From the NCBI GenBank assembly GCA_902801025.1, contig CADCGZ010000028.1:2264-66263 (forward strand): 64,000 bases of DNA, written 5' to 3'. Positions 1 through 64,000 of this stretch are shown one piece after another; positions within the stretch are counted from its first letter, which is position 1, and each line of letters opens with the position of its first letter. The stretch comes from an uncultured bacterium (GTDB taxonomy: Bacteria > Verrucomicrobiota > Kiritimatiellia > RFP12 > UBA1067). The position numbers were made by a program, and so were the translations under genes. The notes under the pieces were generated by a model, which saw only the letters and a list, made by a program, of their open reading frames with translations, did not search any database and had not been told where the DNA came from.

Positions 1-935
1 AGATTGAAAAAGAACGTAAGGTCATTCTTGAGGAAATCAAAATGGATGAAGACGATTCGGTGAACAGGTTTCTCAGGGCGGCGTGCGTGGGACTGTGGCC
101 ACTCCATCCTCTCAGCAAACTGGTTACCGGAACGCCTAAATCCATAGCGCCCATCGACGCCGAATCGCTCAAAGAGTTCCACCGCTCCCGCTACACGTCG
201 CGCGGTGCGATGTTCCTCGCCACCGGGAAGGTTGACCACGACGAAATCGTAGAGCGGGTGCGCCCTGTGTTCGATGCACTCACGCACGCCCCTGAGCCGC
301 GCTACCGTCCTGCGTCCCCGGATTGGCCCATCAGCCCTATGGTAGTCGAGCGCTGCGGCGAGTCTCAGGCGAGATTTATAATCTCGTTTCGCGGAGTGAA
401 GGGTGCCGATCCCCGCAGACATGCGCAGCAGCTTCTTTCGACCATACTCGGCGGCGATTCTAGTTCACGCCTGTTCCGGAGCGTACGTGAACGGCATGGT
501 CTTGCGTATTCGGTCGGAGCTTATTCTAGCTCTTATGAGGATCACGGCGAGTTCTCTGTTTCTGCCGGGGTGTCGGCAGATTCGCTTGAGAAGGCACTTT
601 CGCTCTGTGGCCGCGAACTCAAAGAACTTATACGAAAGCCAGTTGGAAGGCAGGAGTTGGCGTCACGAAGAGATAAGTTTGCAAGTCTGTATGTCTTGAC
701 GAGTGAAGGTGACTGCGAAAGCGAATATGATGTGCTTGACATGTGCCTGAAAGTCTTCAAGAAGATGGTTCCTCCCGAGGAGGAGGAAGCGCGCATTCGG
801 AGCATCTCTGCCGCCGAGTTGCAGTCGCTTGCCGCGGAGATCTTCCGTCCGGAGAACTGCTCGCTGGCGCTGAGCCTTCCGAGAGGCTGCAAGGCGTCGC
901 CGGAGAAGCTCCGCGAGGTGCTGCTCAACGGGTAG
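1..935 (+). CDS. M16-family zinc peptidase (insulinase/pitrilysin-like), C-terminal part; 5' end lies outside the window
   Basis: Reading frame is open from nt 3 (IEKERKVILEEIKMDED...). The sequence looks like an M16 peptidase inactive/C-terminal domain; stop at 933-935. Confidence 0.55.
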   Translation, partial: IEKERKVILEEIKMDEDDSVNRFLRAACVGLWPLHPLSKLVTGTPKSIAPIDAESLKEFHRSRYTSRGAMFLATGKVDHDEIVERVRPVFDALTHAPEPRYRPASPDWPISPMVVERCGESQARFIISFRGVKGADPRRHAQQLLSTILGGDSSSRLFRSVRERHGLAYSVGAYSSSYEDHGEFSVSAGVSADSLEKALSLCGRELKELIRKPVGRQELASRRDKFASLYVLTSEGDCESEYDVLDMCLKVFKKMVPPEEEEARIRSISAAELQSLAAEIFRPENCSLALSLPRGCKASPEKLREVLLNG

Positions 936-1036
936 CAGGCAGAAATGTCGAGAATGGGCATTGTCAGAATTTTGCGGGAGTATTCGTGTAAGATTTTGGA
1001 TTGAAGGGCGAGTATCACATAGAAAGGAACGCAAGT

Positions 1037-2131
1037 ATGAGCATCATGTCAAAGCTGTTTTGTCGCGATGATATTGGAATCGACCTCGGGGCCGCGAACA
1101 TGCGTGTCTGGATTAGTGGCGAGGGGCTTGTGCTGGAAGAGCCGTCGGCTGTCGCGCTGGACATCACCCATGAGGAAGTGAAGGAGCAGGGACAACAGGA
1201 ATCCAAAGACAGCGGCAAACCTCGCGAGCATCGCGTTCTTGCCATTGGTGCGGCGGCAGGTGACATGCTCGGCAAAACGCCTGGCAGTATTGTCGTTATA
1301 CAGCCGATGAAGGGTGGCGTTATATGTGACTACGACATTACCAAGAAACTGCTCCGCTACTGCTTTTCTCATGAAAAAGTCAAGAAAGCCCGCAAGGGCG
1401 GATTCAGGAGACCTCGTGTGGTGTTTGCCGTTCCTTCAGGCATTACGGAGGTCGAGAAACGGGCCTTGGAGGATGCGGCGCAGTCCGCCGGAGCGGGGGA
1501 TGTCTTCCTGATTGAGGCGCCGATGTCGGCCGCGATAGGGGCTGGGCTTCCGGTCTCTGAGCCGGAAGGATGCATGCTCATGGACATCGGCGCCTCGGAA
1601 ACGGAAATGGTGGTTATCTCGCTCGCTGGCATCGTTCACTCCAATGTCCTTCGTGTCGGCGGCAACGAGATGAACAGCGCCATCATGACTTATCTCCGGG
1701 ACAAGTACAGCCTTGTCATCGGCGAGAGGGAGGCGGAGGACATCAAGATCAAGATTGGCACCGCTTGCAGACCGGAGAAGGAACTTGAATATGAAATCAA
1801 GGGCATTGATGCAACTGAAGGTCGCAAACTTGTCGTCAAGATCGATTCCAAAGAAATTCGCGAGGAGGCGCTTGCCGGGTTGCTCGGGCAGCTTGAAGAT
1901 ACGCTGAGGGGGTTTATCACGCGCATTGAACCGGAACTTGCCGCTGACCTTGTGGAGAATGGCATCGTCCTGACGGGCGGTGGTGCGCTGCTGCGTGGGC
2001 TGGGCAAGTATATTGCTGCTGCGACGGGCCTGCCCGTCCGTGTGGCCAACGATCCTGCGCATGCCACCATTGAGGGTTGCGGCGTTGTTATCGGCGAACT
2101 CGAATACCTGTCGAAAGCGAAGAGGCGATAG
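1037..2131 (+). CDS. mreB: Rod shape-determining protein MreB (actin-like ATPase), divergent, with a ~15-aa insertion near the N-terminus
   Basis: IGIDLG..N..V, GRTPG, PMKGGVI.D, FLIEAPMSAAIGAGLPV, GIVLTGGGALLRGL motifs. ATG at 1037 is preceded by an aaagga RBS; the ORF track starts at 1001. Confidence 0.8.
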   Translation: MSIMSKLFCRDDIGIDLGAANMRVWISGEGLVLEEPSAVALDITHEEVKEQGQQESKDSGKPREHRVLAIGAAAGDMLGKTPGSIVVIQPMKGGVICDYDITKKLLRYCFSHEKVKKARKGGFRRPRVVFAVPSGITEVEKRALEDAAQSAGAGDVFLIEAPMSAAIGAGLPVSEPEGCMLMDIGASETEMVVISLAGIVHSNVLRVGGNEMNSAIMTYLRDKYSLVIGEREAEDIKIKIGTACRPEKELEYEIKGIDATEGRKLVVKIDSKEIREEALAGLLGQLEDTLRGFITRIEPELAADLVENGIVLTGGGALLRGLGKYIAAATGLPVRVANDPAHATIEGCGVVIGELEYLSKAKRR

Positions 2132-2169
2132 AATAACAATTTGCGCTGTTCAAGACAAGGAACAAGACT

Positions 2170-2505
2170 ATGAGACTTGGGATGGTAATGTCGATTGGAT
2201 GCTTGATGATTGCAGGCTTGTCGGGGTGTTGCAATTATGCGACGCGTACGGAAGGCAAAGTTGCGCCGTATGCTTGCGCCCCGCATCCATACTATTGCAC
2301 GGCAGAAGTCTGGCAGGATGTGGCATTTACCCGCAAATACGACTGCGGCCTGGCCGCCACATGCGCGTTGATGGTGTGGCCGATAACTGTTGTTGACGAG
2401 GTATGCGAAGTCGCATTTGACACGGTTTTCCTGCCAGTGGATTTGACGTACCTATTTGTGAAGGATGATGGCGAAGGGGAGTCGCCTCCAGCGACAGCGC
2501 TATAA
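2170..2505 (+). CDS. Small cysteine-rich putative lipoprotein
   Basis: N-terminal hydrophobic segment ending in LSGC (lipobox-like); no recognisable domain. Confidence 0.4.
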   Translation: MRLGMVMSIGCLMIAGLSGCCNYATRTEGKVAPYACAPHPYYCTAEVWQDVAFTRKYDCGLAATCALMVWPITVVDEVCEVAFDTVFLPVDLTYLFVKDDGEGESPPATAL

Positions 2506-2693
2506 TTTAATGGTGAATTGACGGAAGTAAGGATTACCATCCTCCTGTCGTCTCCTGTTCTTTGTGGCCTACATCATTCTCAGCTGTTGATTTTTTGGCA
2601 GAGAGTGTGATACAATTCGTCGCGAAATAGGGTGTTGCGCCGGATAAGGGCCTTGCGTGATCCAAACGTGGATTATCGCTGGATTGAATAAAA

Positions 2694-3503
2694 ATGATAA
2701 ACATCGACAGGGAGAAATGCGTAGCGTGCGGCGCGTGTGTGCGCGACTGCATAGTTCACGTTCTGACGGCTGGAGCCGACGGAGTGCCGACCGTCAGGGC
2801 AGAGGATGAACAGTTTTGCATAAACTGTCAGCACTGCCTTGCCGTGTGCGCGCGCGGGGCGGTCACTTGCAATGGCGTCGGATTCGCCGATACGCTTGAT
2901 GTCGAGCCGGTTTCCGACGGCGCTGCGGAGGCGGCGCTCATTCGACAGCGTCGGAGCGTCCGCCACTGGGGGAAGGGGCCGATTCCCGAGGACGTCTGGA
3001 AACGACTTGTTGATACCCTCGCATGGATGCCTACCGGGTGTAACGACCACAAGCTCCATTTCACCGTTGTGCGGGATGCGGAGCGCATGGAGTGGTTTCG
3101 TCGCGAGACGTCGAAGAAGCTGAAGATGCTTGTCCGCACAGGCGTCCTTCAGTTGCTCTATCCCGTGTTTCGCCGCTATGTGGATGAAATCCTGCGCGGC
3201 GATGACATCGTCTTCCGCAATGCGCCCTGCATGATTGTCGCCTCTACGCCCAAGAAGGCGCCTTGCAAGGAGGCGGATCCGTGGATTGCCCTCAGCTATT
3301 TCGATTTGCTGGCGCAGGCAAACGGCCTTGGCACCTGCTGGGGCGGCTTTGCGGTTCACGCCTTCAAGTTATCGAGGGGATTCCAACGCGCCCTGAAGAT
3401 TCCCAAGGGACATTCGGTGGGCGCGGTTCTCCTGTTTGGCCCTCCCGCCTTTAAATACCCCCGCGTAACGCATCCTCGTCCTATGCCGGTGGACATCCTG
3501 TAA
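2694..3503 (+). CDS. 4Fe-4S ferredoxin domain fused to a nitroreductase-family domain
   Basis: CxxCxxCxxxC and CxxCxxC motifs at the N-terminus; nitroreductase-like core (SVRHW...TGCNDHKLHF...GTCWGGF). Confidence 0.7.
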   Translation: MINIDREKCVACGACVRDCIVHVLTAGADGVPTVRAEDEQFCINCQHCLAVCARGAVTCNGVGFADTLDVEPVSDGAAEAALIRQRRSVRHWGKGPIPEDVWKRLVDTLAWMPTGCNDHKLHFTVVRDAERMEWFRRETSKKLKMLVRTGVLQLLYPVFRRYVDEILRGDDIVFRNAPCMIVASTPKKAPCKEADPWIALSYFDLLAQANGLGTCWGGFAVHAFKLSRGFQRALKIPKGHSVGAVLLFGPPAFKYPRVTHPRPMPVDIL

Positions 3504-3587
3504 AGCGCCTTTAGAACAAATACTGCCGAATGCGGTTATTGAAAGGCGTAAAACAATGACACGCTCGCGTTGAATGTGAAGACAATT

Positions 3588-3710
3588 TGTTCCCGAATGG
3601 GAATAAATGAGCGACAAGGTAAGCCAATGTTCAAAAATTTTCCCGAACGGGTAAAATCACTTATCTTGGTGGGTTGGATTGAGTTTTCTTACCCGAACGG
3701 GTAAAATTCT
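3588..3710 (+). promoter_or_regulatory. Three direct repeats cccgaa(t/c)ggg(a/t)aaaat upstream of hipB; candidate HipB operator/promoter
   Basis: ttcccgaatgggaataaat at ~3590, ttcccgaacgggtaaaat at ~3640, tacccgaacgggtaaaat at ~3690, immediately 5' of the HTH gene. Confidence 0.45.
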
Positions 3711-3712
3711 CG

Positions 3713-3970
3713 TTGCGCACTCACATTAATATTTGGTACAATTCCACAATCATGAAAGAAATCAAGTCAACATCAGACCTTGCAAGCATTGTCCGAGCGA
3801 CTCGTAAAAAGCAAGGAATCTCGCAGACTGTCTTGGCACAACTGTCAAATGTTGGGGTCAGATTTGTGTTCGATGTTGAAAATGGCAAGCCAACAGTCCA
3901 GTTTGACAAAGTGCTGTCCATTCTGCGCACGATGGGTGTAACGATGAAGTTTGAACTTCCACCGGAGTGA
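3713..3970 (+). CDS. hipB: XRE-family HTH antitoxin (HipB-like)
   Basis: 85-aa HTH_XRE (QGISQTVLAQLSNVGVRFVFDVENGK); 4 nt upstream of a HipA-like gene. Confidence 0.8.
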   Translation: MRTHINIWYNSTIMKEIKSTSDLASIVRATRKKQGISQTVLAQLSNVGVRFVFDVENGKPTVQFDKVLSILRTMGVTMKFELPPE

Positions 3971-3974
3971 TAGC

Positions 3975-5225
3975 ATGTACGGAGTGCTTAATGTCTATTT
4001 GCTGAACCGGTTTGTCGGCAGGTTCTCGCATGAGTCTGTCGGTGACATATATGCATTTCAATACGACCCAGAATATCTGGCGAATCCAGCGGAGGGTGCG
4101 CTCTCGCATTCCTTGCCGCTGCAGTCGGATGTGTTCGAGTCGGAGGCGGCCTATGGATATTTTGCCAATCTTCTGCCGCCGGCGTACATTCGCAAGAAGC
4201 TCGAGAAGTGTGTGCATATATCTGCAGGAAATGTTTTCGGCTTTCTGCGTGCGCTTGGCGGAGACTGCGCCGGGGCGGTGGCGTTGTACAGAGAAGGCGT
4301 TCGTCCGAATCCGCCGGAGAAGGAGATTCTCCGACCGCTTGAAGAGTCCGAGGCGGTTCGGATACTGAAGTCTCTTCGCATTCGTCCGCTTTATGCGGAT
4401 GGCGAAACTGGATATCGTTATTCAGGCGCCGGTGCCCAGGACAAGCTCATTGCGCGAGTGGCAGAGGGCAAGGTCATTCTTCCGTTGTATGGCACGCCAT
4501 CGACTCATATCGTGAAGCCTGCGACAGGCGATTTCCAGAATTCCGTCGAGAATGAGTGCTTTTGCCAGAAATTGGCGGCTCGCCTTGGGCTGAATTCGTC
4601 GGAATGCGAGATACTGGTTCTGGAGGGGGATCGCTATTTCGTTTCGAAGCGATATGACCGCGCGATGTCGGATGGACGTGTTGCACGCCTTCACCAAGAG
4701 GATTTCTGCCAGATGTTGTCCATTGATCCGGAGCAGAAGTACGAGGAACAGGGCGGGCCTTCTGCCGCCATGTGCATGGAGACGCTTCGAGACGTGAAGG
4801 CTAGTCCTCAGGATCAAATAGCGTTCATTGACGCACTCGTGTACAATTTTCTCGTCGGCAATGCCGACGCGCATGGGAAAAACTATTCGGTTTTGTATCA
4901 TGGCGGACGTGCGTCGTTTTCTCCGCTCTATGATGTGGTTTCGACGGCTGTGTATCCACAGCTCTCGCGGGCGATGGCCATGTCTATCGGCGGCGTGTCT
5001 CGGATTGACGATATCCAAAGGGAATGTTTTTCCCGAATGGCGGAAGAATTCCAGATGTCGCCCAAGTTGGTTCTTTCCAGACTTGACGAGATGGCACGGC
5101 GCATCATGCCTGTCGCTCAGAACCTTGCCGACGAGCTCTCGTTGACGTTCCCATCACCCGTGTACCAAGCGATAATCGACGTGATCGCTGCGCATTCGTC
5201 CCAAGTCGCATCAGATCGCACCTGA
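3975..5225 (+). CDS. hipA: HipA-like serine/threonine kinase toxin
   Basis: HipA N-terminal and C-terminal kinase motifs (AGAQDKL, VGNADAHGKNYSVLY). Preferred start is ATG 3975; the ORF track starts at 3951 overlapping hipB. Confidence 0.8.
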   Translation: MYGVLNVYLLNRFVGRFSHESVGDIYAFQYDPEYLANPAEGALSHSLPLQSDVFESEAAYGYFANLLPPAYIRKKLEKCVHISAGNVFGFLRALGGDCAGAVALYREGVRPNPPEKEILRPLEESEAVRILKSLRIRPLYADGETGYRYSGAGAQDKLIARVAEGKVILPLYGTPSTHIVKPATGDFQNSVENECFCQKLAARLGLNSSECEILVLEGDRYFVSKRYDRAMSDGRVARLHQEDFCQMLSIDPEQKYEEQGGPSAAMCMETLRDVKASPQDQIAFIDALVYNFLVGNADAHGKNYSVLYHGGRASFSPLYDVVSTAVYPQLSRAMAMSIGGVSRIDDIQRECFSRMAEEFQMSPKLVLSRLDEMARRIMPVAQNLADELSLTFPSPVYQAIIDVIAAHSSQVASDRT

Positions 5226-5446
5226 CTTTTCTTCTGTCAGATTCTCCCCGCTCGCCCGTATACTAGCATGCTCATAGCGAGCGTCCTGTCTTCTCCTGTG
5301 GCTCATATCATTCTCGACTGCGAATTTTAGCGATACGGCGCTTTTACATTTTCTGTAATTCCGCTGGAGACATGTCGACAAAATGTGTCGCGGGCATTTT
5401 GGTCGTTACATCGTATTACCCTTTAAAATCAGGCTTTTTCAGGTTT

Positions 5447-5462
5447 TGGCATGGCGTGTGCT
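5447..5462 (+). promoter_or_regulatory. Candidate sigma-54 (-24/-12) promoter for glnN
   Basis: TTGGCATggcgtGTGCT fits TGGCAC-N5-TTGCW spacing (GG...N10...GC), ~60 nt upstream of the glnN ATG. Confidence 0.35.
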
Positions 5463-5520
5463 AATTGTTCGGCGGCGGATGCGATGGACGCGTTCGACAA
5501 ACCAAACAAGGAACAAGACA

Positions 5521-7623
5521 ATGACGGAAGAGACAAAGGCCGCAACCGACTTCGGCGCCGATGTGTTCGGCGAAGAGGCGATCAACAAGTATTTGAGCAA
5601 GGACACGGCGAAGAAGCTCCAGGCGACGATTCGGGAAGGGAAGCCGCTCGATCCGTCGATCGCGGGCGAAGTCGCACATGGCATCCGCCACTGGGCGATG
5701 GATCGCGGCGCGACGCACTACACGCACTGGTTCCTCCCGATGACCGGCTCCACCGCCGAGAAGCACGACTCGTTCTTGGAACTCAAGGACGGCGAGCCGA
5801 TCATGCAGTTCAGCGGCAAGAACCTGATCGTCGGCGAGCCCGACGCATCGTCTTTCCCGTCTGGCGGCATCCGCTCCACCTTCGAGGCGCGCGGCTACAC
5901 CGCGTGGGATCCGACGTCGCCGGCGTTCATCAAGCGCCACTCGAACGGCGCCACCTTGTGCATCCCGACCGCGTTCTGCGCATACACGGGCGAGTCGCTC
6001 GACAAAAAGACGCCGCTTCTCCGCTCGATGCAGGCGCTCGACAAGTCGCTAAAGCGCCTCATGAAGCTCTTTGGGCGCGCCGAAGGCCATGCCGCGTGCA
6101 CGCTCGGCGCGGAGCAGGAATACTTCCTCATCGACAAGGGATACTGGAAGAAGCGTCCCGACCTCGTGCTTACGGGTCGGACGCTCTTCGGTGCTCCGTC
6201 CGCTAAGGGCCAGCAGCTCGAAGACCACTACTTCGGCACGATTCCAGATCGCGTCATTTCCTTCATGAACGACGTCGAGCGCGAGCTCTGGAAGCTCGGC
6301 ATCCCGGCGAAGACGCGCCACAACGAAGTCGCGCCCGCGCAGTTCGAGCTTGCGCCGCAGTTCGAGGAGCTCAACCTCGCGAGTGACCACAACATGCTCG
6401 TGATGGATACCTTGCGGAACGTCGCCGAAAAGCACGGAATGAAGTGCCTTCTCCACGAGAAGCCCTACGCGGGCGTCAACGGCTCTGGTAAGCACAACAA
6501 CTGGTCCGTCGCCTTCGGCGGCAGGAACCTCCTCGACCCGGGCAACGACCCGCACGAGAACGCCGTGTTCCTCACGATGCTCTGCGCCGTCATCGAGGCG
6601 GTAGACAAGCATGCCGACCTCCTTAGGGCCTCCGTCGCTGGTGCGGGCAACGACCACCGTCTCGGCGCAAACGAAGCGCCGCCCGCTGTCATCTCGATCT
6701 ATGTCGGCGACCAGCTCGCGGAAGTGCTCGACCGCATCGAGAATCCAAAGGGCGCGAAGCACGAGGAAAAGGGCTCCCTCAAGATCGGCGTCGACACGCT
6801 CCCCGCGATTCCGAAGGACGCGACCGACCGCAACCGCACTTCGCCTTTCGCGTTCACCGGCAACAAGTTCGAGTTCCGCGCTCCGGGATCGAGCGTCTGC
6901 TGCTCCGGCCCGATGACGGTCCTCAACACAATCGTCGCCGAGGCGGTAGACAGGATTGCCGCCGAGCTCGACGCCGCCAAGGTCGCCGGAAAGGCGAAGC
7001 CGGGCGAGCACACCGCGGCGTTCCACGTGGCTCTCCAGAAGATACTGCAGGCCTCGCTCAAGACGCACAAGCGCGTCGTGTTCAACGGCAACGGCTATGA
7101 GGCCGACTGGCCGAAGGAAGCCGAGAAGCGCGGTCTTCCCAATGCGCCAGACACGCTCTCCGCCCTGGCCGCGCTTTCGAAGAAGGAGAACGTCTCCCTC
7201 TTCGAGAAGTACGGCGTCATGACGAAGCGCGAGCTCAAGAGCCGCCACGAGATATTCCTCGAGGAATACGCCAACAAGGTGCGCATCGAAGGCAACACGG
7301 CGCTCGACATCGCAAAGACGATGATCCTCCCAGCCGTCCGCGCCGAGTATCTCGAGGTTGCGAAGGCCTACAACGAGACGGATTCCAGCAACGTGAAAAT
7401 CGCAATCGACATGCTTCACGGGCAGATGACGGAACTTGGCAGCGGACTCGTAAAGATGAAGGAGGCGATAGACTACTTGCAGGACGCGCTGAAGAACTAC
7501 GACACTGCGGACACCCTTGCGAGGATGGCCGAGCTCAGGAAGATCGCAGACTCGCTCGAGGCGGTCATCACGAGCGAAAAGTGGCCGCTTCCGAAGTACC
7601 GCGAAATGCTGTTCTTGTATTAG
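5521..7623 (+). CDS. glnN: Glutamine synthetase type III (GlnN)
   Basis: ~700 aa; GSIII N-terminal signature (YTHWFLPMTGSTAEKHDSF) and catalytic-domain motifs. The upstream in-frame extension to 5383 was rejected (implausible Arg-rich leader). Confidence 0.85.
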   Translation: MTEETKAATDFGADVFGEEAINKYLSKDTAKKLQATIREGKPLDPSIAGEVAHGIRHWAMDRGATHYTHWFLPMTGSTAEKHDSFLELKDGEPIMQFSGKNLIVGEPDASSFPSGGIRSTFEARGYTAWDPTSPAFIKRHSNGATLCIPTAFCAYTGESLDKKTPLLRSMQALDKSLKRLMKLFGRAEGHAACTLGAEQEYFLIDKGYWKKRPDLVLTGRTLFGAPSAKGQQLEDHYFGTIPDRVISFMNDVERELWKLGIPAKTRHNEVAPAQFELAPQFEELNLASDHNMLVMDTLRNVAEKHGMKCLLHEKPYAGVNGSGKHNNWSVAFGGRNLLDPGNDPHENAVFLTMLCAVIEAVDKHADLLRASVAGAGNDHRLGANEAPPAVISIYVGDQLAEVLDRIENPKGAKHEEKGSLKIGVDTLPAIPKDATDRNRTSPFAFTGNKFEFRAPGSSVCCSGPMTVLNTIVAEAVDRIAAELDAAKVAGKAKPGEHTAAFHVALQKILQASLKTHKRVVFNGNGYEADWPKEAEKRGLPNAPDTLSALAALSKKENVSLFEKYGVMTKRELKSRHEIFLEEYANKVRIEGNTALDIAKTMILPAVRAEYLEVAKAYNETDSSNVKIAIDMLHGQMTELGSGLVKMKEAIDYLQDALKNYDTADTLARMAELRKIADSLEAVITSEKWPLPKYREMLFLY

Positions 7624-7668
7624 GGGTCAGGGGTTAGGAGTCAGGAGTCAGTGAGTAGTGATTAGTGA
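7622..7668 (+). repeat. Family E tandem heptamer repeat (aggagtc)n at the glnN 3' end / purF leader
   Basis: gtattaggggtcaggggttaggagtcaggagtcagtgagtagtgattagtga. Related copies at 9573-9626 and 57611-57650, each immediately after a stop codon and 20-40 nt before the next start. Confidence 0.7.
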
Positions 7669-7674
7669 TATCAA

Positions 7675-9039
7675 ATGACTGATGAACTAAAGCACGAATG
7701 TGCCGTGGCGATGGTGGTCTTGAGAAAGTCCGCCGTCGCCACCGGCGATTTCGGTGGGACAAAGCTTTCGCTCCTTCTCGAAAAACAGCACAATCGCGGG
7801 CAGGACGGCGCGGGCGCGGCAATACTCTCGGCCAATCCCGAACCTGGCGAGACACCGTACTGGATCGCCAAGTCTGCGTCCGCTACACCGCTCACGGATG
7901 TGCTTGGAATGATCGGGAAGAGAAGCAGTGTTCAGACAGGATTTGAAAGGGTCTTTCTCGGTCATCTTCGCTACGCCACGTTCGGGAAAAACGACGTGGC
8001 GTTCTGTCATCCATTCGTGCACGAGTCGAGCGAACTGAATCATACGCTTCTTCTCGCCGGAAACTTCAACCTCACAAACGCCCACGAGCTTTTCGACGAC
8101 TACCGCCACCGCGGTTCATTCCCGACGAGCAAGTCGGACGGCTATCTCATCTGCGAGATTATTGCACAGGCGCTGAAAAATATTAGCCGTGTAGAACATG
8201 TAGAGCATGTAGAATTAGAACCGAATCTACATGATTCTACATGTTCTGCATGGTCAGAATCTGCTTTGTCACGCGCTATCTCCACGGCATTGAAGAACGC
8301 CGACGGCGCATGGACGCTCTGCGGCATGACCGCAGACGGATGGGCGTTTGCGACGCGCGACCCGCACGGCATCAGGCCTGGCTGGCACTACATCGACGAC
8401 GATGTCGTTGTCGTCGCCTCCGAGCGTGCCGCCATACAGGCGGCGTTCGACGTGCCGCCCGAAGCCGTGAAGGAGCTTCCGCCTGGCGAAGCGCTTGTCG
8501 TCTCGCCGGAAGGGGAAGTCAAGTTTGTTGATTTGAACCGTGCAGAACATGTAGAACGTGTAGAAAGCAATACTTCTGATCTACATGTTTCTACATGTTC
8601 TACACGGCTTGAAAAACCACTTGCCCGTCCCTGCTCTTTCGAGCGCATCTACTTCTCCCGTGCGAACGATGCCGACATCCACCGCGAGCGCAAGGCGCTT
8701 GGCGCGGCACTTGTGCCGCGGATCCTCGAGGCCGCCAATGCGCCGATGGACCGCATCTTCTTCAGCTACATTCCCAACTCCGCGCGCATCGCCTTTCATG
8801 GACTTCTGGAAGATTTGTTCAAGAGATGTGTTTCACCGCAGAGCCGCGTTAATAATATCCCGCGCTTTGGAGAGGTGGCGGTGAAGGACGCGAAGTTCCG
8901 CACGTTCATCGCTGACGCTGCGGCAAGGCGCGAGTTCTACAAGCATGTCTACGACGTGACCTACGGGCTCGTCAAGAAGGACGATACGCTCGTCGTGCTC
9001 GACGATTCGATCGTGCGCTTGGGCCGAAGAGAATCGTGA
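7675..9039 (+). CDS. purF: Amidophosphoribosyltransferase (PurF), N-terminal/major part; ends prematurely at a frameshift/deletion inside the PRPP-binding motif
   Basis: Propeptide plus catalytic Cys (MTDELKHECAV..), RGQDGAG, Fe-S ligand CSFERIYFSRAND, VVLDDSIVR then stop. Contains two in-frame family B repeat insertions (8186-8252, 8538-8608). Confidence 0.7.
   Translation: MTDELKHECAVAMVVLRKSAVATGDFGGTKLSLLLEKQHNRGQDGAGAAILSANPEPGETPYWIAKSASATPLTDVLGMIGKRSSVQTGFERVFLGHLRYATFGKNDVAFCHPFVHESSELNHTLLLAGNFNLTNAHELFDDYRHRGSFPTSKSDGYLICEIIAQALKNISRVEHVEHVELEPNLHDSTCSAWSESALSRAISTALKNADGAWTLCGMTADGWAFATRDPHGIRPGWHYIDDDVVVVASERAAIQAAFDVPPEAVKELPPGEALVVSPEGEVKFVDLNRAEHVERVESNTSDLHVSTCSTRLEKPLARPCSFERIYFSRANDADIHRERKALGAALVPRILEAANAPMDRIFFSYIPNSARIAFHGLLEDLFKRCVSPQSRVNNIPRFGEVAVKDAKFRTFIADAAARREFYKHVYDVTYGLVKKDDTLVVLDDSIVRLGRRES
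8186..8252 (+). repeat. Family B palindromic element (gtagaacatgtagaa / ttctacatgttctac arms), copy 1, in frame inside purF
   Basis: Imperfect 66-bp hairpin; translated as SRVEHVEHVELEPNLHDSTCSAW. Confidence 0.75.
8538..8608 (+). repeat. Family B palindromic element, copy 2, in frame inside purF
   Basis: ccgtgcagaacatgtagaacgtgtagaaag...ctacatgtttctacatgttctacacgg; translated NRAEHVERVESNTSDLHVSTCSTRLEKP. Confidence 0.75.
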
Positions 9040-9572
9040 TCGCCTCTTCCGCGCCACCAATCCGCTACCCAGACTGCTATGGCATCGACATGTCGACGCT
9101 GGGAGAGCTTGTAGCATTCAAGGCGCTTGTAAATTTGCTGGATGGGGAACGGGGAACGTATCCCCCGAGCGAAGCGAGCGCCGAAGGCGGCTCAATGCGG
9201 GGTGGGAACGGGGAACGGGAGTTGCGCGAAGCGCTTGCCGAAATTGAACATCTACACGTTTCTACATGTTCTACACGGTTAAAATCATTAAACCCTCTCG
9301 CATCCCTCTATGCGCGCTTCACTGAAAAGCAACACGCTGCAGAAATTGCCCGACTTCTTACCCCTCCGGGAATGAAGGCCGAAGTCGTTGTGGTCTATCA
9401 GACGATTGAAGACTTGCATAAGTCTCTTGCTCCCGTTCCCGGTTCCCGGTTCCCCGTTCCCCGAATTGGTGACTGGTATTTCACTGGCGACTATCCGACA
9501 CCTGGCGGATACAAGGTGCTGCGAAAGGCGCTTCTGAATTACTTGGATAAGAATTCGGAAAGGTCGTATTAG
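9036..9572 (+). CDS. purF: PurF C-terminal fragment in a different frame (GTG 9036 overlaps the upstream stop); carries three repeat insertions
   Basis: SAPPIRYPDCYGIDM ... GDWYFTGDYPT match the PurF C-terminus. In-frame family A (9144-9221, 9430-9465) and family B half-unit (9250-9278) insertions. Confidence 0.6.
   Translation: MIASSAPPIRYPDCYGIDMSTLGELVAFKALVNLLDGERGTYPPSEASAEGGSMRGGNGERELREALAEIEHLHVSTCSTRLKSLNPLASLYARFTEKQHAAEIARLLTPPGMKAEVVVVYQTIEDLHKSLAPVPGSRFPVPRIGDWYFTGDYPTPGGYKVLRKALLNYLDKNSERSY
9144..9221 (+). repeat. Family A element (ggggaacggggaacg terminal direct repeats flanking a gtatcccccgagcgaagcgagcgccgaaggcgg core), in frame in purF
   Basis: Translated [26 protein letters not shown]. 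The same unit occurs in pyrG (12768-12838) and, reversed and duplicated, in carB (15488-15627). Confidence 0.75.
9250..9278 (+). repeat. Family B half-element (right arm only) in frame in the purF C-terminal fragment
   Basis: atctacacgtttctacatgttctacacgg followed by ttaaaat, as in other copies. Confidence 0.6.
9430..9465 (+). repeat. Family A core oligomer, reverse orientation (cccgttcccggttcccggttccccgttcccc), in frame in purF
   Basis: Translated APVPGSRFPVPRI. Confidence 0.6.
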
Positions 9573-9626
9573 GGGTCAGTAATTAGGAGTCAGGAGTCAG
9601 TAGTCAGGGGTCAGGAGTCAGAGAAA
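9573..9626 (+). repeat. Family E tandem heptamer repeat between purF and carA
   Basis: gtattaggggtcagtaattaggagtcaggagtcagtagtcaggggtcaggagtcagag. Confidence 0.7.
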
Positions 9627-9633
9627 GGAATTT

Positions 9634-10827
9634 ATGAACTATAGTGAAAAGTGGAAGGTGGAACGCGAACGCAAGGCGTATCTCGCACTTGCGGACGGCA
9701 CTGTGTTCCACGGCGTCGCTTTTGGCGCTAAGAAGGACGCGCTTGGCGAAGTCGTCTTCAACACCGGTATGTGCGGCTATCAGGAAATACTAACCGATCC
9801 AAGCTACGCCGGGCAGTTCGTCACGCTTACCCCCGCAGAAGTCGGTAACTACGGCATAAATGCCGAAGACATAGAAAGCCGCAAGTTGTTCTTATCGGGT
9901 CTTGTCATTGGCGATTTGACCGCGCCTAGCAACTGGCGCTCCGAAAAGAGCTTGGACGACTACCTGAAGGAGAACGGCGTACCTGGCATTTATGGCGTCG
10001 ATACGCGCGCTCTAACGTTGCACTTGAGAGATCATGGTAACCAGAAAGCCTTTCTGTACGTTGGGGAACGGGGAATGGGGAACGGGGAACGGGAGGCGGT
10101 TGCCAAGGCGCGTGAATGGGAAGGGCTCGACGGCCAGGACTATGCGGCAAAGGTGACATGCGAGAAGGGGTATGAGTTTAAGACAGGATTAACAGGATTA
10201 ACAAGATTATCTGGGGACATGTCCACAGACCCCAAAAATCCTGTAAATCTTGTAAATCCTGTCAAAAGAATAGTCTGCTACGACTTCGGCGTGAAGACAA
10301 ATATCCTCCGTTCGCTTGCGTCGTGGGCAAAGGTCACCGTCGTTCCCGCGAAGACGCCTGCTGAAGAAGTCCTCAAGATGAAACCTGACGGCGTGTTCCT
10401 CTCAAACGGCCCCGCCGACCCCGCGGCAGTTACCTACGCCATAGAGAACATCAAAAAGTTGTTGGGGCCACTTCCCATAATGGGAATTTGTTTGGGGCAT
10501 CAGTTGCTCTCGCTTGCCTGTGGTGCGAAGACTGGGCGGCTAAAGTTCGGTCACCACGGCTGTAACCATCCAGTGAAGAACCTTGCGACAGGCCATGTGG
10601 AGATAACGAGTCAGAACCACAACTTCGCAGTCTTGCCAGAGACGGTTCCGGATTGCCTTGAAGTCACGCACATAAACCTCAACGACAACTCTATCGAGGG
10701 TGTCAGGCACAAGACGCTTCCCGCGTTCTCGGTGCAGTACCACCCCGAGTCTTGCCCCGGTCCGCACGACTCAAAGTATCTCTTCGACGAATTCAGAAAG
10801 ATGGTATTAGCCGTGCAGAACGTGTAG
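9634..10827 (+). CDS. carA: Carbamoyl-phosphate synthase small (glutamine amidotransferase) subunit, with two in-frame repeat insertions in the inter-domain linker
   Basis: GEVVFNTGMCGYQEILTDPSY, CLGHQLL, GHHGCNHPV, YHPES motifs. Insertions: family A 10063-10095 (GERGMGNGERE) and family D 10183-10264. Confidence 0.9.
   Translation: MNYSEKWKVERERKAYLALADGTVFHGVAFGAKKDALGEVVFNTGMCGYQEILTDPSYAGQFVTLTPAEVGNYGINAEDIESRKLFLSGLVIGDLTAPSNWRSEKSLDDYLKENGVPGIYGVDTRALTLHLRDHGNQKAFLYVGERGMGNGEREAVAKAREWEGLDGQDYAAKVTCEKGYEFKTGLTGLTRLSGDMSTDPKNPVNLVNPVKRIVCYDFGVKTNILRSLASWAKVTVVPAKTPAEEVLKMKPDGVFLSNGPADPAAVTYAIENIKKLLGPLPIMGICLGHQLLSLACGAKTGRLKFGHHGCNHPVKNLATGHVEITSQNHNFAVLPETVPDCLEVTHINLNDNSIEGVRHKTLPAFSVQYHPESCPGPHDSKYLFDEFRKMVLAVQNV
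10063..10095 (+). repeat. Family A oligomer (ggggaacggggaatggggaacggggaacggg) in frame in carA
   Basis: Direct sequence identity to other family A cores. Confidence 0.65.
10183..10264 (+). repeat. Family D 82-bp palindromic element (acaggattaacaggattaacaagatt ... aatcctgtaaatcttgtaaatcctgt) in frame in carA
   Basis: Near-perfect inverted repeat around the ggggacatgtccacagacccc centre; translated KTGLTGLTRLSGDMSTDPKNPVNLVNPV where E. coli CarA has only a short linker. Confidence 0.7.
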
Positions 10828-10925
10828 ATCGTGTAGAAAGGAGAAATTTAACCATGTGGAACATGTAAAACATCCAGTAGAAAGTGAATATGCAAATCTA
10901 CATGTTTCTACATGTTCTACACGGT
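10811..10925 (+). repeat. Family B element, long copy (~115 bp), at the carA stop / carA-pyrG intergenic region
   Basis: ccgtgcagaacgtgtagatcgtgtagaaag....ctacatgtttctacatgttctacacgg; supplies the last codons and stop of carA. May also act as a terminator-like hairpin. Confidence 0.75.
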
Positions 10926-10938
10926 TAAATAAACAGCC

Positions 10939-12872
10939 ATGAAAAAGCAAGTCAAATACGTATTTATCACCGGCGGCGTGGTTAGCTCGCTTGGAAAGGG
11001 CGTCACAAGCGCGTCACTTGCGCTTCTCTTGAAGAGTCGCGGCTACAGGGTCTTCATGCAGAAGCTCGACCCGTATCTCAACGTCGATCCCGGCACGATG
11101 TCGCCCTACCAGCACGGCGAGGTGTTCGTGACAGACGACGGCGCAGAGACAGACCTCGACCTCGGCCACTACGAGCGTTTCGCGGGCGTGACGTGCTCTA
11201 AGGCGTCGAACTACACCTCTGGCCGTATCTACTCAGCCGTCCTCGCGCGCGAACGCGCGGGCGGCTACCTCGGCGGAACGGTGCAGGTCGTGCCGCACAT
11301 CACCGACGAAATCAAGGCGGCGATCAGGAGTGCCGGCGAAGCGCATGGCGACGAGCCCGCGCCAGACATCGTCCTCTGCGAAATAGGCGGAGTATCGGGC
11401 GACATCGAGTCGCTCCCGTTCCTCGAGGCCGCGCGCCAGTTCCGCTTCGAAGAGGGAAATGAGAACACTTGCTTCGTGCACCTGACGCTCGTTCCCTATC
11501 TCAAGGCGGCGGGCGAGCTCAAGACAAAACCGTCGCAGCACTCCGTCGGCATGCTGCGAAACATCGGCATCATCCCTGACATCCTTGTCTGCCGCACCGA
11601 AATGACGATTCCCGAGGAGCACCTCAAGAAGCTCGCCATGTTCTGCAACGTGAAGCGCGAGTGCGTAATCGAGGAAAAGGATGTCGCAGACTCTGTCTAT
11701 GCCGTGCCGCGCGAACTGCGCGAGCAGGGTCTCGACGAGCAGGTCTTGAGGCAGGTGCGTCTCGACCTTTGGCCGATTAAGCACACGGTCTGGGACACGC
11801 TCGTCCGCAAGGCGACGCAGCCGAAGAAGCGCTGCCGTATCGCCCTTGTCGGGAAGTACATCTCGATACGCGACGCCTACAAGTCAGTTCACGAGGCCTT
11901 GCAGCACGCCGGCATGGCAAACGACTGCAAGGTCGAAGTCGTGCCTATCGAAGCGGAAGAAATCTTAACGCAGAGGCGCAGAGGCGCAGAGGCGGGGAAA
12001 GAATCGTCCTCGTCTGCATCTGACGGCCAGCAAGCCGGCAAATCATCAAAATCTCTCTGCGACTCTGCGTCTCTGCGTTTAAAAAATATCGACGGCATTC
12101 TCGTCCCCGGCGGCTTTGGGTCGAGGGGTGTAGAGGGCAAGATCGCCGCGATCAAGTATGCACGCGAGAAGAAGATTCCGTTCCTCGGCATCTGCCTCGG
12201 CATGCAGTGCACTGTCATCGAGTATGCGCGCGATGTCCTCGGCTGGAAAGACGCCAACTCGACGGAGTTCGACGAGAACACCACGCACCCCGTGATCGAC
12301 TTGATGGAAGAGCAGCGCGGCGTCACGCAGAAGGGCGGCACGATGCGCCTCGGCGCTTATCCGTGCGTCCTCGAGAAGGGCTCTCTCGCTGATAAGCTGT
12401 ATAGCCACAAAGAACACAAAGATAACTCTGCGCCTCTCGGCACTCGCTTCGCTCGGCTTGGCTCGCTACAAAACGCGAGCCCCGCTTCCGCGGCGGTTAC
12501 GCGACTCTGCGTTAAAAACAAAGACGCGCCCATTATTTCCGAGCGACATCGCCACCGCTACGAGCTTGCGAATGGCGGCAAAGTGCAGAAGGCGCTGACG
12601 GCCGCAGGGCTCAATGTAAGCGGCACGTCGCCTGACGGAAAACTCGTCGAGATAGTGGAGCTGCCGGGCCACCCCTACTTCATCGCCTCGCAGTTCCACC
12701 CCGAGTTCAAGTCGCGCCCGACAATCCCGCATCCGCTGTTCAACGGCCTTGTAAAAGCCGCGTTGAGGAACGGGAAACGGGGAACGGGTAACGGGGAACG
12801 TATCCCCCGAGCGAAGCGAGTCGCCGAAGGCGATGCCCTAGCAGGGGTGGTAACGGGAAGAGGGAGTGAAGA

Positions 12873-12876
<4 letters not shown>
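10939..12876 (+). CDS. pyrG: CTP synthase (645 aa versus ~545 typical) with two large in-frame repeat insertions and a repeat-derived C-terminal extension
   Basis: N-terminal synthetase and GATase motifs ([31 protein letters not shown]). Insertions at 11964-12088 and 12422-12528 (family C) and a family A tail at 12768-12838. Confidence 0.9.
11964..12088 (+). repeat. Family C palindromic element (aacgcagaggcgcagaggcgcagagg ... ctctctgcgactctgcgtctctgcgtt), ~125 bp, in frame in pyrG
   Basis: Translated [36 protein letters not shown] in a surface loop relative to E. coli PyrG. Confidence 0.75.
12422..12528 (+). repeat. Composite family C/A-like insertion in pyrG (ctctgcgcctct...cgcttcgctcgg...cgactctgcgttaaaaa)
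   Basis: ~42-aa insertion ([43 protein letters not shown]) immediately before the conserved ERHRHRYE. Confidence 0.6.
12768..12838 (+). repeat. Family A element forming the pyrG C-terminal extension
   Basis: gggaaacggggaacgggtaacggggaacgtatcccccgagcgaagcgagtcgccgaaggcg, translated [21 protein letters not shown]. Confidence 0.7.
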
Positions 12877-16199
<3,323 letters not shown>

Positions 16200-16265
16200 C
16201 AACTTTCTCCACGCCGAAGTCGGCGATTTTTGGTAGACTATTGCGTGTTACAAGGGGAATGGCAG

Positions 16266-16802
16266 ATGCACGCAAGTCTTTCAGATATCATAGCAGATGT
16301 CGCGGCCAATTCGATCGAGGCCCGCGCCAAGAAGGTTGTTGTCGAAGTTCTCGAAGAAAACGGAACGATTGTCCTTCGCGTCGAGGACAACGGGAAGGGC
16401 ATGCCGCCCGAAATCGTCGCCAAGGCGTTTGATCCGTTCTACACGGAGCCGGGAAAGCACGACAAGCGCAAGGTCGGCATGGGGCTTCCGTTCGTAAAGC
16501 AGACGTGCGACGGCTGTGGCGGCTCTGTAAAGCTCGAAAGCACGCAAGGGGTGGGAACCACGCTCGTCTGCACGTTCAAGGCCGACAACATAGACTTGCC
16601 GCCGATGGGGAGTCTCCCGCAGGCGGTTCTTTCGCTCTTCAACTTCGACGGAGACTTCGATCTCGTATTCCGTCACCGTAAGAATGGAGAGGAGTACGAG
16701 ATCTCTCGCCTTGAACTTATGGAAGCGGTCGGCGGCTTTGATTCCGTCGAGGGGCTTTCGCTCGCCCGCGAGTTTCTCGAGGGTCAGGAAGAGTCGCTTT
16801 AG
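16266..16802 (+). CDS. Stand-alone histidine-kinase-like ATPase (HATPase_c) domain protein
   Basis: N-box/G-box-like motifs (EDNGKGMP, GMGLPFV, GVGTTL); no sensor, DHp or receiver domain. Confidence 0.5.
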   Translation: MHASLSDIIADVAANSIEARAKKVVVEVLEENGTIVLRVEDNGKGMPPEIVAKAFDPFYTEPGKHDKRKVGMGLPFVKQTCDGCGGSVKLESTQGVGTTLVCTFKADNIDLPPMGSLPQAVLSLFNFDGDFDLVFRHRKNGEEYEISRLELMEAVGGFDSVEGLSLAREFLEGQEESL

Positions 16803-17272
16803 CCAAATGCGGCGCGGATGAAGATGATCGCGAAATAGGCGACGGCGACTAGCTTCATCGCAAGGGTGGCGACATATCCGACAAGTGCGCCCACGCCGCC
16901 CTTAAGCGCATGCCCGAAGCGTCGTCCGGCGATGAGCTCGCCTGCGACCGTGCCGAGAAATGGTCCTGCGATAAGACCAATTGGCAGGAAGAAGAGCCCG
17001 ACAATCGTTCCGACAGCGCAGCCGAAAACTCCCCATCCTGAACACTTGAATTTCTTTGCGAAGAAAGTCGGGAGGACATAGTCCACAATCGAGACGATTA
17101 CAACGATGGCCGCACCAAACGCCAGAATACTGGTGGAAGGGGCTTTGGCCGTTGGCACAAGCGTCCAGAGAGCGGCGTATCCTAGAATAGGCCCAGGCAG
17201 AACAGGAACGGCGCTCCCGATAAAACCGCAGACGAGTAGCAGCGCTCCGAGCGTTATCAGGAAATAATCCAT
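16799..17272 (-). CDS. DUF456-family small membrane protein
   Basis: Four predicted TM helices and a DUF456-like sequence; convergent with the upstream gene. Confidence 0.6.
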   Translation of the reverse strand: MDYFLITLGALLLVCGFIGSAVPVLPGPILGYAALWTLVPTAKAPSTSILAFGAAIVVIVSIVDYVLPTFFAKKFKCSGWGVFGCAVGTIVGLFFLPIGLIAGPFLGTVAGELIAGRRFGHALKGGVGALVGYVATLAMKLVAVAYFAIIFIRAAFG

Positions 17273-17276
17273 TTTG

Positions 17277-17612
17277 CTATCTTGCCGAAGGCCGCAAGTC
17301 CGCGAGCTTGACCGACACCTCGAACTGTGAAAGCGAGGTCGTCATTATGCCGATTCCTTCGCGGCGTGCGGCTTCAACCATGTCTTCCGGCGGCTGGCGG
17401 TCGTGGCAGAGGACGATGCCCTCTATCCCTGCGAGTGTGCAGACGGCGATTGCATTGAGGTGGTTCTGGATCGTAATGAGAACCGATTCGTCTCCGCAAT
17501 GTCCCATGACGTCCGACAGGAGATCTGACGTGTAGGCCGAGGTAATCTCGCCATCTTTGTTCTCCACGACTACCGTTCCGCCGAGGCGCTCCACTATTTC
17601 ACCAAATTTCAT
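17277..17612 (-). CDS. DRTGG-domain protein (111 aa)
   Basis: The C-terminal third of the 346-aa minus-strand ORF is a clean DRTGG-like domain starting at MKFGEIVERL. The upstream extension overlaps kdsB and was discarded. Confidence 0.55.
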   Translation of the reverse strand: MKFGEIVERLGGTVVVENKDGEITSAYTSDLLSDVMGHCGDESVLITIQNHLNAIAVCTLAGIEGIVLCHDRQPPEDMVEAARREGIGIMTTSLSQFEVSVKLADLRPSAR

Positions 17613-17774
17613 GACATAATTATACCATAAATTCGGCGGGGACCTAAGCAGAGTCGGGGTTGGGCGCAATTCGGCGGGGTCCGAAGGCTCCTCCTCGGGG
17701 AGCCCTCGGCGAATACGCCGAATCCCCTCGCTCGGACCTTCGCTCCCCCACCGAATTATGGTATAATTATACCT
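17613..17774. repeat. ~160-bp dyad-symmetric element between divergent DRTGG and kdsB genes; terminal inverted repeats ataattataccataaattcgg / ccgaattatggtataattat each carry an outward-facing extended -10 box
   Basis: Perfect 20-bp terminal inverted repeats; internal attcggcgggg repeats and a ggctcctcctcggggagcc hairpin. The -10 boxes sit 6 nt from each start codon. Confidence 0.6.
17760..17768 (+). promoter_or_regulatory. Extended -10 promoter box TGGTATAAT, 6 nt upstream of the kdsB ATG (leaderless)
   Basis: tggtataat at 17760-17768; ATG at 17775. Confidence 0.45.
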
Positions 17775-18572
17775 ATGAAAGTCTATGGAATAATTCCGTC
17801 GCGGTTCGGGTCTAGCCGTTTCCCAGGGAAGCCACTTGCGATTCTCGCTGGGAAGCCCCTTGTTGCATGGGTTGTCGAGGCAGTCAAGAAGGCGAAAGGA
17901 CTCGACGAAGTTCTCGTTGCGACAGACGATGAGCGCATAGTCAAAGCCGTGGAGGAACATGGCGGCAAGGCGGTGATGACGCCGTCGGAGCTTCCGAGCG
18001 GGACTGACCGCATCGCGTGCGCTGCGCGAAATTTCCTCGGCGCCGATTTCGCTGACGATGACATTCTCGTCAACATCCAGGGCGACGAGCCGCTTATCGA
18101 CCCTGCGCTCATTGAACAACTTGCGGCGAAGCTTAAGGACGACCCCCGCTGGTCCATGGCGACGGCGGTGACGCCTATCAGGAATGCCTCCGATTTTGCG
18201 GCTAAGACTGTGGTAAAGGTCGTGCTTGATCGCGACGACGGCGCTCTTTATTTCTCCCGTGCGTCTATTCCCTGCGATCGCGACAACGAGCCCGACTTCT
18301 CCAAACCTTTCAACCATTCAACTTTTCAACCTTTTAACTTTCTTTACGTCCGGCACCTCGGCATCTACGCCTACCGCGGCGCGTTTCTGAAGAAGTATAT
18401 CGCAGAGCCGCCGTGCCAATTGGAGAAGACTGAGAAGCTTGAGCAGCTTCGCGCGCTCTGGATGGGCGCGAAGATCGCCGTCGTCCGCACCGAGGACGAA
18501 GGCGTCGGCGTCGATACACCCGAAGACGCCGTCCGCGTCGGGAAGATACTGGAGTCTCGCACCGCGAAATGA
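17775..18572 (+). CDS. kdsB: 3-deoxy-manno-octulosonate cytidylyltransferase (CMP-KDO synthetase) with an in-frame family F repeat insertion
   Basis: Conserved KdsB motifs (IIPSRFGSSRFPGKPL, GTDR, VNIQGDEP, HLGIYAYR); insertion at 18297-18345. Confidence 0.85.
   Translation: MKVYGIIPSRFGSSRFPGKPLAILAGKPLVAWVVEAVKKAKGLDEVLVATDDERIVKAVEEHGGKAVMTPSELPSGTDRIACAARNFLGADFADDDILVNIQGDEPLIDPALIEQLAAKLKDDPRWSMATAVTPIRNASDFAAKTVVKVVLDRDDGALYFSRASIPCDRDNEPDFSKPFNHSTFQPFNFLYVRHLGIYAYRGAFLKKYIAEPPCQLEKTEKLEQLRALWMGAKIAVVRTEDEGVGVDTPEDAVRVGKILESRTAK
18297..18345 (+). repeat. Family F tandem repeat (ctttcaacc/ctttcaact units) in frame in kdsB
   Basis: cctttcaaccattcaacttttcaaccttttaactttc, translated KPFNHSTFQPFNFL. 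The related copy in lpxB at 45530-45592 translates as [18 protein letters not shown]. Confidence 0.65.
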
Positions 18573-19279
18573 AGGGAGAAATCCTATATATGCTCGGCAT
18601 CGTGGCCGTCGGGTTCCTCGTGAACTACGCGCTGCGGGCCTTGCCGTTCGTCCTCTTCGCCAGCCGCGACAGGGAGCTTCCGAAGTGGGTTTCGCGCTTT
18701 GGCGATCTCGTCTCTCCGGTGATAATTGCCGCCTTGATTTTCTATTCGTATTCCGGACTTCAGTGGAAGACGGCCTGGCCCTATCTCGCCGGCTCGCTCG
18801 TTGTCGCGCTTCAGATCTGGCGGCGCAACGCGCTTCTCAGCATCGTCGCGGGCACGGTCCTCTACATGTGCCTCGTCTGCACCGGGTGCTTTTCGCCGGA
18901 CTACGGCGACATCGTGCTTGACGCCGCACATCCCTCGATACGCTATTCGTCCCAGGGGTTTCTCATAGGCGAGCGCTATGTCGACCCAAGGAAGGTCCCC
19001 TCAATTCTCGAGAGCTACGACGTGCCGCACGACCGCGTGATACACATACTCATCGACGAGGAAGCCGAACGCGACTTGAAACCGGCCCGTGCGTTCATGG
19101 GCCTTCTCGCCCACGACGGCTACCGCCGATCCGTCCTCGTCTCAAAGAAGCGCGCCGAAAGCCACGTCCGCACAGAGGAGGAAATGGCTCTCGAGCGCCA
19201 GCAGCGCGCCACCCAGTCTTCCCGCCACGCCTCTCCCCCCGGCAAGTGCAAAATCCGCTACAAGGGAGCAAGCGATTGA
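18569..19279 (+). CDS. AzlD-family (branched-chain amino acid transport) membrane domain with a ~130-aa C-terminal extension of unknown function
   Basis: N-terminal ~100 aa resemble AzlD (LRALPFVLF...); no azlC nearby. Start overlaps the kdsB stop (ATGA). Confidence 0.5.
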   Translation: MKGEILYMLGIVAVGFLVNYALRALPFVLFASRDRELPKWVSRFGDLVSPVIIAALIFYSYSGLQWKTAWPYLAGSLVVALQIWRRNALLSIVAGTVLYMCLVCTGCFSPDYGDIVLDAAHPSIRYSSQGFLIGERYVDPRKVPSILESYDVPHDRVIHILIDEEAERDLKPARAFMGLLAHDGYRRSVLVSKKRAESHVRTEEEMALERQQRATQSSRHASPPGKCKIRYKGASD

Positions 19280-21411
19280 TGGACAAGGCAAACGCAAAGG
19301 CGCGGATTGAGGAACTGAGGGCCCTCATAGAGAAGGCCAACCACGACTATTACGACCTTCACCAGCCGACGGTAGGCGACCGCGACTACGATATGTGGGA
19401 GCAGGAGCTCCTGAAGCTCGAGGCGGATTTCCCCGAGTTTGCCGACGCGTCGTCGCCAGTTCAGAATGTCGCGGGCGGTCTTCTCGAGGGCTTTGCGAAA
19501 GTCAAGCACGACCCGCCGATGCAGTCGCTCGACAAGACACATGCGAAAAGCGAACTTGCCGAGTTCGACGCGTTTGTCAGGAAGACTGTCGAGGGCTTCA
19601 CCTATCTCGTCGAACCGAAGATTGATGGTATCTCGCTTTCGCTTCGCTATTCAGGTGGGCGGCTCGTCCGCGCCGCAACGCGCGGCAACGGTCTTGTAGG
19701 CGATGACATAACTGCGAACGTAAACACGATAAAGACCGTTCCAAAAGTCCTCCCGCCTGATGCGCCGCGCGAGCTTGAAGTGCGTGGCGAGGCGTTCATG
19801 ACGCGTGAGGGCTTTGTCGAGCTTAACGCTCGTCAGGAGGCCGCAGGTCTCGAGACCTTTGCGAACCCGAGGAACGCCTGCGCCGGTTCCTTGAAGCAGC
19901 TCGACTCGCGCGTCACCGCCGAACGTCCTTTGGATGTCGTCATCTACAACGCGGGCGGCGTCGGTTGCGACGGCTTCGCCTCGCACAGCGAGATGATCGC
20001 GGCGTTTGCGAAGTGGGGCTTCCCCGTCGCGCCGTGGTCGAAGTTCTGCAAGACGATAGACGAGGTGTTTGCTGCGATCGACGAACTTCAGACGCTTCGC
20101 CACACCTTCCGATTCGAGATCGACGGCGCGGTCATCAAGATCGACGAGCGCAAGTTCTACGACATCCTCGGCGCGACTGCTCACGGCCCTCGCTGGGCGC
20201 GCGCATACAAGTACGCGCCCGAGCGCGCTGAAACGACCGTCGAGGCGATTACAGTCCAGGTTGGTAGAACTGGCATCCTTACGCCTGTTGCTGAACTGAA
20301 GCCAGTTCCGCTCGCCGGCTCTGTCATCTCCCGCGCCACTTTGCACAACGCCGACCAGATCGCGCGTCAGGACATTCGCATAGGCGACCGCGTCTGGCTC
20401 GTCAAGGCGGGCGATGTAATTCCCGCCATCGAATCTTCTATCCCAGAAAAGCGTACTGGTGCTGAAATCGTTTTCACGATGCCTACTGCTTGTCCCGTCT
20501 GTGGCGGTGCGGTTGCGCGTCTTGAAGGAGAGGTGGCGACGCGCTGCATGAATCCTGCGTGCCCCGCGCAGCTTTGCCGTCGGCTTGAACATTTTGCGAG
20601 TCGCAACGCACTCGACTTGAAAGCGCTCGGCGGCAAGATCGCGGACATCCTTGTTGACAAGGGTGTTGTAAAGGATCCTCTCGATCTTTTCACACTCGAC
20701 TATTCTGAACTCGCAGGTCTCGATGTCGGCGAAAAAGACGCACCTCGCAAGTTTGGCAAGAACGCGCTCAACCTAAAGAATGCCGTTGTCGATGCAAAGG
20801 AGTTGCCACTTGAGAGATGGCTATTTGCCGTCGGCATTCCGCAGGTTGGCGTCACGGTTGCGAAGGATATCGCGGCAGAACACGAGAAGTTCAGCGACCT
20901 CAAGGACAGCCCTGTTCTCAAGAATGTCATCGAGAACGATACGAAGAAGGGCAAGGAGCGCAAGATTCTCGCCATCAAGGTCGAGGCGGCGAAGGCGGTT
21001 CTCTCTTTCTTCGCGAGCGAATACGGAAGTGCGTTTCTTGATCGCATGCTTTCGCTTGGTATCGACCCTCAGCGCGGCGCACGTGCCGCGGTCGCTACGA
21101 CAGGTCCGCTCGTAGGCGCCGGTTGCGTCCTTACAGGGGCGTTAAGCCGTCCCCGCGGCGAATATGCCGCGCTAATCGAGAAGGCGGGCGGCATTGTCCA
21201 AAGCGCTGTCACTTCAAAGACGAAATACCTGATCGCTGGCGCGAACGTCGGCGCAACGAAGACGGAAAAAGCGCGTGCGCTCGGCACAGAGGTGATAGAC
21301 GAAGCGCGGCTTCTCGAACTTCTTGGGGAGACTTCATCTGACAAGGCGGAGCAGCCTGCCGACGAAAAGCCGTCGGCCGCCGCTCCAGTTCAAGGAGATC
21401 TTTTTGGCTAA
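19279..21411 (+). CDS. ligA: NAD-dependent DNA ligase
   Basis: Ia domain, adenylation motif KIDG(V/I)S, OB, Zn finger CPVCG...C..C, HhH and BRCT. Confidence 0.9.
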   Translation: MDKANAKARIEELRALIEKANHDYYDLHQPTVGDRDYDMWEQELLKLEADFPEFADASSPVQNVAGGLLEGFAKVKHDPPMQSLDKTHAKSELAEFDAFVRKTVEGFTYLVEPKIDGISLSLRYSGGRLVRAATRGNGLVGDDITANVNTIKTVPKVLPPDAPRELEVRGEAFMTREGFVELNARQEAAGLETFANPRNACAGSLKQLDSRVTAERPLDVVIYNAGGVGCDGFASHSEMIAAFAKWGFPVAPWSKFCKTIDEVFAAIDELQTLRHTFRFEIDGAVIKIDERKFYDILGATAHGPRWARAYKYAPERAETTVEAITVQVGRTGILTPVAELKPVPLAGSVISRATLHNADQIARQDIRIGDRVWLVKAGDVIPAIESSIPEKRTGAEIVFTMPTACPVCGGAVARLEGEVATRCMNPACPAQLCRRLEHFASRNALDLKALGGKIADILVDKGVVKDPLDLFTLDYSELAGLDVGEKDAPRKFGKNALNLKNAVVDAKELPLERWLFAVGIPQVGVTVAKDIAAEHEKFSDLKDSPVLKNVIENDTKKGKERKILAIKVEAAKAVLSFFASEYGSAFLDRMLSLGIDPQRGARAAVATTGPLVGAGCVLTGALSRPRGEYAALIEKAGGIVQSAVTSKTKYLIAGANVGATKTEKARALGTEVIDEARLLELLGETSSDKAEQPADEKPSAAAPVQGDLFG

Positions 21412-21427
21412 CTATAAACCATGTAGA

Positions 21428-21485
21428 ACATGCAGAACATGAAGAAATCTACACGATCTACACGTTCTACACGGCTAAATAACTG
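21428..21485 (+). repeat. Family B palindromic element between ligA and pyrC
   Basis: accatgtagaacatgcagaacatgaagaaatctacacgatctacacgttctacacgg followed by ctaaataa. Confidence 0.7.
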
Positions 21486-21489
21486 ACCA

Positions 21490-22620
21490 ATGAATAAAAT
21501 ACTGACATTTCCCGGCTTCGTTGACGTCCACGTCCATTTCCGCGACCCTGGCATTCCAGAGGCGGAGACAACGGCGTCTGGCCTTGAGGCGGCGCGGCGC
21601 GGCGGATTTGCCGCGGTCGTCACGATGCCCAACACGACTCCCGCCTGCGACTCGCCGGAGTGGATGGACTATCAGCGCAAGGCCGCGCAATGTGCTGGTG
21701 CTGGGACACTGCTTCTGCCATCGGCCTGCATCACCAAAGGTCGGCTTGGACGCGAAGTCGCCGATCTTGAAGCGCTTGCCGAGGCGGGAGCCGCGTTCTT
21801 CACCGACGACGGCTCGTATGTCGCGGACGACAAGGTGATGGAAGAGGCAATGCGCCGCGCTGCCGCGCTTGGGATGTGCATTTGCGAACACGCGATGGAT
21901 CCGAAGGAAGTCAAGGATGGCGTGATCCGCGACTGCAATCTCGCGAGGACTCATCATTTGCCCATCATTCCCGTCTCTGCCGAGACGATGGCAATTCGCC
22001 GCGATCTTGCGATTTGCCGCGTGACAGGATGCCGTCTTCACATTCAGCACATTTCCACGGCCGAGGGCGTTTCGCTCGTTCGCGACGCGCAGAAAGAAGG
22101 ACTACCTGTTACCGCCGAAGCGACACCTCACCATCTTCTTCTTTCGTGCGAGGAGATCCCGCGCGACGACGCGAACTACAAGATGGCGCCGCCTCTCGGG
22201 AATAACGAAGACCGCGCAGAGCTTCGCCGCGCCGTGAAGGACGGCGTTCTAATGTTTGCGACCGATCACGCGCCGCACCCTGCGGCGAAGAAAGCGCTTG
22301 GCTTTGCCGGGAGCGCGAACGGCATTATCGGACTTGAGGCGGCTATACCGCTTACTTGGGTCACGATGGTCGAGGGCGAGGGAATGTCGCCCGACGCCTG
22401 GGCGCAGGCGTGGTGGAAGATGTCGCGTGGGATTCTCTCGCCTCGTGCGGCCGCTCGTCTCGACGATGCGCGGCAAACTGTGGTCGAGATCGGTGAGCGG
22501 CGCGTCATCGATATAGCGAAGTTTGCCTCGCTCTCGCGCAATTGCCCATACGACGGCTTTGAATCTAACTGCTGGCCAGTCGCCGTTACCCATTGTCCGG
22601 CGCAAGGAATTGTGGTATAA
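21490..22620 (+). CDS. pyrC: Dihydroorotase-like cyclic amidohydrolase
   Basis: PGFVDVHVHFRDPG metal-binding motif; amidohydrolase fold; sits in a pyrimidine gene neighbourhood. Confidence 0.75.
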   Translation: MNKILTFPGFVDVHVHFRDPGIPEAETTASGLEAARRGGFAAVVTMPNTTPACDSPEWMDYQRKAAQCAGAGTLLLPSACITKGRLGREVADLEALAEAGAAFFTDDGSYVADDKVMEEAMRRAAALGMCICEHAMDPKEVKDGVIRDCNLARTHHLPIIPVSAETMAIRRDLAICRVTGCRLHIQHISTAEGVSLVRDAQKEGLPVTAEATPHHLLLSCEEIPRDDANYKMAPPLGNNEDRAELRRAVKDGVLMFATDHAPHPAAKKALGFAGSANGIIGLEAAIPLTWVTMVEGEGMSPDAWAQAWWKMSRGILSPRAAARLDDARQTVVEIGERRVIDIAKFASLSRNCPYDGFESNCWPVAVTHCPAQGIVV

Positions 22621-22621
22621 T
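22613..22621 (+). promoter_or_regulatory. Extended -10 box TGGTATAAT overlapping the pyrC stop codon, 8 nt upstream of the FHA-protein ATG
   Basis: attgtggtataattgctggcATG. Confidence 0.35.
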
Positions 22622-22628
22622 TGCTGGC

Positions 22629-23501
22629 ATGAAAATCAAGTTCATCGCCAACATCAAGGGCATATATCTTGGGTATTCGTTTGAACAGTCCGACGTAGTG
22701 ACCATAGGGCGCGAAATCGGAAACACCATAGCGCCCATAAACGTAGATGGCTTTTCGCGCCACCACGCGCGCATCTTCTTCAAGGACGGAGCATGGTATG
22801 TCGAGGACGTAGGCAGCACAAACGGCACCTACCGCAACCGCGTCAAGGTCGAGGCCCCGACAAAGATCGAGAAGGGTGATTCGATAAGGTGCGGGCTCAT
22901 GGAACTTGCTTCGTTTGACTTCGAGGAGTCGGCATCTCCAGCTCCCGTGACGGCAGTCGAACCGCCGAAACCGGTTGCGCCAGTCGCGCCGACGGAGCCG
23001 CCCAAGCCCGCCACGCCAGTGGAGCCGCCTAAGCCGATTGAGCCAGTCAAGCCCGTGGAACCGGTCAAGCCCGTGGAACCGACCAAGCCAGTTGAGCCGG
23101 TCAAGCCGGTTGCCGAACTCGAGCCGGTCGTTCCACTTGAGCCCGTAGCGCCGCTTGAGCCGATTACTCCGCTTGAACCGATCACTCCTCTCGAGCCGAT
23201 TACGCCTCTCGAGCCGATTACGCCTCTTGAGCCAGTCGAGGAACTCAAGCCGGTTTCGCCCACCAAGACGGCGAAGGTCCCCACGCCAGTTGCGCCAGCG
23301 GCTCCTGCGGCTCTCCGCCGTCCGACTATACCAGGGCTTAAGCCCGGGCTAAAGCCAGGTCTCAAGCTTCCGCAAAAGGGCGGTTCGTTGCCAAGCGGTC
23401 TAAAGCTTCCGCCCAAGGGAGGTGCGTTGCCGAGTGGCCTCAAGCTCCCGCCAAAGCCAGGGTTGAAGCCAGGGCTCAAGGTTCCCGGCAAGGGCGCTTG
23501 A
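22629..23501 (+). CDS. FHA-domain protein with a long Pro/Val/Glu/Lys-rich tandem-repeat tail
   Basis: FHA motifs (GR..N.I....VSR.HA.I...DG.W.V.D.GSTNGT..N); then PxEPxKP and ITPLEP repeats and a GLKPGLKLP tail. Confidence 0.75.
22960..23250 (+). repeat. Coding tandem repeats (9- and 15-nt units: ccgattacgcctctcgagccg etc.) within the FHA-protein gene
   Basis: Visible nucleotide-level tandem periodicity; encodes the EPxKPV / ITPLEP arrays. Confidence 0.65.
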
Positions 23502-23533
23502 TTCTTGCGCTACATTTTTCAAGGAGAAAGAAC

Positions 23534-26500
23534 ATGAATTGTAGACTTGTAGGCCTGTCGGCGATTGCCGCCATGACTTCGTTTGCCACATACGCCGAAC
23601 TCGTTTCGCGCGACATCGGCGATCCCGAGATGAACGCATGGGAAGCCGGCACTTGGGTTACATGCGGCGGCGATGTGATTACGCTTGACGAGCGTCCGTC
23701 CGATGCGCCGACGAAGGCCAAGTCGGTGCGCTTTGAGACGCGATACGGCGATCACGTTTTCGGCGGCTGGAACGCTTCGCTCAAGAAGAACGTCCTTCCC
23801 GGGAAGCCGGTGAAATTCACCGGCTGGGCACGGCTTGGCAACGACGATTCGTGGGGCATGGAGTTTGCGTTCGTCGATGCGCACACGAACAACTTCTCCC
23901 TGTCCATACACCCTGTGGGCGATCCGAAGGGCAAGCTCAAGCTTACGCGCAACTGGCAGCAGTTTGAGATGACCTTCCCAGAAACCGTCGGCAAGAACAA
24001 GGAGCCGATTGCGCTTCCCGTCAAGTTCGACTGCGTCAAGCAGAACAACTGGGGCGACCGCAACTCGCCGCCGAAGACGCGCCAGTTCGACATGTACGAC
24101 TTCCGTCTTTGGACGGACATGGAAGGCGTCACCGACAGGCCTTACGAGCTTTCCGTCAGGTATCCCGTCGTGGGCAACACGTTTTATGATGCCGAGGGCG
24201 AACCTGCGGTCATAATCTCCGCCGGCAGCTGGATTGGCGAGGAGAAGACGCTTACCTTCAAGGCGAAGGCCGTATCGGCGGCAGGCGAGGAGAGGAAGAT
24301 CGACATTCCGCCGCTGAAGGTCCTCGACGGCGCGAGCCAGATGGTGAAGCTGCCGTTTGACGAGCCGGGCGCGTACAAGGTCGAGATAGCGGTCGACGGC
24401 TTTCCGAAGCCTTTTGTCGAGAAGTCCCGCTACGTCGTCTGTCTCCATCCGCGGGACCTGACCGACGAGGAAAAGGAGGCGTCGCCCTACGGAATCAACG
24501 TCCACGGCGGCGGCTATGTCGGCTACGAAAAGTTCGCCCGCCTTGGCTTCACCTGGGTGCGCGACTACGCGTTCAACTTCCACTGGATGCGTCGCGCGCG
24601 CGGCGACGGCAAGTACGCCGGCTGGCCGTGGTACCCGAAGATCGTGAAGGCTGCGGAGGATGTCGGGATCAAGACGCTTCCATGTCTCATGGGAGCGGTC
24701 GAGGTCAAGAGAGACGCGACAGGCGACAATGACCCGAGCTTCACTCCCAACAAGGAATGGCGCCGCCAAATGGCGCTCGCCGTGTCGACGTTCGACACGC
24801 TGACTGCGTTCGAGCTCGACAACGAGGTGGACGGACTCATGTTCAAGACTCTTGATGGCTACGGGCGCTACTGCCAGGCGTTCGGCGACATCGTCAAGGC
24901 CGCTCGTCCCGATGCGCGCGCCGTCGCGCCTGGCCTTGCCGGCATCTACGTCGAGCAGTCGCAGAAGCTCGTCGAGAAGGGGTATTTCCGCAACATCGAC
25001 GTGGTGAACGGCCATCGCTACTGCGGCAAGGACGGCCCTGAATACTCCAAGGCGAACCTCAACACCGGCATGAGCGAGGCGAAGCCCGCGTACTTGCGCG
25101 ACGTGTGGCGCCACTGGAAGAAGGCCGCGACATGCGACGGCAAGTTCCGCGAGCTCTGGGTCACCGAATGGGGCTGGGACACTCTCGCGGGCCAGCCCGT
25201 CAGCGAGTGGGAGCAGGCCGCCTACCTCCAGCGCAAGTGGGTGCTCGCGATGGGCAACGGCGTCGAGAAGATGTTCTGGTACTGGTACTACGACGACGAC
25301 ACCGACACTCCCAACTACTTCTTCGCCGGCTGCGGCATTTTCGACCGCAGGCGCAACCCGAAGCCGTCGGCGGCGTCCTTTGCCGCGATGAGGACGTTCA
25401 TCCCGGGGAAATACGAGTATCTTGGCACGGCCAACCTCGGGCCCAACCACATGGTTCAGCTCCTCCGCGCCGAGGGCAAGGTCGTCGCGCTTGCGTACAA
25501 GGTGAGGAAGGACGGCCCGGACCTTGAAATCAAGGACGAGAAGGCCGAGCTCGTCACCGACATGTTCGGCCGCACTCTCAAGCCGACTGGCACCTTCGGC
25601 AAGCGCAAGCTCGACATCGCGCCGACATGGTACGTTGGCCTCGACGAGGACAGCGACTGGCTCAAGCAATGCCCGCTCGACATCGAGAGCGACTTCTATG
25701 TCCGCAACGTCGGCGGCGAACCGGTTCGCGTCGAGGTCGCGCAGCCTGACAAGTTCGAGTACTCCGTCGAGCCGCCGAAGGGATGGACGGTCGAGAAGAA
25801 ACCCTACGGCTTCGACGTGATGGGCCCCGCCGGGCTCAAGCGCGGCAACACCTCTTTCACCGTCACCGGCAAGAACGGCAAGGTCTCGAAGACGATGGCG
25901 ATCGAGGTCGATATCGTTCCGCAGGCCTACGCGAAGTCCAAGGCCGCGAATTTCGACGGCGAGTTCACGATGGATGTCACGAACCAGTCCGCCGAGAATC
26001 AGGACTTCACAGTCAAGGCGGAGCTCCCGGATGGCTGGGCGATCGATCCTGCCGTCATGCAGACTGGCAAGCTCAAGCCAGAGGAGACCAAGACTCTCTC
26101 GTTCAAGCTGGTCAAGTCCGCGCCGGTCGACCCGGCTGCGAAGGGCGCCGCGAATCCGAAGCTCTCCATCGTCAACGCGAAGGGCATGCAGGTCGACTAC
26201 GCGCCTGTCATTCCGCGCACCTGGACGATGCGCAGCGTAGACCTCAAGAAGATCAAGTTCGACGGCGATCTTTCCGACTGGGACGACCGCAACCTCGTCA
26301 ACAGCTTCATGATCGGTCCGAACGGCGACAAGGACCCGACGAAGGTGTATCTCGCGTACTGCCCGGAGGGACTCGTTGCGGCGCTTGACGTCGACGACTC
26401 GCGCTGCTTCACGGCCGACCCCGGCAGCTTCTGGCGCGCTGCCGACTGCCTCGAAATCATGATCACGACTCCCGACGGCGTCAAGTTCAAGCCAGACGAG

Positions 26501-26902
26501 CCGTGGTCACTCTTCGACCACCAGATGTGGTTCTGCCCGATGCTGAAGGACAAGAACGTGTTCTGCGGCTACTGGAGCAACTGCAAGGGGCAGAAGGTCT
26601 ACAAGAAGTCTGGCGAGGATGTAAACGCCAAGTGGACTGGAAACGCATCAAAGAGCGTGCCTGATGGCTCTCGCTCTGGCCTCGTAAAGACGCCGCGCGG
26701 CTATCGCGCCGAGATGTTCATTCCTGCCGAGCAGCTCAAGGGCTGGGACAAGATGAAGCCCGGCGCCACGATAGGCCTTTCGTTCACGCTCGTCGTCGAA
26801 GACCTCAAGAATTCGCAGCACGAACTCTACTGGCCTAACTCCAAGCGTGACAACCTCATGAAGAAGCCGTGGACTTGGGCAAAGGTCAAGCTCGAGAAGT
26901 AA
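23534..26902 (+). CDS. Secreted glycoside hydrolase (GH5-like TIM barrel) with C-terminal Ig-like and CBM9-like domains
   Basis: Signal peptide; putative acid/base FELDNEVD and nucleophile WVTEWGWDT; C-terminal CBM9-like segment. RBS aaggagaaagaacATG. Confidence 0.65.
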   Translation: MNCRLVGLSAIAAMTSFATYAELVSRDIGDPEMNAWEAGTWVTCGGDVITLDERPSDAPTKAKSVRFETRYGDHVFGGWNASLKKNVLPGKPVKFTGWARLGNDDSWGMEFAFVDAHTNNFSLSIHPVGDPKGKLKLTRNWQQFEMTFPETVGKNKEPIALPVKFDCVKQNNWGDRNSPPKTRQFDMYDFRLWTDMEGVTDRPYELSVRYPVVGNTFYDAEGEPAVIISAGSWIGEEKTLTFKAKAVSAAGEERKIDIPPLKVLDGASQMVKLPFDEPGAYKVEIAVDGFPKPFVEKSRYVVCLHPRDLTDEEKEASPYGINVHGGGYVGYEKFARLGFTWVRDYAFNFHWMRRARGDGKYAGWPWYPKIVKAAEDVGIKTLPCLMGAVEVKRDATGDNDPSFTPNKEWRRQMALAVSTFDTLTAFELDNEVDGLMFKTLDGYGRYCQAFGDIVKAARPDARAVAPGLAGIYVEQSQKLVEKGYFRNIDVVNGHRYCGKDGPEYSKANLNTGMSEAKPAYLRDVWRHWKKAATCDGKFRELWVTEWGWDTLAGQPVSEWEQAAYLQRKWVLAMGNGVEKMFWYWYYDDDTDTPNYFFAGCGIFDRRRNPKPSAASFAAMRTFIPGKYEYLGTANLGPNHMVQLLRAEGKVVALAYKVRKDGPDLEIKDEKAELVTDMFGRTLKPTGTFGKRKLDIAPTWYVGLDEDSDWLKQCPLDIESDFYVRNVGGEPVRVEVAQPDKFEYSVEPPKGWTVEKKPYGFDVMGPAGLKRGNTSFTVTGKNGKVSKTMAIEVDIVPQAYAKSKAANFDGEFTMDVTNQSAENQDFTVKAELPDGWAIDPAVMQTGKLKPEETKTLSFKLVKSAPVDPAAKGAANPKLSIVNAKGMQVDYAPVIPRTWTMRSVDLKKIKFDGDLSDWDDRNLVNSFMIGPNGDKDPTKVYLAYCPEGLVAALDVDDSRCFTADPGSFWRAADCLEIMITTPDGVKFKPDEPWSLFDHQMWFCPMLKDKNVFCGYWSNCKGQKVYKKSGEDVNAKWTGNASKSVPDGSRSGLVKTPRGYRAEMFIPAEQLKGWDKMKPGATIGLSFTLVVEDLKNSQHELYWPNSKRDNLMKKPWTWAKVKLEK

Positions 26903-26908
26903 AAAGAC

Positions 26909-28864
26909 ATGCGTAGGGCTCTTCTTGTTTTTTCGGTCGCCGCCGTGGCAGAACTCGCCTTGGCCGGCATTGTTCTCGAAAAACCATCGTCGGTTTCCAG
27001 AACGGATGACGGATGGCGTATCGTCTATGCGCTTGGCGAGCCGGTGAAAGCCGATTTCTTCGCACTGGAGAACAATCCTGCCGGGGCGTGGAAGCTTACG
27101 GTGGACTCGTGGGAGTTCGCGCATGGGGAGGGCCTGTGCAAGAATCTCGTCACGAATCTGCCGAAGGCCGTGTTCGCTTCGCGCTTCCAGTTCGAAGTCA
27201 AAGGCGACGCCGACCCGAAGATGGGAGGCCTTGCGCTCGAGCTCCGGCCGCGCGCAGAAACGGAAATACGCAAGGCGATGGATGGCCGACTGCCGCAGCG
27301 CCTCGAGAAAAGGGCCGATTGCATCTTTGCAGATTTCGGCGGCGAGACGGCAGTGCGCGGCGTCTATGTGCCTGCTGGCTCGAGCGTCGAAGTCTACGGT
27401 TCGTGGTCGCCTTCGCTTGCCGATGGCGGTCTTGGTTCCCCGATTCTCGCCTCGCGCACGGAGAAGGATGGACGCCTTTACGTCGAGTTCCACGATGTCC
27501 AGAGGTTCTGCTACTTCGCCGTGACGGGTGTAGACGCGCCGAAGGATGTCAATTTCGACGTCGTTCCCTACAATTACGCGAAGCACCTGACGAAGGAGAC
27601 GTGGGAGCAGAAGCTTGAGCGCATGAAGTGGTGGACGGATGCGCGATTCGGCATGTTCATCCATTTCGGGCTATACGCCGTTCCCGCGCGTCACGAGTGG
27701 GTGAAGTCGAACGAGCGCATTAGCGACGAGCAGTATCGCGAATACTTTGAGACGTTCAACCCGTCTCGCTTCGACGCGAAGGCGTGGGCGAAGGCCGCGA
27801 AGGAAGCAGGCATGAAGTATGCCGTCCTCACCTCGCGCCACCACGAGGGCTTCTCGCTTTTCGACACGAAGTTCTCAGACTACAAGATCACCAACACACC
27901 GTTCGGCCGCGACTTAGTCCGGGAGTTTGTTGACGCGTTTCGCGCCGAGGGGCTTAAGGTCGGCTTCTACTACTCCCTGCTCGACTGGCATCATCCCGAC
28001 TACACGATAGACAGGATACATCCTCGTCGCAAGAACCCCGAGCAGTTCGGCGCAGGAGGGGAGAACGTCGACTACTCGAAGGAGAACGCTGGCCGCGACA
28101 TGGCGAAGTACCGCCAGTTCATGAAGAACCAGGTGACGGAGCTTCTTACGAACTACGGCAAGATCGACATAATCTGGTTTGACTTCTCCTTCCCCGGGAA
28201 GAACGGCAAGAGTCGCTACGACTGGGATTCAGAAGGGCTCCTCCGTCTCGCGAAGAAGCTTCAGCCGGAAATCATCATCGACAACCGCCTCGACCTCACG
28301 GACTGGGAGGACGGCTGGGATTTCGCGACGCCCGAGCAGAGCAGGCCCGCTGGATGTGTCGAAGTGCATGGCAAAAAGGTTCCGTGGGAGACATGCCAGA
28401 CCTTCTCCGGCAGCTGGGGCTATGCGCGAGACGAGTCGAGCTGGAAGAGCGCCTACCAGTGCATCGAGCAGCTGATCGACGCCGTTTCCAAGGGCGGCAA
28501 CGTCATCATGAACGTCGGGCCGATGGCGACGGGCGAGTTCGACTACCGCGCTCTCGAGCGTCTTGCGGACTACGGCAAGTGGCTTAGAGTCAACGGCGAG
28601 TCCATCTACGGGTGCGGTCCCGCGCCCGAGGAATTCAAGCCGCTTCCCGGTACGACCCTGACCTACAACCCCAAGACGAACCGCCTCTACATGCACATGC
28701 TCTCCTGGAGGTTTGGTGCGTTCCAGGTTCCGTTTGGAGAGCGCGTGAAGTGCTGCCGGCTTCTTAACGACGGAAGCGAACTCAGGTTCCGCTGGAACAC
28801 TCTTCATCTTCCCGTCGAGAAACCGCCGGTGGAGATACCGGTCGTGGAATTCATCTTAAAATAG
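26909..28864 (+). CDS. Alpha-L-fucosidase (GH29) with an N-terminal accessory domain
   Basis: GH29 core (WWTDARFGMFIHFGLYAV...LTSRHHEGFSLFDT...DWHHPDY); signal peptide. Confidence 0.8.
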   Translation: MRRALLVFSVAAVAELALAGIVLEKPSSVSRTDDGWRIVYALGEPVKADFFALENNPAGAWKLTVDSWEFAHGEGLCKNLVTNLPKAVFASRFQFEVKGDADPKMGGLALELRPRAETEIRKAMDGRLPQRLEKRADCIFADFGGETAVRGVYVPAGSSVEVYGSWSPSLADGGLGSPILASRTEKDGRLYVEFHDVQRFCYFAVTGVDAPKDVNFDVVPYNYAKHLTKETWEQKLERMKWWTDARFGMFIHFGLYAVPARHEWVKSNERISDEQYREYFETFNPSRFDAKAWAKAAKEAGMKYAVLTSRHHEGFSLFDTKFSDYKITNTPFGRDLVREFVDAFRAEGLKVGFYYSLLDWHHPDYTIDRIHPRRKNPEQFGAGGENVDYSKENAGRDMAKYRQFMKNQVTELLTNYGKIDIIWFDFSFPGKNGKSRYDWDSEGLLRLAKKLQPEIIIDNRLDLTDWEDGWDFATPEQSRPAGCVEVHGKKVPWETCQTFSGSWGYARDESSWKSAYQCIEQLIDAVSKGGNVIMNVGPMATGEFDYRALERLADYGKWLRVNGESIYGCGPAPEEFKPLPGTTLTYNPKTNRLYMHMLSWRFGAFQVPFGERVKCCRLLNDGSELRFRWNTLHLPVEKPPVEIPVVEFILK

Positions 28865-28880
28865 ACAAGGAGGAAACAAA

Positions 28881-31238
28881 ATGGACATGGTAACCCTGCT
28901 GCTTGCGGCTACAATCGCATTGCCGCCTTTTGGAGACGTCAAGGTCGTCGACGAGGTCGACTGCACCAAGACCGATCACCGCTTCGCGGACTGGCCGAAG
29001 GGCGCAAGCCGCGTGGAGACGGTTCTCGGAAAGCCCTGCCGCGTCCTCGACGTGCAGTCGGAGACGGCGTCCTACCTCGACTGGCGACTTGGCGAGGGCA
29101 AGGGGCTCAAGCCGAACGCCGCCTACGTCGTAGTGATCGAGTATCCGGACGACAAGCCGCGCGCGTTCCATGTCCGCAACTACGGCAACAACTCGCGCCG
29201 TTCGTTCTACACCGGGCGTTCCAACGGCGACGCCTTCGAGGGACCGATCGTCCACCACAAGCCAGAGTCGCTCAATATTCCCCAGTCCGGCAAATATGAG
29301 AGGTGGACGTCGCTCACCTTCCTCGGCGAGAAGGCCGCGAACCGCCGCGACCTCGGGAAAGACATGGCTGCGAAGACAGGCGAGAAGCCGCAGCTCGACA
29401 TTGCGACCGACGGCTTCGAAGTCGCGATCTCCCAGTACAAGCGCCATTGGCATCCTTGCTCCGAGGGCATCGCGGTCTCCCGCATCCAGCTTTGCGAAAT
29501 TCTCGACGAGAAGGCGGCTTGGGCCAAGCTCAACCTGCCGCCCGCCCCGTTGCCGCGCCGACATATCTTCTGGCGCGAAGAGATGGCCGACGGCGTGATG
29601 GCCAAGGACAGTCTCTGCCCTGGCAACGGCGGCGTCGATTGGATCGAGCAGAAATTCCGCGCGATGAAGATCTTCGGCCAGAACACCTACTGCAAGGACC
29701 TTCTCGAGTTCGGCCACAACCAGCACTGGGACTGCAATTGGAAGCACGGCAAGCCGGGCGGCAAGAGCTGGAAGTGGATGTGGGCGTGCGACGCCTACTA
29801 CGCCGATCTTTGGACGAAGGTCGTTGCACTCGCCGTGGAGAAGTATGGGTTTGACCTCCTTCCCTACTACGAGTACGGCGGGGCGGCCGGAGATCCCAAG
29901 GAGGCACTTGGCCCCCAGAAGCGCGCCGAACCGCTCGACATCGACAACAAGCCCGACCGCAAGGCACGGGGCGCGAACTACACGCACATCTGGTGGTCCG
30001 AGGGCAAGCTTCGTGTCGACATCACCGACCCAGACACTCTCGAAGAGCTCAAGTACATCCTCGAAGGCACGATACTCCGCTACAAGGATCTGGTCGACAA
30101 GGGGGCTTTCGTGGGCGCACTGATGCGTCCGCGTCCTGGGCACTGGGCGATCAGCTTCTCCGACAAGACGCGCGCGCGCTTTGCGAAGGAGGAGAACGGC
30201 GGCAAGGCCGTCTCGCGCCAGGACCTCAAGAAGAACCGCGCACTCTACGACAAGTACATCGCCTGGTACGGCAAGAAGCGCGCGCAGTTCATGGACGAGA
30301 TACGCAAATACCTCGAGGAAAATGGCGTCAAGAACGCGATCTCCATTCTCGAGAACGACGATTCCGAGACCGGCTATCCCCTTGCGGACGGCGGCAGCAT
30401 GACGACCGACGATCTTGCCTACTGGAAGGAGAAGCTTCCCGGCAAGAAGATTGTCGACGTCAACGATCCGAGCGTCGTCGGGCAGCATCGCTACCTCAAG
30501 GCGCTTAGGACCCCGGCCAGCACCTGGGGTCCGTGGGAATGGCAGCATGCCTCGCCTGCCTGCGACCCGGAGCACTACAACGACCTCAAGAACGTCTGGA
30601 TAGCGCTGCCGTTCCACGCTCTCTTCACCGTGACCGACCCCGAATGCCTCTCCGCGTTTGCAAACGGCAACGGCACGGCGACGCTGATCCGCCACTACGA
30701 CCTCAACGAAGGCACTTTCGACAGCGAGCCGCTGCTCGATCCTAACGGCAATCCAGTCAAGAACGGGAAGGGCGAAGTCGAGAAGAAACCGATCACAGGC
30801 TACGCGATGGCCGACTGGGAACACGCCGGACGCGCCTGCATGATCGCCGAGATCAACGCGATGGCGAACGGCGACCCCGTAAACCTCGGCTATTTGATGG
30901 GCTCGAACTATACGCGCGGCTTCCCTGGACCGGTCAGGGAGTTCAACCAGAACTTCCTCGCGCTTCCTGCGCTTCCTTCGAAGGTCGTGAAGGGCGCATG
31001 CTCTGACCCAGAGGTGGTCTTGCGCGAGATCGACTGCTCGAAGCTTGGAGTCAAGGCGAAGTACTATGCCCTCGTCCACACTGGATGGAAGGAGAAGAGC
31101 GACGTCAAGGTCAAGATCCCCGGGGCGAAGGGCGAAGTCGAATTCGTCGCCTACGGCAAGACGAGGTCGCTCAAGGACGGTGCGCTTGCGTTCAAGACGC
31201 TGAAGCCGCTCCAGCTCATTGCGATCAAGGTGAAGTAG
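28881..31238 (+). CDS. Large hypothetical protein (785 aa), probably secreted/carbohydrate-active by context
   Basis: Protein-like composition on the + strand; the overlapping 817-aa minus-strand ORF is R/L/A-rich antisense. RBS aaggagg 8 nt upstream. Confidence 0.55.
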   Translation: MDMVTLLLAATIALPPFGDVKVVDEVDCTKTDHRFADWPKGASRVETVLGKPCRVLDVQSETASYLDWRLGEGKGLKPNAAYVVVIEYPDDKPRAFHVRNYGNNSRRSFYTGRSNGDAFEGPIVHHKPESLNIPQSGKYERWTSLTFLGEKAANRRDLGKDMAAKTGEKPQLDIATDGFEVAISQYKRHWHPCSEGIAVSRIQLCEILDEKAAWAKLNLPPAPLPRRHIFWREEMADGVMAKDSLCPGNGGVDWIEQKFRAMKIFGQNTYCKDLLEFGHNQHWDCNWKHGKPGGKSWKWMWACDAYYADLWTKVVALAVEKYGFDLLPYYEYGGAAGDPKEALGPQKRAEPLDIDNKPDRKARGANYTHIWWSEGKLRVDITDPDTLEELKYILEGTILRYKDLVDKGAFVGALMRPRPGHWAISFSDKTRARFAKEENGGKAVSRQDLKKNRALYDKYIAWYGKKRAQFMDEIRKYLEENGVKNAISILENDDSETGYPLADGGSMTTDDLAYWKEKLPGKKIVDVNDPSVVGQHRYLKALRTPASTWGPWEWQHASPACDPEHYNDLKNVWIALPFHALFTVTDPECLSAFANGNGTATLIRHYDLNEGTFDSEPLLDPNGNPVKNGKGEVEKKPITGYAMADWEHAGRACMIAEINAMANGDPVNLGYLMGSNYTRGFPGPVREFNQNFLALPALPSKVVKGACSDPEVVLREIDCSKLGVKAKYYALVHTGWKEKSDVKVKIPGAKGEVEFVAYGKTRSLKDGALAFKTLKPLQLIAIKVK

Positions 31239-31271
31239 TGCCTGCCTGACGCCGCGCCGCCATGAAACTTT

Positions 31272-31280
31272 TGGTATAAT
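31272..31280 (+). promoter_or_regulatory. Extended -10 box TGGTATAAT ~22 nt upstream of nusB
   Basis: cttttggtataatatgcatcaaaaggttctttgacATG. Confidence 0.4.
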
Positions 31281-31302
31281 ATGCATCAAAAGGTTCTTTG
31301 AC

Positions 31303-31755
31303 ATGGCGGCTACGCGCAGACAGGCCCGCGAATGGGCGATTCAGATGCTGACGGCGGCGGATCTGACGGCGGCGGATCTAAATCCGCCGGACGACGTCGG
31401 GCAGTTCATGGTTTCCTTCTGGGAAGAGCTTTCCTCTCTCGACAGCGAAGAGGGGAGAGCCAGTCCCAAGGGCGAGATGAAGGATTTCGCTGAAGCGCGC
31501 GTAGTTGGCGTCCTTGCTAACCAAAAGGAGATAGACGAGATACTTGTCCCGCTTCTTGCGAAATGGGATCTCTACCGCCTCGGCACAATCGAACGCGCCG
31601 TCCTCAGGATGGGTGTATGGGAAATGAAGTGGTCGGATGTTCCGAAGCCCGTAGTCATCAACGAGGCGATCGACCTTGCCAACTGGTTCTCTACCCCAAA
31701 GTCGAGGACGCTTATCAACGCCGTCCTCGACAAGTACGGTAAGGAACTGAAATAG
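31303..31755 (+). CDS. nusB: Transcription antitermination factor NusB
   Basis: ARE.A.Q.LY ... N..I.... family signature. Confidence 0.8.
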   Translation: MAATRRQAREWAIQMLTAADLTAADLNPPDDVGQFMVSFWEELSSLDSEEGRASPKGEMKDFAEARVVGVLANQKEIDEILVPLLAKWDLYRLGTIERAVLRMGVWEMKWSDVPKPVVINEAIDLANWFSTPKSRTLINAVLDKYGKELK

Positions 31756-31773
31756 TTCTTTCTGGTGATTTTT

Positions 31774-31800
31774 AACGCAGAGACGCAGAGGCGCAGAGAA
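31774..31800 (+). repeat. Family C half-element (taacgcagagacgcagaggcgcagag) in the nusB-ribD spacer
   Basis: Same arm as the in-frame pyrG/carB copies. Confidence 0.6.
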
Positions 31801-31802
31801 AA

Positions 31803-32819
31803 TTGGAGAGGGATGCTGAGTTTATGGAGAGGGCAGTCAAGCTTGCGGCGCGCGGGCTTGGACACACAAGGCCTAATCCCGCAGTCGGCGCAGTGATAGT
31901 GAAGGGCGGCAAGATAATCGGCGAGGGTTGGCACAAGAAAGCCGGAAAGGACCATGCTGAAGTCGCCGCGATCAAGAACGCGGCGCGGCGCGGCGCAAAG
32001 ATTCTCAAGGGCGCTACGATTTATGTGACATTGGAGCCGTGCTCGAAGCCGGGGCGAGTTGGCGCGTGCACAGACGCGATTGTCACCGCCGGAATCTCGC
32101 GCGTCGTATATGCGGTTCCCGATCCAAATCCGAAGAACCGCGGCAAGGCGAAGCGCGCTCTCGCGAAGCACGGGATTAAGTGCGAGCGGTTCAAGGGCGA
32201 TGCAGACATCTTGAAGTTGGCAGACGACTTGATTTGCGATTTCCGAAAGCACGTGACGACGGGGCTTCCGTATGTGATCGTGAAAATCGCCATGTCCCTC
32301 GACGGAAAGATCTGCGACGACTTTGGCAACGCGAAGTGGATATCGTCGGCGGACTCTCGCCGACTGACTGGCAGCACCTTGCGTGAAATCAACGATGCCA
32401 TCATGGTCGGTGCCGAGACGGTTCGCAAGGACAATCCTTCTCTGCTTTCGCATGGCCGGCGCAACAACGACCTTGTGCGCGTGATAATCTCGAAGAGCGG
32501 GAGACTCCCGAAAAACGCGCAGGTGTTCACTGACGGCGCTCCGAACAAGACGCTTGTCTTTGACGACGCGGCAAAGGCCGTTCGTGAGCTTGGCAAGATG
32601 GGAATCGTGTCCGTTCTCTGTGAAGGAGGCCTTAAGCTCGCGCGTTCTCTTGCGGAGGTCGGATTGGTCGACCAGTGGATAACGATAGTCGCGCCTGTCG
32701 TAATCGGGTCGCGTCCTATCGGCAAGGCCATTCGCGGCAGGCTCAACGTCGACGAAAGCTTCATTGCGTGCGGGGATTCGTTTGTGACGGTTGACTTTGA
32801 AAGGAGGGGAAGGCCATGA
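31803..32819 (+). CDS. ribD: Bifunctional riboflavin biosynthesis deaminase/reductase RibD
   Basis: CMP/dCMP deaminase zinc motif (HAEV...LEPCS..G) plus RibD C-terminal reductase domain. Confidence 0.85.
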   Translation: MERDAEFMERAVKLAARGLGHTRPNPAVGAVIVKGGKIIGEGWHKKAGKDHAEVAAIKNAARRGAKILKGATIYVTLEPCSKPGRVGACTDAIVTAGISRVVYAVPDPNPKNRGKAKRALAKHGIKCERFKGDADILKLADDLICDFRKHVTTGLPYVIVKIAMSLDGKICDDFGNAKWISSADSRRLTGSTLREINDAIMVGAETVRKDNPSLLSHGRRNNDLVRVIISKSGRLPKNAQVFTDGAPNKTLVFDDAAKAVRELGKMGIVSVLCEGGLKLARSLAEVGLVDQWITIVAPVVIGSRPIGKAIRGRLNVDESFIACGDSFVTVDFERRGRP

Positions 32820-34114
32820 CAATTAGGTTTTCAACAAGGGTCGCGCTGGCGGCCGCTGCGCTTGCCATGCTAGGTTGCACAGGTGGCTGCCTTTTTGTGG
32901 ATGGCGTGGAGATGCGCTCCATTTCCGTTGCCGAATACCGCGACAAGATGGCCGGCGCCTGGATAGGCCAGTCCGTTGGCGTTGCCTATGGGTGGCCGAC
33001 CGAGTTCAAGAGAAGCGGCGAGCTCTTCGACTGGGACGCGCTGCCGATCTGGAAGCCCGAGCTTGTAAACGAGACGTTTAACCAGGACGACCTCTACGTC
33101 GAGATGACCTTCATCAACACGCTTGATACGCGCGGCATCGACGTTGGCGTTCGCGAGGCAGGAATCGACTTCGCCAATTCGCGCTATCGGCTCTGGTGTG
33201 CGAATGCGAACGCGCGCGACAACTTGCGCCGCGGCATTGCCGCGCCGTCGTCTTCCCATCCGAAGAACCATCCGTCGACGGACGACATCGACTACCAGAT
33301 CGAAGCCGACTTCTCGGGAATTCTCGTCCCCGGCATGCCCTGGCGTGCGGTGAAGTTTGGCGAACAGTTCGGGCGCATAATGAACTATGGCGATGGACTT
33401 TATGCCGGCCAGTTCGTCGGCGCGCTTTACTCGATTGCATACTTCGAGACCGACCGCGTAAAGACTGTCGAAGCCGCTCTCCGTTGCATTCCCGCGGAAT
33501 CGCGTTACGCGAAGATGGTGCGCGACATGCTCGCGTGGTACGCCGCCGACCCAAAGGACTGGCGCAAGGCGTGGAAGCTCGCCGTCGACGCATACGGTCG
33601 CGACAAGGGCCCGAACATGGGCAAGGTCAGCTATTCAGCCATAGACGTGAAGATCAACGGTGCGATGGTGCTGCTTGGATACCTCTGGGGCGATGGCGAC
33701 ATCGAGAAGACGATGAAGATCTCCACATGCGGCGGGTACGATTCCGACTGCAATCCTTCAACCGCGCTCGGCATCCTCGGCGTGCAGATCGGCGCGAAGG
33801 CGTTTGGCGAGCAGTATGTCGGCAAACTCGACCACTCCAAGAAATGGGAGTTTACCGACTACACTTATGACGGGCTCCTCGCCGTGTGCGAGAAACTGAC
33901 GCGCCAACTCGTCGTCGCAGAAGGCGGCAAGATCAAAGGAAGCGGCGCCGACGAGCGCTTCCTCGTTCCTGTCCGCGACGTAGAAGTCGGACCGTTGCTC
34001 GATTCCTTCAAGCCTGGGCCAGGTGGCGATGAGCGCCTGACCGCCGAGGAGGCCGCGTCCATCCGTTACATTCCGTGCAAGAAGTGGGGCGGGCAGTCCG
34101 AGGAGAAGAAGTGA
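32816..34114 (+). CDS. ADP-ribosylglycohydrolase-family protein with an N-terminal signal/lipobox-like sequence, translationally coupled between ribD and ribE
   Basis: ARH-fold motifs (DDLYVEMTF, NYGDGLYAGQF, GGYDSDCN); ATGA overlaps at both ends (32816-32819 and 34112-34116). Confidence 0.7.
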   Translation: MTIRFSTRVALAAAALAMLGCTGGCLFVDGVEMRSISVAEYRDKMAGAWIGQSVGVAYGWPTEFKRSGELFDWDALPIWKPELVNETFNQDDLYVEMTFINTLDTRGIDVGVREAGIDFANSRYRLWCANANARDNLRRGIAAPSSSHPKNHPSTDDIDYQIEADFSGILVPGMPWRAVKFGEQFGRIMNYGDGLYAGQFVGALYSIAYFETDRVKTVEAALRCIPAESRYAKMVRDMLAWYAADPKDWRKAWKLAVDAYGRDKGPNMGKVSYSAIDVKINGAMVLLGYLWGDGDIEKTMKISTCGGYDSDCNPSTALGILGVQIGAKAFGEQYVGKLDHSKKWEFTDYTYDGLLAVCEKLTRQLVVAEGGKIKGSGADERFLVPVRDVEVGPLLDSFKPGPGGDERLTAEEAASIRYIPCKKWGGQSEEKK

Positions 34115-34770
34115 TGTTTACAGGTCTTGTCCAGCGAATCGGAACGGTCAAGCGTGTCTCGCGCGGGGTTGGGCTCGTTGTCGAGATCGCGGCGGATACG
34201 CCGCGTGACCGTCGTAGCCTTGGCGGAGACGGTTGGACGAAGCCGCTCGAAGAGGGCGAGTCGGTCGCAGTGAACGGCGTGTGCCTCACGGTAGTCAAGT
34301 GCGACGGCTCGCGATTCACGGCGGACGTCCTGAGAGAAACAGAGTCGCGCACGGGGCTCGGCGAGCTCGTGCCGGGTGCGAAGGTGAACCTTGAGCGCGC
34401 GCTTAGGGCGGGCGACGCGATGGGCGGGCATATCGTCCAGGGACATGTCGACTGTCGCGGCACAATTGCCGCGAAAGCGCCGAAGGGCCGCGACTTCCAA
34501 CTCAAGGTCAGGTGTGGCCGCGTTCTTGCGTCGCAATCGGTTCTCAAGGGCTCGATCGCAATCGACGGCGTGTCGCTCACGATTTCGGGGCTCGGCGACG
34601 ACTGGCTTGCGGTCGATCTCATTCCGACTACTGCGAAGGAGACGACGCTTGGCTCAAAGAAGGTCGGAGATTTCGTCAACCTCGAAGGCGACATAGTAGG
34701 GAAGTACGTGGCGAAGCAAACTGCCAGACAGGGCCTTACTGAAGAGGCGCTTCATGAGGCCGGTTTTTGA
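34114..34770 (+). CDS. ribE: Riboflavin synthase alpha subunit
   Basis: Duplicated lumazine-binding repeats (MFTGLVQ..G, NGVCLTV, GHVD..G, AIDGVSLTI). Confidence 0.85.
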   Translation: MFTGLVQRIGTVKRVSRGVGLVVEIAADTPRDRRSLGGDGWTKPLEEGESVAVNGVCLTVVKCDGSRFTADVLRETESRTGLGELVPGAKVNLERALRAGDAMGGHIVQGHVDCRGTIAAKAPKGRDFQLKVRCGRVLASQSVLKGSIAIDGVSLTISGLGDDWLAVDLIPTTAKETTLGSKKVGDFVNLEGDIVGKYVAKQTARQGLTEEALHEAGF

Positions 34771-34810
34771 TGCAGGACTGATTTTGACATAAAACGAAGG
34801 GGACAGGACA

Positions 34811-36670
34811 ATGAAAACGATAACAATTCTTGCCGCAGTCATGTCTGTTTCGAGTGTGGCTTCGGCTGGAACGATGCTTACTACCTGGGGAGAGAAGGTT
34901 ACGAGCGAGAACGCCTGGCGTGACTATCCACGCCCTCAGATGGTGCGCCAGAACTGGACCAACCTCAACGGAGAATGGGAGTATGCGGTGACGAGCGTGA
35001 CCAATACGCCCGGACGCCCCGAGCAATGGGACGGGAAGATCCGCGTACCGTTCTGCATCGAGTCTGCGCTTTCCGGCGTCGGGCGGCTTCTGGAACCCGA
35101 CGAGTTCCTTTGGTACACGCGCAAGATATCATGCGACCCGAAACCCGGCGAAAGAATGCTGCTCCACTTCGGCGGCGTAGACTTCCGCACGATGGTGTTC
35201 ATCGGGCATGACGAGGTGACGGATGTTCCGCACGAAGGCGGGCAGAATCCCTTTACGCTCGATATCACGGACTTCGTGAAGAAAGGCGAGAACGAGCTTA
35301 CCGTCTGCGTGTGGGATCCAACCGAGAGATTCATCAACTCCCGAGGCAAGCAGTGCTTCAAGCCCCACGGATGCTTCTACACGCGCGTCTCCGGAATCTG
35401 GCAGACGGTGTGGATGGAGACGGTGCCCGAGAAGTACATCTCCGGCTACAGCGTAGTTGCAGACATCGACAAGGGGGAAGTGACGCTAAGTTTTCGGGGA
35501 ACGGGGAACGGGGAACGGGGAACGGTTGAAATCGAGACCTCTGCGTCTCCGCGCCTCTGCGTTGAAAAGACATTTGCCCCCAACGAGCCGGTTACAGTCA
35601 AGTTGCCCAAGCCAGTTGAATTGTGGTCGCCGGAGAACCCGAAGCTCTACAACTTCACCGCGAAGTACGGCAAGGACGAGATCAAGGGCTACTTCGGCAT
35701 GCGCAAGTTCGAGAAGCGGGCTGACGCGAAGGGGATTCTTCGGTTCTTTCTCAACAACGAGCCATATTACGTGATGGGCACTCTCGACCAGGGATGGTGG
35801 CCGGACGGGCTCTTGACGCCGCCTTCGGAAGAGGCGATGGCGTTCGACATCAAGACCCTCAAGGACTGCGGCTTCAACACCATGCGCAAGCACATCAAGG
35901 TCGAGCCGTTCCGCTACTATGCACTCTGCGACAGGATGGGCCTTCTCGTGATACAGGACCTCCCGAGCGGCAACGGAAACGCGGTCGATCCAATTGGGGT
36001 TGGCGTCGTTCCGCGCTATGGCCTGCAGCGCCAGGAGATGAAAGAGATGATGGACGTCCTCCAGACATTCCCCTCGATCGTGATGTGGAACCCCTACAAC
36101 GAGGGATGGTCGCAGCCAGGCGAATTCCTTACTCATTCCATGCTTGACTTCGTGCGCCGCTACGACCGTACGCGTCTCGTGAACGGTCCAAGCGGGTGGT
36201 GGGACTGGGAAGGCGGGCATCTCCTTCCAAATGGCTGGGACTGGAACAGGCGTGTTCTTACGAATCACAGGCCGGAGGGCGAATGCGAGGCGGCTGACAC
36301 GGTGGATCTCCATCTCTACCGCGGCCCCGACATGCTTGCGGTGAATCCGCGCCGCATAAGTTTCCTTGGCGAGTTCGGCGGGCTCGGACATCCCGTAGAA
36401 GGGCATCTATGGAAGGAGGCCAAGGGCAGCTGGGGATATGGCGGCATTTCGGACACGAAGAATCGCGAAGGTCTTGAAAAGGCATATCTCGGCCTCATGA
36501 AAAAACTCGGCGATCTCGCGGAGAAGGGACTTGGCGGTTCTATCTACACGCAGACGACCGACGTTGAGATCGAGATCAACGGTCTCCTAACATACGACCG
36601 AAAGGTACTGAAGTACAATCCAGAAGTCCTCAAGGCCGCACATGAGGCGGTCATCAGGCGCACAAAATGA
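34811..36670 (+). CDS. Glycoside hydrolase family 2-like (beta-galactosidase/mannosidase/glucuronidase type), secreted, with in-frame family A and family C repeat insertions
   Basis: GH2 sugar-binding N-domain (NLNGEWEY.., LLHFGGVDF...VFIGHDEV) and catalytic TIM region (NEPYY..., MWNPYNEGW). Repeat insertion at 35496-35563 (GTGNGERGTVEIETSASPRLCVEK). Confidence 0.7.
   Translation: MKTITILAAVMSVSSVASAGTMLTTWGEKVTSENAWRDYPRPQMVRQNWTNLNGEWEYAVTSVTNTPGRPEQWDGKIRVPFCIESALSGVGRLLEPDEFLWYTRKISCDPKPGERMLLHFGGVDFRTMVFIGHDEVTDVPHEGGQNPFTLDITDFVKKGENELTVCVWDPTERFINSRGKQCFKPHGCFYTRVSGIWQTVWMETVPEKYISGYSVVADIDKGEVTLSFRGTGNGERGTVEIETSASPRLCVEKTFAPNEPVTVKLPKPVELWSPENPKLYNFTAKYGKDEIKGYFGMRKFEKRADAKGILRFFLNNEPYYVMGTLDQGWWPDGLLTPPSEEAMAFDIKTLKDCGFNTMRKHIKVEPFRYYALCDRMGLLVIQDLPSGNGNAVDPIGVGVVPRYGLQRQEMKEMMDVLQTFPSIVMWNPYNEGWSQPGEFLTHSMLDFVRRYDRTRLVNGPSGWWDWEGGHLLPNGWDWNRRVLTNHRPEGECEAADTVDLHLYRGPDMLAVNPRRISFLGEFGGLGHPVEGHLWKEAKGSWGYGGISDTKNREGLEKAYLGLMKKLGDLAEKGLGGSIYTQTTDVEIEINGLLTYDRKVLKYNPEVLKAAHEAVIRRTK
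35496..35525 (+). repeat. Family A oligomer (ggggaacggggaacggggaacgggg) in frame in the GH2 gene
   Basis: Identical core to the purF/carA/pyrG/carB copies. Confidence 0.65.
35538..35563 (+). repeat. Family C arm (cctctgcgtctccgcgcctctgcgtt) in frame in the GH2 gene, adjacent to the family A unit
   Basis: Matches the ctctgcgtctctgcgtt arm of the pyrG element. Confidence 0.55.
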
Positions 36671-36683
36671 CGAGGTGTTGTCA

Positions 36684-39098
36684 ATGAAGAGTGTCTGCAT
36701 CATGGCGGCCACCGCTGTCGCCGCTTTTGCCGCAACTGCGGCGGAATTCAGGGTCACTGCGCTTACGCCTGAATACATACTCGTTCAGGGCGACTGCTCG
36801 GCGGACGAAAACGCCGCGTTCTTCGCGGACCCTCGTTTCGAGGAGTCGAAGAGCGCCGGCGCGGACTGGCAGATAAGGCGCAAGCGCGTCGCCCTGCACG
36901 AAGACATCGTGAAAAAGGTTCGCGAACCGTTTGCGGAGAAGCTTAAGGCGATACAGGGTGTCGTCTCGTATTGGCCAGAGGCGGACGGCATGAAGCACTA
37001 CGTCGCCCCAGACGGCGACCACTTCAACCTGACGGCTGGCGAAGTGATACACAACGTCTTCGTGAAAGTCATGCCGATGAAGAAGGGTGACAGCGTAGAC
37101 CTCGGGGTGGCGGGCAAGTTTACCTACGACCCCGACGTGCCGTCGCCAGTCTTCAAGGTCAACCAAGTTGGCTATGCGCCAGATGCGCGCAAGTACGCGT
37201 ATGTCGGCGCATGGCTTGGAACGGCAGGCCCCTTGCCGCTTGCCGCGTTCAATGGAAAGCCGTTCGCCGTCGTCGACGCAAAGAGCGGCGCGAAGGTTCT
37301 CGAGGGGAAGCTTGCGCCGCGTGTAGCCGATCCGGTAAACAAGGATGGTACGCCTTTCACCGGCGAGGAGACGTTTGAGGCAGATCTGACGCAGCTCGAA
37401 AAGGAAGGGCGCTATTACATTTCCGTGGACGGCATAGGGCGCTCGATGGAGTTCTCCGTGTCGCGCGACGCGATCGCCGAGGCGTGGGGCCACCATATGC
37501 TTGGGCTTTTCAACAAGCGCTGCGGGATAGAGAAGAAGCCGCCTTGCACGCAGTGGACTTGCCCCGCCTGCCACCTTGACGTGATCCGTGGCGTACAGCC
37601 GCCGGACGAGTGGCAGTACGACAAGTACGTCGTTCCCGCGGACGGTCAGCCAATCGTCGGCAAAGACGGCAAGCCCTTCAAGTTCAAGCACTTCAACGTA
37701 ATAACCTCGAGCCGCGAGATGTGCGCGACTAACGAGCATCTTTCGCTCCCGGGCGGCTACCACGACGCGGCCGACTACGACCGCCGTCCGATGCACTTGC
37801 AGATTCCGCGTTCGCTCGCGCTCGACTATTTGCTAAAGCCGGGCAATTTCACCGACGGGCAGCTCTGCATTCCAGAGTCGGGAAACGGAATCCCCGACAT
37901 CCTCGACGAGGCGATGTGGGGCATAAAGCACCTTCTTGCCGCGCAGCAGAAGGACGGCGGCGTCGGCACGTGGATCGAGACGACGGGGCATCCCGGCGGC
38001 GAACATGCCGCGCCTCAGCACGAGGGGCTTCAGTACTATCTTTCGATTCCGACCCACAACTCGTGCTACGATTTCGCGGGAACTGTCGCGCTCGTCGCTC
38101 GCGCATTCAAGGCGGCGGGCCAGAAGAAGACAGCCGACATGCTTCTCGAACGGGCGATACAGGCGTGGAAATGGGCCGAGACGCACGGCCCCGTCGTGCA
38201 GCAGATGAAGGGATGCACAACCACCAAGTGGAAGGAAGGCCCGTGGGTCGATCTCGTCTACCGCGAGCCCGAGAACTGGTCGCCGCGTTACATGCTCACC
38301 GCCGCCCTCAACCTTTCCGCGCTCACGGGCGACATGCACTATTTCAATTCGGTGGCGAAGCGAAAGGACGACCTCCAGAAGGAGATCAACAAGTCGAGCT
38401 GGGGGTGGAGCGCGTACACGTTCCTCGAATTCGCCTTGAAGGACCAGCGCATTCCAGACGAACTTGAGCAGATCAGGAAGGACTGGATTCGCCGCCGCGT
38501 CAACACTGCGAACGAGTATCTTGACGAGCTCGAGAACGCCTATCCATACCGCACGCCGTGGTTTTCTGCGAAGCACGGTTTCGTCCACACGATGAGCTGG
38601 GGCAACAGCCATCCGCTTCGGCGCGCGGAGAGCTTTGTCGCGGCGCATGCGCTCACCGGCGATGCAAAGTATCTTGAGGGCGTGTATCTCGCAAACGACT
38701 TCCACAACGGGTGCAACCCGCGCGGCGAGTCTCTGACGAGCGGAATGGGCGTCGTCTATCCGGCGCGGTTCCTGGACCTTCAGAGCATGGACGACGGCAT
38801 CGCCGAATACGTCGGCGGCATAACGCCCTACAGGTGGACGTATGGCGTCGCGCAGGACGCGAAGAAGTACGTCTACGGCAACGACGTCGTGAAGCACTGG
38901 CCGATCTGGCGCCGTTTCGCGAACGTCGAGAGCTATTCCGTCGCGGCGAGCGAATACACGGTGTGGGAGACGATCCTTCCGCCAGCGGCCGTTCTTGGCT
39001 ACATGCTCGACGGCCCACGCAAAGTCCCAGCGGCTGTCTACTCGCGCAAACCCGCTGAACGGCTCTCAGACCTCCCTGGATACTGGGTAAAGCCGTAG
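36684..39098 (+). CDS. Glycoside hydrolase family 9-like endoglucanase with an N-terminal Ig-like domain, secreted
   Basis: Signal peptide; GH9-like GGYHDAADY and DEAMWGIKHL motifs; (alpha/alpha)6 barrel length. Confidence 0.6.
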   Translation: MKSVCIMAATAVAAFAATAAEFRVTALTPEYILVQGDCSADENAAFFADPRFEESKSAGADWQIRRKRVALHEDIVKKVREPFAEKLKAIQGVVSYWPEADGMKHYVAPDGDHFNLTAGEVIHNVFVKVMPMKKGDSVDLGVAGKFTYDPDVPSPVFKVNQVGYAPDARKYAYVGAWLGTAGPLPLAAFNGKPFAVVDAKSGAKVLEGKLAPRVADPVNKDGTPFTGEETFEADLTQLEKEGRYYISVDGIGRSMEFSVSRDAIAEAWGHHMLGLFNKRCGIEKKPPCTQWTCPACHLDVIRGVQPPDEWQYDKYVVPADGQPIVGKDGKPFKFKHFNVITSSREMCATNEHLSLPGGYHDAADYDRRPMHLQIPRSLALDYLLKPGNFTDGQLCIPESGNGIPDILDEAMWGIKHLLAAQQKDGGVGTWIETTGHPGGEHAAPQHEGLQYYLSIPTHNSCYDFAGTVALVARAFKAAGQKKTADMLLERAIQAWKWAETHGPVVQQMKGCTTTKWKEGPWVDLVYREPENWSPRYMLTAALNLSALTGDMHYFNSVAKRKDDLQKEINKSSWGWSAYTFLEFALKDQRIPDELEQIRKDWIRRRVNTANEYLDELENAYPYRTPWFSAKHGFVHTMSWGNSHPLRRAESFVAAHALTGDAKYLEGVYLANDFHNGCNPRGESLTSGMGVVYPARFLDLQSMDDGIAEYVGGITPYRWTYGVAQDAKKYVYGNDVVKHWPIWRRFANVESYSVAASEYTVWETILPPAAVLGYMLDGPRKVPAAVYSRKPAERLSDLPGYWVKP

Positions 39099-39128
39099 TG
39101 TCGTTATCATTGCAACTCTCCGAGTTTT

Positions 39129-39137
39129 TGGTATAAT
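39129..39137 (+). promoter_or_regulatory. Extended -10 box TGGTATAAT 7 nt upstream of the ATG at 39145 (leaderless)
   Basis: gagtttttggtataatttacttcATG. Confidence 0.45.
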
Positions 39138-39144
39138 TTACTTC

Positions 39145-42100
39145 ATGAAAAAGATGCTCCTTCCTTTTCTGGCCATTGTGGCCGTATTCTTTTGCTTCGC
39201 CGACGACGGCGAGAATCGTACTTCACCGGACGGGTTGAAGGTCCTGATGATCGGGAACAGCTTCTCGATCAGCTGCACGCGGCAGCTGCCGCTGGTCGCC
39301 GAGGCGAACGGGCACAAGCTCGACCTCGCCTCGCTCTATATCGGCGGATGCTCGCTCGAGCGCCACTGGCGGAACGTCGAGGCCGCCGCGACGAACGCGA
39401 CGTTCAAGCCCTACCGGTTCGACAGGTTTGTGGAAGGGCGGTGCGTCGTCGAGAAGGGTGCGGCGAACATCCCGGACGCGCTCGCGATGGACAAGTGGGA
39501 TGTCGTGACGCTCCAGCAGGCGAGCCACTTCAGCTGGGATCCAGCGACCTACCATCCGTGGGGCGACAATCTTGTCGCGAAGATCCGCGAGCTTGCGCCG
39601 CAGGCGAAGATCGTCGTGCAGGAGACGTGGAGCTATCCTCCGTGGGACAAGCGGCTCAAGAAGTTTGGCTTCGACCAGGTCGAGATGTATGCGCGCCTGC
39701 ACGACGCATACGCCGCCTTCGCGAAGAAGTACGGATTCGGCATAATCCCCGTCGGCACCGCGGCGGAGATATGCGCCGACCGCAACTCGCTCTTCACGAA
39801 GCCAGACTTCCATTTCAACCACGAGGAGGGCGAGTACCTCCAGGCGCTTGTCTGGGACGCTGCTATTTTCGGATTCAAAATCAACCAGTCGTGCGATTAC
39901 AGGCCGGAGGGCATGTCCGAAGCGAGGGCGGACGAACTGATGACGGCGGCAATTCTCGCGAACATTCATCGGCTTGGCGACGGCAAGGCCATGTCCGTCG
40001 ACCGCGCCTTCCGCGACGCGCGTGTGACGCGTGGCAACACCAACATCCTCCGCGTCCAGCCGATAGACGAGGCGTCGTGGGTGTGGCATCCAGGCGTGGG
40101 CGAGCCGAAAGCCGGAACGACTGATTTCTGGGACGGCGAGAGACACGGCAACCTGGTCGACGCGGGCTTGACGATACTCAAGTTCCGTAAGTCGTTCGAT
40201 GTCGCAGACGGCGACGGGACGCTTGTCTTCGATGTCTCGGCCGACGAGAGGTTCGTCCTGTTCCTCGATGGCAAGTTCGTTGCCCGCGGACCGAATCGCG
40301 GAACCGTGGAGAACTGGCAGTACCAGACATATATTGCCACGGACCTTAAGCCGGGGCGCCATATCTTCGAGGCGTATGTCCAACGGCTTGGCGACTTTGC
40401 GCCTCTTGCTCAGCTTTCGTATCGCGGCGGATTTGTCTTCAAGGCGAACGGCGCGTATGACGCTAAGCTGACGACAGGCAAGGCCGATTGGGAGGTAGGG
40501 CTTGTTCCCGGTGTCCGCTCCATTGGCAAGGCCGCTGGCGCGTGGGGCACGGGCTCGCAGTTCGAGATTGTTGGATGTGGGCCTTATTCTGGCGAGCCGA
40601 CGGAATGGAAGAAGTCCGTCATTGTGCGTGGCGCCGCAGGGTCAAAAGGGCCGCGGATCTATGGTGGACGGACGAGCGGCTGGATGCTTTTCCCGTCGCA
40701 GATTCCCGATCAGACTGAATATCCATGTGTCCCAGGGCACGTCAAGGCGGTTGCGAAGGGCGCCGAGTTCCGCAGTCAGCATGTATACACTGAGGACGAG
40801 GCGAAGGAGACGGTTGACCTAACTAAGCCGTTCACCGTTCCCGCGAACACGAAGATGCAGCTCGCATGGGATCTCGGGCGCTACTACTGCGCATATCCAG
40901 ATGTCGTTCTCTCCGGCGGCAAGGGGGCAAAGTTCGCGATCTGCTTCGCTGAGGCATCGCATCGTGGCGACAATCACCTCAAGACAAGCGAGCCGAATGC
41001 ACGCGACTTGATCGTCGGTCGCTATCTTCCCGCGTTCGGCGATACGTTTGTGAGCGACGGACGGAAGGACGCAAAGTTTTCCGCGCCGTGGTTCCGCTGC
41101 GGAAAGTGGGTTCGCATCGACATCGAGACGAAGGACGAGCCGCTGACGGTCGACGCCGTAGGGCTCGTCGAAAGCCGCTATCCCGTCGAGATGGAGAGCG
41201 TCTTTTCGTCGCCCGACGATCCGTCGCTCGGCGCCATACGCGACATATCGGCGCGCGCGATGCAGATGTGCTGCCACGAAATGCTTTTCGACTGCCCGTT
41301 CTACGAACAGCAGATGTATCCGGGCGACACGCGCGTCCAGCTGAACGTCCTTTCGGCGATGTCGCGCGACGACCGCATCGTCAAGCGCGCGATCGAGATA
41401 TACGACCTCAATACGCGCGACGACGGGCAGTGTCCGTTCAACTTCCCGACGCGCGGTACGCAGGAGGGCGCGAGCTACACGCTTTGCTATCTTCTTATGT
41501 ACGGCGACTACGTGATGAACCATGCCGACCGCGAATGGCTGAGGGCGCGTCTCCCTGGCTTAAGGAAGTCGATGGCGGGAATGGAATACTACGAGAACAA
41601 GGACGGCCTTCTCGAGGATATCCCCGGGTGGAACTTCATGGACTGGGTCGTTGGCTGGGATGGCGACGGAACCGCGCCCGGCTGCCGGTTCGGCGACGGC
41701 GTGAACGCGGAACTCAATCTCTATTGGAACCTTGCGATGCGTTCCGCTGCCGCAGTTGAGCGCGCGCTTGGCAACGAGTTGCAGGCGAAATACTGGGAAG
41801 AGAAGTCGGACAAGCTCAAGCAGGCGGTTGTCAAGACGTTCTGGGACGAGAAGCGCGGCATTTTCGCCGACACGCCTGCGAAGAAGGATTTCTCGGAACA
41901 CGCTCAGGCGCTTGCGCTTCTTGGCGACGTCCTCCCTGCGGGCAAGGCCGAGACGACGTTCCGGCATCTCGTCGATGACAAGGACCTCAAGCGCTGCACC
42001 GTGTATTTCTCTTACTACCTCTTCGAGACATATTTCAAGTTCGGGCGCGGCGACCTTTTCTTGAAGCGCCTCGACCTCTGGCGCGACTACGTCAAGAAGG

Positions 42101-42441
42101 GGCTTACGACGACGCAGGAAGCACCCGATTCCGGAAAGAACGGGCAGAACGAGTCGAGGAGCGACTGCCACGCTTGGGGCGCGCATCCGATCTGGTTCAT
42201 GCAGACGGGGCTTGCGGGCATCAAGCCGGCCGCGCCATTCTTTGCGAAGGTCCGCGTCGCGCCGTGCCCGGGAGGGCTTAAGTCGCTCAAGGCGACGCAT
42301 CCCCACCCAAAGGGCTGGATCGAGGTCGACCTCAAGTTCGACGGCGACAAGGCGACGGGAACGGTTGTCACGCCTGTTCCGGGGACATTTGAGTTTGGCG
42401 GAAAGACGGTCGAGCTGAAGGCGGGAATCAACGCCCTGTGA
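39145..42441 (+). CDS. Fusion protein: N-terminal DUF4886 (SGNH-hydrolase-like) domain plus C-terminal alpha-L-rhamnosidase-like (GH78 six-hairpin) domain
   Basis: LMIGNSFS...VVTLQQASHFS (DUF4886/SGNH); GH78-like C-terminal half (MCCHEMLFDCPFYEQQMYPGD, SDCHAWGAHP). Confidence 0.65.
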   Translation: MKKMLLPFLAIVAVFFCFADDGENRTSPDGLKVLMIGNSFSISCTRQLPLVAEANGHKLDLASLYIGGCSLERHWRNVEAAATNATFKPYRFDRFVEGRCVVEKGAANIPDALAMDKWDVVTLQQASHFSWDPATYHPWGDNLVAKIRELAPQAKIVVQETWSYPPWDKRLKKFGFDQVEMYARLHDAYAAFAKKYGFGIIPVGTAAEICADRNSLFTKPDFHFNHEEGEYLQALVWDAAIFGFKINQSCDYRPEGMSEARADELMTAAILANIHRLGDGKAMSVDRAFRDARVTRGNTNILRVQPIDEASWVWHPGVGEPKAGTTDFWDGERHGNLVDAGLTILKFRKSFDVADGDGTLVFDVSADERFVLFLDGKFVARGPNRGTVENWQYQTYIATDLKPGRHIFEAYVQRLGDFAPLAQLSYRGGFVFKANGAYDAKLTTGKADWEVGLVPGVRSIGKAAGAWGTGSQFEIVGCGPYSGEPTEWKKSVIVRGAAGSKGPRIYGGRTSGWMLFPSQIPDQTEYPCVPGHVKAVAKGAEFRSQHVYTEDEAKETVDLTKPFTVPANTKMQLAWDLGRYYCAYPDVVLSGGKGAKFAICFAEASHRGDNHLKTSEPNARDLIVGRYLPAFGDTFVSDGRKDAKFSAPWFRCGKWVRIDIETKDEPLTVDAVGLVESRYPVEMESVFSSPDDPSLGAIRDISARAMQMCCHEMLFDCPFYEQQMYPGDTRVQLNVLSAMSRDDRIVKRAIEIYDLNTRDDGQCPFNFPTRGTQEGASYTLCYLLMYGDYVMNHADREWLRARLPGLRKSMAGMEYYENKDGLLEDIPGWNFMDWVVGWDGDGTAPGCRFGDGVNAELNLYWNLAMRSAAAVERALGNELQAKYWEEKSDKLKQAVVKTFWDEKRGIFADTPAKKDFSEHAQALALLGDVLPAGKAETTFRHLVDDKDLKRCTVYFSYYLFETYFKFGRGDLFLKRLDLWRDYVKKGLTTTQEAPDSGKNGQNESRSDCHAWGAHPIWFMQTGLAGIKPAAPFFAKVRVAPCPGGLKSLKATHPHPKGWIEVDLKFDGDKATGTVVTPVPGTFEFGGKTVELKAGINAL

Positions 42442-42464
42442 CGGTTCCAAACCCGCCGAATTTT

Positions 42465-42473
42465 TGGTAAAAT
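42465..42473 (+). promoter_or_regulatory. Extended -10-like box TGGTAAAAT 7 nt upstream of the SMC-like ATG (leaderless)
   Basis: gaatttttggtaaaatatccccaATG. Confidence 0.4.
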
Positions 42474-42480
42474 ATCCCCA

Positions 42481-44874
42481 ATGTATCTAAAGCAGCTCGA
42501 CATAGTCGGATTTAAGAGTTTCGCCGACAAGACGAAGCTCACCTTCGATCCTGGCCTTATCGCCATCGTGGGTCCGAATGGCTGCGGCAAATCCAACGTC
42601 TCCGATGCGATCCGCTGGGTGCTTGGCGAGCAGCGTCCTACGGCGCTCAGGTGCTCGAAGCTCGTTGATGTCGTCTTCAACGGCACCGACACGAGAAAGC
42701 CCCTTGGCCTTGCGGAAGTAACGATCACCTTTGCGGACTGCGAGAAGGAGCTTGGCACCGACTACCACGAGGTGACGATACAGCGCCGCGTCTATCGCGA
42801 CGGCTCGGGCGAATATTTCCTAAACAAGCAGCCGTGCCGTCTCAGGGACATCCAGCACCTCCTGATGGGCACCGGCATCGGCACGTCGTCCTACTCCGTC
42901 ATGGCCCAGGGCCAGATCGACGCGATTCTCTCTTCAAAGCCGGAGGACCGCCGCGGCGTGTTCGAGGAAGCGGCTGGGATCACGAAGTTCAAGGCCGACC
43001 GCAAGGAGGCCCTGAGGAAGATCGAGCAGACCGAGCAGAACCTGCTGCGCGAAGCCGACGTCCTCAAGGAGATGAAGCGCCAGATCGGCTCTCTCCAGCG
43101 TCAGGTCGGCAAGGCGAAGAAGTACAAGGAACTTCACGACGAGCTGCGCGTCCTCGATATCTACGTTTCTCGGCAGAAGATCAAGGCCTTCGACGAGGAG
43201 CTTGTTCAGAACGCGTCGAACAGGCGCGACATCGACAAGTCGATTGAAGAAGCGTCTGGTGCCGTGGCCGAGGCGGAGCGCGGACAGCAGGAACTTCACG
43301 CCCAGGTACACGAGCTCGAGGAGCGTCTCCAGTCGCTCGCGTCACGCCAGGCGGCGGCGGACAACGCCTACAGCCGCGCCAACGAAGTCATCGGCGTGAA
43401 CGCGCAGCGCATCGAGGAGTACGGCCAGTTCGCGGAGCGCGACGAGCGCGAGATAGCCGACGCAAAGGCGCAGCTCGAGGAAATCGCGATGCAGGTCGAT
43501 TCCCTCGACCAGAAGACGCGTCTTCTTACCGAGTCGCTTGCCACGGCGAAGGATGCGCTCGCCGAGAGCGAGGCCGCGTTTTCCGAGATTCAGGCGAAGA
43601 TCGACGAGAAGCGCAGCGACGTACAGCGCCGCAGGCACGAAATCGCGAACACTACGCTTACGGGCATTCTCGCGGAGGACGCTAAAGTCTCGCGCGAGGG
43701 CAAGACTGAGACTTGGCCCGCCGGCACAAAGGTCACGACGGCCGACAGGCGCGAGATACTCATGGCCGAGATCGCTGCGAGCGAGGACGAACTGCGGACG
43801 CTTGAAGTCTCCACGATGTCGGTTTCCCAGCAGCTCACGGAGCGTCGTATCGCGACGAGCCAGATGGAGCAGGAACTTTCGTTCGTCGGCCAGCAGAACG
43901 ATTCTGCGCGCCGTCGCCGCGACGAGCTGCAGAGGGCGGTCGACGGGCGTCTCGAGGGCATACAGCGCTATCATGACTCCATAGCGCGTCTCAAGGAGGA
44001 GTCGGGCGATCTTCTCGGACAGCTCGAGGAACTGAAGGCCGCGGCTGCGGACTGCCGCGCCGAGATGGAAGACGAGCGAGCCCGTCGCCAGACGATGTTC
44101 GAGAGGATTGCCGAAGTCGACCGCGACGTAGCGGCGAAGCGCGCCGAGCTCGACCGTGCGCGCGACTTCAGGGGCAAACTCGAAGTCGCCGCAGCAGAGG
44201 CGACGATGCGCCGCCAGAACATCTACGACCACCTTCAGGACGAATACGGCCTATTTGCCGACGCGGTCCTGCGCGAGCCCGACCCCAAGTGGGAGGACGG
44301 CGTGGAGCCGCCGCATGCAGAGCTCGAGGCCAAGGTGGCGCGGCTCCAGTCCGAAATCGCCGCGCTCGGGCCGGTCAACATGGTTGCAATCGACGAGTGC
44401 CGCGAGCTCGAGGAACGCTATGCGAAGGAGAAGGCCCAGGAAGAGGACCTCTTGGCGGCGAAGGCGCAGATACTTTCGCTCATCGACAACCTGAACCTCA
44501 CGTCGAGCGAGATGTTCAAGAAGACGTTCGAGCAGGCGAACGCCAACTTCCAGACGATGTTCACGCGGCTTTTCGGCGGCGGCGAGGCGCGGCTCGTGCT
44601 TTTGGACAACGAGGAGGACCCGCTTGAATGCGGCATCGACATCATTGCGCGTCCTCCGGGCAAGCGTCCGCAGAGCGTGACGCTGCTTTCCGGCGGCGAA
44701 CGCACGATGACGGCCGTCGCGCTTCTCTTCTCGATCTTCATGATCAAGCCCGCGCCGTTCTGCATGCTCGACGAGCTCGACGCCGCGCTTGACGATGCGA
44801 ACATCGGCAGGTTCCGTCAGCCGCGTAATCTCCATGAAGCTCAGCGACCTCGGCGCAGGTGCAGGCAAGAAGAA
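42481..44874 (+). CDS. smc: SMC-family chromosome segregation ATPase, atypically short (~798 aa): no recognisable hinge, C-terminus truncated after Walker B, and continuous in frame with lpxB in this sequence
   Basis: N-terminal head (GPNGCGKSN, FEEAAGITKFK), long coiled coil, signature LSGGERTM and Walker B LDELDAALD. Then only ~20 residues before the lpxB Met; the H-loop (QFIVITH) is missing. A -1/+1 alternative frame would terminate at a TGA overlapping the lpxB ATG. Confidence 0.6.
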
Positions 44875-45978
44875 ATGAAGCTGCTCGTTCTCGCCGGTGA
44901 GGAGTCGGGTGTCCACTACGCGGAGCGGATATCTGCGGCAGTCCGCACGCGCCGCCCCGATGTGGAGATACGCGGCTATTCCGACTACGGGTTCAAGACC
45001 GCCGACCTCGCGGTGTTCGGGATATGGGCGGTCTTGAGGCGGATATTCTTCTTTCTCAGGGTGAAGCGCACGATGGTTCGTGCTATCGACGAGTGGAAGC
45101 CAGATGTCGTCTGCACGATAGACTATCCCGGCATGAACCTGAAGCTCGCGGCCTACGCTAAGTCGAAGGGCATCAAGGCGGTTCACGTAGTCTGTCCGCA
45201 GGTCTGGGCTTGGCACCAGGGCCGCATACCGCGCATAGAACGCTCTCTAGACAAGATCTGCTGCTTTTTCCCGTTTGAACCGGCGATATTCCGCCCTGGG
45301 CTCGCCGAGTTCGTCGGCCATCCTCTCGCGCAGGAATTTGAAGGCGGTGCGAACGGCGGCGAGGGGAGGCGCGAGAAGGGTCTTGTTGCGCTACTCCCCG
45401 GTTCGCGTCTCGGCGAGATCGAAAAGCACCTCCCGACGCTTCTTGAGGCAGTCGCGACGCTTGAGGGGATTCGCGTTGCGATTCCTGCCGCGAACGAACG
45501 CGCACGTGCCGCGATTGAAAGAATCGTGGCCAATTTCAAAACCAAGCTTTCAACTTTAAACTTTAAACTTTCAACTCTAACTGTCCAGTCGGGTGGCGCA
45601 CGCGAACTTCTTCGCCGTGCCGATGTCGCTGCAGTGGCGAGCGGAACGGCGACGCTTGAGGCCGCGCTTGCCCGTTGCCCGACTGTTCTCGTCTACAAGG
45701 TAGGTCCCATTCTCGCAGCGTTCCTGCGACGCGCGATAAACGGCGTGAAGCATGTCGGGCTTGCGAACATCATCGCCGAGAAGTCTGGCGCGGAATGTCC
45801 GATGCCAGAGCTCCTTCAGGAGAATTTCACCGTCGAGGCCGTGCGCGGCTATCTTGAACGCTGGCTGGGCGACCCTGCGTCGCGAGCGGAAGCGGCAAAG
45901 AAGCTCGACAAGACGCTTGAAATGCTCGAGAGTAGCGGCGACGCCTACGCTCGCATTGCCGATGCGCTACTGGCGTAA
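44875..45978 (+). CDS. lpxB: Lipid-A-disaccharide synthase LpxB, with an in-frame family F repeat insertion
   Basis: [12 protein letters not shown]..., [21 protein letters not shown] motifs; insertion at 45530-45592. Confidence 0.8.
45530..45592 (+). repeat. Family F tandem repeat (ctttcaact / ctttaaact units) in frame in lpxB
   Basis: aatttcaaaaccaagctttcaactttaaactttaaactttcaactctaactg. Confidence 0.65.
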
Positions 45979-45992
45979 AAGGAGTGCTAAAT

Positions 45993-46934
45993 ATGGAACT
46001 GGTAAAGAAAATAAAGGCGAAGGCGCGGGAGAGCGTCAAGCGCATTGTGCTGCCTGAGGGCGACGAGCCGCGCACGGTTGCGGCGGCGAAGATCATTCGT
46101 GACGAGGGGATTGCGGAGCCGATCTTGCTTACGAAGGATTTTATCGAAGCTCCTTCCAACAAGCCAAAGCTTGACGCCTATGCCGCGGCACTCTATGAAC
46201 TTCGCAAGGCGAAGGGGCTTACTGAGGATGCGGCGGCAAAGCTTGCGACGGATCCGATGTACTATGGCATGATGATGGTCAAGCTTGGCGACGCCGACGG
46301 GCTTGTCTCCGGCGCAGTGCATTCGACTGGCGACATGCTGCGGCCGGCGCTACAGATAATAAAGACTGCGCCCGGTATGAAGCTCGTCTCGTCGAGCTTC
46401 CTCATGGAGTGTCCAAACCGGGAGATTGGCGAAGACGGGCTTCTCGTCTATGCCGACTGCGTGGTGAATCCCTGCCCGAATGCCGAGGAGCTCGCCAATA
46501 TCGCCGTTGCCACAGCCGAAACGGCTCGTAAGCTCTGCGGCATTGCAGAGCCGCGCGTCGCGATGCTATCTTTTTCCACGAAGGGCAGCGCGAACCATGC
46601 GCTCGTCGATAAGGTGCAGGAGGCGACGCGTATCGCCCGCGAGCTCGCGCCAGATCTTGCTCTCGACGGCGAATTACAGTTTGACGCGGCGCTCGTTCCA
46701 GCAGTTGCCGCGCAGAAGGCCCCTGGGAGCCCTGTCGCCGGACGTGCGAACGTGCTCGTCTTTCCGGACCTCCAGGCGGGCAACATCGGCTACAAGATCA
46801 CGCAGCGTCTCGGAGGCGCGAAGTGTTTCGCCGTCCTGCAGGGACTCGCGATGCCGTGCAACGACCTCTCGCGCGGATGCTCTGTCGACGACATCGTGAA
46901 CACTGTCGCCGCTACTGCCGTCCAGGCAGGGTAA
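45993..46934 (+). CDS. Phosphate acetyl/butyryl-transferase family protein (PTA_PTB)
   Basis: C-terminal catalytic domain motifs ([25 protein letters not shown]). RBS aaaggag 9 nt upstream of ATG 45993; the ORF track uses GTG 45984. Confidence 0.7.
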
Positions 46935-46974
46935 GACGATCAAGTCGGGGTGGCATTGACTAACGACCGCAAAA

Positions 46975-46985
46975 TGCGGTATAAT
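46975..46985 (+). promoter_or_regulatory. -10 region TGcGGTATAAT upstream of secG, with RBS aaaggaaag
   Basis: atgcggtataatatcacttcataagcgaaaggaaagcaaaATG. Confidence 0.4.
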
Positions 46986-47013
46986 ATCACTTCATAAGCG
47001 AAAGGAAAGCAAA

Positions 47014-47487
47014 ATGTCTATTCTCATCGGTTTTCTCTATGTAGTCGAAGTCCTGGTCTGCATCCTTCTGGCGATGGTCGTTATGCTCCAGAAGCCGAAA
47101 GAGGGCGGCCTTGGCGGTGCGTTCGGCGGCGGCATGCTCGAGGCGTCTCTCGGTGCCGATGCGGGCAACGTCCTGATCCGCACGACGGCGATCCTCGGCG
47201 CGATTTTCCTTCTTAACACGCTCGTTCTCGCGCGTCTTACCTCGACCGTCCACTCCCGCAGCCTGATGGCGCGCGAGGCGGAGCCTGCGGCCGAGACCGC
47301 GCCCGCGCTTCCCGCGGCTCCCGAGCTTCCTGCGGTTCCCGAAGTGCCCGCTGCTGCGCCCCAGGCGCCTGCAGCACCCGCGCCCGCTGCCCCTGCAGCT
47401 GCTCCCGCGCCCGCTCCTGCGGCGCCGGCTCCTGCTGCCCCTGCGGCGCCGGCTCCTGCGGCTCCTGCCGCGCCTGAAGCTAAGTGA
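47014..47487 (+). CDS. secG: Preprotein translocase subunit SecG with a low-complexity Ala/Pro-rich C-terminal tail
   Basis: Two TM helices and the LGGAFGGG glycine-rich SecG motif; tail of (A/P) repeats encoded by tandem DNA repeats at 47290-47470. Confidence 0.8.
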   Translation: MSILIGFLYVVEVLVCILLAMVVMLQKPKEGGLGGAFGGGMLEASLGADAGNVLIRTTAILGAIFLLNTLVLARLTSTVHSRSLMAREAEPAAETAPALPAAPELPAVPEVPAAAPQAPAAPAPAAPAAAPAPAPAAPAPAAPAAPAPAAPAAPEAK

Positions 47488-47495
47488 GGTGCACG

Positions 47496-48539
47496 ATGAA
47501 GGTCCTCGTCACAGGCGGTTCGGGCTTTCTCGGCATCAATCTCATTCGTTTCCTCCGCACCAAGGGTGTGGAGGAAATTCGCGTCCTCGACATAGCCGAC
47601 TTCGACTATCCAGAGAAGTCTGAGCCGTGGCTCAAGTTCACACTTGGCGACGTGCGCGACATTCCGGCGGTCGAGAAGTGCGTCGAGGGCTGCGATATTG
47701 TCGTTCACTGCGCTGCGGCGCTTCCGCTTTACTCCGAGAAAGATATCTTCACGACCGAGGTTGACGGCTGCCGCAACGTCCTCGCCGCGTGCCGCAAGTT
47801 CGGCTGCGACAGGATGGTGCAGATTTCGTCTACCGCCGTCTACGGCGTTCCGAAAAAGCACCCGATCTACGAGACCGATCCGCTGATTGGCGTCGGACCA
47901 TACGGACAGGCCAAGATCGACGCCGAGGAAATCTGCCGCGCGGCGATCAAGGAAGGGTACTGCGTCTCGATAATCCGTCCGAAGAGTTTCATCGGCCCCG
48001 AGCGCCTTGGCGTTTTCGCGCTCTTCTACGACTGGGCGTACACCGGCCACGGCTTCCCGATGATCGGCAGCGGCAACAACCGCTATCAGCTGATGGACGT
48101 CGACGACCTCGACCATGCGATCTGGAACGCGATGACTTATCCGAAGGACAAGGTCTCGACCGAGTTCAACATCGGCGCGAAGGAGTTCACGACGATGAAG
48201 GAGGACTACCAAGCTGTCCTCGACCATGCGGGGCACGGTAAGAAGATTCGCGGCACTCCTGTGAAGCCGATAGTCTTCATCCTTCGCATACTCGAAAAAT
48301 TGCACCTCTCGCCGCTCTATCCGTGGGTCTACGAGACGGCCTCCACCGACTCGTTCGTCTCAATCGAGAAGGCCGAGAAGATACTCGACTTCAAGCCCCA
48401 GCACTCAAACAAGCAGGCGCTTATCCGCAACTACGACTGGTACGTCGAGCACCTCTCGGAGTTCCAGGGCAAGTCTGGCGTCTCCCACCGTGTTCCGTGG
48501 AAGCAGGGACTTCTCGCCGTCGCGAAGTGGTTCTTCTGA
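47496..48539 (+). CDS. NAD-dependent epimerase/dehydratase (extended SDR family)
   Basis: Rossmann GxxGxxG (VTGGSGFLG) and Y-x3-K region. ATG 47496 is preferred over GTG 47484, which overlaps the secG stop. Confidence 0.7.
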   Translation: MKVLVTGGSGFLGINLIRFLRTKGVEEIRVLDIADFDYPEKSEPWLKFTLGDVRDIPAVEKCVEGCDIVVHCAAALPLYSEKDIFTTEVDGCRNVLAACRKFGCDRMVQISSTAVYGVPKKHPIYETDPLIGVGPYGQAKIDAEEICRAAIKEGYCVSIIRPKSFIGPERLGVFALFYDWAYTGHGFPMIGSGNNRYQLMDVDDLDHAIWNAMTYPKDKVSTEFNIGAKEFTTMKEDYQAVLDHAGHGKKIRGTPVKPIVFILRILEKLHLSPLYPWVYETASTDSFVSIEKAEKILDFKPQHSNKQALIRNYDWYVEHLSEFQGKSGVSHRVPWKQGLLAVAKWFF

Positions 48540-48585
48540 TACTCGCCACGCATTTCCCTTCCTAGGCGACCGTTCCAGCCGGAAA

Positions 48586-49905
48586 ATGAAGTTTCACATC
48601 CATACGTACGGCTGCCAGATGAACGTCCGCGACTCGGAAGCCGTCGAATCGCTGCTTCTTGCCGCAGGGCACGAAAAGGCGGTTGGCGAAGACGACGCGG
48701 AGCTAGTCATCGTCAACAGTTGCACCGTCCGGCAGAAGGCCGAGGAGAAGGCCGTCGGCAAGGCGGGGAATCTAATTGCCGCGAAGAAGCTGACGGGGCT
48801 TATGGGGTGCGCCGTAAAGCGTCTTGGGGCGGATGTCTTCAAGAAGCTTCCAAAACTCGATTTTGCAGTCGGTCCGCGCGCCATCGGGCTCATCCCGAAG
48901 ATCCTCGCCGACGGGCGGTTTCCGCGGCTCGAGCTTGGTGAGGACATGATGGGCGAGGCGCTTGCCGCGCACACAAACGGCGGATTTCAGGCGTTCGTCA
49001 CCGTTCTTGTCGGTTGCGACAACCGCTGCAGCTACTGCATTGTCCCCGACGTGCGCGGGCACGAGTATTCGCGACCTGCGCGTGAAATCGTCGCCGAAGT
49101 GCGTTCGCTCGCCGCCCACGGCGTCCGCGAAGTCTGCCTTCTCGGTCAGAGCGTTCTCCGCTACGGAATGCGCAACGCGGCATGGGACCCAGCCGACGCG
49201 CCGAGTCCAGGCGGCTACAAGGAGCCATTTCCGCGGCTTCTTGAGTCGATAGCTTCAATCCCCGGCATTAGTCGCATCCGCTTCACATCGGCGCATCCGA
49301 AGGGCTGCACTGACGAACTCGTGCGGGCCTATCGCGAATTCCCGCAGGTCTGCCGCCATCTCCATCTCCCGGTGCAGTCGGGTTCGGACCGCATTCTCGC
49401 CGACATGGGCCGCCGCTACACGCGGGCTGAATATCTCGCCGCAGTGAAGAAACTGCGCGACTTCGATCCGGAGTTTGCCATAACTACCGATGTCATCGTC
49501 GGCTATCCCGGCGAGACCGAGGCGGACTTCGAGGAGACGCGTTCCCTCATGGAGGAGGCCGGCTTCGACAATGCTTTCGTGTTCAAGTATTCCCCTCGCC
49601 CCGGAACGCGCTCCGCGTCGCTGCCCGACGACGTTCCTGTTGCGGAGAAGGAACGGCGTGACCAGGTTCTCCTTGCGGATCAGGAGCTTCGCGGTCAGCG
49701 ACGCAACGACGCGCTCGTCGGCACCGTGCGCGAAGTCATGGTCGAGGGGCCGTCGAAGCGCAACAAGTCGCGCTGGTCGGGGCGCGACGGCGGCAACCGT
49801 ATCGTCGTGTGGGACGACGCAGACGGGGTTTCCGCGGCCGTCGGCGACGTCGTCAGGGTCGCGATAATCGAGGCCCACCCGCAGATTCTTGTCGGTAGGA
49901 TATAG
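48586..49905 (+). CDS. miaB: tRNA methylthiotransferase MiaB (radical SAM + TRAM)
   Basis: MTTase N-domain (TYGCQMN), radical SAM CxxxCxxC (CDNRCSYC), C-terminal TRAM. ATG 48586. Confidence 0.8.
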   Translation: MKFHIHTYGCQMNVRDSEAVESLLLAAGHEKAVGEDDAELVIVNSCTVRQKAEEKAVGKAGNLIAAKKLTGLMGCAVKRLGADVFKKLPKLDFAVGPRAIGLIPKILADGRFPRLELGEDMMGEALAAHTNGGFQAFVTVLVGCDNRCSYCIVPDVRGHEYSRPAREIVAEVRSLAAHGVREVCLLGQSVLRYGMRNAAWDPADAPSPGGYKEPFPRLLESIASIPGISRIRFTSAHPKGCTDELVRAYREFPQVCRHLHLPVQSGSDRILADMGRRYTRAEYLAAVKKLRDFDPEFAITTDVIVGYPGETEADFEETRSLMEEAGFDNAFVFKYSPRPGTRSASLPDDVPVAEKERRDQVLLADQELRGQRRNDALVGTVREVMVEGPSKRNKSRWSGRDGGNRIVVWDDADGVSAAVGDVVRVAIIEAHPQILVGRI

Positions 49906-49906
49906 G

Positions 49907-49945
49907 GCGCCTGCCCTTGCGGCCTTGCGGCAAGGCGGCGATTGC
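49907..49945 (+). terminator. GC-rich hairpin after miaB (weak intrinsic-terminator candidate)
   Basis: gccttgcggcaaggc inverted repeat inside cgcctgcccttgcggccttgcggcaaggcggcg, followed by a T-containing tract. Confidence 0.3.
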
Positions 49946-49965
49946 GTTTGTAATCCTGCCGATGG

Positions 49966-49976
49966 ATTTGGTATAA
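49966..49976 (+). promoter_or_regulatory. Extended -10 box TTTGGTATAAT ~25 nt upstream of the Gfo/Idh/MocA gene, with RBS aaggagga
   Basis: atggatttggtataatctcctctacacaaggaggaagtgcATG. Confidence 0.45.
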
Positions 49977-50001
49977 TCTCCTCTACACAAGGAGGAAGTG
50001 C

Positions 50002-51462
50002 ATGAATAGGCGACAGTTCTTGTCCGGCATGGTTGCAGGTGGCGCCGCACCGCTGCTTTTCAATGGCTGCATTGGGGGCTTTGCGGCGAACAGGAAAATC
50101 AATGTCGGCGTGATTGGCTATGGACGCATCGCGCATACGATGGACGTCCCGGGAGTCCAGCAGTTTACCGACCGCTGCGTCGTTACCGCCGTCGCGGAGT
50201 ATGACGCCGAGCGAGCGGCCTATGGCAAGAAGGTGATCGAGGAGCGCTACGCGAAGAAGGGAATCGTCCAGGAGGTCAAGACCTACGGCGACTACCGCGA
50301 GATGATTGCAGACAAGTCGATTGACGCCGTTCTTCTCTGCATCCCCGACCACCAGCACGCCATCGTCGCGACCGACTGCCTTCTCGCCGGGAAGCACATC
50401 TACCTCCAGAAGCCGTTCGCGCAGACGGTTCAGGAAGGGCGCATTGTCGCCAACATCGCGAAAAAGAAGGGTCTCGTCGTGCAGGTCGGCGCGTGGCAGC
50501 GTTCGCGGCCGCAGTTCCGCAAGGTCGTGAACCTCGTCCGCAACGGACGTCTTGGCAAGATTGCGCGCGTCGAAGTCGGCATCGGCTGCGACCGTTCCGG
50601 AGGAGACCGCCGTCCCGAGCCGGTTCCAGCGACGTTCAACTACGATGCGTGGCTCGGCCCGACGGACCCGACCGCACCTTACAACTGGACGCGCTGCCAC
50701 AACCGCGACCTCAAGCATATCGGTGATCGTCCGGGATGGATACAGCTTGCGCCCTACGGCTGGGGCATGATCACCAACTGGGGCGCGCACCACCTCGACA
50801 TCACCGCGTGGGGCCTCGGCTGCGACCCGTCGTCGGTGCGCGGCACTTGCGAGTGGATGGACCTCTCGGGCAACAAGCTCTGGAACGTCCACACGACCTA
50901 TGACCTCCACTACGATTGCGGCGGTGCCGACGTCCACGTCAACAACAAGTTCCAGATGGGCGTCAAGTTCATCGGCGAGAACGGCGACTGGCTCTGGTGC
51001 ACGCGCGGCGCAATGAAGGTGACGCCGAGCGATCCCGACCCGAAGGTCGCTCCAGGGCAGCTGGGGCCAATCGAGGCCTCGAAGCCGTCGCTTCTCGCGG
51101 ACCTCCTGCCGTGCGAGATCAAGGACAACGTTCTCGCGCATGGCGGCGAGCGGTTCCTCACGTCAGACGACCACTTCCTCAACTTCCTCGAAGCCGTCGC
51201 GCGCGAGGACCCGCAGTACACGGTCTGCGACGCGGAGGGCGCGCACAGGTCCACGGCGTTCTGCTCGCTCGGCCGCATGTGCATGGAGCTCGGCCGCGGC
51301 AAGTCCGAAGGCCGGCTCTCTTGGAATGCCGCGAAGGAGACGACGGGCAACGCAGAGGCCGACAAGATGCTCGTTCCGTTCGCGCGCGGGCGCTTCGACC
51401 TCAAGCTTTCGCTCAAGGCGGCGGGGCTCGACTACGCGAAGTTCCTGAAGCCGATGGCGTGA
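50002..51462 (+). CDS. Gfo/Idh/MocA-family oxidoreductase with a twin-arginine (TAT) signal peptide
   Basis: MNRRQFLSG..AA TAT motif; Rossmann INVGVIGYGRIA; GFO_IDH_MocA C-terminal domain. Confidence 0.75.
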   Translation: MNRRQFLSGMVAGGAAPLLFNGCIGGFAANRKINVGVIGYGRIAHTMDVPGVQQFTDRCVVTAVAEYDAERAAYGKKVIEERYAKKGIVQEVKTYGDYREMIADKSIDAVLLCIPDHQHAIVATDCLLAGKHIYLQKPFAQTVQEGRIVANIAKKKGLVVQVGAWQRSRPQFRKVVNLVRNGRLGKIARVEVGIGCDRSGGDRRPEPVPATFNYDAWLGPTDPTAPYNWTRCHNRDLKHIGDRPGWIQLAPYGWGMITNWGAHHLDITAWGLGCDPSSVRGTCEWMDLSGNKLWNVHTTYDLHYDCGGADVHVNNKFQMGVKFIGENGDWLWCTRGAMKVTPSDPDPKVAPGQLGPIEASKPSLLADLLPCEIKDNVLAHGGERFLTSDDHFLNFLEAVAREDPQYTVCDAEGAHRSTAFCSLGRMCMELGRGKSEGRLSWNAAKETTGNAEADKMLVPFARGRFDLKLSLKAAGLDYAKFLKPMA

Positions 51463-51489
51463 GGGGCGAATTCAAAGTTTTAGTCAAAA

Positions 51490-53094
51490 GTGAAAGGGAA
51501 AAACATGAAGAAAATCCTGTTTGTTGTTGCGGCGGTGGCTTCTATTGGGGCTTTCGCGGCTGTTCCGTTCAAGCTCGGCGTGGCCGGGTACACCTTCCAC
51601 AAGCGTACGCTCGACGACGCGCTCGCGATCATGCAGAAGGCCGACGTCCACTATCTCTGCGTAAAGGACTTCCACCTCCCGTTCACCGCGACGGACGCCG
51701 ATATCGCCGCGTTCAAGGAAAAGTGCGCGTCATACGGCGTCACACCCTACGCGCTTGGCCCCGTCTACGTCAAGGATGCCGCGAAGCTGCGCGAGCAGTT
51801 CGAGTTCGCGAGGCGCCTCGGCGTCAAGACGCTGGTGGGCGTGCCATACGATGTGGCCGACGAAAAGGATTCGTGGAACAAGCGCCGCGGTTCGCGCAAG
51901 CTTCTCCTTGAGATTGACAAGCTGGTGAAGGAGTTCGACATCAGGTACGCGATCCACAACCACGGTCCGTCTTCGCCTGAGATGTTCCCCGACGTGGAGT
52001 ACGGGTGGAACCTCATCAAGGACCTCGACCCGCGCATCGGCTTCTGCATCGATGTCGGCTGGGAGTATGGCAGCGGCAAGGCCCCTGCCGCGACAATCCG
52101 CAAGTACGCCAACCGCATCTTCGACGCGCACATCAAGAACTTCCCGATTGGCGAGAAGAACGGAGGGTCCATTCCGCTCCCGCGCGGCAAGATCGACCTC
52201 GTGCCCGTATTCCAGGCGTTCGCCGATGTTGGCTACGAGGGCGTTTGCTCGCTTGAGTACGAGAAAGACTTCGAAGACAACCTCCTCGCCGTCGTAGAGT
52301 GCATCGGCTACGAGCGCGGCGTATGCGACGCGATCAAGGCGAAGGCGAAGATGATGCCGGCGCCCGCGGGCGCAAATACGCTCACCGATGCCGAGAAGGC
52401 CGAGGGCTGGACGCTCGTGTGGGACGGCAAGACCCTCGACGGCTGGCTCGCCGTCAAGAGCGGCTGCAAGGCGCCGCCGGAGAAGGGTTGGGTCATCAAG
52501 GACGGCACGCTCACGATGCGCCCCGTCAACGGCATCGCGAACGGAAAATGGTTCCCGCTTCCTCCTGAGGATCAGAAGCTCGGCGGCGGAGGCGACATCG
52601 TGACTGTAAAGAAGTATCGCGATTTTGCGTTCAAGTTCGACTTCCGCCTCACCGAGAGCGCCAACTCCGGCGTCAAGTACTTCTACGACGAGAATCTCAA
52701 CAAGGGAACGTGCGAGGAGTACCAGATTCTCGAGAACGGGCATCCCGACTCGGACAAGGGCAAGGACGGCAACCGCAAGTCAGCTTCGCTCTACGACATC
52801 ATCCCCGCGAACGCCGACAGCATCCTGAAGGGGCCCGGCGAGTGGAACAGCGGCATGATCGTCTCCAAGGGTGCGCATGTCGAGCACTGGCTCAATGGCG
52901 TCAAGGTTCTCGAGTACGACCGCGGCACGCCTGAGTTCAAGGCGGCGGTGAAGGCGTCGAAGTATGCCGATTGGGGCAAGACGGCCGACGGCAAGCCGCA
53001 GGACTGGGGCGAGATTCCCGAAGGGCGCATCCTTCTCCAGGATCACAGCGACTCGACCGTCTCCTTCTGCAACCTGAAGGTCAAGGAACTCTGA
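51490..53094 (+). CDS. Xylose-isomerase-like TIM-barrel (sugar phosphate isomerase/epimerase) fused to a C-terminal DUF1080 (3-keto-disaccharide hydrolase-like) domain, secreted
   Basis: Signal peptide; AP_endonuc_2/XylA-like TIM barrel; DUF1080 motifs (GWTLVWDGKTLDGW, GWVIKDGTL, ILLQDHSD). Confidence 0.65.
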   Translation: MKGKNMKKILFVVAAVASIGAFAAVPFKLGVAGYTFHKRTLDDALAIMQKADVHYLCVKDFHLPFTATDADIAAFKEKCASYGVTPYALGPVYVKDAAKLREQFEFARRLGVKTLVGVPYDVADEKDSWNKRRGSRKLLLEIDKLVKEFDIRYAIHNHGPSSPEMFPDVEYGWNLIKDLDPRIGFCIDVGWEYGSGKAPAATIRKYANRIFDAHIKNFPIGEKNGGSIPLPRGKIDLVPVFQAFADVGYEGVCSLEYEKDFEDNLLAVVECIGYERGVCDAIKAKAKMMPAPAGANTLTDAEKAEGWTLVWDGKTLDGWLAVKSGCKAPPEKGWVIKDGTLTMRPVNGIANGKWFPLPPEDQKLGGGGDIVTVKKYRDFAFKFDFRLTESANSGVKYFYDENLNKGTCEEYQILENGHPDSDKGKDGNRKSASLYDIIPANADSILKGPGEWNSGMIVSKGAHVEHWLNGVKVLEYDRGTPEFKAAVKASKYADWGKTADGKPQDWGEIPEGRILLQDHSDSTVSFCNLKVKEL

Positions 53095-53107
53095 GACGCG
53101 CTTATTT

Positions 53108-53116
53108 TGATATAAT
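53108..53116 (+). promoter_or_regulatory. Extended -10 box TGATATAAT upstream of prs
   Basis: ttattttgatataatatacgtaatttgtgacaggaaggacttttATG. Confidence 0.4.
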
Positions 53117-53145
53117 ATACGTAATTTGTGACAGGAAGGACTTTT

Positions 53146-54105
53146 ATGAACGATGACTTCATGGTGTTTTCCGGGACGGCGAACCTGCCGCTCGCGGAGA
53201 AGGTTGCGAACTACCTCGGGCATCCGCTCGACAAGATCGACATCAAGCACTTCCCCGATGGCGAGACGTTCTGTCAGGTGATCGACTCGGTCCGCGGCCG
53301 CGACGTGTTCGTGATTCAGTCGGGAAGCCCAGCACCGAACGAGGCGTACATGGAGCTCTTCATCATCATGGACGCCCTGAAGCGCGGCTCGGCAGCGAGA
53401 ATCACGGCGATCCTCCCGTACTACGGCTATGCGCGCCAGGACCGCAAGGACCAGCCGCGCGTCCCGATCACCGCGCGCCTCATCGCGAACCTCCTGCAGA
53501 AGGCGGGCGCTGACCGCGTCATCGCGATGGACCTCCACGCGAACCAGATCCAGGGCTTCTTCGACATTCCGCTCGACCACCTCAAGGCCGAGCCCGTGAT
53601 CCTCAAGTACATCCGCGACCAGCACTGGGCGAGCCCCATCGTCGTCGCGCCCGACACCGGCGGGGCGAAGACGGCCTACGGCTACAGCCGCAAGCTGAAG
53701 TGCGGGCTCGCGATCGTCGCGAAGCAGCGCACGGGCGGAGACACCGTAGACGCGTTCTCGGTAGTCGGCGACGTCAAGGGCCACGACGTCATCATGATCG
53801 ACGACATGACCGCGACGGGCGGCACGCTTTCCGCCGCGGCGAAGATGTGCCGCGACAACGGCGCAAAGTCGGTGCATGCGTTCGTCTCCCATTTCCCGCT
53901 CACCGAGAAGGGCGTGGAGCGGCTTATGAAGGAAGTGCAGCTCGACGAGCTCGTCGTCACCGATTCGATTCCGCTCCGCGCGGGCTTCGACCCGGCGAAG
54001 CTTCCCTTCAAGCTCACGCAGCTTTCCGTCGCGCCCCTCATCGGCGAGGCGATACGCCGCACCCACCTGAACGAATCGATCAACGATCTTTTCAACCACG
54101 AATGA
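53146..54105 (+). CDS. prs: Ribose-phosphate pyrophosphokinase (PRPP synthetase)
   Basis: PRPP-binding loop (DDMTATGGTL), flag region, N-terminal FSGTANLPLAEKVA. ATG 53146 with RBS aggaagga. Confidence 0.85.
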   Translation: MNDDFMVFSGTANLPLAEKVANYLGHPLDKIDIKHFPDGETFCQVIDSVRGRDVFVIQSGSPAPNEAYMELFIIMDALKRGSAARITAILPYYGYARQDRKDQPRVPITARLIANLLQKAGADRVIAMDLHANQIQGFFDIPLDHLKAEPVILKYIRDQHWASPIVVAPDTGGAKTAYGYSRKLKCGLAIVAKQRTGGDTVDAFSVVGDVKGHDVIMIDDMTATGGTLSAAAKMCRDNGAKSVHAFVSHFPLTEKGVERLMKEVQLDELVVTDSIPLRAGFDPAKLPFKLTQLSVAPLIGEAIRRTHLNESINDLFNHE

Positions 54106-54109
54106 TCGA

Positions 54110-54688
54110 ATGAAGGTCGTAGTCGGACTTGGGAACCCTGGTGCGCAGTACGCTAATACTCCGCACTCGGTAGGTTTCGAAGTTGTTGACCGCATTGCCG
54201 CCGAGTGTGGTGCGGTCTGGGAGGAGAAGCGGCAGTTCAAGTGCCTCATGACGCGGGCGACTCTTGCGGGCCAGAGCATCTTGCTTGTAAAGCCCCAGAC
54301 CTTCATGAACCTCTCGGGCGAGTCGGTCGCGCCGGTCGTCAAGTACCATAACGCGACTGCGGCCGACCTTGTCGTAGTCCAAGACGATATCGATCTCGCC
54401 GTCGGCAAGCTCCGCATCCGCAAGGCGGGCTCCTGCGGCGGGCACAACGGCATCCGCAACATAATCGAGCGCCTCGGCACGCAGGCGTTCGTGCGGATCA
54501 AGCTCGGCGTCGGCAAGGACAAGTCGAACGTGGTCGGGCACGTTCTCGGGAAGTTCGATCCTGAGACGCGCACAGTCATGGATCGCGTCGTAGAGGCGGC
54601 TGCGAAGGCGGTGGCTTCCGTCATCTCCGATGGGTCCGACAAGGCCATGAACGCCTACAACGGATTTGATGCAAAAATCCCTGTGTAG
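54110..54688 (+). CDS. pth: Peptidyl-tRNA hydrolase
   Basis: GLGNPG..Y..T.HS.GF; catalytic His/Asp positions conserved. Confidence 0.85.
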   Translation: MKVVVGLGNPGAQYANTPHSVGFEVVDRIAAECGAVWEEKRQFKCLMTRATLAGQSILLVKPQTFMNLSGESVAPVVKYHNATAADLVVVQDDIDLAVGKLRIRKAGSCGGHNGIRNIIERLGTQAFVRIKLGVGKDKSNVVGHVLGKFDPETRTVMDRVVEAAAKAVASVISDGSDKAMNAYNGFDAKIPV

Positions 54689-54702
54689 GGTAGGGCTGTT
54701 TT

Positions 54703-54711
54703 TGGTATAAT
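54703..54711 (+). promoter_or_regulatory. Extended -10 box TGGTATAAT upstream of the trpB-like gene (GTG start, RBS aaggaga)
   Basis: gtttttggtataatcatatcttaaggagaagtttGTG. Confidence 0.4.
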
Positions 54712-54731
54712 CATATCTTAAGGAGAAGTTT

Positions 54732-56102
54732 GTGAATACGATCCCATATAAGACATATCTCGAAGAAAGCGAGCTGCCTGAATGTTGGTACAACGTGCGC
54801 GCGGACATGAAAAAGAAGCCCGCTCCGCTCCTTAATCCCGCGACAGGGGCGCCTTGCACTGCAGAGGACCTTTCGCACGTCTTTTGCGACGAACTTGTCG
54901 CGCAGGAGCTTGACGAGACAACGCCGCTTTTCAAGATACCGAAATCAATTCGCGACTTCTACAGGATGTTCCGTCCTTCGCCGCTAGTGAGGGCGTACTT
55001 CCTCGAAGAAGCGCTCGGTACTCCTGCAAAGATCTACTATAAGTTTGAGGGCAACAACACCTCGGGCTCCCACAAGCTCAATTCAGCCGTCGCGCAGGCA
55101 TACTACGCGAAGGCGCAGGGGCTCAAGGGCGTTACGACCGAGACGGGCGCGGGCCAGTGGGGAACGGCGCTTTCTATGGCATGCGCGTTTTTCGGGCTCG
55201 ACTGTCGCGTTTTCATGGTAAAGTGCTCGTATGAGCAAAAGCCGTTCCGCCGCGAGGTGATGCGCACCTACGGAGCGGCCGTGACGCCTTCGCCGTCGAT
55301 GGAGACCGATGTCGGACGCCTCATCAATGCCGAGCATCCCGGCACGACCGGCTCGCTCGGCTGCGCGATTTCCGAGGCCGTCGAAGTTGCGGTCAAGACG
55401 CCCGGCTACCGCTATGTCCTCGGTTCCGTCTTGAATCAGGTTCTCCTGCACCAGTCGATTATCGGCCTAGAGGCGCGCGCAGCGTTCAGGAAGCTTGGCG
55501 TGAAGCCAGATGTGATCATCGGCTGCGCCGGCGGCGGCTCGAACCTCGGCGGCCTCATCGCGCCGTTCATGGGCGAGAAGCTGCGCGGCGAGGCGGACTA
55601 CCGCATTGTCGCCGTCGAGCCCTCGAGTTGCCCGTCGTTCACGCGCGGCAAGTACGCCTACGACTTCTGCGACACAGGCCGCATCTGCCCGCTTGCGAAG
55701 ATGTACACGCTCGGCGCCGACTTCATCCCGTCGCCGAGCCACGCCGGCGGACTTCGCTTTCACGGCATGAGCTCGACTCTTTCCGAGCTCTACGACCAGA
55801 AGCTCATGGAGGCGGTGAGTGTGAAGCAGACCGACGTGTTCGCGGCCGCCCAGCAGTTCGCGCGAGTCGAGGGAATTCTCCCCGCGCCAGAGTCGAGCCA
55901 CGCGATCCGCGCCGCGATCGACGAGGCGCTAAAGTGCAAGGCCGAGGGCAGGGAGGAGACGATCCTTTTCGGGCTCACCGGCACCGGCTATTTCGACATG
56001 AAGGCGTACGAGGCGTTCAACGACGGAACGTTGAGCGATTACGAGCCGACGGACGAGGATCTCGAACGCAGCTTCGCGAAGCTGCCCACTGTATCTGCAT
56101 GA
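54732..56102 (+). CDS. TrpB2-type tryptophan synthase beta-like PLP-dependent enzyme (stand-alone)
   Basis: PLP-lysine region (EGNNTSGSHKLNSA), GAGQWG, GGGSN glycine loop; ~450-aa length typical of TrpB2; no trpA nearby. Confidence 0.65.
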   Translation: MNTIPYKTYLEESELPECWYNVRADMKKKPAPLLNPATGAPCTAEDLSHVFCDELVAQELDETTPLFKIPKSIRDFYRMFRPSPLVRAYFLEEALGTPAKIYYKFEGNNTSGSHKLNSAVAQAYYAKAQGLKGVTTETGAGQWGTALSMACAFFGLDCRVFMVKCSYEQKPFRREVMRTYGAAVTPSPSMETDVGRLINAEHPGTTGSLGCAISEAVEVAVKTPGYRYVLGSVLNQVLLHQSIIGLEARAAFRKLGVKPDVIIGCAGGGSNLGGLIAPFMGEKLRGEADYRIVAVEPSSCPSFTRGKYAYDFCDTGRICPLAKMYTLGADFIPSPSHAGGLRFHGMSSTLSELYDQKLMEAVSVKQTDVFAAAQQFARVEGILPAPESSHAIRAAIDEALKCKAEGREETILFGLTGTGYFDMKAYEAFNDGTLSDYEPTDEDLERSFAKLPTVSA

Positions 56103-56211
56103 ACCACGTAATACACAGAATACGCGAAATTGCCCGGAATCTGAATCAGCGTTCCGTATGTTCCGTGTATTCGGTGGCCCCGAAACAATTTCAACCTGAA
56201 GGGAAACGAAA

Positions 56212-57609
<1,398 letters not shown>

Positions 57610-57610
57610 T

Positions 57611-57650
57611 TGTCAGGGGTCAGTGCATAGGAGTCAGGAGTCAGTTGTAA
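57611..57650 (+). repeat. Family E tandem repeat after the FHA-MoxR gene / before the DUF58 gene
   Basis: gtcaggggtcagtgcataggagtcaggagtcagttgtaag. Confidence 0.65.
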
Positions 57651-57656
57651 GGTGAG

Positions 57657-58586
57657 ATGAAAAGTCCAGGATATATGAAGTGGCTGCCGCCGAAGACGAC
57701 GGCTACCATTTCGCGCTGCGAGTTCTTCGGGCGCACGATGAAGTCCGGATTCATATCCGGGCGTCACCGTTCGCCCAAGAAGGGCAACTCCGTCGAGTTC
57801 GCCGAGCATCGCCAGTACATGCCTGGCGACGACTTGAGAACGCTCGACTGGAAAGTGCTTGGCAGAAAAGACCGCCTCTACATCCGCCAGTACGAGGAAG
57901 AGACGAATCTCCGCACGACGATCCTCCTTGACTGCTCGGGGTCGATGGCCTACGGCGGTGACGCTGCGGCCGAGCTCGACGGACAGAAGCTCACCAAGTT
58001 CGACTACGCGAGGTATCTCGCAGCCGGCATCACCTACATGTTCGCGGGCCAGCAGGACGCAATAGGGCTAGTCACCTTCGACACGAAGATACGCGAGTAC
58101 CTTCCCGCGAAATCGTCTGCGTCTCAGACGCGGCGCATCCTCGAGTTCCTCGACAAGTCGAAGCCGGGCGGCGAGACCGATCCCGCGCCGGTCATCAACG
58201 ATATCGCGGAGCGGATTCCCTCTCGCGGGCTCGTGATCGTCATCTCCGACCTCTTTACCTCGGACGCCGACGGGCTCATAAAGGCGCTCCACCACTTCAC
58301 GTACCGCAAGCACGAGATCGTCGTCCTTCACGTGATGGCCGAGGAGGAGCTTACTTTCGGCTTTGACGGGCATGTCCATTTCGAGAACCTCGAGGGGCCC
58401 GACGAGATGATGATCGACGCGAAGTCGATCAGGGCGAGCTACCTCGAGCAGGTCAACGCGTTTCTCAAGAAGATCGGCGACGGCGTCAGGAAGACAGGCG
58501 CGGACTACGCGCCGATGAACACTAAAATACCGTTCGACAAGGCGCTCGTCGAGTATCTGTCGCGCAGGCGGAGCGGAGGGAGGTAG
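57657..58586 (+). CDS. DUF58-family protein (vWA-like partner of MoxR ATPases)
   Basis: DUF58 signature (EF.e.R.Y.PGDD.R.IDWK...R....YIR.YEEE) and vWA-like DxSxS (LLDCSGSM). Confidence 0.75.
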   Translation: MKSPGYMKWLPPKTTATISRCEFFGRTMKSGFISGRHRSPKKGNSVEFAEHRQYMPGDDLRTLDWKVLGRKDRLYIRQYEEETNLRTTILLDCSGSMAYGGDAAAELDGQKLTKFDYARYLAAGITYMFAGQQDAIGLVTFDTKIREYLPAKSSASQTRRILEFLDKSKPGGETDPAPVINDIAERIPSRGLVIVISDLFTSDADGLIKALHHFTYRKHEIVVLHVMAEEELTFGFDGHVHFENLEGPDEMMIDAKSIRASYLEQVNAFLKKIGDGVRKTGADYAPMNTKIPFDKALVEYLSRRRSGGR

Positions 58587-58589
58587 TCC

Positions 58590-61418
58590 ATGCAGTTCAT
58601 AAACATGGCGATGCTCTTCGCGCTCTCGGCCGTCGCGATACCGATCATCATCCAGCTCCTCACCCGCAAGAACGCGAGGAAGATCCAGTGGGGCGCGTGG
58701 CTGTTCCTCGACAAGACGATGAAGAAGCGCAAGAGGAAGGTGCTTCTCGAGGACATTCTCCTGCTTGCGAGCCGTTGCCTCGCGGTGGGGCTTCTCGCGC
58801 TCGCGTTCGCGCGTCCGTTCGTGAGGCCCGACTCTCCTGTCCCGTGGGCGGTCACGATGCCAATGATGCTCATCTCCATCGTCGCGATAGGAATCTCGTT
58901 CGCCCTCTGGCGCTATCCGAAGCACCGGCTCTGCATGATGGCGTTCGGCATTCTCCTCTTCGTCCTGTCGATAGCGACGATCGTGTTTGAGCGCCAGTTG
59001 AACCTCAAGCGCTTCGGCCTTGGTGCGACAAAGGACGTCGTTCTCATAATCGACGGATCCGCTTCGATGTCGATCGTGAACGACGGGAAGTCAAACTTCG
59101 AGCGCGCGATAGAGGAGGCGAAGAAGTACGTCGAGCTTGCCCCGCGCAACACGTCGTTCGCCGTGATCATCGGCGGCCCCGTTCCGCAGGTGATGAACCC
59201 CGTGCCGATCGCAGACAAGCGCGTGATCCTCTCGACGCTCGACCGCCTCTACATTGCGAACGGCACCATGCAGATCGCGGGCAACCTCACTGCGGCGGCG
59301 GTCACTCTCGCCGCAGGCCACAACGCCGTCAAGCAGATTGTCATCGTCGGAGACGGCCAGACCGTCGGATGGCAGCTTGAGGACAAGGAGCGCTGGAAGA
59401 CCATAGGGCGCGTCTTCTCGTCGCTCAAGACCCAGCCGATAGTCACGTGGCGCACACTGCCGCTTCCCACCTCCATGAGAAACCTCGCCGTCGGCGCCGT
59501 GCGCCCTTCGAGGGACATTGTCGGCACCGACCGCGAAGTGAATCTCCAGGTCACGGTTGTCAATGCCGGTACCGAGGCCGTGACGCCGAAGGGCGTGTCG
59601 CTCACGGCCGAAGGCGAAGTGAAGAAGGCGCACGACCTGAGGCAGCTGGAGCCAGGCGAATCGCAGACTTTTACGTTCACGCACCGCTTCAAGAAGCCCG
59701 GCGGCACAATCGTCTCGGCGAAGGTCGACTCTGGCGATGACCTGCCCGCCGACGATGTCTACAAGTACGCGATGCCGGTTCTCGACAGCCTGCGGGTCCT
59801 TCTCGTAGAAGGCAGCCCGGGCGCACCGCTGATGAAGCGCTCCGCAACTTACACGGGGCTTGCGCTCCGTCCCGAGATGGCGGCTCTCACGGGAGAGGCG
59901 CAGGGCAGGGAATTCCTTCTCGAGACAATTGTCGAGGACGTGACGACCGCCGGCAGGCGCCGCGGCTTCGGCGGGTTTTCCGCAGTCGTGCTCGCCGGCG
60001 TCAGGCGGCTTTCCGACGAGACGCGCGACGCGCTCGCGCGGTTTGTCTCGCTTGGAGGCGGGCTTCTCGTCATGCCTTCGCCAGGGATGGACGGCAAGTT
60101 CTTCGATGAATGGGAGTTCGAAGGCAGGAAGGTTCTCCCCGCGCCCTTCGGCAAGTGGCGCAAGAACGAGTCCGCGCTCGATCCCGACGGCTTCCGCGAG
60201 ATGTTCGCGAGGTTCCGCACCGGCACGGACCTCGGCTCCGCGACGCCGGAGAGGGTGATGGACTTCGGCGAAGGATGGTCGTCGAACGCCGTGGTGGTGG
60301 CGAAGCTCGCCGACGGGGCTCCGTTCGCCATCACGCACAACTTAGGGCGCGGCATGGTGGTCGAGACGGCCGCTCTCTTCGACGCCGCCTCCGGGCTAGT
60401 CTCGAAGCGCGGGTTTGTGCCGATGGTGCACGAGCTTGCCTATTCTCTTGCGCGCCCTGCGTCAGTCTCGCTCGACGTCCGTCCCGCAGAGGGTCTTACA
60501 CTGCTAGTCGCGAGCGGCGCGTCCGGTACCGAGGTGTCCGGCGAGTCGGGTATCATGGGGTACTACTTCCCGAAGATCGGCTGCCTCGGCAAACCAGTCT
60601 CTCGCGTCGACAAGAACATCGCGTTCAACTGGGGCGGCGGCGGGCCGATGCAGGAAATCCCCGGCGACAACTGGTCCGCGCGCTGGCGCGGCGTCCTCAA
60701 GGTTCCCGAGACGGGCAACTACAAGATATGGTGGGATGTAGACGACCGCTTCTGGCTCAAGATCGGCGGCAAGGACGTTCGCTCCCACTCGTCCGTCAAG
60801 CTTGAAAAGGACAAGCCCTACGCCATTGAAGGCCGATTCGAGGAGGACGGCGGAATCGCGTTTGTCAACCTCAATTGGCAGATGCCGAACGGCAAGCGCG
60901 GGCAAATCCCGTCTTCGGTGTTCTTTACGAGCGCGGCCGGCGTAGAAGGGGCGGGCGAGGTCGTGGAGATGTCCGATCCACACGGCGAGACGTTCTATGC
61001 CGAGATGTTCCAGGGCGACGAAGGGCTGTTCCTTCGCATAACTCGGAGCGTCATCCCAGGCGTATACACCGTAAACGCCATTCCCGACGTGCTGAAGGAT
61101 GCCTGCCGCGGCGTGATTGACTTCGAGGGCAAGATACGCTTCACGGTCTCGTCGGGAGTCGAGGAATCGACGATGACGGCCATCACTCAGAACGAGCTTT
61201 CAGACCTCTGCAACTACGTCCAGATATCGCAGGCCATCAAGGACGAAGACGTCATAAAGGCGATTGGCGGCCAGAGCTTCGGCAAGGAAGTCTGGCGCGT
61301 TCTCGCGTTCGTCGCGTTCCTGTTCCTCGTCGCGGAGCCTGCGATTGCGCGCTGGATCGCGATAAACAGGCGCACTGGCGACATAATCGACACGGAGGGA
61401 TCATGGATCAGAACGTAA
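58590..61418 (+). CDS. Large membrane protein: BatA-like aerotolerance-regulator N-terminal domain + vWA domain + PA14/GLEYA-like domain + C-terminal TM anchor
   Basis: N-terminal TM helices with the BatA-like MQFINMAMLFAL...LTRKNAR motif; vWA MIDAS (VLIIDGSASM); PA14-like block (GDNWSARWRGVLKVPETGNYKIWWDVDDRFWLKIGG). Confidence 0.65.
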   Translation: MQFINMAMLFALSAVAIPIIIQLLTRKNARKIQWGAWLFLDKTMKKRKRKVLLEDILLLASRCLAVGLLALAFARPFVRPDSPVPWAVTMPMMLISIVAIGISFALWRYPKHRLCMMAFGILLFVLSIATIVFERQLNLKRFGLGATKDVVLIIDGSASMSIVNDGKSNFERAIEEAKKYVELAPRNTSFAVIIGGPVPQVMNPVPIADKRVILSTLDRLYIANGTMQIAGNLTAAAVTLAAGHNAVKQIVIVGDGQTVGWQLEDKERWKTIGRVFSSLKTQPIVTWRTLPLPTSMRNLAVGAVRPSRDIVGTDREVNLQVTVVNAGTEAVTPKGVSLTAEGEVKKAHDLRQLEPGESQTFTFTHRFKKPGGTIVSAKVDSGDDLPADDVYKYAMPVLDSLRVLLVEGSPGAPLMKRSATYTGLALRPEMAALTGEAQGREFLLETIVEDVTTAGRRRGFGGFSAVVLAGVRRLSDETRDALARFVSLGGGLLVMPSPGMDGKFFDEWEFEGRKVLPAPFGKWRKNESALDPDGFREMFARFRTGTDLGSATPERVMDFGEGWSSNAVVVAKLADGAPFAITHNLGRGMVVETAALFDAASGLVSKRGFVPMVHELAYSLARPASVSLDVRPAEGLTLLVASGASGTEVSGESGIMGYYFPKIGCLGKPVSRVDKNIAFNWGGGGPMQEIPGDNWSARWRGVLKVPETGNYKIWWDVDDRFWLKIGGKDVRSHSSVKLEKDKPYAIEGRFEEDGGIAFVNLNWQMPNGKRGQIPSSVFFTSAAGVEGAGEVVEMSDPHGETFYAEMFQGDEGLFLRITRSVIPGVYTVNAIPDVLKDACRGVIDFEGKIRFTVSSGVEESTMTAITQNELSDLCNYVQISQAIKDEDVIKAIGGQSFGKEVWRVLAFVAFLFLVAEPAIARWIAINRRTGDIIDTEGSWIRT

Positions 61419-64000
61419 TACGCACGGATCTGCTCCCCGAGACGATGGCGCTGTGGATAATAGCGCTGCTCGCCGTCTTTGGCGTCGCGGCGTGGGTCGC
61501 CTGCCATCTGGCGGTGAAGCGCTTCGCCGCGAACAAGCTCAACGTATGGTACAGGGGGCTCTTGAGCGTGCCGCTCGGGACGATCGCGTGCTGGCTTGTC
61601 CTTCAGACGCTCGGACGCATGATGTTCCTGGCGACGCCCTGGTCGCTGTTCTTCGCGGCAGTCCTCGGTGCTTTCGCAATCGAGGCCGTGAGCGCCTTCT
61701 ACGGCCACGAATGCGCACGTGTTCCGCCGCGGACGGCGAAGATTCTCGTCGCGTGCCGAATGGCGGCCGTGGCTGTCACGCTCCTTGTCCTGATGCAGCC
61801 GGTCATCGTAGGCGAACGCGAACGCACAGTGAAGGAGCGCGTCCTCGTGCTTGTCGACGATTCCGCGTCGATGCACTTTAATGACACGCTCCTTACGGAT
61901 GCGGAGAAGAAGGACATCGTCTCCGCCCTCAAGCTCGACAAGTTCCCGGACGGCGGGATGACGCGCGCGGAGATGGTCCGACGCCTCCTCGCCGCCGGTG
62001 GCGACAACAGCTTCCTGAAGCGTACCGCCCGCAAGTACGAGGTCGACGTCTTCAGGTTCGGAAATGGGCTCCTGCGCGACGAGTCGATCGGCGAGGAGAA
62101 GCCGGTCGACGCAAAGGAAGAGAATTTCCGCTCGGTCACCGACGTAACCAAGGCGCTTGAACTTGCGATCAAGGAGGTCCCCGCCGAGGAGATTACCTCG
62201 ATAATAATCTTCAGCGACGGCATCCACAACGGCGACGCCGGCGTCGAGTCGATCTCCCGCAAGCTCGGCGGATACGGCATCCAGGTCTCCACGGTGCTTG
62301 TCGGCGGCAGCGTGAAGCCGTTCGACCTCGCGATAGCGACCGCCGACTCTCCCGAGTCCGTCTTTCTCGGCGACAAGGTGCGCTTCACAGTGCGCGTTGC
62401 GGCGACGCGCGCCAATGGGCGCAAGGCGAAGCTCCATTTCACCAACGAGAGCGGGCAGCTCGACGAGAAGGAGTTCACCGTAGAGGGCGACGACTGGTCG
62501 AAGGAGTTCAAGTTCACCGACGTGCCGAAGGACCAGGGGGTCTACAGCTACAACTTCTCGGTGACGCACTTGGATGGCGAGCTTTTCGAGGACAACAACG
62601 ACCGCCAGCTCGAAGTCGCAGTCTCAGACGACCGCGTGAACGTCCTTCTCGTCGACGGCCGCCCGCGCTGGGAATACCGATACCTAAGGAACCTCTTCTA
62701 CGGTCGCGACAAGTCGGTGCACCTGCAGGACTGGCTCGTCCATCCCGACTCAATCTACGGCATCCAGCCGAAGCTTCTCGAATATGCGAGTGCATCGCGT
62801 CCGTTCGGGCAGTCCGAGGCCGGCGGATGGCCGATACAGGACAACGACTGGCGCCAGTTCGACGTCATCATAGTGGGCGACATCGGCGAAGACGTGCTTA
62901 CGGAAGACGTCATCGAGCAGCTCAGGTACAATGTCGAGGACAGGGGTGCGCTTCTTGTTCTCATCTCCGGCTCGGAGTACATGCCGTACTCCATCACGAA
63001 CCAGAAGCTCCGCGATCTGATGCCGATAGAGTACGAGCCGTCGCCGCAGAGCCGACGTGTCGCGCCCGAAGACGCGTTCGTCTTCCAGCTTGCGGCGGCG
63101 GGGCGCGGCCACCCTGTCATGAACCAGAGTTCGTCGTCGTCCGAGAACGAGGACATCTGGGCCGAGATACCCGATTTCCACTGGCGGCTGCCGATCTCGG
63201 GCGTCAAGCCGGGCGCGGACATCCTTGCCTACGCGAAGACGAAGAAGGAGTCCGGCTCCGAGGTCGCCGGTGCCGTCGCAGAGTCGATCGCCGCCACTAT
63301 CGAGGAGGATCCAGAGGCCGCGCTGAAGCGCCTCGAGGACATGCGCGGCGAGCAGGGGCGCAACGCGCTCGTCGTGGCCGGCGCGAAAGGCAAGGGCAAA
63401 GTCCTGATGCTGACGACCGACTCGATGTGGCGTCTCCGCTCCAAGACCGGCGACCAGCTGCACCACCGCTTCTGGGGGCAGATAATGCGCTGGGGGGCCG
63501 GAGAGAAGCTCAGGAGCGGCAACATGTACGTCCGTCTCGGCACCGACCAGCTTAGATACGGCGCCGGCGAGCCCGTGAAGGCGCTCGTAAGGTTCCTCGA
63601 CGAGAAGCACAACGGAATCGACGGCCTCGATCCGCGCATCCTCGTCCGGGTCCCGAACAGTGGTGCGCGCGTCTCCGTGTTCAACGCAAAGAAGCGCCCC
63701 GACTCAAACGGGCTCTACGAAGTCGAGATCCACGGCTGCACGACGCCGGGGCTCTACGAGGTGCGGCTTGACTGCCCCAAGGCGCAGGAGATGCTTGGCC
63801 GCCGCTATCCGGCGGAAAAGCTAAAGACAAGCTTCGTCGTGGTCACGGCGAAGCAGCCCGCGGAGAAGGTCGACACTACGTCGACGCGCAACCATGTCGA
63901 GCGCGTTGCGGCCGCAACAGGGGGAAAGGTCCTCACGCCCTCCGAGTATATCGCCCTCAACAGCGACTTCGGCGGCGGCTCGAAGCGCATATCAGACCGC
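61403..64000 (+). CDS. Second large vWA-domain membrane protein (BatB-like), 3' end outside the window
   Basis: Uninterrupted frame from ATG 61403 to the window end, not listed in the ORF track (probably because no stop is reached). N-terminal TM helices and vWA MIDAS (VLVLVDDSASM); overlaps the upstream stop. Confidence 0.6.
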   Translation, partial: MDQNVIRTDLLPETMALWIIALLAVFGVAAWVACHLAVKRFAANKLNVWYRGLLSVPLGTIACWLVLQTLGRMMFLATPWSLFFAAVLGAFAIEAVSAFYGHECARVPPRTAKILVACRMAAVAVTLLVLMQPVIVGERERTVKERVLVLVDDSASMHFNDTLLTDAEKKDIVSALKLDKFPDGGMTRAEMVRRLLAAGGDNSFLKRTARKYEVDVFRFGNGLLRDESIGEEKPVDAKEENFRSVTDVTKALELAIKEVPAEEITSIIIFSDGIHNGDAGVESISRKLGGYGIQVSTVLVGGSVKPFDLAIATADSPESVFLGDKVRFTVRVAATRANGRKAKLHFTNESGQLDEKEFTVEGDDWSKEFKFTDVPKDQGVYSYNFSVTHLDGELFEDNNDRQLEVAVSDDRVNVLLVDGRPRWEYRYLRNLFYGRDKSVHLQDWLVHPDSIYGIQPKLLEYASASRPFGQSEAGGWPIQDNDWRQFDVIIVGDIGEDVLTEDVIEQLRYNVEDRGALLVLISGSEYMPYSITNQKLRDLMPIEYEPSPQSRRVAPEDAFVFQLAAAGRGHPVMNQSSSSSENEDIWAEIPDFHWRLPISGVKPGADILAYAKTKKESGSEVAGAVAESIAATIEEDPEAALKRLEDMRGEQGRNALVVAGAKGKGKVLMLTTDSMWRLRSKTGDQLHHRFWGQIMRWGAGEKLRSGNMYVRLGTDQLRYGAGEPVKALVRFLDEKHNGIDGLDPRILVRVPNSGARVSVFNAKKRPDSNGLYEVEIHGCTTPGLYEVRLDCPKAQEMLGRRYPAEKLKTSFVVVTAKQPAEKVDTTSTRNHVERVAAATGGKVLTPSEYIALNSDFGGGSKRISDR

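Follow-up and report, generated by a model that had tools for sequence, protein, structure and literature searches.

In Rickettsia, short palindromic repeats of several families (Rickettsia palindromic elements, RPEs) are inserted in frame into unrelated housekeeping genes and translated as extra peptide segments, apparently compatible with protein function (PMC10969869). To our knowledge, no autonomous partner is known for them. MITEs are small (under ~500 bp), have no coding capacity of their own, bear terminal inverted repeats flanked by a target-site duplication, and occur in many dispersed copies in a genome and its relatives, together with an autonomous relative that has the same ends and encodes a transposase. 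REP units are themselves imperfect palindromes of extragenic location, flanked by the tetranucleotide GTAG; they form hairpins as inverted REPIN doublets and are moved by a REP-associated tyrosine transposase (RAYT, a Y1 HUH enzyme, IS200/IS605-like). The intervening sequences (IVS) found in helix 25 or 45 of 23S rRNA (e.g. in Coxiella burnetii and Leptospira) measure 428-444 nt, have a ~28-bp stem made by terminal inverted repeats, are cut by RNase III, carry in the loop a ~120-aa ORF of unknown function, and are regarded as selfish elements of unclear mobility (PMC4990558); the ORF belongs to the S23p/four-helix-bundle family. In terms of architecture alone, the foldback (FB) transposons of Drosophila, with long inverted arms made of short tandem sub-repeats, and the cyanobacterial STRR, which are dispersed short runs of tandem heptamers, may also be mentioned; these eukaryotic or cyanobacterial systems have different sizes and are not known to be linked to the gene family described below.

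The locus analysed here is a 64-kb stretch of DNA (the window; contig CADCGZ010000028.1, assembly GCA_902801025.1) from an uncultured member of the Kiritimatiellae with a 60% G+C genome. A sequence-only reading of the window had described five copies of a 60-115-bp palindromic element, Family B, as MITE-like or REP-like, and had suggested that the intergenic copies might double as terminators or mRNA-stability hairpins. This observation was confirmed, since all five copies exist at the places given. The start of the fifth copy (21428) had been set about 10-15 nt too far in; its left arm begins at AACCATG (21416-21418). The interpretation was supported only in part, as detailed below; what is supported includes a dispersed, inverted-repeat (MITE-like) element family, non-coding by itself, with copies translated in frame in purF. 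The features are as follows (a strand is given only for the solo arm; the last two lines are sister families of the same design, listed as context):

8183-8258: Family B copy 1 (TTAGCCGTGTAGAACATGTAGAGCATGTAGAA ... ATCTACATGATTCTACATGTTCTGCATGG), a paired foldback in frame in purF; left arm 8183-8214, short loop, right arm 8225-8255 (degenerate outer unit CTGCATGG); encodes ISRVEHVEHVELEPNLHDSTCSAWSE.
8533-8611: Family B copy 2, a paired foldback in frame in purF; left arm 8536-8566, right arm 8579-8607 plus CTTGAAAA; encodes LNRAEHVERVESNTSDLHVSTCSTRLEK.
9250-9285, plus strand: Family B solo right arm (ATCTACACGTTTCTACATGTTCTACACGGTTAAAAT), in frame in the C-terminal part of purF (LHVSTCSTRLK), directly following a GGGGAAC-family element at 9141-9222.
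10807-10930: Family B copy 4; outer left arm 10807-10838, containing the carA stop codon TAG (10825-10827), extra inner left arm 10847-10880, and right arm 10896-10930, ending 8 nt before the pyrG start codon (10939).
21413-21482: Family B copy 5, in the ligA-pyrC spacer; left arm about 21415-21446 and right arm 21447-21482, abutting with no loop; ends 7 nt before the pyrC start codon (21490).
10179-10268: sister family (ACAGGATTA units, conserved centre CTGGGGACATGTCC), in frame in carA.
14178-14268: sister family (TTAGCC + CAAAGAACG units), in frame in carB, with a second copy at 14475-14546; it shares the TTAGCC / GGC..AAA termini and the NNNNAGAAC 9-mer frame with Family B.

The 15-mer GTAGAACATGTAGAA was found 13 times in the window when up to two mismatches were allowed, against 0.01 expected from shuffled sequences. 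Each arm consists of TTARCC plus three tandem 9-nt units (CRTGTAGAA). To determine whether the repeat was restricted to this locus of one assembly, which had been named beforehand as the outcome that would refute it, other assemblies and genomes were examined. All Family B copies were identical in 10 independent assemblies of the same species, which are 99.4-100% identical, so no ongoing movement was observed. The arm recurred in at least 110 stretches of other genomes, mostly about 40 rumen or gut Kiritimatiellae MAGs from independent studies, with up to nine loci per MAG in a partial sample. Six hits in viral contigs were chance coding matches lacking the third unit and the tail, and a phage origin was rejected. 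The window does carry a unique 43-nt deletion in purF next to these repeats, showing that this assembly is not flawless, but an assembly or binning artefact restricted to this contig is refuted by the identity among assemblies, by the conservation at orthologous sites in other species and by the dispersal among MAGs.

A logo built from 113 arms revealed that the basic unit is not the 60-115-bp palindrome but a sharply bounded ~34-nt arm (3 × 9 nt + CACGG + YTAAA). Among 122 sampled arms, 95 were solo and 45 lay inside called ORFs. In the window, copies 1 and 2 and the solo arm are in frame and stop-free in purF (SRVEHVEHVE..., ...HVSTCSTRLE), so that translation through inserts of this type would yield junction peptides such as NISRVEHVEHVELEPNLHDSTCSAWSESALSR and AEHVERVESNTSDLHVSTCSTR, while copy 4 forms the carA stop codon and the carA-pyrG spacer, as the sequence-only reading had stated. 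The purF gene is intact in the 10 strains and in the related lineages L008, L089 and L127-L130 (L numbers denote the stretches of other genomes compared) despite having six to eight insert sites, and 115 PurF orthologues of 556-750 aa differed only at about eight hotspots. The carA, pyrG and carB genes were likewise intact with different insert content. An AlphaFold model of PurF built with the 115 orthologues had a mean pLDDT of only 41 and was unusable; the idea that the inserts lie in tolerant loops therefore rests on the alignment hotspots alone.

Comparison of orthologous sites showed that the elements occupy hotspots at which related lineages, 80-90% identical, carry different sister families at the same nucleotide. 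Copy 1 is present in most of the 115 PurF orthologues; at its site, Family B was present in L089, L127, L128 and L130, whereas L129 has a short loop and L008 only a remnant. At the site of copy 2, L008 and L128 carry the same element with a shortened left arm, L127 and L089 carry other modules, and L129 and L130 have a short native loop. The solo arm and the preceding GGGGAAC-family element are present as the same combination in L089 and L130, while L008 has an ACAGGATT-family palindrome there. At the carA 3′ end (copy 4), five lineages carry four different families at one nucleotide: L128 and L130 have a GCAAAGAAC-family palindrome, L129 a CACAAAGAA-family palindrome, and L127 a solo arm of a further family. 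The same pattern was observed at carA 10179, where the other four lineages carry four other families, at pyrG 11965, and at purF sites 1, 3, 6 and 7.

This replacement of families could also be explained by host-driven palindrome turnover, in which the elements need no enzyme of their own: palindromes would stall replication or be cut by host hairpin nucleases, the breaks being repaired by template switching or microhomology copying from other palindromes, with any gene in the loop a mere passenger. Filled and empty sites do show pre-existing similarity between the target and the terminal unit. At purF site 1, the empty form reads TTCAGACAG followed, after the junction, by GATTTGA; the first 9-mer, GACAGGATT, already exists, and GATT is repeated at both junctions. 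Similar partial homology was seen at purF sites 2 and 3, in L009 versus L028, and in L055 versus L021. Moreover, hybrid elements carry arms of two families (L055), and strain-level indels fall inside palindromes (L121, window 10164-10236). However, the sharply constant outer ends and three-unit length are more typical of a recognised end than of random template switches, and this explanation does not account for the association with a gene described below; we consider it possible but unlikely. A telomerase-like 3′ extension at breaks, which would result in arms made of tandem units in inverted orientation, was set aside because the outer ends and the unit phase are constant and because the arms carry the start and stop codons of a gene.

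The possibility that the hairpins are kept for an RNA-level function, such as termination, mRNA stabilisation or RNase III processing, with the repetition reflecting convergent or copied regulatory modules, was then analysed. The four paired copies (1, 2, 4 and 5) fold as hairpins, with RNA free energies of -42.2, -37.5, -44.4 and -17.1 kcal/mol and z-scores of -10.7, -7.9, -7.5 and -5.3, respectively; sense-strand RNA of copies 1, 2 and 4 forms 27-28-bp stems, and the intergenic copies sit at gene ends, which would fit such a role, as would the RNase III cleavage of the IVS stem. In contrast, the half copy did not fold (z -0.26 for 9240-9290), as is the case for solo arms, which are the majority, and copy 5 folds poorly on the + strand because its mismatches are A.C on this strand. 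In 16 paired copies, G.U and A.C mismatches on the sense strand numbered 33 and 34, so there was no sign of selection on, or strand-specific maintenance of, an mRNA hairpin. No Family B copy was among the 13 terminator-like sites called; the tails are CTAAATAA or TTAAATAA, with no T-run, so none looks like an intrinsic terminator. No Rfam model reached its gathering score, the only hits being generic, miRNA-precursor-like hairpins at 24-30 bits against cut-offs of 76-120. An RNA-level function is therefore considered very unlikely to explain the repeats.

A partner able to mobilise the repeats was also sought. All ORFs of 120 aa or more from 110 arm-bearing loci were clustered; the largest clusters were giant surface proteins, kinases, ATPases and ABC transporters, and no transposase-like ORF was enriched in the 0.8 Mb around the arms. 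No Y1/HUH-like ORF, and hence no RAYT, appeared among the recurrent ORFs of that sample. A REP/REPIN-like system, as the sequence-only reading had proposed, would agree with inverted pairs of a ~30-nt module forming hairpins, with modules occurring singly or in mosaics with other modules, and with the presence of GTAG in every unit, but a single arm is not a palindrome, many copies, including three of the five in the window, are intragenic, and the gene that carries the arms (see below) has a different fold; this explanation appears very improbable. A classical MITE mobilised in trans by a conventional transposase encoded elsewhere in the genome (for example of the IS630/Tc1 type with a TA target, or a TTAA-targeting type) would fit the small size of the window copies (36-124 nt, with no ORF of their own), the 27-32-nt inverted arms of the paired copies, the dispersal and the AT-rich ends (TTTAR...YTAAA). 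Some full-length copies (L211, L218 and L221, see below) are flanked by TTAA on both sides, although TTAA is its own complement. However, the commonest termini, TTAG...CTAA, are inverted rather than direct, and so read as part of the inverted repeat and not as a target duplication, and most copies are single arms. This explanation is thus also judged unlikely. Filled/empty pairs showed microhomology rather than a fixed duplication. The TTTAAC...GTTAAAY variant of the ends resembles the RYYYAAC/GTTRRRY cores of integron attC sites, but the majority variant is TTAGCC...GGCTAAA, the copies are not in cassette arrays, and no integrase was seen, although none was sought.

A generic search for 20-nt inverted repeats 250-900 nt apart returned only two recurrent gene-carrying cases, L010 and L089, both containing a GxxExxY gene. 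In L010 (7537-7957), Family B arms bracket a 134-aa ORF that matches TIGR04256 GxxExxY (E 1e-33) and PF13366 (PDDEXK_3), a family with a PD-(D/E)XK nuclease fold whose function is listed as unknown (PMC3424549). The five closest relatives in metagenomes (L131-L135) and the P0240/P0165 GxxExxY loci (inspected: L211, L218, L221) also have Family B arms; the element with arms and gene is seen in L010, L131-L135 and L211-L230. P0240 and P0165 sit in one conserved polysaccharide-gene context across samples, so that many contigs there mean many samples rather than many insertion sites. The N-termini of 120 close homologues consist of one to three arm-encoded RVEHVERVE repeats. Sister families behave similarly: in L218 (386-820), arms of the family found in carA at 10179 bracket their own GxxExxY gene, as do arms of the carB family in L089 (6575-7028), L140, L145 and L147; ACAGGATT (L218) and GCAAAGAAC (L089) were each seen once with their own GxxExxY gene. 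No other gene was found between Family B arms. It must be said, however, that only 1 of about 122 sampled arms (that of L010) belongs to a full-length element, and that no GxxExxY gene lies in the window or in the 20-kb loci of the strains.

To analyse whether this association is general, GxxExxY loci from a metagenome sample were examined. Bracketing inverted arms were present in 54 of 77 loci, compared with 0 of 29 distal flanks and 4 of 132 mismatched loci used as controls. A 6-mer recurred at 8-10-nt spacing in the arms in 42 of these 54 cases, but in only 12 of 485 control windows. Arm similarity rose with protein identity (Spearman 0.27, a value reached in 0 of 2000 permutations), being 0.75 for pairs at 70% identity or more and 0.28 for distant pairs; this co-variation could reflect simple linkage rather than recognition. 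Host-driven turnover explains neither why arm families track protein lineages nor why GxxExxY genes from many environments sit exactly between arms built on one plan, with start and stop codons inside the arms.

With fair confidence, these results are best explained if the Family B copies are ORF-less (two-armed) and one-armed derivatives of a very small foldback element found in ruminant-gut Kiritimatiellae. The full element, of about 420-450 nt, comprises a left arm (TTARCC + three CRTGTAGAA units), a GxxExxY gene of 125-135 aa whose start codon and first residues (M-x-S-RVEHVERVE) lie in the left arm and whose stop codon lies in the right arm, and the inverted right arm ending CACGGYTAAA. 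In this view, the short copies are non-autonomous mobile DNA that survives only where it does little harm, either in operon spacers, where the A-rich tail lies just upstream of the next start codon, or in tolerant regions of proteins, where only in-frame, stop-free inserts persist and are translated as His/Val/Glu- or Ser/Thr/Cys-rich peptides; a site holding such a palindrome would become a hotspot. The analysis establishes the anatomy of the repeats, their dispersal, their in-frame state, the hotspots, the arms shared between short and GxxExxY-carrying copies, and the co-variation of arm and protein. That the GxxExxY protein moves the elements is an inference, as are its nuclease activity, its binding specificity and any transposition, none of which has been shown for a GxxExxY protein, and the presence of a cognate gene in this species' genome: the protein, or host nucleases that cut palindromes, would make breaks at or next to the arms, which would be repaired by copying another element through short terminal homology. 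That would explain spread, replacement at hotspots, solo arms and arm arrays, although a deletion or abortive-repair origin does not obviously predict solo arms with a sharply fixed three-unit length, and no clean target-site duplication was found.

Compared with RPEs, the in-frame insertion of palindromic repeats in purF, carA, pyrG and carB is the same, but by analogy only: the host belongs to an unrelated phylum, the arms are built from three tandem 7-9-nt units, most copies are single arms, orthologous sites switch family between close lineages, and a gene-carrying form shares the arms. As with MITEs, small non-coding copies with terminal inverted repeats coexist with a longer element that has the same ends and carries a gene, but this gene is not a known transposase and one-armed copies predominate. 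The GxxExxY elements have almost the same size and layout as the 23S rRNA IVS (arms of 27-35 nt, an ORF of about 125 aa and a typical span of 440-500 nt), but their ORF is not of the four-helix-bundle family, they lie in operon spacers and protein-coding genes rather than rRNA helices, their arms are tandem oligomers, and ORF-less derivatives are abundant. Literature searches on the GxxExxY family and on palindromic repeats in Kiritimatiellae found no description of the link between the two.

A broader reading, which is tentative and somewhat less likely than not, is that GxxExxY (PF13366) proteins, a large family (9,853 cluster representatives at E ≤ 0.001), are the signature gene of an undescribed class of minimal mobile elements of about 450 nt, each consisting of one PD-(D/E)XK nuclease gene between foldback arms made of three tandem 8-9-nt units. 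Their ORF-less and one-armed derivatives (Family B and its sisters) would colonise operon spacers and permissive protein regions and replace one another at fixed hotspots, continually rewriting segments of housekeeping enzymes.

In practice, these repeats break assemblies and gene calls in rumen MAGs; split purF, carA and carB calls were seen here. The hotspots make the mechanism of palindrome insertion and replacement testable, and the GxxExxY elements offer a plausible relative for the long-unexplained ORF-bearing IVS of 23S rRNA. The findings also provide a second, independent and much more dynamic example of the RPE phenomenon, in which mobile palindromes are translated inside essential enzymes, here in a free-living gut phylum in which it can be followed across dozens of related MAGs. 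Finally, they link GxxExxY/PDDEXK_3 to families of short palindromic repeats and give this widespread protein family a first concrete genomic role, the one proposed being that of resident gene of a tiny foldback element.

To verify the repeat in the window, the 15-mer GTAGAACATGTAGAA was searched for with up to 2 mismatches; it occurs 13 times, against 0.01 expected from dinucleotide-preserving shuffles. The arms are tandem 9-nt units, GTAGAACAT and its complement. The five copies of the repeat (Family B) reported in the sequence-only reading are all present, so that its observation was confirmed; their refined coordinates are as follows.

8183-8258: copy 1, paired arms, in frame and stop-free in purF
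8533-8611: copy 2, paired arms, in frame and stop-free in purF
9250-9285: solo right arm, in frame and stop-free in purF
10807-10930: copy 4, paired arms, with an extra inner left arm at 10847-10880; it contains the carA stop codon TAG (10825-10827)
21413-21482: copy 5, paired arms

The neighbouring genes are also those named in that reading, namely a purF-like gene, carA, pyrG, carB, ligA and pyrC; the purF orthologues are annotated as amidophosphoribosyltransferase in their source records. In the window itself, 43 nt of conserved purF coding sequence (GCGCGGCAACACGATGAAGAACGCGATTCT...GATAG) are missing at 9017-9018, which splits purF into ORFs 7675-9039 and 9036-9572. All 10 other assemblies of the same species, and all relatives, have this segment and an intact 634/646-aa ORF; the loss is either a strain-specific pseudogene or an assembly error. 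The pyrC ORF (21490-22620), which starts 7 nt after copy 5, matches dihydroorotase family profiles only from about position 50 onward and is N-terminally short, although the HxH metal motif (DVHVHFRDPG) is retained.

The four paired copies fold far better than shuffled sequences, with RNA free energies of -42.2, -37.5, -44.4 and -17.1 kcal/mol and z-scores from -10.7 to -5.3, while the solo arm does not fold. The suggestion that intergenic copies could double as terminators or mRNA-stability hairpins was analysed in three ways. None of the copies has a terminator T-tail, there is no Rfam family, and in 16 paired copies the mismatches on the sense strand were G.U in 33 cases and A.C in 34. Nothing therefore indicates selection on an mRNA hairpin, although the 27-bp stems could still, purely by analogy with rRNA intervening sequences (PMC4990558), be RNase III substrates.

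To determine whether the repeat is restricted to this locus, as an artefact would be, one genome per species was scanned for the 18-nt arm core. It was found in at least 110 stretches, coming overwhelmingly from ruminant-gut MAGs labelled Kiritimatiellae, or Verrucomicrobia, Lentisphaerae or uncultured RUG, about 40 assemblies in all; the few hits in Herbiconiux, Chloroflexota and others are chance coding matches, and six hits in viral contigs are chance matches. Ten other assemblies of the window's own species are 99.4-100% identical to it, and every Family B copy is unchanged in them. The repeat is neither local nor an artefact. The only indels among these 10 near-identical strain assemblies lie at 10164-10236, 15233-15354 and 15641-15690: a 73-nt loss inside the ACAGGATTA palindrome splits carA in strain assembly L121, a 122-nt loss splits carB in L117, and a ~50-nt loss shortens carB by 17 aa in L120. 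Palindromic modules appear to be fragile sites, or sites that assemblers handle badly.

Alignment of 113 arms gave a sharply bounded module, [T/A]TCTACACG [T/A]TCTACAYG TTCTACACGG [C/T]TAAA(A), that is, exactly three 9-nt units plus an A-rich tail, with no conservation further inward. With a crude gene caller, 70 of 122 arms were intergenic, 45 lay inside ORFs and 7 at ORF edges. Only 27 had an inverted partner within 130 nt, so the commonest form is the solo arm and not the palindrome that the sequence-only reading had taken as the element. Inside ORFs the open frames are used unevenly (RVEHVE 25 against PCRTCR 2; STRSTC 15 against FYTFY 3); the absence of stop-containing frames, however, follows from how 'inside an ORF' was defined. 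Arms often abut modules of other oligomer-repeat families, and a recurrent ~115-nt hybrid has a CACAAAGAA-family left arm and a Family B right arm (arm-bearing loci L055, L007, L021 and L080). In five loci from three MAGs (L016, at 1270-1376, L069, L078, L099 and L109; MAGs RUG12514, RUG14821 and a Lentisphaerae-labelled bin), a conserved ~100-nt sequence with its own hairpin (CCACCCGTTCCGCGCCGTGATATTACGGCGCGGAACGGCCAATTTTGGCAAAAGGGAT...) lies directly upstream of a Family B solo arm; it may be orthologous or another repeat.

purF is a single intact ORF in the related loci L008, L089 and L127-L130 and in the ten strains. When 115 orthologues, 66-100% identical and 556-750 aa long, were aligned, length variation was confined to about eight hotspots. 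At two of these most orthologues carry Family B peptides (NHVERVDHVE..DLHVSTCSTRLN), while others have short native sequences (AKQLEERSAKSEN; ELDRQQADVESPRAVRHCS) or other modules. DNA alignments of the syntenic glnA3-purF-carA-pyrG-carB operon in five lineages showed that the same nucleotide position hosts different families. After ...GAATTCAARAAnATGnTn at the carA 3' end, the window has Family B, L128 and L130 have TTAGCC + GCAAAGAAC units, L129 has TTTGCC + ACAAAGAAC units, and L127 has a solo arm of a further family. The same holds at carA 10179 (five lineages, five families), at pyrG 11965 and at purF sites 1, 3, 6 and 7. All these genes stay intact, so translation through the inserts is under selection.

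The 7.6-16 kb stretch of the window holds about 15 such modules from at least six families, while the other ~48 kb holds about five. Besides Family B, the following repeats were recorded in the window.

7619-7668, 9568-9622 and 57610-57645: a GGAGTCA/GGGGTCA heptamer-repeat family starting TATTAGGGG, in the glnA3-purF and purF-carA spacers and once far downstream; in relatives (L127-L130) the purF-carA spacer is a highly variable mosaic of such modules, and no GxxExxY partner was seen for this family
9141-9222, 9430-9465, 10063-10095, 12767-12860, 15491-15632 and 35493-35527: GGGGAAC heptamer repeats, several of them flanking a conserved ~45-nt core (CGTATCCCCCGAGCGAAGCGAG..GCCGAAGGCG..), in frame in purF, carA, pyrG and carB; in carB the core is tandemly duplicated (59-nt period, 15493-15610)
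11965-12085 (pyrG), 31771-31799 and 35537-35566: a GCGCAGAGG octamer-repeat family with TTAAC / GTTAA ends, comprising one full palindrome in frame in pyrG and two solo arms; very similar arms (TTCGCGCAGAGGCGCAGAGGACGCAGAG) bracket GxxExxY genes in metagenome loci L156, L157, L160 and L176
17616-17770: a 33-nt inverted repeat (ATAATTATACCATAAATTCGGCGGGGACC...) with an 89-nt spacer, in an intergenic or antisense region, AT-rich and unlike the oligomer-repeat families
22944-23249 and 47302-47478: long in-frame tandem repeats of 9/18/36 nt encoding Pro/Glu/Lys-rich and Ala/Pro-rich low-complexity segments, unrelated to the palindromic families

A gene that might be a partner of the repeat was then sought. 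No transposase-like ORF recurs near the arms. In L010 (Kiritimatiellae MAG RGIG4421), however, a Family B left arm and right arm 421 nt apart enclose a 134-aa ORF whose N-terminus, MISRAEHVERVE, is encoded by the arm and whose stop codon lies in the right arm. This ORF is TIGR04256 'GxxExxY protein' (E 1e-33) and Pfam PF13366 PDDEXK_3. In L089 a second GxxExxY gene is bracketed by GCAAAGAAC-family arms, and in L218 a third is bracketed by ACAGGATT-family arms, next to one with Family B arms; all three arm families occur as short palindromes in the window. L218 (1-1831) is a 1.8-kb contig in which the two GxxExxY genes with different arm families are separated by a partial duplicate of the neighbouring FdtA-like gene, each FdtA-like copy being interrupted at the same codon (between …GTTATTGAGGTTGARART and TTT). 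No solved structure matches the protein by sequence. The family is large (9,853 representatives at 50% identity, E <= 0.001), and the one survey that lists it gives its function as 'Unknown' (PMC3424549).

To analyse whether this arrangement is more general, metagenomes were scanned with an alignment of three GxxExxY proteins, which returned 80 loci. In 54 of 77 testable loci the ORF lies between inverted arms (score 14 or more), with a typical span of 440-500 nt; in contrast, the controls gave 0 of 29 for distal flanks and 4 of 132 for mismatched loci. The arms are built of oligomers, a 6-mer recurring at 8-10-nt spacing in 42 of 54 arms, against 12 of 485 control windows. The five closest relatives of the L010 protein all have Family B-type arms and, overall, arm similarity tracks protein identity (Spearman 0.27; 0 of 2000 permutations reach it), although this co-variation may be linkage only. 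The 120 closest homologues (71% identity or more) have N-termini made of one to three arm-encoded RVEHVERVE repeats, and C-termini such as VTFST that run into the right arm. In metagenome loci L211 and L221 the element fills an operon spacer exactly, in the order stop codon, TTTAAC, arm, gene, arm(s), GTTAAAA and the ATG of the next gene. In L211-L230 (the P0240 and P0165 loci), Family B-type GxxExxY elements sit in a conserved position between a Polysacc_synt_2 (FnlA-like) gene and FdtA-like / UDP-GlcNAc 2-epimerase genes of a sugar-nucleotide operon, in many rumen samples.

The interpretation in the sequence-only reading, of a MITE-like or REP-like architecture, was only partly supported. 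In behaviour the copies resemble MITEs, and also the Rickettsia RPEs, which are likewise in-frame palindromes in housekeeping genes (PMC10969869). In layout the full element is closest to the ORF-bearing 23S rRNA intervening sequences, which have 428-444 nt, a 28-bp stem and a ~120-aa ORF, and whose mobility is unresolved (PMC4990558). It is not a member of the REP/RAYT, IVS/S23p, terminator or Rfam families, because defining features of these were looked for and found lacking. Such in-frame palindromes and MITEs are already known; what appears to be new is the association with GxxExxY. Full-text searches on GxxExxY, PDDEXK_3, TIGR04256/PF13366 and palindromic repeats in Kiritimatiellae found no description of it, although an absence within one library is no proof of novelty.

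The data show directly that short Family B copies share their arms with a gene-carrying element, that both forms are dispersed, that short copies persist in genes only in frame, and that sites are re-used by different families. It is an inference from these sequences that the short and one-armed copies are non-autonomous derivatives, and that breaks made at or beside the arms, either by the putative GxxExxY nuclease or by host nucleases that cut palindromes, are repaired by copying another element through short terminal homology. Against this idea, or missing from it, no GxxExxY gene was found in the window or in the 20-kb strain loci, only one full-length copy appeared among about 122 sampled arms, no activity is known for any GxxExxY protein, no target-site duplication was found, no movement was seen among the strains, and the fixed 3-unit length of solo arms is left unexplained. 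Three observations are nevertheless consistent with it. First, there is homology at the junctions: at purF site 1 the empty allele, which reads TTCAGACAG and GATTTGA on the two sides of the insertion point, already contains the first unit GACAGGATT, and GATT flanks the insert; similar partial matches occur at purF sites 2 and 3, in L009 versus L028, and in L055 versus L021 (arm-bearing loci). Second, families that replace one another share termini (TTTAGCC / GGCTAAA). Third, local arrays of extra arms lie next to full-length copies (metagenome loci L131-L133, L132). A full-length copy has its own stop codon and would break an essential gene; the copies inside genes must therefore have arrived as short forms.

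Follow-up and report, generated by a model that had tools for sequence, protein, structure and literature searches.

Amidophosphoribosyltransferases of the classical PurF type (TIGR01134; PDB 1gph/1ao0 from B. subtilis and 1ecb from E. coli) are the closest described counterparts of the purF gene considered here, which lies in a window of 64,000 nucleotides, the window being the whole stretch of DNA that was analysed. The gene shares with them an N-terminal Cys nucleophile behind a short propeptide (as in B. subtilis), a class-II glutaminase domain, a PRTase domain whose PRPP loop reads DDSIVRG-x-T, and an SSPPI..P..YGID motif; it differs from them by its long form of 646 aa, by a loop that has GNT where theirs has GTT, and by five repeat-derived in-frame insertions. 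The state in which the gene is found in the window has its own precedent: local assembly errors in short-read metagenome scaffolds have been documented for IDBA-UD, and their defining test is that not even one perfectly matching read is found (Chen, Anantharaman, Shaiber, Eren & Banfield 2020, Genome Res, PMC7111523). The lesions of the window resemble such errors in that they are short, from tens of nt to about 120 nt, and confined to a single assembly, in that conserved genes are broken or fused by them, and in that they recur elsewhere in sibling assemblies and not in the output of other assemblers. The assembler of the window contig is assigned indirectly, and the likeness is one of signature.

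The organism is a rumen Kiritimatiellae population, predicted to have a single long-form amidophosphoribosyltransferase of 646 aa, whose presumed reaction is PRPP + glutamine -> phosphoribosylamine. The whole protein aligns with classical PurF, from the N-terminal nucleophile to the SSPPI..P..YGID motif, at about 26% identity, and MTDELKHEC9 is placed opposite TDSPREEC of the classical enzyme. Pfam GATase_6 detects the class-II (Ntn) glutamine amidotransferase domain (30.8 bits, cut-off 27 bits); the TIGR01134 model scores the intact protein (P0001) at 124.4 bits, below its equivalog cut-off of 350, and the 5' part of the window gene at 87 bits. The best match of P0001 in a representative genome comes from a Kiritimatiellia MAG (69% identity), its nearest kin outside the Kiritimatiellae are Bacteroidota enzymes of ~630 aa (37-40% identity), and its relatives are annotated as amidophosphoribosyltransferase by JGI and NCBI. 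Judged by its sequence, the enzyme is a member of a divergent long-form subfamily; no long-form PurF came up among solved structures. The GTT(S/T) that the sequence-only reading had taken to be invariant in the PRPP loop is not found in this group: the intact gene of this family has DDSIVRGNT, aligning with DDSIVRGTTSR-RIVTMLRE of B. subtilis (PDB 1gph). The true start of the gene is the ATG at 7675, which retains the propeptide and Cys9; gene models that begin at MVVL (P0002, 634 aa, and P0056, 442 aa) remove both.

In the window, purF is split into two ORFs. The first (7675..9039, 454 aa) has the terminus DDSIVRLGRRES (...LVVLDDSIVRLGRRES) before its stop codon, and the second (9036..9572) begins with a GTG at 9036 that overlaps the TGA of the first (GTGA). 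The 5' part proper, at 7675..9018 on the plus strand, encodes residues 1-448. These take in the propeptide (MTDELKHE), Cys9 as the catalytic residue, the glutaminase domain and, as far as DDSIVR, the first half of the PRTase domain; the frame of this part then runs on, on the same strand, through six spurious codons (LGRRES) to the stop at 9037-9039. The real continuation is legible in the second frame from 9018 (LGPKRIVIASSAPPIRYPDCYGIDM; LGPKRIVIASS...) to 9572: this 3' part (9018..9572, plus strand, frame +2 relative to the 5' part) encodes residues 463-646 and ends in NSERSY and a stop, and tblastn matches residues 460-646 of P0001 to 9006-9569. The GTG at 9036 is merely the first start codon available in its frame and no real start. 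According to the alignment with intact orthologues, 14 residues are absent, GNTMKNAILPMLDR (449-462 of the 646-aa protein), which by alignment correspond in B. subtilis PurF to the part of the PRPP loop that binds phosphate (its second half) and to the helix that follows.

In the nucleotide sequence, all of this comes down to one deletion of 43 nt (missing letters GCGGCAACACGATGAAGAACGCGATTCTCCCGATGCTCGACCG). Its two ends meet within 9016 to 9019, the exact point being ambiguous by a 2-nt GC, and the join reads GTGCGC followed directly by TTGGGCC. The frameshift and the deletion of ~14 codons at the PRPP loop that the sequence-only reading had described, with the two parts in different frames, are both present; they are not separate lesions, since 43 = 3 x 14 + 1, so that frame change and codon loss are one event and not two. 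Re-insertion of the 43 nt into the window gene yields exactly P0001, with 646 aa and one stop codon, and apart from these 43 nt the window gene and the intact alleles match at 100%. Diagnostic strings for the two alleles are GATCGTGCGCTTGGGCCGAAG for the deletion junction and GGCAACACGATGAAGAACGCG and GGCAACACGATGAAGAACGCGATTCTCCC for the allele with the 43 nt.

Ten other, independent assemblies of the same population cover the site (loci L001-L010, from 10 different ENA assembly records). All ten carry the 43 nt and a complete PRPP loop, which in the window breaks off after DDSIVR with the loss of GNTMKNAILPMLDR; of 11 assemblies, one alone has the deletion. Flanks are 99.1-100% identical to the window on both sides (99.8-100% at nine of the loci and 99.1-99.4% at L010), and L002 is 100.000% identical to the window across 18.4 kb except for the 43 nt. 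When the two purF parts were joined as a query against 5.8 billion proteins, the intact product was found on 10 contigs, as P0001 (646 aa) and P0002 (634 aa, the same protein with a later start), and the truncated product P0056 (442 aa) on 1 contig of 84.7 kb. The gene is also intact in all five remoter relatives from JGI metagenomes (about 85-95% identity), bringing the related loci with intact purF to 15 of 15, and relatives at 72-93% identity likewise have full-length purF ORFs. The deletion junction occurs in none of the 7 JGI metagenome loci that were found with a 24-mer matching both alleles. Signs of a pseudogene, such as a lesion common to relatives, substitutions or further lesions in purF, were absent from the comparison of the 15 related loci. 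Together, the ten assemblies of the identical population and the five relatives exclude lineage-level pseudogenisation and leave either a very recent deletion in one sample or an artefact. Two explanations had been put forward from the sequence, a recent pseudogene and an assembly indel; the evidence supports the latter, and the intact single ORF recovered ten times in re-sequenced material (L001-L010) speaks against the former. The purF of the population is almost certainly normal.

The five repeat insertions claimed for purF are borne out by alignment to the Kiritimatiellae orthologue P0091, which is without them and against which they were defined. All are in frame, lie on the plus strand of the gene and are present in the intact alleles: 8182..8241 (ISRVEHVEHVELEPNLHDST, a hairpin-type GTAGAACATGTAGA element), 8548..8601 (HVERVESNTSDLHVSTCS), 9141..9203 (21 residues, a GGGGAAC-type element), 9225..9281 (REALAEIEH...TRL, half of a TCTACATGTTCTAC element) and 9435..9458 (VPGSRFPV, a GGGGAAC-type element on the reverse strand). 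Rickettsia palindromic elements (RPE) insert in frame into protein-coding genes, and the insertions described here are similar to them in being short palindromic or hairpin units that lie in frame within conserved housekeeping genes and keep the ORFs open; they differ in phylum and sequence, and the comparison bears on the insertions, not on the break in purF. The enzyme presumably tolerates all five. The notion that purF decayed as a "landing pad for repeats" is not supported, as the same five insertions are found in intact alleles and the neighbouring carA, pyrG and carB are repeat-bearing yet intact. Because all intact alleles have the insertions, repeat load and purF break are unrelated, and the insertions are no sign of decay. 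Repeat elements as the cause of the deletion were also considered and rejected: the lost 43 nt are ordinary conserved coding sequence and hold no repeat.

The window was walked by exact-protein look-ups and compared with 33 contigs, and two further structural lesions private to the window were found. One is a deletion of 113 nt at the 3' end of a smc-like gene (44813..44818, near 44815), which takes out the C-terminal ATPase segment, shifts the frame and yields a false 1165-aa Smc-LpxB fusion ORF (42481..45978); the full 113 nt, with separate genes for 836 and 367 aa, are present in eight other assemblies. The other is a perfect 15-nt tandem duplication (CTGACGGCGGCGGAT x2) at the 5' end of nusB (31348..31362, plus strand), seen in none of the five other assemblies covering the site. 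Despite the three private structural lesions (-43, -113 and +15), 0 substitutions separate the window from the two contigs of ERZ27280713 over 41.6 kb. Structural lesions that come without point differences are unlike divergence, which would bring substitutions first.

Similar lesions are distributed unevenly over the compared assemblies. The contigs named 'scaffold_N' under ERZ919xxx, ERZ1049xxx and ERZ1060668 contain, over 147.8 kb of aligned sequence, 15 private indels (2-122 nt), whereas indels of such type are absent from both contigs labelled 'STEW19-1_SAMEA..._METAG-scaffold_N' (117.3 kb aligned) and MEGAHIT 'k141_' contigs (198.0 kb aligned), i.e., 0 in 315.4 kb for the latter two together. 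The STEW19-1 labels presumably denote third-party re-assemblies of the samples of Stewart et al. 2019. The k141_ contigs differ from the window only by the copy number of a GGGGAAC heptamer at 35495 and by small indels in a strain of ~99% identity (ERZ27280719). With equal rates in all classes, the 15 indels would land together in the first class with a probability of (147.8/463.2)^15, or ~4e-8 by our own arithmetic. Study and sample vary along with assembler class in this comparison, and a biological difference between the sample sets may contribute, which is a point against an assembly error.

The 15 indels of the 'scaffold_N' contigs are mostly frame-breaking deletions in housekeeping genes. 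They affect carB (-122, -51, -75 and +10), carA (-74), smc (-43, nested), prs/pth (-61), pta (-77), the ribD region (-14 and +2), a GFO/IDH gene (+46 and -93), the 3' end of a gene for a 1098-aa glycosidase (39145-42441; -52) and two genes that matched no family (-35 at ~25584, -18 at 23682). Some sites are hit repeatedly: the breakpoint 15691/15692 is common to three scaffolds of the first class with differing lesions (-51, -75 and +10), and scaffold_1534 has its own 43-nt deletion nested inside the same 113 nt of smc that are lost from the window. Such recurrence of sites with differing lesions fits trouble spots at contig ends and not independent mutations. The purF site, unlike those in carB and smc, is without a lesion in any other assembly, an observation that goes against an assembly error. 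Microhomology at the junctions amounts to 0-2 nt in 13 of 13 deletions examined, which is the chance level, as for random joins. Spontaneous bacterial deletions usually exploit longer direct repeats.

A local assembly error is in our view very probably the cause of the break in purF. Three features known from such errors are found here: (i) the lesion is private to one assembly (one of 11); (ii) the same contig has more lesions of the kind (-113 in smc and +15 in nusB); and (iii) their occurrence is tied to one pipeline (15 in 147.8 kb versus 0 in 315.4 kb). Contig ends would have been joined faultily in a short-read metagenome scaffold, most likely by IDBA-UD, and the faulty join would have lost 43 nt from an otherwise intact purF. 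Joins made by a de Bruijn assembler are normally backed by k-mers that span them, which counts against this cause and means that the error would have to lie in the scaffolding or gap-closing step. Read support for the junction is presumably absent. From the error signature and the occurrence of P0056 in NCBI and ENA, like scaffold_1563, we infer that the window contig derives from IDBA-UD, and the 'scaffold_N' records of the first class likewise appear to be IDBA-UD output. Stewart et al. 2019 assembled single rumen samples each with idba_ud --pre_correction (PMC6785717), and the RUG genomes of that study have contigs called scaffold_N (title of L013).

The main competing explanation holds that the 43-nt deletion is real and very recent, that it occurred in a strain or sub-population dominating one sample, and that purF is a fresh pseudogene there, with purines supplied by the rumen. 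The rumen is purine-rich, so that loss of purF could be tolerated. The truncated gene is indeed present in the public record too (P0056, 442 aa, on the 84.7-kb contig), short-read assemblers usually require k-mer support at a junction, and no second purF, classical or long-form, was found within the 64-kb window by tblastn with a classical PurF (from L095) and P0001, both queries matching the broken locus and short repeat-derived peptides only. We nevertheless consider such a deletion unlikely: only one of 11 assemblies would have it, in a population that is otherwise identical, and without a single substitution in 41.6 kb; a piece of smc would have gone "missing" from this contig too, and 15 nt of nusB would have been doubled in it; lesions of this type hit other essential genes in sibling assemblies of one class and are not seen in contigs from other assemblers; and the junction is without a direct repeat of the kind that drives slippage deletions. 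Slippage between direct repeats at purF was tried as a mechanism and rejected, the shared junction sequence being the 2-nt GC only. Were the deletion real, there would be a purF-null, purine-auxotrophic sub-population of rumen Kiritimatiellae at zero substitutions from its prototrophic siblings, which we regard as distinctly improbable; it would offer a snapshot of ongoing gene loss by cross-feeding (Black Queen-type).

Far less probable still is decay at the level of the lineage, by which purF would have become a pseudogene of the species after colonisation by repeats and would be substituted by purine salvage or a second purF. The five repeat-derived insertions would suit this explanation, as would the outcome of Pfam and NCBIfam searches, which found no other pur genes among the remaining large ORFs of the 64-kb window; yet ten assemblies have the same five insertions within an unbroken 646-aa ORF that preserves Cys9 and the DDSIVRGNT loop, full-length ORFs are retained by related strains at 72-93% identity, and the adjacent genes carA, pyrG and carB, which bear repeats as well, are intact in the window itself. 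Dependence on purine salvage, to which the sequence-only reading had pointed, is not justified as an inference from 64 kb; prs is present in the window at about 53146-54105. A purF that functions as it stands, by programmed frameshifting or as a split enzyme of two subunits, deserves hardly any credence either. The GTGA overlap of the two ORFs is of the type seen in translationally coupled genes, but the 14 residues are missing from the DNA in all frames, so that recoding cannot bring them back; among them is the half of the PRPP loop that binds phosphate (aligned with GTTSR of B. subtilis PurF); and in all other assemblies the GTG at 9036 sits within continuous coding sequence.

The local assembly error, as the preferred explanation, is biologically minor and its meaning is a practical caution for users of public genomes. 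The window contig and its sibling 'scaffold_N' assemblies would contain roughly one spurious indel of 14-122 nt per 10-20 kb, breaking or fusing housekeeping genes (purF, smc-lpxB, carA, carB, prs-pth, pta and ribD). Such indels are open to misreading as pseudogenisation, auxotrophy or new gene fusions, and metabolic reconstructions and pseudogene counts from these genomes need to be checked against independent assemblies or reads. The neighbourhood of purF is a run of glutamine-using genes, comprising glnA (GS-III), purF, carA, pyrG and carB.

Short repeats of at least three families lie in frame within housekeeping genes of the window, namely purF, carA, pyrG, carB and a GH2 gene, and the same families also occupy intergenic spacers. 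The repeats are found at 7600-16000, 21420-21470, 35490-35525 and 57630 and comprise a hairpin unit (GTAGAACATGTAGA/TCTACATGTTCTAC), runs of a GGGGAAC heptamer, and an element of the form GGATTAACAGGATTAAC...CCTGTAAATCTTGTAAATCC. The ORFs that carry them remain open in many assemblies, and the set of insertions carried varies between strains: none of the five purF insertions of the window is present in P0091, a Kiritimatiellae PurF orthologue, and the product of one related strain, P0003, bears an additional purF insertion (LTGLTGLSG...NPVNLVNPV) matching the carA element at 10180-10265. At the site of this extra insertion, the product of another related strain, P0004, has a different additional block, similar to that of P0091. 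In-frame palindromic elements are known from Rickettsia (RPE), and in their position within genes the short repeats of the window may be likened to them. Runs of GGTCAGGAGTCAG-like units (GGGGTCAGGGGTTAGGAGTCAGGAGTCAGTGAGTAGTGATTAGTGAT) occur at 7625-7670, 9575-9625 and 57632; such runs lie immediately behind the glnA and purF stop codons, ahead of the next gene.

Four of these housekeeping genes belong to a succession of five (5383-16199), each making or using glutamine: glnA (type III glutamine synthetase), purF, carA, pyrG and carB, an order kept in all assemblies of the window's population. For purF, alternative starts span 7675-7711. The public gene models P0002 (634 aa) and P0056 (442 aa, truncated) begin at MVVLRK (7711), leaving out the propeptide along with the catalytic Cys9; the ATG at 7675, which yields the intact 646-aa product P0001, is the start that agrees with PurF chemistry.

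In the GH2 gene (34811-36670, 619 aa), the number of GGGGAAC heptamers at 35495-35525 varies by assembly, with two MEGAHIT contigs being 7 and 14 nt shorter. In those contigs the gene falls into two pieces of 234 aa and 355 aa, while in the window the reading frame is kept. The difference could reflect real repeat-length variation, which would then serve as a frame switch, or it could stem from repeat collapse during assembly. At the 5' end of nusB, a perfect 15-nt tandem duplication (CTGACGGCGGCGGAT x2; 31348-31362) encodes LTAAD LTAAD. It is private to the window (0/5 other assemblies covering the site) and either arose in assembly or is a genuine in-frame variant.

Just downstream of a repeat insertion in carB (15480-15640), lesions of -51, -75 and +10 nt (15616-15692) occur in three different sibling 'scaffold_N' assemblies. 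The lesions share their right-hand boundary, 15691/15692, apparently a place where contigs repeatedly end in these assemblies. A 1165-aa ORF with SMC_N and LpxB domains (42481-45978, junction at ~44813-44818) is not a genuine Smc-LpxB fusion: the window lacks 113 nt that are present in eight other assemblies, where an 836-aa smc and a 367-aa lpxB overlap as two distinct genes. In the sibling assembly scaffold_1534, a separate 43-nt deletion falls inside the same 113 nt of smc.

Follow-up and report, generated by a model that had tools for sequence, protein, structure and literature searches.

Introduction

How does one short repeat come to stand, in frame and in both orientations, inside several protein genes of the same bacterium? 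The window, that is, the whole 64,000-nucleotide stretch of DNA analysed here, raises this question. A reading of the letters alone (the sequence-only reading) had proposed a dispersed repeat family, Family A, within purF, carA, pyrG, carB and a GH2 gene, and our analysis bears this out: the family lies in frame in all of these genes and in both orientations. Family A is two nested things, heptamer runs plus a core within them. We lean towards the view that it is a two-tier selfish repeat, in which the heptamer runs hold a REP-like core that is moved by a RAYT-like enzyme and tolerated in genes. To our knowledge, selfish repeats that lie in frame within genes are known mainly from Rickettsia, without a known mobilising enzyme. 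Here, one module combines cleanly filled or empty sites in close relatives with a precise insertion point, a DNA fold that can be predicted and a candidate transposase, and the entry and persistence of selfish repeats in essential genes thereby become directly testable.

Heptamer runs in the host genes

The host genes are what they had been called: carA and carB match E. coli CPS in alignments, pyrG and the GH2 gene match Pfam families, and purF was identified from its homologues. The C-terminal extension described for PyrG is visible in the translation. A search with GGGGAACGGGGAACG, allowing up to two mismatches, gave 19 matches in the window versus 0.25 expected from shuffles. They lie at 9144/9203, 9434-9462 (-), 10063-10091, 12765-12800, 15545-15625 (-) and 35496-35524, and every place listed earlier as repeat-bearing has such matches. 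An additional weak match at 40829 is probably due to chance. Tandem Repeats Finder gave a period of 7 for each run. Therefore, the repeat unit is the heptamer GGGGAAC, and not the "pentamer-dimer" described previously. Coding sequence holds GGGGAAC runs in either orientation.

In purF, two GGGGAAC units (9144-9157, +) are separated by a core from the right part of the interrupted run, GGAAC GGGGAAC GGGAG (9205-9221, +), and the run is uninterrupted in L086 and L089. A second purF run is reversed and coreless (9432-9462, -), and consists of four units in the window and seven in L086 and L089. This difference of three units (21 nt) is as expected if the runs are translated. The run in carA (10063-10095, +; 33 nt) is also coreless and consists of four units plus GGGAG. 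The GH2 gene has four exact units without a core (35496-35525, +), placed between the Pfam domains GH2_N and GH2. The sequence-only reading had counted 9430-9465, 10063-10095 and 35496-35525 as copies of the family; these are heptamer runs indeed, but none of them holds a core. At the 3' end of pyrG, five left units (12765-12799, +) precede a core, and degenerate right units, GTAACGGGAAGAGGGAG (12850-12866, +), follow it ahead of the stop codon. The pyrG copy had been placed at 12768-12838, but it reaches about 12866. In carB, the run is antisense to the gene: three left units (15605-15625, -), heptamer units that separate two tandem cores (15546-15557, -) and a right partial heptamer, GTAACGGGAG (15489-15498, -). 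The block at 15489-15625 accounts for a loop of ~34 extra amino acids in CarB compared with residues 874-885 of E. coli CarB.

In general, run length is between 1 and about 10 units, most often 2 or 4, and the runs occupy permissive loops and linkers of proteins. Coreless runs lie mostly inside long ORFs (34 of 37 in open frames of at least 250 aa). Run length varies by whole units, and most of the changes that have persisted comprise a multiple of three units. A carA allele of L086 has 14 additional nt that break the frame, and purF of the window has a deletion of 43 nt; each may be a genuine frameshift or an error of assembly. Where run-bearing and run-free alleles were compared (the purF site in L088 and carA site 1 in L090), the difference was a replacement and not a clean insertion. 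The runs could have arisen by insertion, by expansion in situ or as footprints of excised elements.

The core and its subtypes

The core is a module of 47 or 50 nt with the arrangement GTAT-CCCC-[CGAGC GAA GCGAG]-[variable hairpin]-GGGG-TG. Its conserved 5' 20-mer, TATCCCCCGAGCGAAGCGAG, has four copies in the window (9159, 12801, 15544 (-) and 15603 (-)) versus 0.01 expected. The window cores fall into three subtypes, v1 (9158 and 15545 (-)), v2 (15604 (-)) and v3 (12800). The purF core (9158-9204, +; v1, 47 nt) is identical over its whole 47 nt to one of the two carB cores (15499-15545, -), including an exact 33-nt match between 9158-9190 (+) and 15513-15545 (-). Thus, the claim that cores in opposite orientations are identical held up, and so did the size of ~45 bp given for the core; the 47/50-nt module adds 45 or 48 nt net. 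The other carB core (15558-15604, -) is a v2 of 47 nt with a GCAA-loop hairpin. The pyrG core (12800-12849, +) is a v3 of 50 nt that falls in the translated PyrG C-terminal extension, and L078 has the same arrangement.

An exact-match scan for the core, with one genome per species, yielded 85 stretches. Among 96 occurrences examined, v3 (50 nt) had 24 copies, v1 (47 nt) had 16 and v2 (47 nt) had 15. All three subtypes share the 5' end GTATCCCCCGAGCGAAGCGAG and the 3' end GGGGTG, and the hairpin between them varies; the invariance of the 5' part is partly due to the search pattern. Profile search and a covariance model also found variants with CAGGC-GAA-GCCTG or GAAC-GAA-GTGAG, with GGA or GCA loops, and with A as the first base.

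The core is a secondary insertion into the runs

Comparison of orthologous genes, which the sequence-only reading had recommended for finding empty sites, gave three filled/empty pairs in close relatives, each differing at the DNA level by exactly 45 nt at the same phase. The purF site is filled in the window and has only the run in L086 and L089. At carA site 1, L088 is filled (v1), the window has only the run and L090 has no run. At carA site 2, L086 is filled with a reversed core and L089 has only the run. L086 is a close relative of the window, and repeat indels make up most of the differences between them. Its purF site reads GGGAAAC GGGGAAT G^GGGAAC GGGGAAC GGGAG, and the window has 45 further bases (TATCC...GGGGT; 9159-9203) at the caret. 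Several CarA protein clusters likewise differ by 15 aa. The insertion point is AAC-G^G-GGAAC, between two G's, and no bases are duplicated. The core is therefore a secondary insertion of 45 or 48 nt at a fixed phase of the heptamer. The GGGGAAC flanks had been taken as terminal repeats of the element; coreless runs stand at the orthologous sites, so the flanks are independent runs and neither termini nor a target duplication. Two of the three pairs also show a difference in the heptamer units beside the core site (AAT to AAC).

Where the window has its v1 core in purF, L079 (RUG14528) carries v3, placed after one heptamer unit (two in the window) and read in another frame. In most PurF relatives the run stands alone (LLDGERGMGNGERELREAL), and in some it is missing (LLGDGANDLLHEAL). 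The simplest reading of these sequences is that the cores of the window and L079 would be two independent insertions into an older run. In an independent metagenome set, the junction AACG^...^GGGA was found in 54 of 64 heptamer-flanked copies, and the core was always 47 or 50 nt. The net additions thus amount to 45 or 48 nt.

The core also has carriers other than GGGGAAC runs. A double-hairpin repeat, GGTAGGG...CCCTACC, is seen both with and without the core, which lies between the two G's of its GGA loop (CTC-GG-AGAG). In addition, the core is found in GGGAAGA-type runs and in A/T-flanked hairpins downstream of 5S rRNA. S-G^G-R is the target that all these sites share.

Fold of the core

The fold of the core, which covariation supports, is two GNA-loop mini-hairpins closed by a C4/G4 stem. 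The stem of the variable hairpin changes with compensation (TCGCC/GGCGA, CGCC/GGCG, CCGC/GCGG, TCCGC/GCGGA, CTGC/GCAG, CTCC/GGAG and CCC/GGG). For statistics, 113 covariance-model hits were reduced to 46 distinct sequences. In this alignment, which was fitted to the model and hence leans towards the proposed structure, pairing reaches 96.7% in the C4/G4 stem and 97.5% in the variable hairpin, where three pairs have changed on both sides. The covariation score was 0.18 versus 0.045 for shuffles, none of 500 of which reached 0.18, and slid partners scored at most 0.028. The first hairpin has tandem G.A pairs in 41-42 of the 46 sequences and canonical pairs in the remainder. Since the variants show pairing, CGAGC-GAA-GCGAG is a hairpin with two tandem G.A pairs.

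The majority of loops are GNA or GCAA; GAG, AAA, CAA and GTCA are the few exceptions. GCGAAGC and GCGCAAGC in the core correspond to GCGNAGC and GCGNNAGC, which are very stable DNA mini-hairpin motifs that require GNA triloops (PMC13037366). Rfam 15 had no match in the window at gathering thresholds, and a permissive Rfam scan of 9100-9260 gave only chance-level matches (E of about 1 or above).

Distribution and coding location

At least 28 species-level assemblies contribute to the 85 exact core matches, and almost all are gut or rumen Kiritimatiellae or rumen "RUG" bins. Two short core-bearing contigs are binned elsewhere. More than 120 metagenome stretches carry the core, and a search of viral contigs found none. 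Of the heptamer-flanked cores, 53 of 61 in the first set and 59 of 64 in the independent metagenome set lie in open frames of at least 250 aa; for cores without heptamer flanks, the corresponding counts are 19 of 52 and 13 of 26. The coding share of a bacterial genome is about 90%, so the heptamer-borne core shows no avoidance of genes. The heptamer-flanked cores in coding sequence are sense in 27 cases and antisense in 16. Core orientation relative to local GC skew, a noisy proxy for the replication strand, was 28:28 and thus unbiased. Between paired cores (L047 and L058), where an autonomous element was sought, we found ordinary genes only.

The sequence-only reading suggested that the element is constrained to be free of stops in several frames. 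This constraint is not supported. The v1 core is open in five of six frames (mean of dinucleotide shuffles, 4.55), and v2 and v3 are open in four (3.82 and 3.88, respectively); shuffles were at least as open with P = 0.57-0.71, so the openness is what base composition predicts. GGGGAAC itself never encodes a stop: one of its strands lacks T and the other lacks A. Stops in most frames, which the sequence-only reading had named together with absence of frame bias as evidence against itself, are not seen, and frame use is non-random, though in another sense than the reading meant. Sense v3 copies use one reading frame 13 times and another 3 times, and sense v1 copies use one 5 times and another 2 times. 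This uneven use looks like selection after insertion against arginine-rich peptides, that is, filtering for tolerable ones.

A candidate transposase

A tblastn search with an approximate RAYT query gave weak matches adjoining cores in L109 and L095. The ORF in L109 (about 1744-2643) encodes a protein, shared with L216, that scores 31.8 bits against Pfam Y1_Tnp (cut-off 23). Its nearest NCBIfam model is REP_Tyr_transpos (E = 2e-13), with 50 bits, below the curated cut-off of 80. The protein shows NHVHV, an HUH motif, as well as a Tyr region; JGI names its homologues, which are found in Lentisphaeria and Verrucomicrobia, RayT. A tblastn search of the genome loci for RAYT/IS200, also with approximate queries, gave only one match, in L074, and this was spurious, as it has stops and lacks the HUH motif.

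Cores lie at the ends of the RAYT-like gene in three lineages. In L109, L216 and L095 (P0241 and close relatives; the L109 protein is 87% identical to P0241), the core is inside the 3' end. L214 (P0242, 78% identical) has its core at the 5' end, 30 nt past the start, and L215 (P0245, 50% identical) has a reversed core at that end. All of these cores have hairpin variants of their own and lack heptamer flanks. We saw one core per gene and no flanking pair, on short contigs. The chance of a core at the gene end in three of the five nearest homologue clusters is ~0.003, a rough figure that assumes one core per 15 kb and is uncorrected for ascertainment. Family A cores are absent from the more distant homologues L211-L213, and L212 has a different REP. 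The 64-kb window has no RAYT-like gene. The link between transposase and core is associative only, and the RAYT-like genes are full of other repeats, so the core could be one more passenger. The unbiased core orientation and the GTAT tag also count against the link. The RAYT-like protein probably mobilises the core, with single-stranded DNA as the putative substrate.

How the core may spread, and the alternatives

The arrangement that we consider probable has two tiers. The first is (GGGGAAC)n runs in permissive protein loops or linkers. The second would be a REP-like module of single-stranded DNA with a (G/A)TAT tag, a C4/G4 stem and two GNA-loop mini-hairpins, of which the first is the invariant CGAGC-GAA-GCGAG and the second has a free stem sequence. 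A RAYT-like HUH Y1 transposase would act in trans on the single-stranded DNA, and the core would be copied between the two G's of S-G^G-R without target duplication. The points at which it lands are a single set phase of the heptamer and the GGA loop found in other hairpin repeats, and each insertion adds 45 or 48 nt. Coding sequence would tolerate this: both lengths are divisible by three, stops are absent from most frames and the peptides are predicted to be loop-like and rich in Gly, Pro, Ser and Arg. With such length, open frames and peptides, the host genes would stay functional and the insert would be translated as an extra loop. Preservation of the frame suggests such translation.

The main rival, which we regard as unlikely but serious, is copying between heptamer runs without a dedicated enzyme, either through ectopic gene conversion or through template switching at replication. 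The runs would offer 14-30 bp of homology on each side, and at the stable mini-hairpins the polymerase would be prone to stall and switch. The heptamer register is kept in every insertion and no target duplication is left, both of which fit such copying. The AAT-to-AAC differences in two of the three filled/empty pairs would be produced by co-conversion of the flanks from a donor run. Identical cores across diverged genomes, which suggest concerted evolution, the mosaic of element states among relatives and the absence of replication-strand bias also fit. However, the same G^G point is used in unrelated carriers that have no heptamer homology, and the core is found in GGGAAGA-type runs as well. 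GGGGAAT units are frequent in the runs, yet the unit left of the core has C as its last base in every case (or G where the run is of the GGGAAG type); this points to site recognition. The association with a RAYT-like gene in three lineages also argues against enzyme-free copying.

Three further readings are each contradicted by several results. If the inserts were protein modules, selected as functional linkers or loops of host enzymes, they would be expected in linkers and variable loops, as they are, and their non-random frames (13 versus 3 for sense v3) and avoidance of arginine-rich frames would be understandable. We find this reading very improbable nonetheless, because one core gives unrelated peptides in several frames and on both strands, its presence varies among close relatives (85-91% nucleotide identity), unrelated repeat families occupy the same loop in different lineages, and the DNA is conserved far more strongly than the peptide. 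We give hardly any weight to a functional structured RNA in mRNAs, such as a regulatory, stabilising, processing or ribozyme motif. Its fold is supported by covariation, and where only one side of a pair has changed in the variable hairpin (three cases), the change is G.U-compatible on the modelled strand, but neither Rfam search found a match, copies are both sense and antisense to hosts (27:16), the host genes are unrelated and the GNA-triloop rule (GCGNAGC) is that described for DNA mini-hairpins (PMC13037366). An assembly or binning artefact of repetitive metagenome data, to which chimeric ORFs joining unrelated genes across a core (P0002 and P0003) and the many short element-bearing contigs might point, is negligible, since independent studies have the same insert at the same orthologous site (window/L078, L032/L044 and L022/L059), copies occur in contigs of up to 266 kb and the reading frame is kept through the inserts.

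Relation to known repeats

In the searchable literature, we found nothing relevant on the element sequences or on repeats of Kiritimatiellae. REP elements are defined as extragenic. Family A is mostly intragenic and in frame, and only the copies without heptamer flanks are mostly intergenic. Like the REP/REPIN and RAYT system, Family A is a short hairpin-forming repeat with a 5' tetranucleotide tag beside the stem and many copies per genome (PMC3116915, PMC3733652). Neither has target duplication, and Family A cores lie at the ends of a Y1 HUH transposase gene. A RAYT gene has its own REPs on both sides, and its product binds and cleaves them as single-stranded DNA; single cores were seen at the candidate gene. 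REP palindromes carry a conserved GTAG (or CGTC) end tag (PMC3733652), whereas Family A has GTAT (ATAT in variants) at the same position. A REP is one imperfect palindrome of 20-40 bp, whereas the core has 47-50 nt and two mini-hairpins in a closing stem, and it prefers the heptamer run as a landing site. In contrast to REPINs, no inverted doublets were seen; carB holds a direct tandem pair. As the tag, the single palindrome and the extragenic location differ, Family A seems to work like REP/RAYT and is not a proven member.

In its outcome, the nearest likeness is with the palindromic elements of Rickettsia (RPEs), and in its nesting, with cyanobacterial repeats. RPEs were reportedly described by Ogata et al. 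in 2000 as lying in frame in housekeeping protein genes and being translated as surface segments. They are 100-150 bp long and, as far as is known, are restricted to Rickettsia, an alphaproteobacterial endosymbiont, with coding and non-coding copies, and we know of no transposase for them. Family A shares with RPEs the in-frame insertion of a dispersed palindromic repeat in protein genes. It differs in the length of its core (47-50 nt), its host clade (Kiritimatiellae) and its tandem heptamer carrier, which RPEs lack; in addition, many families coexist and replace one another in the loops of Kiritimatiellae. Small dispersed repeats of cyanobacteria (SDRs) are said to be nested in heptamer runs (STRR), with mobility deduced from filled and empty sites (Elhai et al., 2008). 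The likeness is that of tiny hairpin-like mobile repeats inside heptanucleotide runs and other repeats, but SDRs have 21-27 nt and other sequences, belong to another phylum, are not described as mainly coding and have no link to a RAYT. IS200/IS605 elements likewise insert seamlessly at a short specific target, have hairpins close to both ends and are associated with a Y1 HUH enzyme. Their type of single-strand transposition would predict an orientation bias, whereas none was detected for Family A (28:28). In addition, the target of Family A is no more than S-G^G-R, its element (~47 nt) is far smaller than the known derivatives of IS200/IS605, and its candidate enzyme groups with RAYTs and not with IS200. 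RPEs are listed among the elements in a review of MITEs (PMC10969869). The GGGNATC heptamers of Xanthomonas and Nostoc are dispersed G-tract runs that form G4 in vitro and in which four units are favoured (PMC4692102). GGGGAAC is also a G-tract heptamer with a four-unit mode, and, by its letters, (GGGGAAC)4 would fit the G4N3 quadruplex pattern. Depletion from coding sequence, as seen for GGGNATC, does not hold for GGGGAAC, as 34 of 37 coreless runs lie inside long ORFs.

We are on balance slightly doubtful whether Family A is the first REP/RAYT-type system that resides mainly inside protein-coding genes, with codon-neutral insertion of the core by a RAYT-like enzyme, at a set phase of GGGGAAC runs, remodelling surface loops of essential enzymes faster than point substitution. 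If true, it would be a clade-wide mechanism of protein loop turnover across gut Kiritimatiellae, alongside other short-repeat families.

Other repeats in the same genes

Family A is one of many small repeat families in these genes. For metagenomics of rumen and gut, this means that assemblies break at the repeats, chimeric ORFs arise and proteins gain length. The repeats also make domain models miss, as the PurF halves and the RAYT-like genes score weakly. An AlphaFold2 model of CarA from a 44-sequence alignment had a mean pLDDT of 40.9 and gave no usable placement of the inserts. CarA orthologues of 76-100% identity range from 369 to 466 aa, with four hot spots occupied by different families depending on the lineage. 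At the DNA level, one loop has a 9-mer palindrome in the window and L090, reversed Family A in L086 and L089, and a further family in L088.

Repeat turnover and reading frames in carA and purF

One loop of CarA (window 10179-10270; 1545-1628 in L086, a close relative; also L089 and L088) carries unrelated repeat families among genomes that are 85-91% identical, and these families form a mosaic pattern across lineages. Repeat turnover in this loop appears to outpace point divergence. There are four hot spots of this kind, and CarA orthologues range in length from 369 to 466 aa. At carA site 1, the run of tandem GGGGAAC heptamers at window 10063-10095, the run in L086 (1424-1470) is longer by two units (+14 nt). 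The carA gene of L086 is annotated as two genes, 988-1524 and 1545-2306, a break that is either a frameshift or an assembly error inside the heptamer run.

The purF gene of the window is also broken. Comparison with L086 revealed a 43-nt deletion that splits it at 9010-9040 into two ORFs, 7675-9039 and 9036-9572. The lost segment, GNTMKNAILPMLDR, lies just after DDSIVR, and the frame is shifted; the segment is still present in the PurF protein of L079, and purF is unbroken in L088-L090 (620-643 aa). Either the window carries a genuine purF pseudogene, or the split stems from an error in the assembly.

Two ORFs, P0002 and P0003, start as other proteins and continue through the core peptide (encoded by the double mini-hairpin module of Family A) into PurF. 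P0002 matches the flank found in L022/L059. These two ORFs are probably assembly chimeras, with the repeat as the joining point.

Other repeats and further settings of the core

Tandem AGGAGTC heptamers, with a Shine-Dalgarno-like AGGAG within the unit, occur at window 7622-7656, 9585-9621 and 57629-57644. The first two runs lie immediately 5' of the start codons of purF (ATG 7675) and carA (ATG 9634), respectively; the repeats in the purF-carA spacer of L086 differ from those of the window. Besides Family A, in-gene repeats are located at 8190-8252, 8539-8604, 9251-9277, 10183-10262, 10812-10921, 11969-12078, 14185-14262 and 14480-14539. They consist of about three tandem 8-10-mers, a spacer and about three inverted copies, and are in-frame in the translations of purF, carA, pyrG and carB. 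Longer tandem repeats with periods of 18, 36 and 63 nt occur at 23011-23456 and 47302-47476.

In L029 (7290-7500), L049 (1-330), L076 and L077, tandem A/T-flanked hairpins carry one core per hairpin loop and directly adjoin an apparent 5S rRNA gene. The L001 cores at 1596-1687 and 1754-1848 are broken up by another small element; therefore, repeats also nest inside the core itself.

RAYT-like genes

RAYT-like (REP-associated tyrosine transposase) genes in L211 (2501-3349) and L212 (2501-3340) sit within type I restriction-modification operons, with hsdS on one side and hsdR on the other. They are 49-51% identical to the RAYT-like protein of L109, and the REP-like sequence GTAACGACGGCGCCCTCGCCGTCGTG is present twice within the L212 gene. 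In three further RAYT-like proteins (P0251, P0253 and P0256), which are packed with repeat-encoded segments, the C-terminal motif precedes the N-terminal one; these proteins appear to be circularly permuted.

Follow-up and report, generated by a model that had tools for sequence, protein, structure and literature searches.

Palindromic repeats that lie in frame within protein-coding genes are known from Rickettsia. The Rickettsia palindromic elements (RPEs; Ogata et al. 2000) are described in PMC10969869 and PMC3733652 as palindromes located in frame in unrelated metabolic genes, and the latter paper assigns a CGTC tag to RPE-4 and RPE-6. Intragenic REPs with GTAG or CGTC tags have also been described in Opitutus terrae (PMC3733652), a verrucomicrobium of the same superphylum (PVC) as the organism considered here. 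RPEs are, by analogy, the nearest described phenomenon to the palindromic repeats analyzed below, which we call family C and which occur in a 64,000-nucleotide stretch of DNA from an uncultured bacterium (the window; positions are counted from its first nucleotide). Going by the RPE descriptions in those papers, both are short palindromes that come in several families, sit in frame in unrelated housekeeping genes and have intergenic copies too, and both keep the reading frame, presumably leaving the host protein functional. RPEs are many-copy palindromes measuring about 100-150 bp; the window elements, likewise present in many copies, form hairpins of 60-120 nt when complete and lie in frame in open pyrG, carB and GH2 glycosidase genes. 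The two differ, however, in host, build and behavior. The hosts of RPEs belong to an obligate intracellular alphaproteobacterial genus, whereas the host of family C is a free-living gut member of the Kiritimatiellae. Family C has tandem-unit arms, unconserved loops and no CGTC tag, and its termini (TTAAC or TTAGCC) do not point to a sequence relationship with RPEs, as judged from published RPE descriptions. Also unlike RPEs, it undergoes extreme turnover at individual sites among strains >90% identical, including replacement by other families, and the same arrays appear in phage-like contigs.

Several other repeat classes resemble family C in part. REP/REPIN sequences likewise form hairpins, are abundant, comprise several families per genome and include some intragenic in-frame copies. 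REPs can supply stop codons to neighboring genes, and the carA stop codon of the window likewise falls within an element. Unlike REP/REPIN sequences, family C carries no GTAG or CGTC tag and has arms of tandem repeats in place of single 20-40-nt palindromes, and no RAYT was seen in the window. PARCELs, too, are coding repeats of dyad symmetry believed to travel between genomes, but they form tandem domains of 25 residues in proteins without a known function and are not single hairpin inserts in conserved enzymes. The foldback (FB) transposons of eukaryotes are not translated and have arms of hundreds to thousands of base pairs, and no homology to family C is implied. What they have in common with it is a construction from inverted arms of short tandem subrepeats around a variable center (cf. 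PMC3169594). Bacterial MITEs are, like family C, non-autonomous and short, with terminal inverted repeats (in family C, TTAAC-core...core-GTTAA and TTAGCC...GGCTAA), and are sometimes fused in frame to ORFs (PMC10969869); family C differs in that its internal sequence is not conserved, that no target-site duplication could be demonstrated and that the compared loci yielded no insertion sequence as a parent. A literature search returned no paper on Kiritimatiellae repeats, and its matches to the unit sequences were solely unrelated primers; the present form of in-frame palindromic repeat has not been described before.

Judged by its nearest protein relatives, the window derives from a rumen member of the Kiritimatiellae. 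The closest named PyrG proteins belong to Kiritimatiellae MAGs, and the genome loci retrieved are from rumen MAGs (RUG and RGIG series). The best 120 PyrG homologues are at least 80% identical and range from 557 to 634 residues, with length variation confined to two internal sites (sites 1 and 2) and the C-terminus; solved bacterial CTP synthases have ~545-550 residues. A metagenome PyrG scan contributed three further close loci among the matches listed, the others being distant CTP synthases. In the pyrG loci of other taxa, 1.37 Mb in all, the family C double core does not occur, and long hairpins are absent from three related Kiritimatiellae loci (L003, L007 and L008; L numbers denote compared loci).

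The repeat unit of family C consists of a heptamer core, C[G/A]CA[G/A]AG, and 1-2 spacer bases. Tandem cores occur 15 times in the window against 0.02 expected from 100 dinucleotide shuffles (CRCARAG-N-CRCARAG six times and CRCARAG-NN-CRCARAG nine times, with 0.01 expected for each). Complete elements form hairpins of 60-120 nt. Folded as single strands, the element at pyrG site 1 reaches -61 kcal/mol (z -6.8), and the two carB elements reach -39.3 (14178-14265; z -9.9) and -43 kcal/mol (14475-14542; z -9.0). The excess of tandem cores and the fold z-scores therefore confirm that family C elements are real and well above chance, in agreement with an earlier note that had described them as a dispersed palindromic family. 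An assembly artefact was considered and rejected: identical alleles are present in independent ENA, JGI and NCBI assemblies. The same note had read the arms as heptamer repeats, which is correct for the core and incorrect for the period; the measured spacing is 8 nt at pyrG site 1, in the nusB-ribD spacer and in the GH2 gene, and 9 nt in carB and the left part of pyrG site 2.

The individual copies, all on the + strand, differ in completeness. At pyrG site 1 (11965-12082), recognized from repeat pattern, fold and homologue comparison, the left arm is TTAA plus three copies of CGCAGAGG (11965-11992) and the right arm is three copies of CTCTGCG with 1-nt spacers followed by TTAA (12053-12082); the 25-nt arms are 92% complementary and enclose a loop of about 60-63 nt. 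Both carB elements have 27-nt arms of three 9-nt units, GAACGCARA facing CTTTGCGNN, with the general form TTAGCC-CRCARAG-AA-CGCAGAG-AA-CGCAAAG opposite three CTTTGCG-NN units. Repeat pattern and fold identify the one at carB site 1 (14178-14265), in which TTAGCC and the units CACAAAG AA CGCAGAG AA CGCAAAG are followed by a 30-nt loop and a right arm of three CTTTGCG units plus GC, with a predicted translation that ends in LCELCDLCG. Its counterpart at carB site 2 (14475-14542) has a loop of 10 nt. The element at pyrG site 2 (12402-12519, ending in GTTAAAA) is a composite that combines a pair of decayed left units of the 9-nt type (CACAAAG, 12406-12421) with CTCTGCG right units at 12426 and 12505, and its right arm houses a 63-nt in-frame insert of another repeat family containing GCTTCGCTCGG (12438-12500). 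As a whole it folds no better than shuffled sequences (z -0.9). The remaining two copies are single arms. What had been listed earlier as a half unit in the nusB-ribD spacer is a lone left arm of TTAA and three cores (31772-31798), directly 5' of GGAGAGGGATG at the ribD start. The GH2 copy (35539-35565) is indeed in frame, as the note had it, but is not a palindrome: it is a lone right arm (CCTCTGCG, TCTCCGCG, CCTCTGCG, then TTGA) that forms no hairpin (z -1.5, no better than shuffles) and is fused to a (CGGGGAA) x 4.4 array of a different family (35495-35525) to give a chimeric insert. The identities of nusB and ribD and the GH2 domains come from a Pfam scan.

The host ORFs, which encode CTP synthase, the large subunit of carbamoyl-phosphate synthase and a GH2 glycosidase, stay open across all inserts, and homology to Pfam families or solved structures flanks each one, bearing out the proposal of in-frame insertion. 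When PyrG is aligned with solved CTP synthases, the alignment splits into three blocks exactly at the inserts, and residues 345-380 (the site 1 insert), residues 489-532 and the tail past 612 have no counterpart. Between the same anchors, the window allele at site 1 is 36 codons longer than that of L081, matching the roughly 35 added residues estimated before. The first two CarB insert sites lie in what we take to be the oligomerization domain PF02787; this domain has no Pfam match in the window CarB and is weakly recognized in the CarB proteins of relatives. The inserts are in frame and stop-free in essential genes, so translation is almost certain, and we infer that they become extra peptide segments that the solved homologues lack. 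An AlphaFold model of the enlarged PyrG was unusable (mean pLDDT 37) because all homologues in the alignment are at least 80% identical.

What occupies a given site differs between PyrG and CarB orthologues that share 84% identity or more: it may be another family, another number of units, a hybrid or no element at all. Among 86 parsable homologues, pyrG site 1 holds 44 different sequences, and the segment is accordingly not the conserved ordinary sequence that would have spoken against an inserted repeat. The 8-nt type is found there in the window and L168, and with CACAGAG cores in L002, L006 and L167; the 9-nt type in L083, L087, L166 and L001, and in another frame in L169; and a hybrid of an 8-nt-type end with 9-nt units in L293. 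An unrelated ACAGGATT family occupies the site in L084, L085 and L292, other families do so in L003, L005 and L088, and L081 and L082 have a 12-nt loop without an element. Unit number varies as well, LLAAESAK...LCDLCG corresponding to two units and LLAAKNAESAK...LCDLCDLCG to three, and some of the loops contain extra inserts (ISLNPTRRPQS). The three carB sites vary likewise among proteins 87-93% identical, with other families or nothing in place of family C. The carA-pyrG junction of L168 has no element, the carA stop overlapping the pyrG start, and the other loci have at least four different families there. Allele turnover of this kind is seen between strains >90% identical, and some sites are empty. 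The earlier note had also raised the possibility that arm variants define subfamilies. The variants (CGCAGAG, CACAGAG, CGCAAAG and CACAAAG, at 8- or 9-nt spacing) intergrade via hybrid copies, such as those at pyrG site 1 of L293 and pyrG site 2 of L292, and do not sort into clean subfamilies.

Such variation might arise without any transfer between loci, if native low-complexity loops mutated in place through slippage and palindrome templating. In favor of this origin, unit numbers do change by slippage, and the short pyrG site 1 loops of distant relatives hold GCCGCAAAAG-like sequence (L007). Against it, near-identical arms of 27-33 nt with the same termini and asymmetries recur in unrelated genes, spacers and phage-like contigs, the tandem cores have a chance expectation of 0.01, and the 63-nt insert of pyrG site 2 is present or absent as a block. 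The 9-nt copies at different loci have asymmetries in common, with AA/AG spacers in the left arm, AC/AT spacers in the right arm and a middle unit that contains a G:T pair, and descent from a common source copy fits them better than independent origin. An origin in place is strongly disfavored, and we regard it as extremely improbable.

Alleles at pyrG site 2 were compared between loci. L087 has no element (YSTTQIS), L293 has a complete, almost loopless 9-nt hairpin, and in L292 two left units of 9 nt precede four right units of 8 nt. The L083 allele is that of L292 with exactly 63 nt added inside one of the right units and without duplication of the flanks, and the window and L084 have the 63-nt block at the same junction and have lost one 9-nt unit. 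PyrG protein alleles exist with and without the insert, and the comparison confirms the nesting suspected from the composite appearance of this copy.

The 63-nt block is the sole clean filled/empty comparison obtained. For family C, no unambiguous target-site duplication or clean empty site was found among the compared loci. Deriving a duplication from a pair of pyrG site 1 alleles was rejected, as 12 nt of other sequence also set the "empty" allele (EEWKETK) apart, and so was deriving one from the carA-pyrG junctions, where extra spacer is present. The TTAA at both ends of 8-nt copies can be a duplication or inverted termini, and one comparison at the carA-pyrG junction suggests TCAA; TTAA...TTAA and TTAG...CTAA can both be read as inverted termini. 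A more specific version of the mobile-element reading holds that these are REP/REPIN-type repeats, moved as single-stranded hairpins by a RAYT or an IS200/IS605-type Y1 transposase encoded elsewhere. Hairpins are formed, the one clean nested insertion lacks a target duplication, several families coexist as REP families do, and in-frame intragenic REPs are reported in Opitutus terrae and Rickettsia (PMC3733652). The termini, TTAAC or TTAGCC without a GTAG or CGTC tag, do not conform, however, nor do arms composed of tandem 7-9-mers in place of single short palindromes, and the 36 window ORFs scanned include no Y1 transposase. We consider this version unlikely.

Family C arrays also turn up in IMG/VR contigs, the triple 9-nt arrays in at least 120 and the 8-nt pattern with a TTAAC end in two. 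The four contigs inspected are all phage-like by their genes: L174 (Mu-like), L214, L239 (tail genes) and L291 (portal, capsid). Their arrays are mostly lone arms at gene junctions; over the IMG/VR contigs, an inverted partner lies within 150 nt of 23 of 173 arrays. An 8-nt array of L291 is in frame (TQRRRGAE) in the linker of a prohead protease-capsid fusion, and it is also present in a 93% identical homologue and missing from four homologues 80-85% identical. By blastn, the phage-like contigs have the arrays alone in common with the window. The names of proteins homologous to the L291 capsid protein give no information on the hosts of these contigs. About 40% of the arrays in IMG/VR contigs are preceded by AAC. 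Lone arrays are followed within 80 nt by a ribosome-binding site and start codon in 41 cases in the same orientation and in 22 in the opposite one.

These positions relate to the proposal that the elements are selected cis-acting signals, such as stability or pausing elements in the mRNAs of purine and pyrimidine operons or 5'-UTR elements of phages, and not selfish DNA. Besides the orientation of lone arrays before ribosome-binding sites and start codons, the proposal can draw on the copy immediately 5' of the ribD start and on the distribution of long hairpins (arms of at least 20 nt). Nine such hairpins occur in the window against ~0.6 in shuffles, seven of them between 8.1 and 14.6 kb in purF-carA-pyrG-carB; these four genes hold at least 12 repeat elements of several families within ~9 kb. 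A role of lone arrays as 5'-UTR signals was rejected: the bias is merely 41 to 22, and in-ORF counts are equal in both orientations. Searches against Rfam 15 with each family's gathering score as threshold yielded solely sub-threshold matches to miRNA hairpin models in the window, and a tRNA and nothing else in five IMG/VR loci. Alleles that turn over between strains >90% identical, leaving some sites empty, and many unrelated sequences in the same place are likewise difficult to reconcile with a selected signal.

The pairing between arms bears on the same question. Arms were aligned against each other for 19 nine-nt elements from Kiritimatiellae loci and IMG/VR contigs. Invariant core positions pair, and the two variable ones change in a coordinated way between A-U and G-C (58 double-change cells, compared with 28.9 +/- 5.9 in shuffled data; none of 500 shuffles reached 58). 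Of the 19 elements, 6-12 lack pairing at a given spacer column. Mismatches in the cores are compatible with G.U pairing in 15 cases and incompatible in 18; wobble and non-wobble mismatches are therefore similarly common, with no sign that a sense RNA fold is being preserved, and such a fold was rejected as the preserved feature. Taken with the turnover of alleles and the weak orientation bias, this makes selection as cis-acting signals quite unlikely in our estimation. CpG deamination was also rejected as the only cause of the co-variation from CG to CA/TG, since one arm would have to be deaminated on one strand and the other arm on the opposite strand, and since the second of the co-varying positions lies outside any CpG. 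Within an element, the three units are usually of one variant (14 of 19, read from the alignment), and copies of 8-nt period uniformly have CGCAGAG cores in the window and CACAGAG cores in L002 and L167. In the few genomes sampled, such sharing of cores by copies within a genome suggests homogenization or recent within-genome spread.

Family C has many counterparts of like build. The window and its relatives contain at least ten such families, whose cores include CATGTAGAA, ACAGGATTA, GGGGAAC, AGGAGTC, CACGAAA, GGGACAACC, AGTTGGAG, GACTTCG and TCCGGAAAT. All have arms of ~25-30 nt regardless of unit length, made of three to five tandem 7-9-nt units. Readings of the cores as Chi-like sequences or DnaA boxes were dropped in view of at least ten unrelated cores with one architecture.

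A constant architecture with widely varying sequences, and the presence of different families at exactly the same sites, are what would be expected of structure-recognized recombination sites, similar to attC, that are exchanged as cassettes by a recombinase that reads shape. The R boxes of integron attC sites have the form RYYYAAC/GTTRRRY. The 8-nt copies, which end YTTAAC...GTTAAR, approximate these boxes (GCTTAAC...GTTAAAA); their paired cores are separated by unpaired spacers, and arrays in phage-like contigs sit at gene junctions. The 9-nt copies, which end AGCC...GGCT and not AAC...GTT, do not resemble R boxes, and merely ~40% of IMG/VR arrays follow AAC. Each arm has three repeated boxes in place of R and L boxes. 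Integron attC sites are placed at the 3' ends of gene cassettes beside an IntI integrase, whereas the elements are located inside essential genes and not in cassette arrays, with no integrase in the window. Recombination sites of the attC kind are, on this evidence, very unlikely. There is some room for a broader form of structure-guided exchange, because the architecture is constant, site re-use is exact, the spacers are unpaired and the 8-nt ends resemble AAC...GTT. The hairpins would then be substrates of an enzyme that reads stems of ~27 bp with repeated boxes irrespective of sequence and that exchanges, nests or removes them at fixed positions. We give this proposal a small chance. If true, it would explain unrelated families at the same intragenic sites in near-identical strains, as well as the sharing with phages, and would constitute a new way for essential enzymes and the structural proteins of phages to acquire in-frame peptide variants.

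The explanation that we consider probable is that family C consists of selfish, non-autonomous foldback repeats that spread in trans and are translated where they land at tolerant sites, as one of at least ten short foldback families in this clade of rumen Kiritimatiellae. Copies at unrelated loci, gain and loss of units, hybrids and nested inserts are all seen. We infer that the elements are mobilized by a hairpin- or end-specific enzyme encoded outside the window, with phages as possible carriers between hosts. Insertions would survive solely at a few protein-tolerant sites, so that the same sites are used repeatedly, as we propose. Units that slip during replication and arms that copy or correct each other would keep each element internally uniform while the families drift apart. 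Several observations count against selfish foldback repeats. The 36 window ORFs scanned with Pfam include no transposase, integrase or reverse transcriptase. In the compared loci, a search for an autonomous parent bracketed by a left and a right array found none: between such arrays 0.4-3.5 kb apart lie ordinary or phage ORFs, and none that looks like a transposase. Loops are unconserved between copies, which is unusual for MITEs, and 150 of the 173 IMG/VR arrays lack an inverted partner within 150 nt. Many sequence-unrelated families with one architecture are a poor fit to a set of sequence-specific transposases, and the clustering of seven of the nine long hairpins in purF-carA-pyrG-carB counts against the selfish reading as well.

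In-frame selfish DNA in essential genes has been treated as a Rickettsia curiosity, with scattered intragenic REPs elsewhere; here it is dense in a gut and rumen lineage. Metagenomes supply dozens of alleles per site, in which gain, loss, nesting, slippage and arm-to-arm homogenization can be seen directly, and the phage-like contigs indicate phages as possible carriers of such repeats. Variation in protein length and apparent low-complexity inserts in Kiritimatiellae stem from repeat DNA, and such inserts affect annotation, strain typing and domain detection, as in the CarB oligomerization domain that is no longer recognized. The lineage amounts, in addition, to a natural experiment that can show which positions in CTP synthase and carbamoyl-phosphate synthase accept foreign peptide, and in what amount.

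Seven of the nine long hairpins (arms of at least 20 nt) in the 64-kb window lie in purF-carA-pyrG-carB (8100-14600), with nearly none in the upstream glnA (GSIII) or the downstream 48 kb. The purF gene within this cluster is split into two ORFs, 7675-9039 and 9036-9572. Relative to the loci of relatives L083, L084, and L292, the window gene lacks 43 nt, encoding the segment RGNTMKNAILPMLDR, after ...GATTCGATCGTGC, and this deletion shifts the reading frame at the break (9010-9040). Either purF is a genuine pseudogene here, or the assembly is wrong at this point.

Heptamer arrays of GGGGAAC, translated GNGER/GTGNG, occupy 9144-9219, 10063-10093, 12767-12800, and 35495-35525, and their reverse complement is found at 9432-9463 and 15604-15626. 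Some stand alone, and others border a 59-nt unit in which CCGAGCGAAGCGAG occurs (9155-9210, 12800-12860, and 15493-15607); these arrays and the CCGAGCGAAGCGAG unit are probably what the earlier note termed family A. Arrays of a second heptamer, AGGAGTC/AGGGGTC, occur in intergenic spacers at 7622-7669, 9571-9621, and 57629-57644, directly upstream of purF, carA, and a DUF58 gene.

A 33-nt inverted repeat (ATAATTATACCATAAATTCGGCGGGGACC..., 17616-17648 and 17738-17770), unrelated to the tandem-arm families, surrounds 89 nt and has divergent genes on either side. Repeated TTTTCCCGAACGGGTAAAAT palindromes at 3571-3707, upstream of a hipA-like kinase gene (3951-5225), are possibly operator sites. 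Two identical copies of GTTTTTGGTATAAT (39124-39137 and 54698-54711), ~20-35 nt upstream of the gene starts at 39145 and 54732, look like an extended -10 promoter element. A single 1165-aa ORF (42481-45975) joins an SMC-like ATPase (residues 2-779) to LpxB, lipid-A-disaccharide synthase (802-1123); two genes may have fused, a stop codon may have been lost, or the sequence may contain an error. In the phage-like IMG/VR contig L291 (6838-8616), the capsid-protease linker carries four to five tandem NPKSEIG units in addition to its TQRRRGAE array; the other strand of this repeat reads ILHSPFS, and its copy number varies among close homologues of the protein.

Other tandem-arm families resemble family C or take its place. 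Copies of the CATGTAGAA / TTCTACATG family (8183-8252, 8541-8609, 9251-9283, 10846-10930, and 21429-21478) are located within purF and at gene junctions. Their arms consist of three 9-nt units, the same design as in the 9-nt copies of family C, with which they share the ends TTAGCC...GGCTAA or GGTTAA. The carA stop codon (GTG TAG) itself lies inside a CGTGTAGAA-family element (10812-10930), which also fills the spacer 5' of pyrG. The carA-pyrG junction of a relative, L168, carries no element, and there the carA stop and pyrG start overlap (AAAATGA). The ACAGGATTA / AATCCTGT family, translated GLTGLT...NPVNLVNPV, is present in the window within carA (10182-10263) and in the relative L084 at 2949, 5244, 7029, and 9155. 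It is this family, instead of family C, that occupies both pyrG site 1 and carB site 1 in close relatives.
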